The notes under the pieces were generated by a model. It saw only the letters and a list, made by a program, of their open reading frames with translations, ran no database searches and was not told the DNA's origin. Shown here piece after piece: positions 1 to 32,495 of a stretch of 32,495 bases of DNA. Position numbers and translations under genes: made by a program. This stretch comes from Candidatus Limnocylindrales bacterium (lineage in GTDB: Bacteria; Chloroflexota; Limnocylindria; Limnocylindrales; CSP1-4), in NCBI GenBank assembly GCA_038320305.1, contig JBBQEC010000002.1, positions 1 to 32,495 of the forward strand. The letters are read 5' to 3'. Numbering within the stretch: position 1 is the stretch's first letter; every line of letters starts with the position of its first letter.

Positions 1-855
1 GGCGCCTTCAGCCACGCCCGGCAGCGTACCTTCGATGTCGGGCCACTTGCGGCCTTTGGCAAGCTCGACCCCGAGGGCGTGGTTGCGCGACAGGTTCGAA
101 TAGCACGTGGCGATGACGTCGCCCAGGCCAGCCAGACCGGCAAACGTGAGAGGGTTCGCGCCGGCGGCGATGCCCAGGCGCGTGATCTCGGCCAGGCCAC
201 GCGTGATCAGGCCGGCCTTGCCGTTGTCGCCGAAGCCCAGCTGCTCGGCGGCGCCCGCGGCCACGGCGATGATGTTCTTCAGGGCGCCGCACAGCTCAAC
301 GCCGATCACGTCACGGTTCCGATAGACCCGGAACGAGCGCGTTCCGATCATCTCCGATGCGCGCAGGCCGACAGCCTCGTCCTCCGCAGCCACGACGCTG
401 CTCGCGGGCAGTCCGCGGGCGATCTCGAGCGCCAGGTTCGGGCCGGACATGGCCGCAGTACGTCCCGCGGCGGCCGGAATTTCAGACTCGATCACCTGGG
501 TCATGCGCATCAGCGAGTCGTGCTCGATGCCCTTGGCCACGGACAGCAGCACGGCATCGTCGTCGATGGCCGGCGCGACACGGGCCGCCGTCTCGCGCAT
601 CGCCGCGGCAGGCACGGCAAAGATGACCAGCTCGTCGGCCATGCGCACTCGCTGCGGATCCGCAGTGACCTCGATCTCGACCGGGATCGCAACGTCAGGC
701 ATGTAGCGCTCGTTGCGATGCGACGAGGAGAGGCTGCGCGCCTGTTCTTCGTCGCGGGCCAGCAGGACGACGGGGCCACGCTTGGCCAGATGCAGGGCGA
801 GGGTCGTGCCCCACGTCCCGGCACCCACTACTGCCCTATGGGCGTGGCGATCCAA
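1..855 (-). CDS. gpsA: NAD(P)H-dependent glycerol-3-phosphate dehydrogenase. The 3' end runs off the window; about 285 N-terminal codons are present.
   Basis: This comes from my own reverse-strand translation. The frame is absent from the ORF track because it has no in-window stop. TTG at 855-853 is followed by DRHAHRAVVGAGTWGTTLALHLAKRGPVVLLARDEEQARSLSSSHRNERYMPDVAIP. That contains the GxGxWG Rossmann motif and the HxNxRY(L/M)P motif of GpsA. The last in-window codons read ...GTLPGVAEGA. It starts 2 nt after the der stop, the classic der-gpsA pair. Confidence 0.85.
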   Translation of the reverse strand, partial: MDRHAHRAVVGAGTWGTTLALHLAKRGPVVLLARDEEQARSLSSSHRNERYMPDVAIPVEIEVTADPQRVRMADELVIFAVPAAAMRETAARVAPAIDDDAVLLSVAKGIEHDSLMRMTQVIESEIPAAAGRTAAMSGPNLALEIARGLPASSVVAAEDEAVGLRASEMIGTRSFRVYRNRDVIGVELCGALKNIIAVAAGAAEQLGFGDNGKAGLITRGLAEITRLGIAAGANPLTFAGLAGLGDVIATCYSNLSRNHALGVELAKGRKWPDIEGTLPGVAEGA

Positions 856-857
856 AG

Positions 858-2537
858 TCAGCTGCGCTTCGTCGGGGACTCGGCGGGTGCGCGCCCGCCG
901 CTCTTGGTTTCGCCGCTCTTGGTGCCACCGCTCTTCGCGCTGGCACCCTTGGCGATGCGGCCGTTGGCGCTATGGCCCTTGGCGCTGCGGCCGCTGGCGC
1001 TACGACCCTTGCCGCTGCGGCCCTTGGCGCCACTACCACCCTTGGGGCCCCCCTGCTTGCGCGTCGACTCCTCGCGCGCTCGCTCGCGGATGAACAGCCG
1101 GATCGGCGTGCCGCTGAAGCCGAATGCCTCGCGCAGCCGGTTCTCGAGATAACGCCTGTAACTGAAGTGGATGAGCTCCGCGCCGTTCGCAAACAGCACG
1201 AACGTGGGCGGCTCGATCTGGACCTGCGTGGCGTAGAAGAAACGTGGCTGCCTGCCGCGGGCATTCGGCGGTGGACGGCGCACCGTCACCTCGCGCAGCC
1301 ATGCGTTCAGGGCTGGCGTAGGCACGCGCCGACGGCGCTCCGCCGCGATTTCGAGGGCCGCCTCGATGACGCGTTCGACGCGCTGACCTGTCTTGGCGCT
1401 GATCGACACGATCGGGGCAAAGCCCAGGAACGGGGCCTCGCGCCTGAGCTCCACGGCGTATTCGTCAAAGGTGCTCTGCGTCTTGTCCTCGATGAGATCC
1501 CACTTGTTGATCGCGATGACAACGCCGATGCCCTCTTCGAGGGCGTATCCGGCAACGTGCGCGTCCTGCGCGGTCAGGCCTTCAGAGGCATCGAGCACAA
1601 GAACGGCAACGTCCGCGCGCGAGACGGCCTTCAGCGCGCGTAGCGTCGCGTAGCGTTCCGCTGCCGGACCGGATGCGACCTTGCCGCGTCGCTTGATACC
1701 GGCCGTGTCGACCAATCGCACGATGCGCCCTGCCCACAGGACCGACGTGTCGATGGCGTCACGTGTCGTGCCCGGGATATCGCTGACGATCGCGCGTTCC
1801 TCGCCGAGCAACGCGTTGAGCAGCGAGCTCTTGCCCACATTCGGCCGGCCGATGATCGCCATTCGCGCCGGTCGGTCGTCGAAGGCGAAGGCCGCCTCGT
1901 CTTCAGCGTCAAGCGCTGGGTCGGTGTCATCGAAATCATCGAGCTCCGCCTCCTTCCGCTTGCGCTCGAGCTCTGATTCGGATTCGGGTGGCAGCGCCCA
2001 CACGATGACGTCGAGGAGGTCGGCAACACCGCGGCCGTGGAGCGCGCTGATGGCGTGGGTCTCCGGCCAGCCCATGACGTGGAACTCCGCGGCCTGGAGC
2101 TCGCGGTTGGGGTTGTCGGCCTTGTTCGCGGCCACGATCACCGGCGCCTTCGATGCGCGGAGAACTTCCGCGGCCTCCTGGTCGGCCGGCGTGGGGCCCG
2201 AATCGGCATCGACCACGAAGACGATGACGTCCGCCTCCTGGATCGCCAGCCGTGCCTGCTCCTGGACGCGCTCCTCGATGGGATCGCCGGGATGCTGCTC
2301 AAGACCCCCGGTGTCGATGACGATGAAGCGCCTGCCGTTCCACTCCGCGACGTCATAGATGCGATCGCGCGTGGTCCGGGCACGATCCTCGACGATCGCA
2401 ACGCGCTCACCGACTACGCGATTGAACAGGGTGCTCTTACCGACATTGGGCCGGCCAACAAAGGCAACGACCGGTAAGCCCTGTGTGGGTAGGTCCTGAT
2501 CGCGGCCGGATGTCGGACGGGCGCCGCGGCGTGCCAC
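858..2537 (-). CDS. der: Ribosome-assembly GTPase Der/EngA (two G domains plus KH-like domain) with an acidic inter-domain insert and a ~72-aa basic Gly/Ser/Lys C-terminal tail
   Basis: Two P-loops are present (GRPNVGKST, GRPNVGKSS), with DTGG/DTAG and NKAD/NKWD motifs. The KH-like end reads PPTFVLFANG...YRRYLENRLREAFGFSGTPIRL. GTG start lies 3 nt after the ispH stop. Confidence 0.95.
   Translation of the reverse strand: MARRGARPTSGRDQDLPTQGLPVVAFVGRPNVGKSTLFNRVVGERVAIVEDRARTTRDRIYDVAEWNGRRFIVIDTGGLEQHPGDPIEERVQEQARLAIQEADVIVFVVDADSGPTPADQEAAEVLRASKAPVIVAANKADNPNRELQAAEFHVMGWPETHAISALHGRGVADLLDVIVWALPPESESELERKRKEAELDDFDDTDPALDAEDEAAFAFDDRPARMAIIGRPNVGKSSLLNALLGEERAIVSDIPGTTRDAIDTSVLWAGRIVRLVDTAGIKRRGKVASGPAAERYATLRALKAVSRADVAVLVLDASEGLTAQDAHVAGYALEEGIGVVIAINKWDLIEDKTQSTFDEYAVELRREAPFLGFAPIVSISAKTGQRVERVIEAALEIAAERRRRVPTPALNAWLREVTVRRPPPNARGRQPRFFYATQVQIEPPTFVLFANGAELIHFSYRRYLENRLREAFGFSGTPIRLFIRERAREESTRKQGGPKGGSGAKGRSGKGRSASGRSAKGHSANGRIAKGASAKSGGTKSGETKSGGRAPAESPTKRS
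898..1047 (-). repeat. About ten imperfect 15-bp tandem repeats inside the der 3' end, encoding a G-x-S-A-K-like pentapeptide array
   Basis: Plus-strand units are ccgctcttggtttcg / ccgctcttggtgcca / ...cccttggcgatgcgg / ccgttggcgctatgg / cccttggcgctgcgg / ccgctggcgctacga / cccttgccgctgcgg / cccttggcgccacta. They translate to GAKGRSGKGRSASGRSAKGHSANGRIAKGASAKSGGTKSGETKSGG. Confidence 0.8.
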
Positions 2538-2540
2538 CGA

Positions 2541-3524
2541 TCAGGCCGCGTCGGCGGTTACGGGCCGGCGCGGCTTACCCCGCTCATCGAGTGAGCTGCT
2601 GCGATATGCGGGCTGCGCGACGGCGCTGAGCGCTTCGCGCGAGAGCTTGTCCGCGGCGGCCTTTGCCTGATCCGTACCGGCCAGCTCGAAGACACGCTGA
2701 GTAACCTTCTCGAGGTCCTCGATCGGCGTGCTCGTTCCACCCGTGACGCCGACAACCTTGGCGCTGCCAAAGGCCGCGACGTCATCAAGGTCGTGGTCGC
2801 TCTCGATCTGGATCACGGGCTTGCCGGCGATCTCGCACAGCCTCGTCAGCTCCTTGGTATTTGCGCTGTTGCGTCCGCCCACGACGACCATCATGTCGAC
2901 CTGGTCGGCAAGCTCCATCGTGTCCTGCTGACGCCGGATCGTGACCGGACAGACCGTGTTGACGATCTTCAGCTCGTGCGATCGGCTGACGAGGTACGCG
3001 GCGAGCTTCTCGAACTTCCATGGTGGCTGCGTGCTCTGGCTTATGAGCGCCATGCGCTTCGTGCGTGGGATGCTCGTCCAGTCCTCTTCCTCGTCGACGA
3101 CGATCGCGTCGGGCGCAAAGCCCAGCAGGCCCACGACCTCAGGATGACGCGGCGTGCCGAGCAGGACGATCGTGTAGCCCTCGTCGACGAGCTTCTGAAG
3201 CTCCTTCTGCTCCTGGATCACCCACGTGCACGTGCCGTCGATGACCTCCAGGCCGCGCTCTTCCGCGCGCGCCATGACCTCGGGCGTAACGCCGTGCGCG
3301 CGGATGACGACGGCCGCGCCAGCATCGACATCGTCGAGCGTGTCGACCGTCTGGATGCCCTGGCCCTCGAGCTGGGCGATGACGCCCTCGTTGTGCACGA
3401 CCTGACCGAGCGTGTGCGTCTGCTTGCCCTGTGCGGCGGCCAGGCGTGCGTAGTCAATCGCCTCGCGCACTCCATAGCAGAACCCAGTCCGGCGCGCGAT
3501 CCGGACTTCCTCGACGGTACCCAT
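2541..3524 (-). CDS. ispH: 4-hydroxy-3-methylbut-2-enyl diphosphate reductase (MEP pathway), with a ~40-aa non-conserved C-terminal tail
   Basis: ATG start. Motifs: GFCYGVREAI (first cluster Cys), VVHNEGV, IRAHGV, DGTCTWV (second Cys), NTVCPVT (third Cys), VVGGRNSANT. Confidence 0.93.
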   Translation of the reverse strand: MGTVEEVRIARRTGFCYGVREAIDYARLAAAQGKQTHTLGQVVHNEGVIAQLEGQGIQTVDTLDDVDAGAAVVIRAHGVTPEVMARAEERGLEVIDGTCTWVIQEQKELQKLVDEGYTIVLLGTPRHPEVVGLLGFAPDAIVVDEEEDWTSIPRTKRMALISQSTQPPWKFEKLAAYLVSRSHELKIVNTVCPVTIRRQQDTMELADQVDMMVVVGGRNSANTKELTRLCEIAGKPVIQIESDHDLDDVAAFGSAKVVGVTGGTSTPIEDLEKVTQRVFELAGTDQAKAAADKLSREALSAVAQPAYRSSSLDERGKPRRPVTADAA

Positions 3525-3540
3525 TCACGGTCAAGTATGG

Positions 3541-3568
3541 CACCGGCCGCTCTGTTGGCCGGTGTTTT
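3541..3568. terminator. Perfect 8-bp GC-rich hairpin (CACCGGCC-N8-GGCCGGTG). The T4 tract follows it only on the plus strand.
   Basis: 3541-3548 caccggcc, 3557-3564 ggccggtg, 3565-3568 tttt. It lies 28 nt downstream of the 3592 gene stop and 16 nt upstream of the ispH ATG. On the coding (minus) strand it is preceded by A4 and not followed by U's. Confidence 0.4.
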
Positions 3569-3591
3569 GCGACGTGCCGAGCTGGCTGGCG

Positions 3592-4209
3592 TTAGGGGCT
3601 GTGACTCGCCGCGGCCCCTGCGTCGACCGAGCCGACGAGCTTCGTGCCGTCCGAGTTTTCGACATAGCACGTGACGCCACGGTCGTTGCTGTCAGTCCAG
3701 CTCGATGTCGTTGGGTAAAAGTAGGCGTACGAGAGGCCCGCCGCGTCGATCTCGGCCAGCGTCCGGCCGGTGTAGGTCTGCACTGCCGGCAGGCAGTTCG
3801 TACGGACGTAATCGTCGAACGCTGTCGTGCCCGGATACGCAGTCCCGTTGGCGCCCGGATAGGTCAGGTTGGCGAAGACCTCGCCGTCGTGCGGCTCGGT
3901 GCACGGCTGGTGCTGGACGTCGGTGATCGAGATCGTGCTCGACGGGTCGTCGATGCAGTCGCCGACCTGGAGCGAGTTGACGTCGCCGCTGATCCGATCG
4001 CGGAAGAGAATGAGGGCGCAGACGATGAGGACAACCAGGATGACCAGCACACCGAGGGCGATCAGCCCGGAGCGGCGGCTGCGCGTCTTCGGCGGCGGCG
4101 CGGATTGCGCATAAGACGGCGGGCCGGGCGGTGGGTAGCCCGGCATCTGGTCGTCGGGTACCGCTCCCGGGCTATTTCCACTGGGCGGCGGCGTCGGATA
4201 TATGGCCAT
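3592..4209 (-). CDS. Single-pass membrane protein with a Pro-rich cytoplasmic N-terminus and a 4-Cys extracytoplasmic domain resembling the actinobacterial 'septum formation' family
   Basis: ATG start with GAGGG about 8 nt upstream. Pro-rich N-terminus: PTPPPSGNSPG...PPPGPPSYAQSAPPP. TM: GLIALGVLVILVVLIVCALILF. Cys-containing motifs: VGDCIDDP...QPCTEPHDGEVFA...NCLPAV...WTDSNDRGVTCYV. The family assignment is from memory of the GDC...C..PH..EV pattern and is not searched. Confidence 0.7.
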   Translation of the reverse strand: MAIYPTPPPSGNSPGAVPDDQMPGYPPPGPPSYAQSAPPPKTRSRRSGLIALGVLVILVVLIVCALILFRDRISGDVNSLQVGDCIDDPSSTISITDVQHQPCTEPHDGEVFANLTYPGANGTAYPGTTAFDDYVRTNCLPAVQTYTGRTLAEIDAAGLSYAYFYPTTSSWTDSNDRGVTCYVENSDGTKLVGSVDAGAAASHSP

Positions 4210-4355
4210 TGAACTGCCCTCTCTCTGCTCCCTGGATGGTCGCTTGCGCGCTCGGCGCGAATTCTGTCATACGTGTCCTTGAGACCCACGTCGACAGTAA
4301 CCGTCCAAGTTGCATGGCACCGGCCAGGCCGCCAACAACTCGCCAGGCGAATCGA

Positions 4356-4718
4356 TCAGGGCGTGACGATCTTCGGTGCTTTCGTGTTCTTCGGCTTGGG
4401 TGTCTTGATCGGCTTCGGCGTTTTGGTCGGCTTCAGCGTGTTGATCGGCTGCGGAGTTGCCGTTGGCGTGGGCCACGCAGTGGGAGCGGCGGTCGCTGCG
4501 GGTCCATGGTTCCCGAACGCATCGCCCACGTTGGACAGCACGCTGTGGATGCTGGTCCCAAGGTAGGTCACGCTCGCGATGGCCAGTATTCCGATCAATG
4601 CAAGAATCAGCGCGTACTCGACCAGTCCTTGCCCCCGCTGGCGACGGCCTCGTCGCCTCCCGGCGCGCGACCGAACGGAGGCCCTGGGCCCCCCAGGCTC
4701 GTTCCACAGTTGCGTCAT
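4356..4718 (-). CDS. Flp/Fap-type (type IVb, Tad-like) pilin-like protein with a long Pro/Thr/Lys-rich C-terminal extension
   Basis: Canonical Flp motif RGQGLVEYALILALIGILAIASVTYLG (G/xxxxEY followed by a hydrophobic helix). Start chosen at ATG 4718 (MTQLWNEPGG...). The longest ORF starts at TTG 4763. C-terminus: TPTATPQPINTLKPTKTPKPIKTPKPKNTKAPKIVTP. Confidence 0.75.
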   Translation of the reverse strand: MTQLWNEPGGPRASVRSRAGRRRGRRQRGQGLVEYALILALIGILAIASVTYLGTSIHSVLSNVGDAFGNHGPAATAAPTAWPTPTATPQPINTLKPTKTPKPIKTPKPKNTKAPKIVTP

Positions 4719-4795
4719 GGCAACAACCTTGCCAGCCCGCTGACGCAGTCCGGGCTGGCCCAAAGGTCATAGGGTGCGGCTAGGCAGCTTGTCCC

Positions 4796-5455
4796 TCAGC
4801 CGAATGGTCCGCGGTGCTGCTCGTCGACAAGTTCTGCGATATGGCCCATCAGGTCGTCCGAGGCCGCGCTCATTGCCGCGCGGCGTGGTTGCGTTGGATC
4901 GAGCTGCAGGGTAAATGGCTCACCGGCGCGGATCGTGATCCTTGATCCGAGGCGCGGCATGCGCATGCCACGGCCAAGAAATGTGTCACTGCCCGAGATG
5001 CCGATGGCCACGACCGGGACGCCGGAGCGCGTTGCGAGCATCGCAACGCCCAGCTTGGGCTCCTGCATCACGCCTGTCAGGCTGCGCGTGCCTTCCGGGA
5101 AGATGCACAGGACCTCGCCGCGGTCGAGCACTGCCTTCGCCGCTCGGTACGCCTCAATGTCGCTGCCACCGGTTCTTACCGGCATGATGCCGTTGTGTCG
5201 CAGGAACCAGCCGACTGGCCCGACGAACAGTGATTCCTTCGCCAGGATGTGCATCTGCCGACCCAGTGCGGGCGTCAGCCAGCCGTAGACGAGTGGCGGA
5301 TCGGCGTTGGAGATGTGGTTGGCGACGACGATCAAAGGGCCGTCGCGGCGGAGGTTCTCGAAGCCCTGGACCCTGACCCGTGCGCTTGTGCCCAGAAGGA
5401 ACCGGCAGATGAACGCCGCTATCCGTGCAGTCAGAGAGGCCTGCTTGGGCTTCAC
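4796..5455 (-). CDS. plsC: 1-acyl-sn-glycerol-3-phosphate acyltransferase family protein
   Basis: HxxxxD motif as VANHISNAD, plus FPEGTRS and PVVAIGISG blocks. GTG start in a GTGA overlap with the upstream stop. Confidence 0.85.
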   Translation of the reverse strand: MKPKQASLTARIAAFICRFLLGTSARVRVQGFENLRRDGPLIVVANHISNADPPLVYGWLTPALGRQMHILAKESLFVGPVGWFLRHNGIMPVRTGGSDIEAYRAAKAVLDRGEVLCIFPEGTRSLTGVMQEPKLGVAMLATRSGVPVVAIGISGSDTFLGRGMRMPRLGSRITIRAGEPFTLQLDPTQPRRAAMSAASDDLMGHIAELVDEQHRGPFG

Positions 5456-6939
5456 GCGTCGGCCCGCTCGCGCTCAGCGTGACGAACGATCTCGACCACT
5501 TCGGCCACCGTCTCGCTGAGCGAGTTGCCTTCCGTCTTGACCAGCGTCGCCCCCACCGGAACCTGCAACGGGGCCGTTGCGCGGCTGCTGTCGATACCGT
5601 CGCGCTGGCGCAGCTCTTCCTCGATCAGCGCGACGGCGCGCGCGTCCTTTGCCAGCCCGCGCTCCTCAGCCCGTCGCCGCGCGCGCTCCGCGACGGAAAC
5701 GTCGAGATACAGCTTCACGTCAGCGTCCGGTAGCACGACCGTGCCGATGTCGCGCCCGGCCATGATGATCCGGCCCTTGGCCGCCAGGGCTCGCTGAAGT
5801 TGCAGCAGATCCGCCCGAACCGGGGCGTGCTGCGAGACGCGACTCACCTCCCGATCAACCTGTGCCGTATGGAGGCGCTCGGTCACGTCCTCGCCGCTCA
5901 CGAACATGCGCACGTACCGATCTTCTTCATCCGGTCGCAGGTCCATCTCACGGACCAGCGGCACGAGACTGTGCGCATCGTCGAGATCGGTTCCGCGCTC
6001 CATCGCCAGCCATGTCAGACCGCGGTACAGAACGCCCGTGTCACAGAACTGGTAGCCCAGACTCGCGGCGGCACGCATGCCGACCGTGCTCTTGCCGCTG
6101 CCGCCGGGGCCGTCGATACTCACGATCAGGCCACGCGACGATTTCGTTCGCGGCGGCGGCGGTGCGGCTCCCGAGAGGGCATCGAGTTGCTGCCGTTCCG
6201 CGGCCGACAGCTCACGGACTTCACCCAGGTGCATGCCACTCAGGCGCACGGTGCCGAAGCGCAGCCTGATCAGTCGGCGAACGGGCACTCCGACGGCAAC
6301 GAACATGCGCCGGATCTGACGCTTCATCCCCTGGCGCAACGTGACCATGTACCAGGTCAGATCGGTTACGGGCCGACCCACCGCCTCGCCCAGAAGCCGA
6401 ACCTCTGCCGAGGTAGCCGGGCGCAGGTTGGCCAGACGGGCCGTCCCCTCCTCCATCTGCACGCCGCCTTCAAGCGTCTCGCGCTGTTGCCGGCCGAGCG
6501 GCTGCTCGATGCCCACCGCGTACTCGCGCTCAACGCCATGACTCGGATGGAGCATCCGCTGCGCCCAGTCGCCGTCGTTGGTCAGCAGCAGCAGACCTTC
6601 CGAATCGCGATCGAGCCTGCCCACTGGGAACAGGCGCTCGGCGCGCGTCCGGAGCTCACGGGGCACGAGGTCGATCACGGTGCTCGAGGCGTGCCTGTCG
6701 CTGACCGTGCTCGTGACACCGGCAGGTTTCGCCAGCGCGAGGTAGAGCCGCTTCTGCGCGCCGGCGATCGCGTGGCCATCGACTGCAAGCACGTCCCGGG
6801 CCGGATCGACGAGCTGGCCAACCCCGGCGATTGACCCATTCACCGTCACGCGACCTTGCGCGACGATTTGCTCCGATTTGCGACGCGACGCGACACCGGC
6901 GTCGGCCAGCGCCTTGTGGATCCTGACCCCGTCACTCAA
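5452..6939 (-). CDS. rluB/cmk: Fusion protein: N-terminal S4 plus RsuA/RluB-family pseudouridine synthase, Pro-rich linker, C-terminal cytidylate kinase
   Basis: S4 domain: RIHKALADAGVASRRKSEQIVAQGRVTVNG. Catalytic block: GRLDRDSEGLLLLTNDG...REY. Linker: SGAAPPPPRTKSSRG. Cmk P-loop and core: IVSIDGPGGSGKSTVG...DTGVLYRGLT...GRDIGTVVLPDADVKLYLD...RRR...RD. It is a single uninterrupted 495-codon frame. Confidence 0.9.
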   Translation of the reverse strand: MSDGVRIHKALADAGVASRRKSEQIVAQGRVTVNGSIAGVGQLVDPARDVLAVDGHAIAGAQKRLYLALAKPAGVTSTVSDRHASSTVIDLVPRELRTRAERLFPVGRLDRDSEGLLLLTNDGDWAQRMLHPSHGVEREYAVGIEQPLGRQQRETLEGGVQMEEGTARLANLRPATSAEVRLLGEAVGRPVTDLTWYMVTLRQGMKRQIRRMFVAVGVPVRRLIRLRFGTVRLSGMHLGEVRELSAAERQQLDALSGAAPPPPRTKSSRGLIVSIDGPGGSGKSTVGMRAAASLGYQFCDTGVLYRGLTWLAMERGTDLDDAHSLVPLVREMDLRPDEEDRYVRMFVSGEDVTERLHTAQVDREVSRVSQHAPVRADLLQLQRALAAKGRIIMAGRDIGTVVLPDADVKLYLDVSVAERARRRAEERGLAKDARAVALIEEELRQRDGIDSSRATAPLQVPVGATLVKTEGNSLSETVAEVVEIVRHAERERADA

Positions 6940-7504
6940 CGAGCCGCTCCGCCGCCTCGGCGTCGAGCGGCGGCAGATCGTCGAGCGACGTCAGTCCGAA
7001 TCTCTCCATGAAGTCGAAGCCTGTTCCGTAGAGGATCGGGCGTCCGGGGGTGTCGGCTCGGCCCTGCTCAACAACCAGCCGGCGATGCAGAAGCGTCCGA
7101 ACGACATAGTCCGAGTCAACGCCGCGGATGCGCTCGATCGCCCCACGCGTCACGGGCTGGCGGTAGGCGACGATGGCCAATGTCTCGAGCGCCGCGGGTG
7201 ACAGGCGAGCGCCCTGGGCACCGATGTAGCGCGCGATGAGCGATCCCGCTTCGGGCGCGGTGACCAGCTGGACTTCGTCGCCCGCAGCAACGAGCCGCAC
7301 GCCGCGGTCGCCATCACGCAGCGCTACCTCCAGGTCGCCCAGAACGCTGTCGACGGCCGCGCGGTCGACGCCCGCTAGCGTTGCGATCTCGCGCCGCGTC
7401 AGAGGCTTCTCGGCAACGAACAGCAGCGCCTCAAGCTGCGCGGTGCTGAGCGAGCCGATGGCGTCGCGTTCGATCGTCGCGACCTCCTCGCCGTCCTCAG
7501 CCAT
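6932..7504 (-). CDS. scpB: Segregation and condensation protein B
   Basis: Motifs: LEALLFVAEKPLTRREIA...AYRQPVTRGAIERIRGVDSDYVVRTLLHRRLV...GRADTPGRPILYGTGFDFMERFGL. ATG at 7504 is preferred (ATGGCTGA overlap with the scpA stop). The longest ORF begins at TTG 7522. Confidence 0.9.
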   Translation of the reverse strand: MAEDGEEVATIERDAIGSLSTAQLEALLFVAEKPLTRREIATLAGVDRAAVDSVLGDLEVALRDGDRGVRLVAAGDEVQLVTAPEAGSLIARYIGAQGARLSPAALETLAIVAYRQPVTRGAIERIRGVDSDYVVRTLLHRRLVVEQGRADTPGRPILYGTGFDFMERFGLTSLDDLPPLDAEAAERLVE

Positions 7505-8339
7505 CGGTCGCAACCTGCGCAATCACGGGACCTGCATCCGCCTTGCGCGGCGTGACGCGGATAGGTCCCCAGGGCTCGTCCTGCTCGATCGCCACCTCGC
7601 GTCCCTTGGTCAACTCAAGCAGTGCCAGAAAGGTCACGGCGACGACGATGCGGTCAGTGACGTCGCGGAGCAGATCCTGGAGCACGAATTGCGGCGCCCG
7701 CTGGAGCGCCAGCCGAATGATGGCTGCGCGCTCGTCGAGCGTGATGGTCCGCGCCACGATCTCAGCGGGTGGCGGCGTGGGCGGGACGAGGCGGATCGAC
7801 ACGGCCAGTGCTTCAGCCAGGGACAGAGGATCGAGCGGCGGACCGTCGTCCGGCCGTGCGCCGGCCTTGCCTGCGGCTGCGGCGATGGCCGATTCACGAT
7901 GGAAGAGCGGCATGCTCAGGCCGAGCATCTCGTTCAGCGCGCGGCCCGCATCACGGAACATGCGGTATTCGATCAGCCGCTTGCGCAGCTCTTCCTCTGG
8001 ATCCACCTCGTTCGCAGTCGCGTCGAGCGCGGCGGCCGCGGGCGGCCGCGGCAGCATCGCGCGAGACTTGATCAGGATCAACTGCGAGCAGACCGTGACG
8101 AATGTGCTGAGCAGTGGCAGCCGACCCTTCTCGATGCGCGCCAGGGCGTCCAGATACGCGCCGGCGAGATCGCCCAGGCGCACAGTCAGGACGTCAAGCT
8201 GGCGCTGCTCGATCACGGCCAGCAGTAGCGCCAGCGGACCGTCGAACGACTCGAGTCGAACATGCGTTGCGTCCTCAGGACGGCGTGCATCGCCGAAGCG
8301 GATCTCGACACCTTCGGCTACGCCCAGGGCGACGCTCAA
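7497..8339 (-). CDS. scpA: Segregation and condensation protein A (kleisin)
   Basis: N-terminal LESFDGPLALLLAVIEQRQLDVLTVRLGDLAGAY. C-terminal winged-helix-like VTFLALLELTKGREVAIEQDEPWGPI. TTG start in a TTGA overlap with the HD gene stop. Confidence 0.9.
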   Translation of the reverse strand: MSVALGVAEGVEIRFGDARRPEDATHVRLESFDGPLALLLAVIEQRQLDVLTVRLGDLAGAYLDALARIEKGRLPLLSTFVTVCSQLILIKSRAMLPRPPAAAALDATANEVDPEEELRKRLIEYRMFRDAGRALNEMLGLSMPLFHRESAIAAAAGKAGARPDDGPPLDPLSLAEALAVSIRLVPPTPPPAEIVARTITLDERAAIIRLALQRAPQFVLQDLLRDVTDRIVVAVTFLALLELTKGREVAIEQDEPWGPIRVTPRKADAGPVIAQVATDG

Positions 8340-8827
8340 TTTGCCTGGTCCGCGAGCAGCAGTGCCTGACCGAGCACCGCGTCTACGGGTTCGGCCTGAT
8401 GCCTGATCAGATCGGCGGTCACTTGAGAGCAGCCCGCTGCGAGAGCCATCTCGGCCGATCGCTCGGCATGCACGGCGATCGTCTCAAATGCTCTTGGGTA
8501 ACCGGGAACGCGGAGAAAAGTCCTCTCCAATCGAGGGCCGTAGCGTTCCGAGAGTGACCAGCCCACGCGATGCCAAACGTGAAGATCGCGTCCTTTGCCG
8601 CAATCGTGCAGCAGGCCTGCGAGAAGGAGTCCGTGGTCTTTGTGTCCATCGGCTTTGAGCGCCGCGACGACATCAAGCCCGTGGCGCTGATCGGCGGTGT
8701 GCATCGAGTCGAAGAGTCGCGTCTGGTCGGTGGTAAGCCAGTCGCTCAAGCCCGCTCGCTCGGATGAGCTGACTCGGCCCGTGAAATAGCGCGTGAACCG
8801 GCGGACCTTGGCCGCCCACCAGGACAC
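8336..8827 (-). CDS. HD-domain metal-dependent phosphohydrolase family protein
   Basis: Motif H...DQRHGLDVV...LLAGLLHDCGKG. GTG at 8827 (one nt after the M50 TAG) is preferred. The longest ORF (TTG 8890) would overlap the M50 gene by 62 nt with an Arg/Ser-rich extension. Confidence 0.7.
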   Translation of the reverse strand: MSWWAAKVRRFTRYFTGRVSSSERAGLSDWLTTDQTRLFDSMHTADQRHGLDVVAALKADGHKDHGLLLAGLLHDCGKGRDLHVWHRVGWSLSERYGPRLERTFLRVPGYPRAFETIAVHAERSAEMALAAGCSQVTADLIRHQAEPVDAVLGQALLLADQAN

Positions 8828-8828
8828 G

Positions 8829-9479
8829 CTAGAACCCGAGCAGGAACGTCGTGATCGTATTGCCGATCTGGCCGATGAACGTGGGTGCAAAGAAGATCAG
8901 CAGGATCAGGACCACGAAGCCGTACTGCTCGAACGGTTTGAGGGAGTAGGCAGTCCGGGCGTCCACGAGGCCGAGAAGTGCGCGCCAGCCGTCGAGCGGC
9001 GGGATGGGCAGCAGGTTGAAGATCAGCAGCAGGACGTCGATCTCGACGAACAGGACTGCGACGTTGAAGACAAACCTGGCGGCGTCGTTCGACAGCACCG
9101 TGCCGAGCATGCTCGAGTCGCCCACAATGATGCGCAGAGGAATGGCCACGATCGCGGCCATGATGAGGTTCGAGATCGGGCCGGCCACCGCGACGAGCGC
9201 TTCTCCCTTGCGGCCGAAACGCAGGTTGTAGGGGTTGACCGGAGTCGGCTTTGCCCAGCCGATGCCGAAGCCTGCGAGCAGCACGCTGATGGCCAGGATC
9301 GTGCCACCGACGGGATCGAAATGAACGAGCGGATTGAGCGACAGGCGGCCCTGCCGGCGCGCGGTCGAGTCGCCTAGGCGAAACGCAACCCAGGCATGGC
9401 TGAACTCATGGACCGGAAACGCAACGAGCAGGAATATGGCAACAACCGTGCCGCCCTGGATAAGTGTTGCAGTCGTCAC
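8829..9479 (-). CDS. Site-2-protease-class (peptidase M50-like) integral membrane zinc metalloprotease
   Basis: HExxH as VHEFSHAW inside a TM segment, several further TM helices, and a second ligand region LLPIPPLDG. GTG start in a GTGA overlap. Confidence 0.85.
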   Translation of the reverse strand: MTTATLIQGGTVVAIFLLVAFPVHEFSHAWVAFRLGDSTARRQGRLSLNPLVHFDPVGGTILAISVLLAGFGIGWAKPTPVNPYNLRFGRKGEALVAVAGPISNLIMAAIVAIPLRIIVGDSSMLGTVLSNDAARFVFNVAVLFVEIDVLLLIFNLLPIPPLDGWRALLGLVDARTAYSLKPFEQYGFVVLILLIFFAPTFIGQIGNTITTFLLGF

Positions 9480-10369
9480 AGACGGCCAAGTAGCTCCTGC
9501 TTTTTGGCCTCGTATTCCTCTGGCGTGATTGCGCCGCTGTCGCGCAGATCGGCCAGTCGCGCAAGCGTCTCTGTGACGTCAAGCGATGAGTTCGGTACCT
9601 TGACGGCCGCGGCGGGCGCGGCGGGCGCGTCGTGCATGGCGGGCATCGACGCGGCCGCGGGCGGTGGCGCGTCGGGCGGTGGCATGGGCACGGGCATTGG
9701 CGCCATTGCAGGCGGTGGCGGCGGCGCTGCCTGAGCCATGCCGGGAGGAGGCGCTGCCGGGGCCGTTTGCGGCAGTGGTTGCGCAACCGGCTGAGGAACG
9801 GGCGTCATTGCCGGCTGGCTATCAGCGCGGAGAGGCGGCGTTGGCGGCATCGCCCGGCTGTTGTAGCCGCTTTCAAGAGTGTGCTTCTCGTTGAGCATCG
9901 TCTTCTTGAACTCGATCGGGTCGTGGAGCATGTGATACGTGTCGACCGCCTCTTCGGCTGCGGTCAGGATCGTCAGGTTGCCATAGTTGAGCATGCGACC
10001 CAGCAGGGGCTGCTCGAGAATGGCGTCGTTGATCTTCTCGAGCTCGCTGTCGGCGCTGTGCTTGTTCAGGATGCCGCCCACCTTCAGCAGGCGCCGGTTG
10101 GTCACGATGTACTCCTGCGTGCGCCACTGCCAGAACCGATAAAGGAGCACGATCAGGCCCAGGATCAGCAAGCCAAAGGCCACGTAGCTCGGGATGTCAC
10201 GCGTCAGGCCGGGCCCAATCTTGAAGACGACGACGGCGACGATGAGCACGATCGCCACGATCCACAGAAACAATCCACCACGCGAGCGCGACAGAAGCGA
10301 CAGCCAGTGCTGATGTCCGCGCAGGACGACCTGCTCGCCACTGGTTAACAAGGTGTCGGCGTAACTCAC
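9476..10369 (-). CDS. Membrane protein: two TM helices plus bacterial PH (bPH_2/YdbT-like) domain, ~110-aa Pro/Ala-rich linker, C-terminal SHOCT motif
   Basis: PH-like domain: EYIVTNRRLLKVGGILNKHSADSELEKINDAILEQPLLGRMLNYGNLTI. Linker: PPTPPLRADSQPAMTPVPQPVAQPLPQTAPAAPPPGMAQAAPPPPP.... SHOCT-like end: LARLADLRDSGAITPEEYEAKKQELLGRL. GGAGG lies 6 nt upstream of the GTG start. Confidence 0.8.
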   Translation of the reverse strand: MSYADTLLTSGEQVVLRGHQHWLSLLSRSRGGLFLWIVAIVLIVAVVVFKIGPGLTRDIPSYVAFGLLILGLIVLLYRFWQWRTQEYIVTNRRLLKVGGILNKHSADSELEKINDAILEQPLLGRMLNYGNLTILTAAEEAVDTYHMLHDPIEFKKTMLNEKHTLESGYNSRAMPPTPPLRADSQPAMTPVPQPVAQPLPQTAPAAPPPGMAQAAPPPPPAMAPMPVPMPPPDAPPPAAASMPAMHDAPAAPAAAVKVPNSSLDVTETLARLADLRDSGAITPEEYEAKKQELLGRL

Positions 10370-10385
10370 CGTGGAGCCTCCATGT

Positions 10386-11315
10386 TCAAGCGCGTGGGTG
10401 TGCCCGCGCGTAGACCTGCTTGATTCGCTCCCCCGTCAGATGTGTGTACAGCTGCGTGGTCGTGATGCTCGCGTGTCCTAGCAATTCCTGCACGACGCGC
10501 AGGTCCGCGCCACCCTCGAGCAGGTGCGTGGCGAAGCTGTGGCGAAGCGTATGCGGAGTCACGTGTCCCGTCACGCCGCCCACGAGCGCAGCATGTCGAA
10601 TTGTGCGCCACGCGGCCATTCTGCTGAGGCGAGCGCCGCGCAGGCTGACGAAGATCGGCCCGCCCCGACGCAATGTCGATTTGGGCGCATTGGCGAGAAG
10701 CTGCGGTCGAACGTCAGACAGGTACCGAGCCACCGCGGCGACCGCGATGTCGCCCACGGGAAGCCTGCGCTCGCGGTCGCCCTTGCCGATCACGCGCACT
10801 GTCGCCTCGTCCAGTGACAGGTCCTCCACGTCCAGGTTGAGCGCCTCGCTCACACGCAGGCCGCAGGCATACAGCAGCTCGAGCAGGGCACGATCGCGGA
10901 TACCTGCGGCCGACTCGCTGCTCGGAGCCTCGAGCAACGCCTCGACATCTGCAACGTCGAGCGTGTCGGGCAGAACCTGGGTCGCGCGGGGCAGATCAAG
11001 GAGGCTCGCGACATCGCGCTCGATGACGCCCTCGGCAAAGCAGAAACGATAGAACGCACGTACCGCCGCCGCCTTGCGCCGATGAGTCGCTGGGCGGAGC
11101 ACGCGTGGCGGCTTCGACAGCGAGGCGAGGTAGCCCGTTGCGGCTTGTGCGTCATTTCGCCATGTTTGCCCGGCCTGGGCGGCATGGCGCGCAAATGCAT
11201 GGAGATCGGTCGAATAAGCCGACATCGTCGCCCGCGACAGGCCGCGCTCGACGCGCAGGAAATCGAGGTACGAATCGATCGCGTCGAGCAGCGTGGGATC
11301 CCCGGCCTCGTTCAC
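10386..11315 (-). CDS. xerD: Tyrosine site-specific recombinase, XerD type (chromosome dimer resolution)
   Basis: N-terminal core-binding domain: LDFLRVERGLSRATMSAYSTDL. Catalytic domain: ACGLRVSEALNL...HTLRHSFATHLLEGGADLRVVQELLGHASITTTQLYTH. The XerD versus XerC call is by context (recN upstream, scpAB downstream). Confidence 0.82.
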   Translation of the reverse strand: MNEAGDPTLLDAIDSYLDFLRVERGLSRATMSAYSTDLHAFARHAAQAGQTWRNDAQAATGYLASLSKPPRVLRPATHRRKAAAVRAFYRFCFAEGVIERDVASLLDLPRATQVLPDTLDVADVEALLEAPSSESAAGIRDRALLELLYACGLRVSEALNLDVEDLSLDEATVRVIGKGDRERRLPVGDIAVAAVARYLSDVRPQLLANAPKSTLRRGGPIFVSLRGARLSRMAAWRTIRHAALVGGVTGHVTPHTLRHSFATHLLEGGADLRVVQELLGHASITTTQLYTHLTGERIKQVYARAHPRA

Positions 11316-12955
11316 CGTGTGGCCTCAACCAGGCGCCGCGCGTCGGCCGCCGCCGTGAGCAGAGCGTCGGCGGCGGCTAGGGACGCCTCGGCACCGGCGG
11401 CACCGCCCAACATCTGAGCCAACTCGCCTCGGCGCGCCTCTGTCGACAGTTGCTCGATATCTGTCGTGGTCCGACCGTCACGCTCGGTCTTCTCGATGCG
11501 CAGGTGCTGATCGGCATAGGCGGCAATCTGCGGAAGATGCGTGACGCATACGACCTGATGGTCGCGCGCCAGGCGCCAGAGCATCCGGCCGACGGGATCC
11601 GCAGAACGTCCGCCGATGCCCGCGTCGACCTCGTCGAAGATCAGAGTTGGTGTTTCATCTGCGCGGGCCAGGACGGTCTTGAGTGCGAGGGCGACGCGTG
11701 ACATCTCCCCGCCAGAGGCGATCCGGGCCAGTGGCCGGGCCGGCTCGCCCGGGTTGGGCATGAACACGAACTCGACCTGATCAGCGCCACTCTCGTCTAA
11801 GGGCGCCGCTTTGATGGCCACGGCGAACGCGCCAGCCGGGAAGCCGAGCTCGACGAGCAGGCCTGTCGCCTGATCGGCCAGAACCGCTGCGGCCGCTGTG
11901 CGCACTATCGAGAGCTGCGCGGCGGCGGCGCGCGCGGTGGCTGCGAGTAGATCCTGCTCGGCCGCGCGGCGCGCGCGCTCGGCGTCCAGGCCACGCAGGC
12001 ACTCAGCTTCGGCGCGCGCTCGCCCGCCGTACTCGATCAGTGCCTCGTCTTCGCCATATTTGCGCATGAGGCCGTACAGCACACCCAGTCGCGCCTCTAG
12101 CGCGGCGCTGTCATTGGCCGCGTCCGCAACTGAGTCCTGCCGGCGGCGCAGCTCCAACGCGATGTCGTCCAGCTCAGCCTCGACACCGGCAATCCTGTCG
12201 GCCAGACCGGCTGTCTCGTGATCCAGGCGGGCAAGCTCAATCGCAGACCGCATCGCCTGGGCGACGCCGTCGCGCGCCGATCGACCTTCCGAGGCGAGCA
12301 GGTCGTGCGTCTCCGCGAGCAGGGCAACGATGCGTTGGGCGTTGCCGGCGAGTGCGAGTCGGGCGCGTAGCTCCTCTACCTCGCCCTCGCGCGGCGCGGC
12401 AGCCTCGATCTCGTCGGCAGCGTGCTCGGCGAGCTCGAGCCGGCGCTCGAGCTCGGCAGGATCCAGGGCCAGCTCGCGCAAGGCCGCTTCATTGGCGCGC
12501 ATCCTGGTAACGACTTCAGCCACGGCCGCACGAAGCGCAGCGTGGCCACCAAATGCGTCGAGGACGTCGCGCTGCCATGCCGACGAGAGCAGCCGTTGCT
12601 GCTCGTGCTGGCCGTGGATCTCGATCAGCGGCCCAACAACCTGGGCCAGTCGCGCGGCGGTCACCGTCTCGTCGTCGATGCGCGCGACGCTGCGCCCTTC
12701 ACTGGACACCTCGCGCACGCAGATGAGAGGATCCGGCGCCGCGTCGATGTCAAACAGCGCTTCGACGCGCGCGCCCGCGGCGCCGTGACGCACGAGGCTC
12801 GTATCGGATCGCTCGCCCATGACCAGCCCGAGCGCGTCGATGAGCAACGATTTGCCCGCTCCGGTCTCGCCCGTGATGATCGTCAGGCCCGGTTCGAAAG
12901 CGACACGGACGCGCTCGATGAGCGCCAAATCGCGGACGGCCAGCTCGCGCAGCAT
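11312..12955 (-). CDS. recN: DNA repair protein RecN (SMC-like ATPase)
   Basis: Start set at ATG 12955 (MLRELAVRDLALIERVRVAFEPGLTIITGETGAGKS). Long Ala/Arg/Glu coiled-coil middle. ABC signature ASGGEMSRVALALK and Walker B LIFDEVDAGIGG. The 636-aa longest ORF overlaps nadK and is rejected. Confidence 0.93.
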   Translation of the reverse strand: MLRELAVRDLALIERVRVAFEPGLTIITGETGAGKSLLIDALGLVMGERSDTSLVRHGAAGARVEALFDIDAAPDPLICVREVSSEGRSVARIDDETVTAARLAQVVGPLIEIHGQHEQQRLLSSAWQRDVLDAFGGHAALRAAVAEVVTRMRANEAALRELALDPAELERRLELAEHAADEIEAAAPREGEVEELRARLALAGNAQRIVALLAETHDLLASEGRSARDGVAQAMRSAIELARLDHETAGLADRIAGVEAELDDIALELRRRQDSVADAANDSAALEARLGVLYGLMRKYGEDEALIEYGGRARAEAECLRGLDAERARRAAEQDLLAATARAAAAQLSIVRTAAAAVLADQATGLLVELGFPAGAFAVAIKAAPLDESGADQVEFVFMPNPGEPARPLARIASGGEMSRVALALKTVLARADETPTLIFDEVDAGIGGRSADPVGRMLWRLARDHQVVCVTHLPQIAAYADQHLRIEKTERDGRTTTDIEQLSTEARRGELAQMLGGAAGAEASLAAADALLTAAADARRLVEATR

Positions 12956-12980
12956 CAGGAGATTCTGATGCCCGCGCGGG

Positions 12981-13829
12981 TCACGCGGGCAGCAGTTCCG
13001 CTTTCTGGCGCAGAAGCTCCCAGAAGGGCAGCGCGTGGCTTGGCTCGATGAAGCGTATCGGTCGATCCAGTGCCTGGATTTCGACTTCGTCGCCGGGCTC
13101 GATCGGATAATCGTCCCGACCGTCGATGCTGACGATGCCGGCCGGACCATCGATGATGCGCACTCTGACCTTATGCGTCGGGCTGACCACCACCGACCGC
13201 ACCGAAGCAAGGTAGGCGGCAATGGGAGTCACGACGAGATTGCGTGCCGTTGGATCCAGGATCGGGCCACCGGCGCTGAACGAGTAGGCGGTAGAGCCAG
13301 TCGGCGTGGCGATCACCACGCCGTCGGCGATGTACGTCGCAAGGTGCGAGTCGCCGACGAGAACCTCCATGCGCATTACGCGCGCCTCGCCGCCACGCAC
13401 GATCGCGGCATCGTTGAGCGCCGCGAACCTGCCGCCCTTGTCGCCACTCGTGTTGTTGGCGCCGCGAACCAGGGTCGCCTCGAGCATCATCCGTGCTTCG
13501 ATTTGATACTCGTCGTGAACGAGCTCGCCAAGGGTCGACTCGAGCGCCGCGGGGTCGATCTTGGACAGGAAGCCGATCCGACCCGAGTTCACGCCAAGGA
13601 CGGGGACGTCGACGCGAGCCAGGGCCCGCGCGGCGCGCAGAAAAGTCCCGTCGCCGCCAAGGACGATCAGGCAGTCGGTGTCCGCCAAGCGCGCAACGAG
13701 CGTCTCCGTCTCGCCCGATTCGGCGGCCCACGCCTGTGCGCCGTTCTGCCGGCACCACTCGCCGGCGCGCTCGGCGAGCTCGATCGCGGCCGGCTTGGTG
13801 GGATTGAACGCGAACCCAAAGCGCTTCAC
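12981..13829 (-). CDS. nadK: NAD(+) kinase
   Basis: Motifs: VLGGDGTFL, GVNSGRIGFL, ATPTGSTAYSFSAGGPI. GTG start in a GTGA overlap with the tlyA stop. Confidence 0.93.
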   Translation of the reverse strand: MKRFGFAFNPTKPAAIELAERAGEWCRQNGAQAWAAESGETETLVARLADTDCLIVLGGDGTFLRAARALARVDVPVLGVNSGRIGFLSKIDPAALESTLGELVHDEYQIEARMMLEATLVRGANNTSGDKGGRFAALNDAAIVRGGEARVMRMEVLVGDSHLATYIADGVVIATPTGSTAYSFSAGGPILDPTARNLVVTPIAAYLASVRSVVVSPTHKVRVRIIDGPAGIVSIDGRDDYPIEPGDEVEIQALDRPIRFIEPSHALPFWELLRQKAELLPA

Positions 13830-14596
13830 GAGCCGAGTGCCAGGTGGATGAGGAACTCGACGTTGCCTGCCCGTCCGCGCAATGGAGATTCGATCTCGCC
13901 GCGGACGGCGAATCCGAGCTCTCGCGCAGATTGAGCGACGCGGTCGATGGTTGCGCGGCGCACCGCTGGGTCGCGGACCACGCCCTTTGGCGCATCGGCC
14001 GGATCGGCCTCGAATTGCGGTTTGATGAGCGCCACGACCTCACCGTCGCCGGTCAGCACGGCTTTGACGCCGGGCCAGACGCGCGTGAGCGAGATGAAAG
14101 AGACATCGATGACCGCAAGGCTCACCTGTTCCGGCAGCGTGACATGGTCCCGGGCGCCGGGAAGCAGTCGGGCAGCATGGGTGTGCTCCATCGACACGAC
14201 CCGCGGATCGTTGCGCAACACATCGGCAAGCTGTCCATGGCCCACGTCGAGAGCATAGACGCGGGTCGCACCGCGCTGCAGCAGTACGTCGGTGAAGCCA
14301 CCCGTGGACGCGCCGACATCGAGACAGGTTCGTCCGGCCGTTTCGACGCCGAACGCGTCGAGCGCGGCGGCGAGCTTCTCGCCGCCGCGCGACACAAACG
14401 GTGCGCGTTCAGCGAGCGCGATGTGGGTAGCCTCGTCAACGAGCTCGCCGGGTTTGAGGTTGCTGCGCGCGCCGTCGCCCGTGCCCACACGAACCTGGCC
14501 CGCCAGCACGAGTCGTGTGGCGAAATCGCGGTCAGTGGCAAGTCCGCGCGTGACGACAAGGTCGTCCAGTCGGATACGTGACCTTGACTTGCTCAT
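13826..14596 (-). CDS. tlyA: TlyA-family rRNA 2'-O-methyltransferase (S4-like N-terminus plus FtsJ-like SAM domain)
   Basis: Start set at ATG 14596 (MSKSRSRIRLDDLVVTRGLA...). Motifs: SRGGEKL, DVGASTGGFTDVLLQRGA, DVSFISL. The longest ORF (to 14731) adds a non-conserved-looking extension. Confidence 0.88.
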   Translation of the reverse strand: MSKSRSRIRLDDLVVTRGLATDRDFATRLVLAGQVRVGTGDGARSNLKPGELVDEATHIALAERAPFVSRGGEKLAAALDAFGVETAGRTCLDVGASTGGFTDVLLQRGATRVYALDVGHGQLADVLRNDPRVVSMEHTHAARLLPGARDHVTLPEQVSLAVIDVSFISLTRVWPGVKAVLTGDGEVVALIKPQFEADPADAPKGVVRDPAVRRATIDRVAQSARELGFAVRGEIESPLRGRAGNVEFLIHLALGS

Positions 14597-14910
14597 CTTG
14601 GACACGCCGCCTGCCACTGCCAAGTCTCGCCGGCGACTTTGCAGATCAGCTGCACAGATAGCCCCGTACCGGACCCCAAGCGTTTGTCTGTTGGCACGGA
14701 AAAGCGGCTTTGTCGGTTTCTGAAGGGGCAACTCTGTAAATCAAGCAACAAAGATGTCAGCCTGTCCCGGATGGTGGCACGTCAACGGTCGCTGTGGGGC
14801 CCGAGGTGTGCGAGTGATCTGCAATCTTGCTCGGTAGACGCGACGTGGGCTTGGCATATCGGGAAAAGCGGCGCGAGCCCTGCCATTGGTGGAGGCACCC
14901 CAGGCTGAGG

Positions 14911-16932
14911 CTAGGCGAGGCGCGCCTGCATCGATGTCGCGCGATCAGGCGCAGCTGGCTCGATCGACAGCCCATCGATCGCGTCGCGGACCTGCTCGGC
15001 GATGCCGTCCGAGTCAATCTGCAGGTAGTGGCGCAGGTCGGCGACCGAACCGTGATCGACGAAGTGATCAGCCGGGAGCCCGACGATCTTGACGGGCACA
15101 CGCAGCGTCGCGTCGTCGAGCGCTCGGTCAGTCAGTGCCTCGAGCACGCCCGAGCCGAAGCCACCGGACACGACACTCTCCTCGAGCGTCACGACGAGCT
15201 TCTTGCCGCGCGCGTGATGACTGATGAGCGTCGTATCGAGAGGCTTGGCGAAGCGTGCGTTGATGACCGCCACGGACCAGCCGTCGGCGGTTAATTGGTC
15301 GGCGACTTCCATTCCGCGCATGACGATCGGGCCAAAGCCAATGATCAGAAGCTCGCTGCCATCGCGCAGGAGCTCCGCCTGACCAACCGGTATCGGGTCG
15401 GGCGTTACCGCTGGCAGATCGAAGCCCGAATCGCGTGGGTAGTGAAGCGCAAACGGGTGCTCCTGACCGAACGCGGTATGCAGCAGGCGGCGCAACTCCT
15501 GCTCGTCCTTGGGCGAAGCGACGATCAGATTCGGCAGCTGACGTTGGGCCGAGAGCGTGAACATGCCCTGGTGGCTGGTGCCGTCCTCGCCGACGAGCCC
15601 GGCGCGGTCAACGCCGATGACTACGGGCTGATCGTTCTGGCACACGTCGTGCACGGTCTGGTCAAAGGCGCGCTGCAGGAATGTCGAATAGAGCGCCACG
15701 AAGGGACGCATCCCGCCGATGGCCAGGCCTGTCGCGAGCGTTACCGCATGCTGCTCGGCAATACCCACGTCGTACATGCGCGTCGGGTAGGCGGCCTCGA
15801 ACTTGGCCAGGCCGGTGCCGGTTGGCATACCTGCGGTGATGGCCACGATGCGCTTGTCATCCCTGGCGAGCGCGATGAGCTCATCTGACACGACCGATGT
15901 GTAATTGGGCGGCTTGGAACGCGCCGCCACCGCCTGCGCCATTGATGGGGTCGCGTCGCCGTCCCCACCCTTGAGCGAATCAGACGACGGCGCGCCGCTG
16001 CCGATGCCCGGGACCACGGTCATGGGCGGTAACGCCGCGCCGTGGAAGCTGACCTGATCGGCAACGGCCGGCTGGTAGCCGCGACCCTTCTGGGTTCGGA
16101 CATGGACGATGACGGGGCCGTCGAAGTTGCGGATGGCGCGCGTAAGGACGTTGTTGAGCGCGCCGAGGTCGTGGCCGGGCACTGGCCCGACGTACGTGAT
16201 GCCAAGATCCTCGAACAGCTGGCCCGGCTGGGCGAAGTTGACGACCGACTTGCGCAGGCGCCGCGACCAATAGACGAGGCCCGGGCCGATCAGCGGCACG
16301 CGCGCAAGCCAGTCCTCGTAGACACGCTTTGAGCCGCGCCACGTTCGCGACAGCTTGATCCGGCTCAGGTAATGGCTGATGGCGCCAACGGTGGGCGAGA
16401 TGCTCATCTCGTTGTCATTGAGCACGATCAGGATCTGCGTCTTACGGTGACCTATGTCGTTGAGCGCCTCGAGAGCCATACCGCTCATCAGGCCCGCGTC
16501 TCCGACGATAACGGCGATCTTCTCCGTCGAGCCGCGCTGCTCACGCGCCAGCGCCAGGCCCTCGGCAATGGACAGACCGGTTCCCGCGTGGCCGCCGTCG
16601 AACACGTCGTGCTCGCTCTCGCTGCGGCGCGGAAAGCCACCGACGCCCCCGAGCTGGCGGAGCGTGCCGAATTGATCGAGCCGGCCCGTCAGCAACTTAT
16701 GGGCATACGCCTGGTGACCCGTGTCCCATACGATCTTGTCCCTGGGGCTATCCAGGAGGCGGTGCAGCGCGACCGTCAGCTCGACGACACCGAGCGAGCT
16801 GCCCAGGTGGCCGCCGGTCTTGGCGACAGTGCCGATGATCGTGCCGCGAATGTCAGCGCACAGCTCCTGGAGCTGCTCGTCATCGAGCTTGCGCAGGTCG
16901 CGCGGACCGCTGAGGCTTGCCAGTACGGACAA
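14911..16932 (-). CDS. dxs: 1-deoxy-D-xylulose-5-phosphate synthase
   Basis: Motifs: GGHLGSSLGVVELTVALH, WDTGHQAYAHKLLTGR, TPP motif VGDAGLMSGMALEALND...LNDN, GIAEQHAVT, EDGTSHQG. TTG start with GGAG 6 nt upstream. It carries a low-complexity insert GIGSGAPSSDSLKGGDGDATPS. Confidence 0.95.
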   Translation of the reverse strand: MSVLASLSGPRDLRKLDDEQLQELCADIRGTIIGTVAKTGGHLGSSLGVVELTVALHRLLDSPRDKIVWDTGHQAYAHKLLTGRLDQFGTLRQLGGVGGFPRRSESEHDVFDGGHAGTGLSIAEGLALAREQRGSTEKIAVIVGDAGLMSGMALEALNDIGHRKTQILIVLNDNEMSISPTVGAISHYLSRIKLSRTWRGSKRVYEDWLARVPLIGPGLVYWSRRLRKSVVNFAQPGQLFEDLGITYVGPVPGHDLGALNNVLTRAIRNFDGPVIVHVRTQKGRGYQPAVADQVSFHGAALPPMTVVPGIGSGAPSSDSLKGGDGDATPSMAQAVAARSKPPNYTSVVSDELIALARDDKRIVAITAGMPTGTGLAKFEAAYPTRMYDVGIAEQHAVTLATGLAIGGMRPFVALYSTFLQRAFDQTVHDVCQNDQPVVIGVDRAGLVGEDGTSHQGMFTLSAQRQLPNLIVASPKDEQELRRLLHTAFGQEHPFALHYPRDSGFDLPAVTPDPIPVGQAELLRDGSELLIIGFGPIVMRGMEVADQLTADGWSVAVINARFAKPLDTTLISHHARGKKLVVTLEESVVSGGFGSGVLEALTDRALDDATLRVPVKIVGLPADHFVDHGSVADLRHYLQIDSDGIAEQVRDAIDGLSIEPAAPDRATSMQARLA

Positions 16933-17123
16933 GTGGTGCTCCGACTACGGGGTTCGGCCAGAAGGACGAACGCGCCGCCGTCCATGTGTTGTTCGTTGCG
17001 CGGACGCTACCGGTTCAGTCGCCGCAGCGAAATTCTACCTTCGGTGAGCCTCATGGCTTTCTTGCCACGTTCTCATGAGACTGTCACGATCTGCCGGAGG
17101 GCGGGGACCCGAGGGAGACAAAT
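16933..17123. promoter_or_regulatory. Divergent non-coding region between dxs (-) and the putative lipoprotein ORF (+). It probably holds promoters for both.
   Basis: Minus strand: TAGAAT (plus coordinates 17032-17037) about 100 nt upstream of the dxs start, with no convincing -35. Plus strand: TTGCCA-N17-CACGAT, then GGGAG 7 nt before ATG 17124. These are hexamer matches only. Confidence 0.3.
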
Positions 17124-17384
17124 ATGCGCGCGATACCTTCCGGAGCGCTTGCGTTCGCGGTGTTCCTGGTGGCTGGAGCGACGGTCGGTGCCGGTTGCGG
17201 CGGACCCGCGGGTCCCGTGCTCCAGGATCTGGTCGGCCATCCCGGGCAACGGACGCCGGATCCGCTGGAGCCTGAAGATGCCACCGATCCGGTTGGCCCG
17301 GTGCCTGGCAGCTGGACAGGCACCATCACCTTGCACGGTGTCGTTAGCGAGGACGAGACGAAGGACATCCGACTTGCTCGGTGA
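17124..17384 (+). CDS. Putative small lipoprotein. It is one of only two semi-credible plus-strand ORFs and appears frame-broken (see findings).
   Basis: Signal peptide plus lipobox-like MRAIPSGALAFAVFLVAGATVGAG|C. GGGAG RBS. The protein-like sequence continues in the +1 frame from about 17374 to 17550. Confidence 0.45.
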   Translation: MRAIPSGALAFAVFLVAGATVGAGCGGPAGPVLQDLVGHPGQRTPDPLEPEDATDPVGPVPGSWTGTITLHGVVSEDETKDIRLAR

Positions 17385-17560
17385 GGCGGACGTCAACGAT
17401 GTCTATGCCGCTATCAGAGGACAGCTGAGCGGAACCCCTGGGACCACGATTGACGGATCGATCAGCTGGGACCTGAAGTCGCCCGCCGCGAAGCTGGACA
17501 TGACGTGGCACCTTGTCCACAGCTCGCCGATCGTGCTGCGTCACTCATGAGGCGTCTCGA

Positions 17561-17830
17561 CTAGGGCTCTTCGCTCTCTCCCAGTGACAGATCGAGCGCG
17601 CGGACCTTGCCGCCGGCCGACTCGACGAGGCGTTGGAAGCGCAGCTCGGCCTCGCTGAGCATCCGTTCGCAGCGCCGCTGGAGCAGCACTCCCTGCTCGA
17701 ACAAGGCGATCGAATCCTCCAGCGGCAGGTTGCCTGCCTCAAGCTTCTCGACGACCTGCTTGAACTCAGTCAGCGCCTTGTCAAAGGGCAGCGCGGCGAT
17801 GCGCTGGCGTTCGGCGTCGGGCTCTGTCAT
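17561..17830 (-). CDS. xseB: Exodeoxyribonuclease VII small subunit
   Basis: Motif FDKALTEFKQVVEKLEAGNLPLEDSIALFEQGVLLQRRC. ATGA overlap with the xseA stop. Confidence 0.9.
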   Translation of the reverse strand: MTEPDAERQRIAALPFDKALTEFKQVVEKLEAGNLPLEDSIALFEQGVLLQRRCERMLSEAELRFQRLVESAGGKVRALDLSLGESEEP

Positions 17831-19191
17831 CGGCCGGAGTCTCGCACCGTTTCGACGCGCGCGCCGATCTCGCCGTGCTGTAGCCGAACTGCGATCGCGT
17901 CGCCCTTGTCAACTCCGGCCGCGTCACGCAACACGTCGCCATTTGGGCCGCGGACGATCGAATAGCCGCGCTCGAGAGTCGCATACGGGCTGAGCGCTGA
18001 CAGGGCAGCAGAGCTACGACCGAGATCAGCGCGAGCAATGCCAACCTGGGTTGCCACTATCGCCGGCAACAGCTCGCTCGTCCGTGACAGCGTCGCCCGA
18101 TCGATCTCAAGCCGACGAGCCACGACGCGCGCGGCACGATCGACGAGCACACCGATGCGCTCGCGTTCAGCCGCAAGCTGCGCCTTTGGATGATTGGCCT
18201 CCAGTGCGCGCTTTTCCGTGTTGAGCTGCTGCCGACGATCGAGCAGCGCGCGCGCAGCGCTCGTGCGCAGGCGCCCGGCGTAACCCTCCACGCGCGCCTG
18301 TTCATCTGCGCGCGCCGGCACGATGAGCTCGGCAGCCACTGAGGGCGTGGCGGCACGGACATCCGCCGCGAACTCGGCCAGCGTCACATCCGTCTCATGG
18401 CCCACGCCGACGACGATCGGACACGGATGTGCGGCCACCGCACGGACCACGGCCTCGTCGTTGAACGGCCAAAGATCCTCGAGCGAGCCACCGCCGCGCG
18501 CGAGAATGACCACGTCAGTTGCGCGCCCGGTTGTCTCGTCCGTCCATCGTGCAACTCGGCGCAAGGCAGCCACAATCGTGGGTGGCGCCCCCTGGCCCTG
18601 GACCTGGCACGCCGACACGACCACACGGGCCATCGGCCAGCGGCGCGCGAGTACGCGACGGATGTCGTGCATGACCGCGCCGGATAGTGACGTGACCACG
18701 CCGATCGTCTGCGGATAGGCGGGCAGCTTGCGCTTCCGACTGCTCTCGAACAGCCCCTCCCCCGCGAGCTTGGCTTTGAGCGCCTCGAACTGAAGAGCCA
18801 GGTCACCGAAACCGGACGGTTGCAGCGTGCGGACGTAGAGCTGATACACGCCCTGTGAGTCGAAGACGTCGATGTTGCCCTGGGCCACGAGGCGCAATCC
18901 GGTACGGGCCTCAAAGGGCATCATCAGCCGGTCGTCGCGGAAGATGACGCATTTGATCTGGGCGCGTTCGTCCTTGAGCGTGAAGTAGCAATGTCCAGCC
19001 GCGCTGATGCTGACCTGCCCCACCTCTCCCTCGACCCACACGTCGCGCAGACGCGGCGCGGCGCGTAAGGCGCCCTTCACGAGCGCGGTCAGCTCGCCAA
19101 CGCTCAAGATCGGCAGGCTCGCCGCCGGCCGTTCCGCGTGCGTGTCGCCGGTTTGGCCGGTGATATCGAAGGGCAAGAGCGGTTCTCTCAC
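17827..19191 (-). CDS. xseA: Exodeoxyribonuclease VII large subunit
   Basis: OB-fold N-terminus: VWVEGEVGQVSISAAGHCYFTLKDERAQIKCVIF. Core: IGVVTSLSGAVMHDI, ARGGGSLEDLWPFNDE, GHETD. GTG start. Confidence 0.93.
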   Translation of the reverse strand: MREPLLPFDITGQTGDTHAERPAASLPILSVGELTALVKGALRAAPRLRDVWVEGEVGQVSISAAGHCYFTLKDERAQIKCVIFRDDRLMMPFEARTGLRLVAQGNIDVFDSQGVYQLYVRTLQPSGFGDLALQFEALKAKLAGEGLFESSRKRKLPAYPQTIGVVTSLSGAVMHDIRRVLARRWPMARVVVSACQVQGQGAPPTIVAALRRVARWTDETTGRATDVVILARGGGSLEDLWPFNDEAVVRAVAAHPCPIVVGVGHETDVTLAEFAADVRAATPSVAAELIVPARADEQARVEGYAGRLRTSAARALLDRRQQLNTEKRALEANHPKAQLAAERERIGVLVDRAARVVARRLEIDRATLSRTSELLPAIVATQVGIARADLGRSSAALSALSPYATLERGYSIVRGPNGDVLRDAAGVDKGDAIAVRLQHGEIGARVETVRDSGR

Positions 19192-19268
19192 GCGCCTACC
19201 GTATCTGCTTCAAGCGACCGCGCAGGCTGACCGAGCTCAGCTCGTCCTCGATTCCAGCGGTGGCTCGG

Positions 19269-19580
19269 CTATGTCGACATTTCCGCGCGATCATGGGCAT
19301 TACAAGCAGAATCCGAGACCAATTGAGCGCGGTCAGGTGGCCGTGAGCGCGGCAAGACGGACCTGCGCCACTCAACGTCGCGATTGACAGAGTGGCCGAC
19401 GAAGAAAGCACCGCGATGAGGCATCGTGCTGGTCCGGAACTCCACGCCGTTGAGCTTGGCGAGCATGCGCATCTGTTTCTGGCCGCCGAGCGGCGTGATC
19501 AGATCGGCCGGGATTCGCGCGACCGTGCCGCCGCCCGCGGCCGCCTCGATTGTCGCGCAGAAGCGGTGTGTGTCGGGCAT
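19269..19580 (-). CDS. Small ORF whose N-terminal ~65 aa resemble a DUF1905-type beta-barrel domain. The C-terminal third is compositionally atypical.
   Basis: HRFCATIEAAAGGGTVARIPADLITPLGGQKQMRMLAKLNGVEFRTSTMPHRGAFFVG matches my recollection of DUF1905 (F.A.I....G...V.IP.....LG......V...NG..FR.S..P.GG.F.L). After about codon 70, third-position GC drops and the residues turn Arg/Ser/Pro-rich. Confidence 0.45.
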   Translation of the reverse strand: MPDTHRFCATIEAAAGGGTVARIPADLITPLGGQKQMRMLAKLNGVEFRTSTMPHRGAFFVGHSVNRDVEWRRSVLPRSRPPDRAQLVSDSACNAHDRAEMST

Positions 19581-19589
19581 CAGCCTGCG

Positions 19590-20147
19590 TCAGACGCGGG
19601 TCTGGTAACCGCCAGTACGGGTATCGACGCGGATCGTGTCGCCCACGTCGACGAAGATCGGAACCTGGACGACCAGTCCGCTCTCGAGTGTGGCCGGCTT
19701 GTGGGCTCCCGACTGGGTGTCGCCGGCAAATCCGGGCTCGGTATCGGTCACCTTCAAATCGACCGTCACCGGTAGCTCCACGTCGATCGTTTCGCCTTCA
19801 TACGACGTCCGGTCGAGGACCATCCCGTCAGTCAGATACATGGCCGATTCGCCGAGGGTCTCGCGCGTCATCGAAAACTGCTCGTAGGACTCAGTGTCCA
19901 TGAAGTGATAGTCGTTGCCATCGGCATAGAGGAACTGGACCTGACGGTTGTCGAGGTACGCGCGAGGCCATTTTTCACCGGCCTGGAACGTCTTCTCCAC
20001 TGTCTGGCCGCGCTTGATGTTGCGCAGCTTGATGCGCACCTGGGCAGAGCCGCGGCCCATCTTGATGTGGTGGTACTCCAGCACCTGCCAGATATCGCCA
20101 TCGATCTCGATGACGATTCCGCGGCGCAAATCGCTGGTCGAAATCAC
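19590..20147 (-). CDS. efp: Translation elongation factor P, with Arg at the tip of the modification loop
   Basis: N-terminus ISTSDLRRGIVIEIDGDIWQVLEYHHIKMGRGSAQVRIKLRN. Later motifs: ...FMDTESYEQ...TEPGFAGDT...KPATLESG. GTG start with AGGA 7 nt upstream. Confidence 0.95.
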   Translation of the reverse strand: MISTSDLRRGIVIEIDGDIWQVLEYHHIKMGRGSAQVRIKLRNIKRGQTVEKTFQAGEKWPRAYLDNRQVQFLYADGNDYHFMDTESYEQFSMTRETLGESAMYLTDGMVLDRTSYEGETIDVELPVTVDLKVTDTEPGFAGDTQSGAHKPATLESGLVVQVPIFVDVGDTIRVDTRTGGYQTRV

Positions 20148-20156
20148 GAATAGATC

Positions 20157-21362
20157 CTAGCCGACGACCGTGACCTCCCGAGGAAAGAGCGTGATGCGGT
20201 CAAGCCGGCGCGCGTCGGCGTCGAAGATGACGAGGTCCTCGATACGGACGCCCATGACATCGTCGAGATAGATGCCGGGCTCGACCGAGAACACGGTTGG
20301 CGAGGGCAGCGGCGTCTCCGCCACGGACATGCCCAGCGAGGGCAGCTCATGTGTGGCCAGGCCGATGCCGTGACCCAGGCCGTGTCCGAAGTGCTCGCCA
20401 TGGCCGGCCGCGTCGATGACGTCGCGGGCGACGATGTGAATCGACTTGCCCGTGGGGCGCTCGCCCTCAGCGATGGCGTGGGCCAGCGCGTCAATTGCCG
20501 CTTGCTGAGCGCGCGCCACGATTTCGTAGATCTCGAGATCGTGCTTGCTCGGCTCGCCCACGAACAGCGTTCTGGTCATGTCCGAGCGATAGCCGCAAAC
20601 CTGGGCTCCGAAGTCGAACAGCAGAACCTCACCGGCACGTACCTCGCGTGACCCCGGTGAGCCGTGAGGCAGTGCCGCGTTCGGGCCGCTGAGGACCGTG
20701 ACATCGAAGGCGAGCGCTTCCGCGCCGTGCGTGCGCATCTCCCACTCGAGCTGGAGCGCGAGATCGTGCTCGGAAACGCCGGGTCTGATGCTCGGCAACA
20801 GGCGCTCCAGCGCCTTGTCTGCAACTGCCGACGATGCGGCGACGCGTTCGAGCTCGGCCAGCTCTTTGACCTGGCGCTGCCCTTCGATCCAGCCGTCGGC
20901 CGCGACGAGCTCAACGTCCGGTGTCGCGGCTGCCAGCTTCTGCCACATCGCGTAGCTGACGAAGCCCGCCTCGACCGCAAGGCGCTTGGGCGAGCCAATG
21001 CTCGCGATCAGTTCGGGCCAGCGGCTGTAAAGATCGTTGTAGACGCGTTCCAGGCGCGCTTCAGGGCATTGATCGCGAACCTGCACGGTGTAACGCGAGT
21101 CGGCCATGACGACCAGATCGTTCTCGGATACCAGGAAATGACCCGAATAGCCGGAAACCTTTTCCTCGCCCTCAGCCAGCTCGAGCCCGGTCAAGTAGCG
21201 GACGTTTTCGCGCCGAACGCCGAAGTAGGCGCCGACCTCCTCCTCTTTCAGGCGCGCGCGAAACGCCGCGAGGCGCAGCGGTCGAGCGAATCGGTCAGCC
21301 TCGCGCCAGCGCTCGTAGTCGGCTGGGGTTGGTTCCGCTCGAGCAGCGCTGGTGTCGATCAA
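20157..21362 (-). CDS. M24-family Xaa-Pro aminopeptidase/dipeptidase
   Basis: Metal-ligand blocks: FDFGAQVCGYRSDMTRT, HGLGHGIGLATHE, VFSVEPGIY, GVRIEDLV. This is the usual position upstream of efp. TTGA overlap with the mltG stop. Confidence 0.88.
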   Translation of the reverse strand: MIDTSAARAEPTPADYERWREADRFARPLRLAAFRARLKEEEVGAYFGVRRENVRYLTGLELAEGEEKVSGYSGHFLVSENDLVVMADSRYTVQVRDQCPEARLERVYNDLYSRWPELIASIGSPKRLAVEAGFVSYAMWQKLAAATPDVELVAADGWIEGQRQVKELAELERVAASSAVADKALERLLPSIRPGVSEHDLALQLEWEMRTHGAEALAFDVTVLSGPNAALPHGSPGSREVRAGEVLLFDFGAQVCGYRSDMTRTLFVGEPSKHDLEIYEIVARAQQAAIDALAHAIAEGERPTGKSIHIVARDVIDAAGHGEHFGHGLGHGIGLATHELPSLGMSVAETPLPSPTVFSVEPGIYLDDVMGVRIEDLVIFDADARRLDRITLFPREVTVVG

Positions 21363-22915
21363 GGCGTCGCCTCCGGTTGCTGGCTGAAGCCGGGCAGGCC
21401 GAACGTCGGCTCCGAAGTCGGCTCCGGCGAGCCGCCGCCCAGGTAGAGCTGAATGTTGCGCAAATGCTCTTCGTATGTCCGAGCAAAGACTAGATCACCC
21501 GATCCATCGTTCTTGCCCAGGAAATAGAGGTAGCCGTCCTGGGTGTCGGGATCGAGGGCGGCATGGAGCGAGACCACGCCAGGCGAAGCGATCGGCCCAG
21601 GCGGCAGTCCGCGCGAGTGCCAGACCTGGTAGCCCTCCAGGTCCTGGGTGACCTCGAAGTCGGCCGCCGACCCGATGCCGTTGTAGGTCCAGAAGACGTA
21701 GTCGGGCCACTGTGTGATGTGCAGGTCGCGCAGGTTCATCGTGTCGTTGGCATAGATGATGACCGGGTCCGAGTTGAGGGTGCGGACGCCGCCCAGGCCA
21801 TCGACCCGGTTCTGGTAGACGCCGGCGACGAGCGGCTTGTCGGAGTCGTGCAGCGCCTCGCGCTCGACGATGCTGGCCAGGATCACGGTCTCGTAGAAGT
21901 CCTTGCCCTCCGACTGAGCCTGCTGCATGAGGCCATACGCCGGGCTGTCCTGCCATCCCTGGAGCAGCTCCTCGAGGATGTCCTGCGCATCTGCATCGGT
22001 CGGCACGTTGTAGACGCCCGAGCCGAGAAAGCCCTCGACGCTGCGACCAGCCGGGATGACGCTCAGCCACGGGAACTTCTGCTTGAGCGAGTCGGGCGGC
22101 GATGTGGCCAGCTCGTAGAACTGCTCTGGATCGAAGTTTCCGAGCGGCACCGTCTGCAGGTACGCGACGATCTGCTCCATCCGAAGACCCTCGCGCAGCG
22201 CCACCTGCACGGTCGAGCCAGTGGTGGTTGGCTGGTTCTGAAGGGTGGCCGCGACCTCGCGCGGCGACATCGTTCGGTTGAGCATGTGCGTTCCGGCCTG
22301 GAGCTTGTTCAGCCCGCCATCGTTGACCAGCACGTAGGTGAACGCCAGGCGGTCGGACAGCAGGCCTCGATTCAGAAGATCCTGGGTTATCTCCGCGCTC
22401 GACTCGCCCGGAGCGATCTCGAATTCGACCATGGTCGGATCTGTGCCGGCGGGCTTGTTGGGCCGGTCGTCCATGACCGACGACACGGCCTCCGACACGA
22501 GACCGATGCGCATCAAATCAGGGTTTGCCTCCGCCAGCGATCGGAAGAAGCCACCTGCGAGAGGCGGCACGACTACGGCCGCCACCAGGAGCACGCTGAT
22601 GAGCGAGGCGATGATGATCGCCAACCGATTCCGGCTGCGCTTCTTGCCGCGCGGCATGAACGCCGGTGTGGGCCCCTCACCGGTGGCGCGCGCCTTTGAG
22701 TGGGCCTGGGCCTCTGTCAGCGTGCGATCGCGCGACGATGAGTTCCTCTCACGCTCCTTGAGATGCTGATCGATCGACGTCCTGTCGTGGTTGCGCAGAT
22801 GCGCCTCCACGGCCGATCGATCGCGCTTTTTGACATGCTCGGAGATGTCATTCGGATCGCGCCGCGGCACCGGCCGCTGGCTGCCGCCCGACCGATTTTC
22901 TGGCCGCTGGCTCAC
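21359..22915 (-). CDS. mltG: Endolytic murein transglycosylase MltG/YceG, unusually long (518 aa), with a ~95-aa cytoplasmic N-terminal extension
   Basis: TM: LAIIIASLISVLLVAAVVV. YceG core: ILASIVEREA, VAGVYQNRV, LNSDPVIIYA, GLPPGPIASPG, YLYFLGKNDGSGDLVFARTYEEH. GTGA overlap with the ruvX stop. Confidence 0.88.
   Translation of the reverse strand: MSQRPENRSGGSQRPVPRRDPNDISEHVKKRDRSAVEAHLRNHDRTSIDQHLKERERNSSSRDRTLTEAQAHSKARATGEGPTPAFMPRGKKRSRNRLAIIIASLISVLLVAAVVVPPLAGGFFRSLAEANPDLMRIGLVSEAVSSVMDDRPNKPAGTDPTMVEFEIAPGESSAEITQDLLNRGLLSDRLAFTYVLVNDGGLNKLQAGTHMLNRTMSPREVAATLQNQPTTTGSTVQVALREGLRMEQIVAYLQTVPLGNFDPEQFYELATSPPDSLKQKFPWLSVIPAGRSVEGFLGSGVYNVPTDADAQDILEELLQGWQDSPAYGLMQQAQSEGKDFYETVILASIVEREALHDSDKPLVAGVYQNRVDGLGGVRTLNSDPVIIYANDTMNLRDLHITQWPDYVFWTYNGIGSAADFEVTQDLEGYQVWHSRGLPPGPIASPGVVSLHAALDPDTQDGYLYFLGKNDGSGDLVFARTYEEHLRNIQLYLGGGSPEPTSEPTFGLPGFSQQPEATP
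22733..22840 (-). repeat. Three tandem 36-bp (12-aa) imperfect repeats in the mltG 5' extension
   Basis: Protein-level alignment: EHVKKRDRSAVE / AHLRNHDRTSID / QHLKERERNSSS, giving consensus xH[VL][KR]x[RH][DE]R[STN]xxx. They are followed by a partial RDRTLTE. Confidence 0.55.
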
Positions 22916-23391
22916 GGCTCCCCCTCCACGACGCCAGAGTCGGCGATGGCAAGACGCGCGTCGATCTCAGCCTGCACGATCGCCGCGGCCGCCATGCGGT
23001 CGAGACGTGCACGGTGCGCGCGTCGGGCCTTCGCGGATGGCGGCCCGCCGGACTTGCCACGGGCCGGTGCACCGATTTGATCGATGGCATGTGCCGTGGT
23101 CAGGCGTTCGTCGCGCCACGCCAGCGGAAGGTCGATCTTCGCCGTGATGGCGAGCGCCCACTCACGAGTCTGGGTTGCCTGGGAGCCCTCGGTTCCATCC
23201 ATGTTCAGGGGCAGGCCCACGACCAGCTCATCGACGCGCTGCTCACGAACGATGTTTGAGATCGTGCGCGCATCGCGCTCGATGTCAGAGCGGCTGATCG
23301 TCGTCAGGGGCATGACCGAGCCATTGGCCGTGTCCCCCACTGCCAGTCCGATCCGCCTCGTGCCGAGATCGACGCCGAGCAGCCTGCTCAT
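22912..23391 (-). CDS. ruvX: Holliday-junction-resolvase-like putative pre-16S rRNA nuclease RuvX/YqgF
   Basis: Start set at ATG 23391 (MSRLLGVDLGTRRIGLAVGD), in an ATGA overlap with the upstream stop. Motifs: VVGLPLNMDGTEG, DERLTT. The 200-aa longest ORF is rejected. Confidence 0.9.
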   Translation of the reverse strand: MSRLLGVDLGTRRIGLAVGDTANGSVMPLTTISRSDIERDARTISNIVREQRVDELVVGLPLNMDGTEGSQATQTREWALAITAKIDLPLAWRDERLTTAHAIDQIGAPARGKSGGPPSAKARRAHRARLDRMAAAAIVQAEIDARLAIADSGVVEGEP

Positions 23392-25148
23392 GATGGGCCA
23401 GGCACCGGTGACGGCGGGATCGTGCGGGCTGGTGCTGGAGCCGGAGAGGGCGCGATGACCGTGACGTTGATGCGCGCGGGCTGGTCGGGCAGGTGATCGA
23501 CGAAGTCGGGCCACAGCGTGATGTCTGCAATGCCGAAGCTGGCCAGCGCGGCCCTGGCATCAACGAGCGCCTTGCCCCGAATCGCGATCATCAGCGCCTG
23601 TGGATCAGGGTCGGTGTACCCAAGCCCGCTGGCGTGGACGCTGTAGACGACCGTGTCGCCAACGACGGTGCCCCCGTCATGTTCCGCGTCGACGTCGTTA
23701 CCGACGAGCTTTTGGCCGGTGGCGAGCGAATCGCTCAAACGGGCGGCCGCGACCTGGTCAATCTGCGCTTCGTTTACGGCCGTCACATTGGCCGTGGCGT
23801 CAAGGGCGAGGTCGAAGCCGGGCTCAACGACACCGACGACGCTCGACGACTCCTGATCGGGCTGACCCGCACTCATCTGGACCGTCTGTGGGAACGCCAC
23901 GAGGCCGCGCGGCACACTCTGCGGGTCTGCCAGCGCAGTCTGGAGCGCGGCATCGAACTGGCCGCCCAATGTCGCCACGGCCGAGTCGTAGTCCTGCTGG
24001 GTGACTATCTGGTCTTCGGTGTGCTTGCCGCCCGTGGTCGGGTCGGGATTCGTGACGGTGATCACCTGCTCAGCGACGGCCGCAGGCACAACAGTGATCG
24101 TGCCTGCCCCTAAGTTTCCAGCCACGCCTCCCTTGACGGCACGCACATTGACGTCAGCCTGCGTGGGTCCCGTCTCGAACGATGCCTTGGGCACGATTGT
24201 GTCATCGAGCGTTACGAAATCGACCCCGTCGGTGGTCGAGACAACGGTGTTCCTTGGTATCGAAACTGGATTGACGGTGTTCTCGCCCTTGAATCGGACG
24301 CTGCCGGAGGCGCGCACGTCGTGAGCGTCTATGCCGGTGGCCGTGAATGATCCTGAGACGTGTATCGGCACGCTGATCTGTTGGGCCGGGATGACGCCCG
24401 CGACCGGATCTACGACTGCAACATTGGGATCGGCCGTGACGACGAATTGCGGGACGTCGATCTGGGTCGCCGTCGGTCGAAGCGTCACCGACGCTGTGGG
24501 CAGAAACACGTAGGCGCCAGAGCCGACGCCAGCGATCAGGAGTGCCACAAGACCAAGGACGAGCAGCGGGGCGACCGGGATACGCCGCTTTCTGCGAATA
24601 CGAGACGACGCTGCCGAATTGTCCGAAACCGCCGGCATCACGGCCGTGTCATACGGGGCAGGGTCAACGCGCTTCACTGCGCCAGGCATCCGCGAAGCAG
24701 GTCCGGCCGCTGCTGACCGCGTGCCACGGACATCGGTCGAGCCACGGACATCGGTCGAGCCGCGGGGCGGCAAGATCGAGGTCTGGCCGCCGCGGACGTT
24801 CGCGGCCGGATCGAGATGTGCCGGCGGCGAGGTCGGGCTGAGGCGCTCGGCGAGCTTTCGGTCCTGCTCCTGAAACGTCGTCAGTGCCTGCCCGGCCGAC
24901 GGGATCGAGTCATACGCAGGCACGCCGGCCGAGATCGCGAGGGCGCGGACCTGCGGCTCGTCGCTGACCGCGACGAGGTTCATCTGCCGCTCGGTGGCCT
25001 CGCGCGCCAGCAGCTTGAAATTGATGCGCGAGGTCGCGATCTTCGATCCGGGCGGCACCACGACGATCACATCTGGTTCGCGCACGGCACGAATACGCTT
25101 GATCGCGGTCGTGATCTCGTCGTCGACCTCGAGATAGCAGACTGCCAC
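23388..25148 (-). CDS. Uncharacterised 586-aa single-pass membrane protein. It has a ~85-aa cytosolic N-domain, a ~110-aa disordered linker, one TM, a ~370-aa Thr/Val/Gly-rich extracytoplasmic domain and a Pro-rich tail.
   Basis: GTG start 1 nt after the FtsA-like stop. N-domain: CYLEVDDEITTAIKRIRAVREPDVIVVVPPGSKIATSRINFKLLAREATERQMNLVAVSDEPQVRALAISAGVPAY. Stop-transfer RIRRKRR followed by TM IPVAPLLVLGLVALLIAGVGSGAYVF. The ectodomain contains VRAVKGGVAGNLGAGTIT, which is reminiscent of baseplate-J-like A.G..GN motifs (from memory only). Confidence 0.8.
   Translation of the reverse strand: MAVCYLEVDDEITTAIKRIRAVREPDVIVVVPPGSKIATSRINFKLLAREATERQMNLVAVSDEPQVRALAISAGVPAYDSIPSAGQALTTFQEQDRKLAERLSPTSPPAHLDPAANVRGGQTSILPPRGSTDVRGSTDVRGTRSAAAGPASRMPGAVKRVDPAPYDTAVMPAVSDNSAASSRIRRKRRIPVAPLLVLGLVALLIAGVGSGAYVFLPTASVTLRPTATQIDVPQFVVTADPNVAVVDPVAGVIPAQQISVPIHVSGSFTATGIDAHDVRASGSVRFKGENTVNPVSIPRNTVVSTTDGVDFVTLDDTIVPKASFETGPTQADVNVRAVKGGVAGNLGAGTITVVPAAVAEQVITVTNPDPTTGGKHTEDQIVTQQDYDSAVATLGGQFDAALQTALADPQSVPRGLVAFPQTVQMSAGQPDQESSSVVGVVEPGFDLALDATANVTAVNEAQIDQVAAARLSDSLATGQKLVGNDVDAEHDGGTVVGDTVVYSVHASGLGYTDPDPQALMIAIRGKALVDARAALASFGIADITLWPDFVDHLPDQPARINVTVIAPSPAPAPARTIPPSPVPGPS
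24724..24759 (-). repeat. Perfect 18-bp tandem duplication (2 copies) in the linker of the 586-aa protein
   Basis: ccacggacatcggtcgag occurs at 24724-24741 and again at 24742-24759. This encodes GSTDVR-GSTDVR. Confidence 0.9.
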
Positions 25149-25149
25149 G

Positions 25150-26448
25150 TCAGACCTTCATCTGGCGCAGCACGCGGCGCAGCGCGGCATCCAGCGGCGC
25201 TTCGGTCGCGCTCATCTCGAGCGCCTGATAAGCGAGTGCCATTGGCGTGATGTCCTGCTCGTCGACGAGCAACCCGGTCGCATCGGAGACGTGCGTGACC
25301 TGCTTGACCTTGATCGCCTCGACCTGCGGCGGGCGGGCGAAGGAGAGGTGCCGGGCAAGCTCAGGGTCGCGCAGGGCTGCACCGATCTGCGGCAACCGTG
25401 CGCCGCCGCCGCACACGTAGATCCGGCCGGGCAACATTCCCGAGCGCGCGAACTCCTCGAGCACGAGCTCGACGCCGGCCTGCCACACGGCGACGTCCTC
25501 GCCGATGATCTCGCCGATCTCGGCGCCATGATCGACCGCGACGCCCTTCGCGTAGTCGACCTTGAGATCCTCGGCACGGGCGAAGGGCAGGTCCATCCGA
25601 TCGGCCAGAGACTTGGTGAACGCACGACCGCCAAGGGCGAACATGCGCGTCCCTTCGATACCGCCCTGGCGCACGAGGGCGACATCCGTGGTCCCGCCTC
25701 CAACATCGATGAACAGGGCGCCGTGCTGCTGGACGTGCTCGTCATCCAGGCAGCGCGCGACCGCGTATGGCTCGGCCACGATCGCGACCAGGTCAAGATC
25801 GAGCATGCTCGCGACCGTTTGCAGGGCTCCCAGATGGATCAGCGGCGCGAAGGCGTTGAAGACATTGATTCGTACGTGCCGGCCATGGAAGCCGACCGGG
25901 TTGGTGACGGCATAGCCGTCGATCGTGGCGCCAGTGACAGCGGCATGAACCAACCTGATGTCGACGTTGGGCAGCCCGGTCTCCCAGGTCACGGTTCGCT
26001 CTGCTTCGCGCAGTGCGTCCTTTTGGACGCTCTCGATCAGCGAGTCGAGCTCGCGTGCGGTCAGCTGCTGGTCGGGATGCTTGCGTTCCTGGCTGACGCT
26101 CGTCGTGAAGCCCTTCACGAGCTCACCGGCGATGCCGATTATGACCTGGGTCGAGCGGAAGCCGGCCATCTCCTCTGCTTCCTGCAGTGCCACCTGGCAG
26201 TTGTCAACGACCGCCGCGATGTCGGCAACGGTGCCCGATTGCATGTGCGCGAGACCCTGCCGCTTGCGGCCCACGCCACGGACAGTGGCCTGGCCGTCGT
26301 CGTCAATGTCGAAGACGAGCGCCTTGGCAAACTCGGTGCCAACGTCCAGCGCGGTGCACGCAGCCAGCCTTCCGCCGTCCGCGCGTTGGAGGAAGCGGCG
26401 CCAGAAAGCCACCCTAGGCGGCGCCGATTCCCGTGGCTTGTGATCCAT
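25150..26448 (-). CDS. FtsA-like actin-superfamily ATPase with a basic amphipathic-looking C-terminus
   Basis: Phosphate-1: ALDVGTEFAKALVFDI. FtsA-like block: GTVADIAAVVDNCQVALQEAEEMAG...VIIGIAGELV. Further motifs: IVAEPYAVARCL, phosphate-2 ALFIDVGGGTTDVALV, GGRAFTKSLA...ARAEDLKVDY, adenosine IYVCGGGARLPQIG. C-terminus: PLDAALRRVLRQMKV. Start is ambiguous between ATG 26448 (35-nt overlap with alaS) and GTG 26412 (1 nt after the alaS TAG). The longest ORF to 26631 is rejected. Confidence 0.8.
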   Translation of the reverse strand: MDHKPRESAPPRVAFWRRFLQRADGGRLAACTALDVGTEFAKALVFDIDDDGQATVRGVGRKRQGLAHMQSGTVADIAAVVDNCQVALQEAEEMAGFRSTQVIIGIAGELVKGFTTSVSQERKHPDQQLTARELDSLIESVQKDALREAERTVTWETGLPNVDIRLVHAAVTGATIDGYAVTNPVGFHGRHVRINVFNAFAPLIHLGALQTVASMLDLDLVAIVAEPYAVARCLDDEHVQQHGALFIDVGGGTTDVALVRQGGIEGTRMFALGGRAFTKSLADRMDLPFARAEDLKVDYAKGVAVDHGAEIGEIIGEDVAVWQAGVELVLEEFARSGMLPGRIYVCGGGARLPQIGAALRDPELARHLSFARPPQVEAIKVKQVTHVSDATGLLVDEQDITPMALAYQALEMSATEAPLDAALRRVLRQMKV

Positions 26449-29227
26449 CACCGTCGCGCAACGTCTGCTCGAGGCTTTCGCGGATTGCCGTGAGCGCACT
26501 CGGCAGCCGATCGCGACGCGTACCGCGTGCCTGGGCCATCTCCGGTTTGCCGCCGCCGCGGCCTTCGAAAACGAGCGCGCCGTGGCTGACAAGCGTGCCC
26601 GCGGATACGCCGCGCGACACCAGGTCGTCACTGACCGTCACGAACAACTGCGGCTCGTCCGACTCCAAGCCCAGGGCAATGACTCCGTCACCGAGCTCGG
26701 CGCGCAGCGCGCGGGCAAACGACTGCAGATCTTTCATCGAGTCGAATTCGGACGAATAGGAGACGAACTTCGCGCCGCCGACCGGCAGCGCGCTGCGTGC
26801 GAGATCTGTTGGTTGGCGGCCGTTGCCCCCCGAGCGCAGCCGGCGCTCGAGGTCCTTGTTGCGTTCGTGCATCTCGCGCACGCGATCAGGCAGGGCCTCC
26901 GGGCTCCGCGCGCCGGCTTCGTTGGTGGCGCGATCCAAAAGAGCGACTCGCGCATCGAGGTAGGCATCCGCGGCGTCACCGGTGAGCGCCTCGATGCGCC
27001 GCATGCCACTGCCCACCGATCGTTCGCCCGTGATCACGAAGCCGCCGATCTGGCCGGAGGCTACGCAATGCGTGCCGCCACACAGCTCGCGACTGAAGCT
27101 GTCGACGAATACGACGCGCACCTTCTCGCCGTATTTCTCATTGAAGAACGCATCGGCGCCCTCCCTGATCGCATCGGCCATGCTCATTAACCGGGGCGTG
27201 ACCGGGCGGTTGTCGCGCACCACGCGGCGCACCTCGGCCTCGATCTGGCGCTTCTCGTCGTCCGTCAGTGGCCGGTCGCCGTGGTAGTCGAAACGGAGGT
27301 AGTCGGGCGTGACAAGCGAGCCGGCCTGGCGCGCCTGGTCCCCGACCGTGTTGCGCAGCGCGCGGTGCAAAAGGTGCGTGCCGGTGTGATTGCGCATCGT
27401 CCGCGCGCGTCGCTCGGTGTCGACCTCCGCGCTCAACGTGTCGCCGACGGCCACTCGGCCATGCAGCCGTCCGCGCATGACGATCAGCCCCGGCACCGGC
27501 CGCTGAGTGTCTTCGACCGTGAACAGGACATTGCCCTCGGCACCATTGAGCACGCCTCGGTCGCCGACCTGGCCGCCACCTTCGGCATAGAACGGCGTCT
27601 GATCCAGGACGATCTCTGCCGCGGCGTCGGCGGGCGCGCGCAGCTCGGCTTCAGGCATCGCCTCGAGCCGCTCATATTCGATTCCGTCGCGCAGGATCGC
27701 CTTCACAACACCCGGCGCCGATGTCGTCTCGTAACCCAGGAACCTGGTCTCGCCCGAGGTGGACGCGACCTGTGCATACAGCGCTTGCATCTCTGCTTGC
27801 CCGGCCATATCAACCCTGCGACCGCCGCGCGACCGTTCGCGCTGCTCGCCAAGGGCGTGATCGAAGCCCTCGCGGTCCACGCGCACTCCGTATTCGGCGG
27901 CAAGCTCCACGGTCAGATCGATCGGGAAGCCATATGTGTCGTGCAGTCGAAACGCGACGTCGCCGGGCAGCACGGGCGCGTCGCCGCCGAGCTCGTCAGC
28001 CGATCGACCAACGACGCGCTCGGCGGATGTCAGCGGGATGAGCGCCTCTTCGAACAGGACCACTCCAGCGTCCAGCGTTCGCTGGAACTGGCGCTCCTCG
28101 GCCGCGACAACTCCGTAGATCTCCTTGCGCCGCTCCTCGATGAACGGGTACGCAACGCCCATCGTGTCGATGACGACGCCCGAAAGATCTGCGAGAAACG
28201 GTTCCATGCGCCCCAGCAACCGGCCGTGGCGCACGGCGCGTCGAAGGATGCGACGCATGACGTAGCCGCGCCCTTCGTTCGAGGGCCGGATGCCATCGGC
28301 GGCGAGGAACGTCAGCGCGCGGACGTGATCGGCGATGACCTGGTAGCTGAAGCGCTCGGCCTGGAACGTCTCTGGGTCGTGGCCGAGGGCGTTGCGCATC
28401 CACGCGTGAATCGGCGCGAACAAATCCGTGTCGTAGTTGGTTGGCACATCCTGCAGGACGCTGGCCAGCCGCTCGAAGCCCATGCCGGTATCGACGCTCT
28501 TGAACGGCAGCGGCGTTCGTCCGCCAGGCTGCTGGTCGAACTCCATGAAGACGAGGTTCCAGATCTCGAGCCAACGCGGGCAGGTTTCCGAGTGGTCGGG
28601 CACGCAGTGCGGCCCTTCGCTCAGATGGGCGCCGCGGTCGTAGTGGAGCTCGCTGCACGGCCCGCACGGACCCGTATCCGCCATGCGCCAGAAGTTGTGA
28701 TCGTCGCCCTTGTCAGCATCGCCCCAGCGCGCCATGCGCTCCTCGGGCATGCCGATCTCGTCGCGCCAGATGTTCCATGCCTCGTCGTCATAGGTGTAGG
28801 TCGTTGCACCGATGCGCTCGAACGGGATCTTGTAGACCTGCGTCAACAGCTCCATCGCCCAGTGAATGGCTTCGCGCTTGAAGTAGTCGCCGAAGCTCCA
28901 GTTGCCGAGCATCTCGAAGAACGTGTGGTGCCGGGGAGTGCGCCCGACCTCCTCGAAGTCGTTGTGTTTTCCCGCGACGCGCAGGCAGCGCTGGACATCG
29001 ACCGCACGCTTGTAGGAACGTGTCTCGGCACCGGTCAAAACGTCCTTGAACTGGACCATGCCCGAGTTCGTGAAGAGCAAGGTCTGGTCGCCGGCGGGCA
29101 CGAGTGACGCGCTGGGCACGATCGTATGGCCGCGCTCGGCGAAGAAGTCAAGGAAGTGCTGGCGGATCTCCGCAGCAGGCATGCTCGGAATGTCCGCGCC
29201 CTCACCGCGGAGCGTGACGTCTGGCAT
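26414..29227 (-). CDS. alaS: Alanine--tRNA ligase
   Basis: Motifs: EIRQHFLDFFAERGHTIVPSASLVP, LLFTNSGMVQFKD, HHTFFEMLGNWSFGDYFK, editing-domain MRNHTGTHLLHRAL and CGGTHC, plus a C-terminal DHHA1-like end. The ATG at 29182 (MPAAEIRQ...) is an equally plausible start. Confidence 0.96.
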   Translation of the reverse strand: MPDVTLRGEGADIPSMPAAEIRQHFLDFFAERGHTIVPSASLVPAGDQTLLFTNSGMVQFKDVLTGAETRSYKRAVDVQRCLRVAGKHNDFEEVGRTPRHHTFFEMLGNWSFGDYFKREAIHWAMELLTQVYKIPFERIGATTYTYDDEAWNIWRDEIGMPEERMARWGDADKGDDHNFWRMADTGPCGPCSELHYDRGAHLSEGPHCVPDHSETCPRWLEIWNLVFMEFDQQPGGRTPLPFKSVDTGMGFERLASVLQDVPTNYDTDLFAPIHAWMRNALGHDPETFQAERFSYQVIADHVRALTFLAADGIRPSNEGRGYVMRRILRRAVRHGRLLGRMEPFLADLSGVVIDTMGVAYPFIEERRKEIYGVVAAEERQFQRTLDAGVVLFEEALIPLTSAERVVGRSADELGGDAPVLPGDVAFRLHDTYGFPIDLTVELAAEYGVRVDREGFDHALGEQRERSRGGRRVDMAGQAEMQALYAQVASTSGETRFLGYETTSAPGVVKAILRDGIEYERLEAMPEAELRAPADAAAEIVLDQTPFYAEGGGQVGDRGVLNGAEGNVLFTVEDTQRPVPGLIVMRGRLHGRVAVGDTLSAEVDTERRARTMRNHTGTHLLHRALRNTVGDQARQAGSLVTPDYLRFDYHGDRPLTDDEKRQIEAEVRRVVRDNRPVTPRLMSMADAIREGADAFFNEKYGEKVRVVFVDSFSRELCGGTHCVASGQIGGFVITGERSVGSGMRRIEALTGDAADAYLDARVALLDRATNEAGARSPEALPDRVREMHERNKDLERRLRSGGNGRQPTDLARSALPVGGAKFVSYSSEFDSMKDLQSFARALRAELGDGVIALGLESDEPQLFVTVSDDLVSRGVSAGTLVSHGALVFEGRGGGKPEMAQARGTRRDRLPSALTAIRESLEQTLRDGDGSQATGIGAA

Positions 29228-29283
29228 TGCCTAAGAGTAGGCGAAAGACGGCCACGGCCGATGATCGGTAGGGGCCCTTCCAT

Positions 29284-29577
29284 TTGCCCGTCGGGTCATC
29301 CACATCGGTGCACCCGATCAACCGTCCAGCGGCCGCGCCAGGTCTGGTTCGTTATTTGCGCCGCCATTGCAGCGCGCCATGTACGGCTCTCGGAACGCAG
29401 CTTGGGCGGCCATTTCAGGCTCGCGTGCTGCGCGGCTGGGGTGAGACGCTCTGTGCCGCAGGTCTTCAGGAAGATGGGAACAAGACACTGCGCGCCGCGC
29501 TCGAATTGTTTGACTCCCTCGGGATCAAACGCGAGGCAGGCGAAGTCCGAAGGTCTCTGGCGACCGCCACGAGCTAG
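29284..29577 (+). pseudogene. Possible 3' remnant of a TPR/helical-repeat regulator gene, or a small orphan ORF with no ATG
   Basis: The last ~55 codons read LGRPFQARVLRGWGETLCAAGLQEDGNKTLRAALELFDSLGIKREAGEVRRSLA. This is typical of a terminal TPR-like helical hairpin. The frame is closed by TAG at 29269 and has no in-frame ATG. It is the only ORF in a 346-bp gap. Confidence 0.3.
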
Positions 29578-30125
29578 TCCGACGTCTTGTCGGTGTCCTC
29601 GTCGGCGGTGGACGTCGGCGCTTGGCCAGAGCCGAGCAGCATGGTCTTGGCCGGCTCCGATTCGTCGTCATCGTCGCGACCCTTGCCAGCCCTGCGCTGA
29701 ACACCACGTCTGAGCCTGTCGGCGCCGCTGGCTACGGCGCGGCCGGCAGCGCCGGCCGCGCGCTTGGCACGGTCCATCGCTGCGGCAGGACCGCGGACGA
29801 TGTCCTCGGCTGTTTCGGCCGTCGCGCGGAGGGACTGGACCGTCGCCTCGCCATCGTCGAGCAGCGCATCGACGCGCATCAAGCGCGGCCCGAGCTCGTC
29901 TGAGACGCGATTGAGGTTGGTAGCTGTCTGGCGCAGCTCCTTCAGGGTCTGGGGCAGGTCTTCACGCAGCGCGGCGGCGACGCCGTCGAGTGAACGGCTC
30001 ACGCGGCCAACGTCGCGCGCGACGCGCCCCAACGCGACGGCCGCGATGAGGGCGGCGAGAGCGACCGCGATCAGCGCGGCGACGGCCGCAGCAGCGACGA
30101 TGGCATTGACTGTTTCGGTATTCAT
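29574..30125 (-). CDS. N-terminally membrane-anchored coiled-coil protein (DUF948-like) with an acidic C-terminal tail
   Basis: Start set at ATG 30125 (ATGA overlap). TM: AIVAAAAVAALIAVALAALIAAVALG. Heptad-like region: LREDLPQTLKELRQTATNLNRVSDELGPRLMRVDALLDDGEATVQSL. Tail: GRDDDDESEP...TADEDTDKTSD. The DUF948 call is from memory. Confidence 0.6.
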   Translation of the reverse strand: MNTETVNAIVAAAAVAALIAVALAALIAAVALGRVARDVGRVSRSLDGVAAALREDLPQTLKELRQTATNLNRVSDELGPRLMRVDALLDDGEATVQSLRATAETAEDIVRGPAAAMDRAKRAAGAAGRAVASGADRLRRGVQRRAGKGRDDDDESEPAKTMLLGSGQAPTSTADEDTDKTSD

Positions 30126-30415
30126 TGGCCCTGGCTTCCCCTCGAAGGCGACAAAGTGCTGGCGGCAACAATCAGGATGATGCCAAGGCATGAAAGCGCT
30201 GTCGACCAGACAAGGCCGAAGTCGCCGATCTGCAACGGATCGCCCAGGCGCAGCGCCATTGCCTGCCCGGCGAACGCGCCCAGTATCGCGGCCAATCCGA
30301 CGAACAACACGCGCACCCCGGCAGTGCCGCGCACGAACAGGTACAGGCCCGTGTTGAACACGCCCAGCAGCAGGGCCAGCACGGGAGCCGGGCCGATGTC
30401 AGGCACGCGTGTCAC
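30122..30415 (-). CDS. Small (~97-aa) hydrophobic protein with about 3 predicted TM helices
   Basis: GTG 30415 in a GTGA overlap with the mnmA stop. Hydrophobic segments: [60 protein letters not shown]. The longest ORF overlaps mnmA and is rejected. Confidence 0.55.
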
Positions 30416-31524
30416 CCCGCAGGATGTGGCTGCGCCGCGATTCGGCCGCCGCCGATCACCTCGTCGGCTGCATAAAACACGGCCGCCTGGCCCGGCGCCG
30501 GTGCCCACGCAGGCTCGTCCAGCTGCACCGACCAACCTCCGGAGCGCATCCGACTGACCGTCCCGGGCACCGGTGCCGCGCGGTGGCGGATGCGGACCCT
30601 CGCCGAGAACGAATCGGCCGGCGCATGACCGCCGACGAACGAGGCACTCTCCAGCTCGAAGTCGCGGATGTACAGATCCTCGCGCCGACCGAGCGTGACG
30701 ATGTTGGTCGTGGCATCGATCGACGATACGTAGCGCGGCTCGCCCAGCGCCACGCCCAGGCCCTGGCGCTGACCGACCGTATACGCGGCCGCACCACGAT
30801 GCGCGCCGACCACACTGCCGTCAGCATCGACCAACGGACCCGGCTCCCCGGTCCAGCCGGCGCGCGTTCGCAGCGCCGTCCGATAGTCGCCGCCGGGCAC
30901 GAAGCAGATCTCCTGGCTCTCAGGCTTCTCGGCCGTGGCCAGGCCGTGCCGTCGGGCAACGTCGCGCACCTGGGGCTTGGTCAGCTCGCCGAGCGGGAAG
31001 ATCGTCCGCGCCAGCTGGTCCTGGCGCAGGCCGTACAGGAAGTAGGACTGATCCTTGTCCGCGTCGAGTCCGCTCAGCAGTCGGTAGCGTCGGCCGCCCG
31101 GAGCGTCGGCGTCCTCGAGAGCATCCACCCGAGCATAGTGCCCGGTCGCCACCGCATCGCAGTCGAACTGGCGCAGCGCGCGCCCGAGCAGCGCGCCGAA
31201 CTTGACGAATGAGTTGCAGTCGATGCACGGGCTTGGCGTGCGCCCTTCGAGATACGCGTTGAGGAACGGGCGCATGACGCCGGCCTCGAACTCGCGCTCA
31301 AGATTGAGCACGTAAAACGGGATGCCGAGCTGTCCTGCAACGCGACGGGCATCGTCTGCGGCATCCAGGGAGCAGCAGCTCTTCTTGAACTCACTGTACG
31401 AATCGGCGACATCGTGCAGGCGCAGCCAGACGCCGACCGTATCAACGCCCGAGTCGGCCAGCAACGCGGCCGCTACGGATGAATCGACGCCGCCCGACAT
31501 GGCGACCAGGATCCGGCCGCTCAC
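30412..31524 (-). CDS. mnmA: tRNA 2-thiouridine(34) synthase MnmA
   Basis: Start set at GTG 31524 (GTGA overlap with the desulfurase stop): [22 protein letters not shown] (PP-loop). Also a [14 protein letters not shown] block, CIDCN, ATGHYAR, DQSYFL. The 441-aa longest ORF is rejected. Confidence 0.93.
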
Positions 31525-32495
31525 GCGTCTACCCGACTGCCGAGCGGATCGCGGGCGATTGCGCCAGATGCGGCGCGCATGCGCTCGATAACGGCCGGAA
31601 TTATCAGCGCGGCCTGCTCGACTTCCGCGTCGGTCGTTGTCCGACCGAGCGTGATGCGCAGCGAGCCACGAGCCTCTTCGTCGGGATAGCCGAGCGCCGT
31701 CAGGACATGCGACGGCTCGGTCGAACCTGTGGTGCACGCCGAGCCAGTCGACACGGCAACTCCCTCGAGATCGAGTGCGCGGATGAGCGCATCGCCGTCG
31801 GTTTCGCTTGCGATGACGGACAGGTGTCCGGGCAGGCGCTTGCGAGGGTGGCCGGTCATCTCGACGTCCGGCGTGCCGAGCACCGCGTCGCGTAGACGAT
31901 CGCGCTGCGAGGCGAGGCGCGGCACAACCTCGTTGCGCTCGCTGCAGGCCAGCTCGAAGGCCGTAGCCATGCCGACCGCGGCGGCAACGTTTTCGGTGCC
32001 GGCGCGGCGGAAGCGCTCCTGCGCGCCGCCATGGATCTGGGGCAGCACGATCGTGCCGTGGCGAATGTAGAGCGCGCCGATGCCCTTGGGCCCCTCGAAT
32101 TTGTGCGCCGCGATCGAGAGCAGATCGACGTCGAGCGCGCGCGCATCAATCCCGACATATGGCGCAGCCTGGACGGCGTCGACGTGAATGGCGATGGTGC
32201 GGTGCACCCGGATGCGCTCGACCATCTCGCCGATCGGCTGGATCGTGCCGACCTCGTTGTTGGCCAGCATCAGCGAGACGAGGACGGTGCGGTCGTTGAT
32301 GGCGGCTTCGAGCTGGTCAGGATCGATGCGGCCGTAGCGATCGACTGGGAGGACGACGAGCTCGAATCCAAACTTCTCGAGGTGGTGCAGCGAGTTCAGG
32401 ACCGCATGGTGCTCGACCGCGCTGGTCACGACCCGGTGGCCGCGCGCCTTGCCGGCCCAGGCGGCACCCTTGAGCGCGAAGTTGATCGCCTCCGT
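31521..32495 (-). CDS. Cysteine desulfurase (NifS/IscS class V aminotransferase). The 5' end lies beyond the window.
   Basis: The frame continues upstream of the listed M: ...[36 protein letters not shown]-Lys region: [17 protein letters not shown]. Active-site loop: [16 protein letters not shown]. It precedes mnmA, as is common in Gram-positive-type genomes. Confidence 0.88.

Follow-up and report, generated by a model that had tools for sequence, protein, structure and literature searches.

FtsA of E. coli works with the cytoplasmic tail of the bitopic protein FtsN. PilM binds the cytoplasmic N-terminus of PilN, which has only a short cytoplasmic peptide and a small periplasmic ferredoxin-like domain, and MreB docks on the cytoplasmic N-domain of RodZ, a protein linked to peptidoglycan synthesis. 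Here we describe a gene pair of uncharacterised function, already carried in databases under FtsA or PilM names, in a 32,495-nucleotide stretch of a Candidatus Limnocylindrales contig (JBBQEC010000002.1; hereafter, the window). In our assessment it is probable (roughly 0.6) that the pair forms a dedicated, ancient two-protein module, distinct from both divisome FtsA and type IV pilus PilM, in which an inner ATPase is coupled via an adaptor to the cell wall.

The pair lies on the minus strand, in a tightly packed operon headed by alaS (alanine-tRNA ligase, a 937-aa ORF at 26414..29227; relatives carry a tRNA-synt_2c call here). One nucleotide separates the alaS TAG (26416..26414) from the GTG of the first gene of the pair, which encodes a 420-aa FtsA/PilM-like actin-fold ATPase (25150..26412) and is enclosed by an ORF spanning 25150..26631. 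The first-pass annotation had set the upstream boundary at the alternative ATG at 26448, which would give a 35-nt overlap with alaS; the start is most likely the GTG at 26412, because the homologues are 420 aa long and begin with MAFWRRFLQR. Read directly, the ATPase stop is separated by 1 nt from the GTG at 25148 of the second gene (AAGGTC TGA c GTG GCA), which encodes a 586-aa bitopic partner (23388..25148), and the partner TGA overlaps the ATG of ruvX/yqgF at 23391 (CCATC ATGA GC). The ruvX gene (22912..23391; Pfam RuvX, 1e-31) shares a 4-nt overlap with mltG/yceG (21359..22915; Pfam YceG, 3e-55), the gene for an endolytic transglycosylase with one transmembrane helix and a long N-terminal extension in the cytoplasm. 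Apart from the start codon, the first-pass description of two tightly coupled ORFs between alaS and ruvX, with a 1-nt TGA-GTG spacing, a 586-aa second product and an ATGA overlap, is borne out by these readings. Judged from sequence, with thousands of homologues, cross-species identity and Pfam matches above the gathering scores, both genes are real.

The ATPase carries the nucleotide-binding motifs of the actin fold. In the phosphate-1 motif ALDVGTEF (26329..26352), D23 and G25 are invariant among 34 family members at 28-47% identity; across the family, D236 and G238 of the phosphate-2 motif FIDVGGGTTD (25684..25713) are invariant and T242 nearly so, and in the adenosine motif CGGGARLP (25390..25413) G335 is invariant and G336 nearly so. 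The strings from which the actin fold had initially been recognised (ALDVGTEF, FIDVGGGTTDVALV and YVCGGGARLP), together with the basic, amphipathic-looking C-terminal peptide, are all present in the sequence. That peptide, LDAALRRVLRQMKV (25153..25194), forms an amphipathic helix whose hydrophobic moment (0.77-0.79) is among the highest in the protein, and most distant family members end in the motif L-x-[RK]-[VI]-h-x-x-M-x-[VI]; one member (L087) lacks the helix. At the other end, the basic/aromatic peptide MAFWRRFLQR (26383..26412; hydrophobic moment 0.69) is conserved in the alignment, with W4, R5 and R6 invariant and F3 and L8 nearly invariant among 29 Limnocylindria sequences, and similar peptides are found in distant family members. 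The AF2 model (pLDDT 77) has its best Foldseek matches to FtsA (7q6i, 4e-28) and next to PilM (5eoy, 7e-21).

The partner (AF2 pLDDT 82.6) is built from four parts, an architecture shared by homologues at 44-66% identity. The cytoplasmic N-domain (aa 1-103; 24840..25148) is modelled with pLDDT >90 as a small alpha/beta fold, ordered beta-alpha-beta-alpha-beta-alpha-beta plus a long helix, with weak CheY/TadZ-like Foldseek matches. It is the best conserved part of the protein (median identity 52% versus 36% for the ectodomain), and an HMM of this domain recovers the gene downstream of the ATPase in six distant lineages. The cytoplasmic linker that follows (aa 104-190; 24579..24839) is disordered (pLDDT <50 for residues 107-191), varies in length and sequence to the point of being unalignable between species, and ends in the basic cluster RRKRR; some species carry one or two T-x-[VI]-[LMI]-P motifs in it. 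RRKRR precedes a single transmembrane helix at about aa 191-216 (24501..24578), which bears the conserved GAYVFLPTA and is placed by the Kyte-Doolittle peak (2.6 at aa 190-208) and by the model helix (193-211). The extracytoplasmic domain (aa 217-565; 23454..24500), beta-rich in the model from about aa 218 to 565, adopts a baseplate J/gp47/gp6-like multidomain fold. Pfam Baseplate_J (PF04865) matches the partner above its gathering score (41.3 bits, 1.4e-10), a PDB profile match is made to 9g8s ('Baseplate J family protein', 3e-4), and Foldseek aligns the ectodomain over 340-360 columns with PDB entries from phi812 baseplate (9euf, 3.5e-8), A-1(L) (8kea) and Mu gp47 (9ki1), and at 2e-9 with baseplate J-like phage proteins of BFVD. 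Model and hydropathy agree with the compact N-domain, disordered linker, one transmembrane segment and beta-rich ectodomain noted from the letters alone.

The order alaS-ATPase-partner-ruvX-mltG is kept at every Limnocylindria species locus whose sequence extends far enough for a judgement (about 70 of 80), with a median ATPase-partner gap of 10 nt. Across the 80 species the ATPase is 68-88% identical (median 71%), which equals EF-P (72%) and exceeds AlaRS (66%). The pair is also found in Ktedonobacteraceae, Dormibacteria, Berkelbacteria, other Patescibacteria and Saccharibacteria. They lie side by side in Ktedonobacteraceae, Dormibacteria and Berkelbacteria, in one further Patescibacteria genome, on a sediment contig and on a contig whose neighbouring genes are of Firmicutes type (IreB/DUF1292). 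Except for Dormibacteria, where adjacency is what was recorded, each of these settings has a block order like that of Limnocylindria and a partner backed by HMM matches; mltG is placed elsewhere in one Patescibacteria genome carrying the pair. In Berkelbacteria the pair stands beside mreBCD. Ktedonobacteria are reported to lack mreBCD (PMC10608941), yet the pair occurs there. Where the first-pass annotation had spoken of a pair inserted into a conserved alaS-ruvX-mltG block, the distribution corrects it: the pair is no local insertion but an ancient arrangement common to Chloroflexota and Patescibacteria.

Fitness data exist for the putative counterparts in a saccharibacterium, Southlakia epibionticum, whose gene order is mnmA, alaS, SEML1_0656, SEML1_0655, ruvX, mltG (PMC10633639, Tables S1/S2). 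We matched SEML1_0656 and SEML1_0655 to the window genes by gene order, length, annotation and the related contig L091. The tables label SEML1_0656 'PilM', with PF14450 only, and describe SEML1_0655 as baseplate J with a SpoIIaa-like ECOD N-domain and a gp6 C-terminal domain III; both are marked as core, Patescibacteria-enriched families. Disruption of either carries a fitness cost: over the Tn-seq time points T0/T1/T2, the ATPase gene scores NE/NE/GD, a late growth defect, and the partner gene NE/ES/ES, being called essential after T0 (PMC10633639). The main text of that paper does not mention PilM, FtsA or baseplate, though its tables carry these data. Polarity on the essential ruvX just downstream, whose profile is identical (NE/ES/ES), could account for the partner's depletion. 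In the same screen mltG is non-essential while the partner is called essential, so serving MltG cannot be all that the partner does. Elsewhere the genome has a canonical ftsA (0174; PF02491 and PF14450), called essential, beside ftsZ (0175), as well as another pilM (SEML1_0104) with a PilN-like gene (0105) after it (PMC10633639); the ATPase therefore ranks as a third paralogue of FtsA/PilM type and has a membrane adaptor of its own.

Could the ATPase nevertheless be the organism's true divisome FtsA, encoded outside the dcw cluster, with the membrane protein as an FtsQ/DivIB- or FtsN-like partner? FtsA is its closest characterised family in sequence and structure (Pfam FtsA PF14450, 47.4 bits, 3e-12, above the gathering score), the C-terminal helix resembles the FtsA membrane-targeting sequence, and IMG and some submitters use the name 'cell division protein FtsA'. 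However, TIGR01174 yields 107.6 bits, under the NCBI FtsA equivalog cut-off of 175.85 bits, and its matches to all 34 diverse family members reach a best E-value of only 3e-36; in the Pfam search PF02491 (SHS2_FTSA) has no match in the window ATPase and a weak match in 1 of the 34. None of the 92 loci examined has ftsZ or ftsQ adjoining the ATPase gene, the domain profile search finds no POTRA/FtsQ match in the partner, the Southlakia ATPase gene tolerates insertions while the separate ftsA-ftsZ pair is called essential, and Dehalococcoidia are reported to have ftsA next to ftsZ (PMC10608941). We judge this assignment quite improbable. The profiles place the ATPase closest to FtsA, with PilM second, yet apart from canonical FtsA. 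To regard the ATPase instead as the PilM-type alignment protein of a type IV pilus or competence machine, its partner replacing PilN/PilO, would accord with the NCBI name 'pilus assembly protein PilM' on Patescibacteria members, the strong Foldseek matches to PilM structures, weak PF11104 matches in 29 of the 34 members, a partnerless orphan member (L086) near a PilB-like (PilB/T2SSE) ATPase and the prominence of type IV pili in Patescibacteria (PMC11623550). That is unlikely, given 34.7 bits for TIGR01175 (cut-off 133), a partner far larger than PilN and different in fold, and no pilB, pilC, pilN, pilO or pilin beside the pair in the window and the conserved contexts; moreover, Southlakia has its separate pilM, and the pilus loci of TM7x hold PilM1/N1/O1 and PilM2/N2/O2.

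The operon itself offers other partners. In nearly all lineages the partner gene adjoins ruvX, the codons of the two often overlap, ORFs fusing partner to RuvX (P0133) and RuvX to YceG (L091) occur, and ruvX and the partner gene share their Southlakia Tn-seq profile, all of which would fit RNA- or translation-related membrane work with RuvX and AlaRS as the true partners and an incidental resemblance to wall-associated pairs. We find this unlikely: RNA processing offers no obvious task for a baseplate-like domain of about 350 aa outside the membrane, the fused ORFs could be artefacts of sequencing or stop loss where genes overlap by 4 nt, and polarity would also yield identical profiles. The Baseplate_J match and the structural matches to baseplate wedge proteins could, in turn, mark the partner as a remnant of a prophage, tailocin or contractile injection system, beside which the ATPase would be a meaningless neighbour. 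No further tail, sheath, tube or spike genes are present, however, and the setting is a housekeeping operon of host-like composition; the partner keeps its N-domain and transmembrane helix across two phylum-level lineages, and belongs to a 'core' family in Patescibacteria that is depleted in Tn-seq (PMC10633639). A phage remnant is thus barely credible, being effectively refuted by the conservation data. Co-conservation and the coexistence with canonical ftsA in Southlakia favour the dedicated module of ATPase and transmembrane partner that the first-pass annotation had proposed at what it took to be no standard divisome locus; the evidence supports neither a relocated dcw fragment nor a chance adjacency, the pair being neighbours in every judgeable Limnocylindria locus and in distant lineages.

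In the two-protein module that we favour, the cytoplasmic, nucleotide-binding ATPase of FtsA/PilM fold would be held at the membrane through its conserved amphipathic termini and may polymerise. The bitopic partner would act as adaptor, its conserved alpha/beta N-domain on the flexible linker being the likely docking site for the ATPase, and its ectodomain, putatively a phage baseplate wedge protein (J/gp47/gp6) homologue that became domesticated, probably associates with itself or with wall material on the outer side of the membrane. Because the pair shares its presumably co-transcribed operon with ruvX and the glycan-strand terminase gene mltG in almost all carrier lineages, we infer a role in cell-envelope or peptidoglycan organisation, possibly as an envelope-spanning scaffold, in the wall-bearing, outer-membrane-less Chloroflexota and Patescibacteria. 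The link to mltG may instead be a legacy of gene order and carry no functional meaning; neither alaS nor ruvX is known to act on the wall. The working principle would be that of FtsA-FtsN, PilM-PilN or MreB-RodZ, with an inner actin-like ATPase acting through a single-pass partner on wall events.

Each known system resembles the module in part. Like FtsA (TIGR01174; PDB 7Q6I, 4A2A, 3WQT), its best sequence and structure match, the ATPase has an actin/ASKHA fold with an inserted SHS2-type 1C subdomain and no 1B, the nucleotide-binding motifs and a C-terminal amphipathic helix; unlike FtsA, it has an additional conserved peptide at its N-terminus, a C-terminal motif conserved in sequence and a baseplate-J protein as partner, stays below the TIGR01174 threshold, goes unrecognised by PF02491 and is never found by ftsZ or ftsQ. 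As in PilM-PilN (PDB 2YCH, 5EOU), an FtsA-like ATPase-fold protein is followed immediately downstream by the gene for a single-pass protein, but here the single-pass protein comprises about 100 aa of folded domain, a long linker and an ectodomain resembling baseplate proteins, pilus genes are absent nearby and TIGR01175 is far under its cut-off. With phage J/gp47/gp6 and T6SS TssF (PF04865) the ectodomain shares a multidomain fold over about 350 columns, including the Pfam barrel with its G-x-x-G-N-V region, whereas identity to phage proteins is only 12-15%, no gpI/gp48/TssG-type partner or other tail gene is present, and the partner is membrane-anchored, fused to a cytoplasmic domain and encoded in a housekeeping operon. 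The closest analogy to the partner's overall layout is MreB-RodZ: RodZ likewise has a folded cytoplasmic N-domain, a basic juxtamembrane stretch, a transmembrane helix and a beta-rich outer domain, but its N-domain is helix-turn-helix whereas that of the partner is a small alpha/beta (SpoIIAA/receiver-like) domain, and the ATPase of the module, in contrast to MreB, is of the FtsA/PilM type.

The 420-aa actin-fold protein (the ATPase; 25150-26412, minus strand) and the 586-aa single-pass membrane protein (the partner; 23388-25148, minus strand) are an ancient, strongly constrained pair of an FtsA/PilM-type ATPase and a baseplate-J adaptor, common to Chloroflexota and Patescibacteria. The finding is real, and the first-pass annotation, which had singled out the two genes, was largely right. 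They lie between alaS (26414-29227) and ruvX (22912-23391), followed by mltG/yceG (21359-22915), the M24 aminopeptidase gene pepP (20157-21362) and efp (19590-20147); all genes of the region are on the minus strand, and their packing leaves no space for independent promoters. At the alaS/ATPase junction (26410-26416, minus) a TAG stop is separated by 1 nt from a GTG, and at the ATPase/partner junction (25146-25152, minus) a TGA stop is likewise followed after 1 nt by GTG. The same stop-1 nt-GTG design at two junctions, together with 4-nt overlaps at three others (partner/ruvX, ruvX/mltG and mltG/pepP), suggests translational coupling along a putative operon that would run from alaS to efp/DUF1905 and comprise about eight genes. 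The tight coupling first claimed for the two reading frames is borne out by these junctions, but the start of the ATPase is moved: the ATG at 26448 would create a 35-nt overlap with alaS, and GTG 26412 is the likely start because the homologues are 420 aa long and begin with MAFWRRFLQR.

The remaining genes of the window are ordinary housekeeping genes (mnmA, dxs, recN, xerD, ispH, der and others), and none of the dcw genes, including ftsZ, ftsQ and mur, is found within these 32.5 kb. Base composition is even (~66% G+C), an Rfam scan of the window gave no RNA element and no T-box ahead of alaS, and promoter and terminator scans gave signals at or below chance. Elsewhere in the window, one 495-aa ORF (5452-6939, minus) joins S4, PseudoU_synth_2 and cytidylate kinase domains in an apparent rluB-cmk fusion, a 205-aa protein (3592-4209, minus) carries a Septum_form domain (PF13845, 36.2 bits), and a 135-aa protein (4356-4763, minus) has a Flp/Fap pilin match below the gathering score. 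The MltG of the window has a ~95-aa hydrophilic N-terminal extension ahead of its TM helix, with a loosely repeated segment, HLRNHDRTSIDQHLKERERNSSSRDRT.

The ATPase contains the phosphate-1, phosphate-2 and adenosine motifs and the two-lobed RNase-H-like fold of the ASKHA/actin superfamily. The residues D23/G25, D236/G238 and G335 of the three nucleotide-binding motifs, first recognized in the window sequence, are unchanged in 34 family members sharing only 28-47% identity. In Foldseek searches the AF2 model (pLDDT 77, pTM 0.71) matched FtsA, PilM, EutJ, MreB, Hsp70 and ParM, the best matches being FtsA of Vibrio, E. coli, Thermotoga and S. aureus (4e-28 to 1e-21; TM ~0.55-0.64) and the next PilM (7e-21). 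FtsA chains are also on top (1.6e-15) when a 29-homologue profile is compared with PDB sequences. Residues 89-190 of the model form a beta-beta-alpha-beta-beta insert. The peptides at both termini are conserved. The N-terminal one is basic and aromatic; at the C-terminus, the hydrophobic moment of LDAALRRVLRQMKV (0.65-0.79, and 0.77-0.79 for the amphipathic helix) ranks with the highest of the protein, in keeping with the amphipathic look first noted for this peptide, a candidate membrane-targeting helix as in FtsA. Its motif, L-x-[RK]-[VI]-h-x-x-M-x-[VI], is seen again at the C-terminus in the majority of distant members.

The AF2 model of the partner (pLDDT 82.6) matches the layout proposed from the sequence, i.e., a compact alpha/beta N-domain (residues 1-103, pLDDT > 90), a disordered segment (residues 107-191) with RRKRR at its end, a single TM helix (residues 193-211) and a beta-rich ectodomain (residues 218-565). 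The predicted topology is N-in, C-out, because the basic cluster sits N-terminal of the TM helix. The C-terminal domain scores 41.3 bits against Pfam Baseplate_J (gathering score 21.1), and the ectodomain aligns over 340-360 columns with the baseplate wedge proteins of phi812, A-1(L), phiCD508 and Mu gp47 in the PDB (Foldseek, 4e-8 to 1e-5) and with many baseplate J-like proteins in BFVD. The N-domain matches no Pfam family and has weak Foldseek matches of the CheY/TadZ type; that of the counterpart in the Saccharibacterium Southlakia epibionticum was assigned a SpoIIaa-like ECOD domain by structure-based annotation (PMC10633639). Conservation between species is highest in the N-domain; the ectodomain has changed more rapidly, and the linker is unalignable, its length ranging from ~25 to ~420 residues across lineages. 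A short motif, T-x-[VI]-[LMI]-P, is present in the linker (24579-24839, minus), in one or two copies in 16 of the 66 Limnocylindria partners and in a single copy in the Ktedonobacteraceae partner, the carriers including the window and loci L001, L003 and L083; 20 occurrences were observed against 0.74 expected from shuffled linkers. With only 16 of the 66 Limnocylindria partners carrying the motif, we rejected it as a general docking element.

Among the matches listed, the nearest homologues of both proteins are from Chloroflexota of the class Limnocylindria. In a scan of species-representative genomes with an ATPase alignment, the best 80 of at least 570 hits are all Limnocylindria, and the order alaS-ATPase-partner-ruvX-mltG, mostly continued by pepP and efp, is found in every locus long enough to judge (~70 of the 80), as the proposed pairing had predicted for relatives. 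The gap between the ATPase and partner genes has a median of 10 nt, and roughly half of the loci have a partner stop that overlaps the start of ruvX. Compared with the window proteins, median identities are 71% for the ATPase, 72% for EF-P, 66% for AlaRS, 52% for the partner N-domain, 51% for RuvX, 40% for the catalytic part of MltG and 36% for the partner ectodomain; the conservation of the ATPase thus equals that of EF-P across 80 Limnocylindria species, a sign of strong constraint. On one 19.7-kb Limnocylindria contig, a 710-aa protein (P0133) has both Baseplate_J and RuvX Pfam domains and may be a real partner-RuvX fusion or the product of a stop lost in the 4-nt ATGA overlap.

An exhaustive search covering 1.84 billion cluster representatives yielded 350 representatives of the ATPase family at E < 1e-30, with full-length members down to 28% identity. 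Their source names include Ktedonobacteraceae, Dormibacteria, Berkelbacteria, Portnoybacteria, Parcubacteria, other Patescibacteria and Saccharibacteria, the taxonomic breadth being derived from this search and from contig look-ups. The alaS-ATPase-partner-ruvX block is present in a patescibacterial contig (L092) and, with mltG, in a sediment metagenome (L089, GCA_000763215); in Berkelbacteria (L085) it runs on through mltG to murA, mreB, mreC and PBP2. In Ktedonobacteraceae (L083) the order is alaS, ATPase, a 933-aa baseplate-J protein, ruvX, mltG and bacA; this partner (9417-12218) retains N-domain, TM helix and ectodomain, and its linker has grown to ~420 residues. HMMs built from Limnocylindria sequences only recognize the downstream protein in these distant lineages, at E 2e-5 to 9e-15 for the N-domain and, where detected, 6e-14 to 4e-23 for the ectodomain; the L088 contig stops short of the ectodomain, and that of L092 was not detected by the Limnocylindria-built HMM. 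In a MAG with Firmicutes-type neighbours (L087, GCA_007116145.1, 7669-12370) the pair lies between IreB and ruvX-DUF1292-mltG, with an aldo/keto reductase gene between partner and ruvX and an ATPase that is without the conserved C-terminal helix. In a Saccharibacteria-like contig (L091) the partner is three genes from the ATPase and directly before a gene (15487-17082) called as a single 531-aa RuvX-YceG/MltG fusion, an arrangement in which the RNase-H-like RuvX domain would face the cytoplasm, joined to a membrane-anchored MltG. At locus L086 a family ATPase has no nearby partner: the ~1.2 kb after it (9300-10500) has internal direct repeats and no same-strand ORF of at least 100 aa, and reading the downstream region in an alternative genetic code gave no hidden partner gene. 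A PilB/T2SSE ATPase is encoded 6 kb downstream of this orphan.

Resemblance to FtsA raises the question of whether the ATPase is the divisome protein itself. Its sole Pfam domain is the C-terminal FtsA domain (PF14450), and its best NCBIfam model is TIGR01174 (ftsA), with PilM, EutJ and MreB models far lower and a best E-value of 3.2e-36 among 34 diverse family members. The score of 107.6 bits, however, is below the curated equivalog cut-off of 175.85 bits, which applies to the whole protein. The SHS2 1C domain of FtsA (PF02491) is unmatched in the window ATPase and weakly matched in one of the 34 members, yet the TIGR01174 alignment and the FtsA Foldseek matches cover the 1C region. In Dehalococcoidia ftsA is reported to adjoin ftsZ (PMC10608941). 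Canonical ftsA lies with ftsQ and ftsZ at the end of the dcw cluster; ftsZ, ftsQ and the dcw mur genes are absent from the 92 related loci, which upholds the original view that this is no standard divisome locus. In addition, the tables for Southlakia list the same block, i.e., mnmA (SEML1_0658), alaS (0657), 0656, 0655, ruvX (0654) and mltG (0653), plus a canonical ftsA (SEML1_0174, PF02491 and PF14450) adjoining ftsZ (0175) and a pilM (SEML1_0104, PF11104) followed by a PilN-like gene (0105) (PMC10633639). SEML1_0656 is a 427-aa 'pilus assembly protein PilM' with PF14450 only and ECOD FtsA 3wt0, and SEML1_0655 a 'baseplate J/gp47 family protein' (PMC10633639). Their identification as counterparts of the window pair rests on gene order, lengths, annotations and the Saccharibacteria relative P0439 of L091, whose ATPase is 36% identical to that of the window and 72% identical to a Saccharibacteria protein named PilM by NCBI. 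Three lines, i.e., the missed TIGR01174 cut-off with PF02491 unmatched, the lack of an adjacent ftsZ, and the separate ftsA and pilM of Southlakia, indicate that the ATPase is probably not the divisome FtsA, the separate ftsA having been seen in Southlakia and the window being one whole contig of 32.5 kb.

PilM thresholds are missed as well (TIGR01175, 34.7 bits, cut-off 133; PF11104, 19.6 bits, cut-off 27), and neither the window nor the conserved contexts have pilN, pilO or pilus assembly genes next to the pair, the only T2SSE ATPase being that near the L086 orphan. For the partner, an FtsQ/DivIB identity was rejected, with no Pfam or NCBIfam match to POTRA or FtsQ up to E 0.1 and an ectodomain that is baseplate-J-like. 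A prophage remnant was rejected on conservation; the related loci contain no contractile-tail, tailocin or T6SS baseplate genes (gpI/gp48/TssG, spike, tube or sheath), and the window neighbours are alaS, ruvX, mltG, pepP and efp.

Published Tn-seq in Southlakia gives the calls at T0/T1/T2, with normalised reads (PMC10633639). The ATPase gene (0656) is NE/NE/GD (2427, 660, 221), the partner gene (0655) NE/ES/ES (373, 34, 24), ruvX (0654) NE/ES/ES (112, 0.75, 0.93) and mltG (0653) NE/NE/NE (3853, 2592, 1790), while ftsA (0174) and ftsZ (0175) are GD/ES/ES with reads near 0 past T0 (PMC10633639). Genes essential by call only after T0 are termed 'class II essential', and both 0656 and 0655 are assigned to families marked as core and as enriched in Patescibacteria (PMC10633639). 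The partner is thus depleted, at a fitness cost, in the sole available Patescibacteria Tn-seq, although part of its depletion may be due to a polar effect on ruvX. Because mltG is dispensable in Southlakia and the partner is not, the module is more than an accessory of MltG. The words PilM, FtsA, FtsZ and baseplate are absent from the main text of PMC10633639, and our literature search did not find the pair described. Public annotation labels the ATPase as FtsA, PilM, MreB-like or rod-shape protein and the partner as phage baseplate protein; these labels would be corrected if the ATPase were recognized as a paralogue in its own right that has a dedicated adaptor.

Because mltG is in the same operon almost throughout, and mreBCD-PBP2 or LysM/CHAP genes are neighbours in some Patescibacteria, we infer that the pair is engaged in cell-wall work. 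The ATPase would sit at the cytoplasmic surface of the membrane, its link to the wall compartment being the bitopic partner encoded beside it, and would contact the cytoplasmic N-domain of the partner through a conserved interface; that the ATPase and N-domain evolve slowest is the pattern expected of such an interface. The variable linker may act as a flexible tether. The ectodomain has the fold of T4 gp6, P2 J, Mu gp47 and TssF, which build the wedges and rings of baseplates, and it is therefore plausible by analogy that it self-associates or binds wall polymers outside the membrane. Tentatively, with a probability of roughly 0.3, the pair is a third actin-family envelope system beside the FtsA divisome and the MreB elongasome, ancestral to Chloroflexota and Patescibacteria, in which the ATPase drives or positions an extracellular structure made of a domesticated phage-baseplate wedge protein, this structure being required for growth in minimal Patescibacteria genomes.

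Chloroflexota and Patescibacteria rank among the largest bacterial lineages and among the least understood, with an envelope biology that is mostly obscure. The pair, retained in Patescibacteria genomes of ~0.7 Mb, is an extra shared character tying the two together and is a clear case of a phage-baseplate fold put to use in core cell biology. Its function is directly testable, Southlakia epibionticum being genetically tractable and the Ktedonobacteria, which have the pair, cultivable. In sum, the pair repeats in its layout the design of FtsA-FtsN, PilM-PilN and MreB-RodZ, in which a bitopic partner links an actin-family protein on the inner side of the membrane to the wall compartment; it introduces no new principle but varies the actin-plus-bitopic-adaptor theme.
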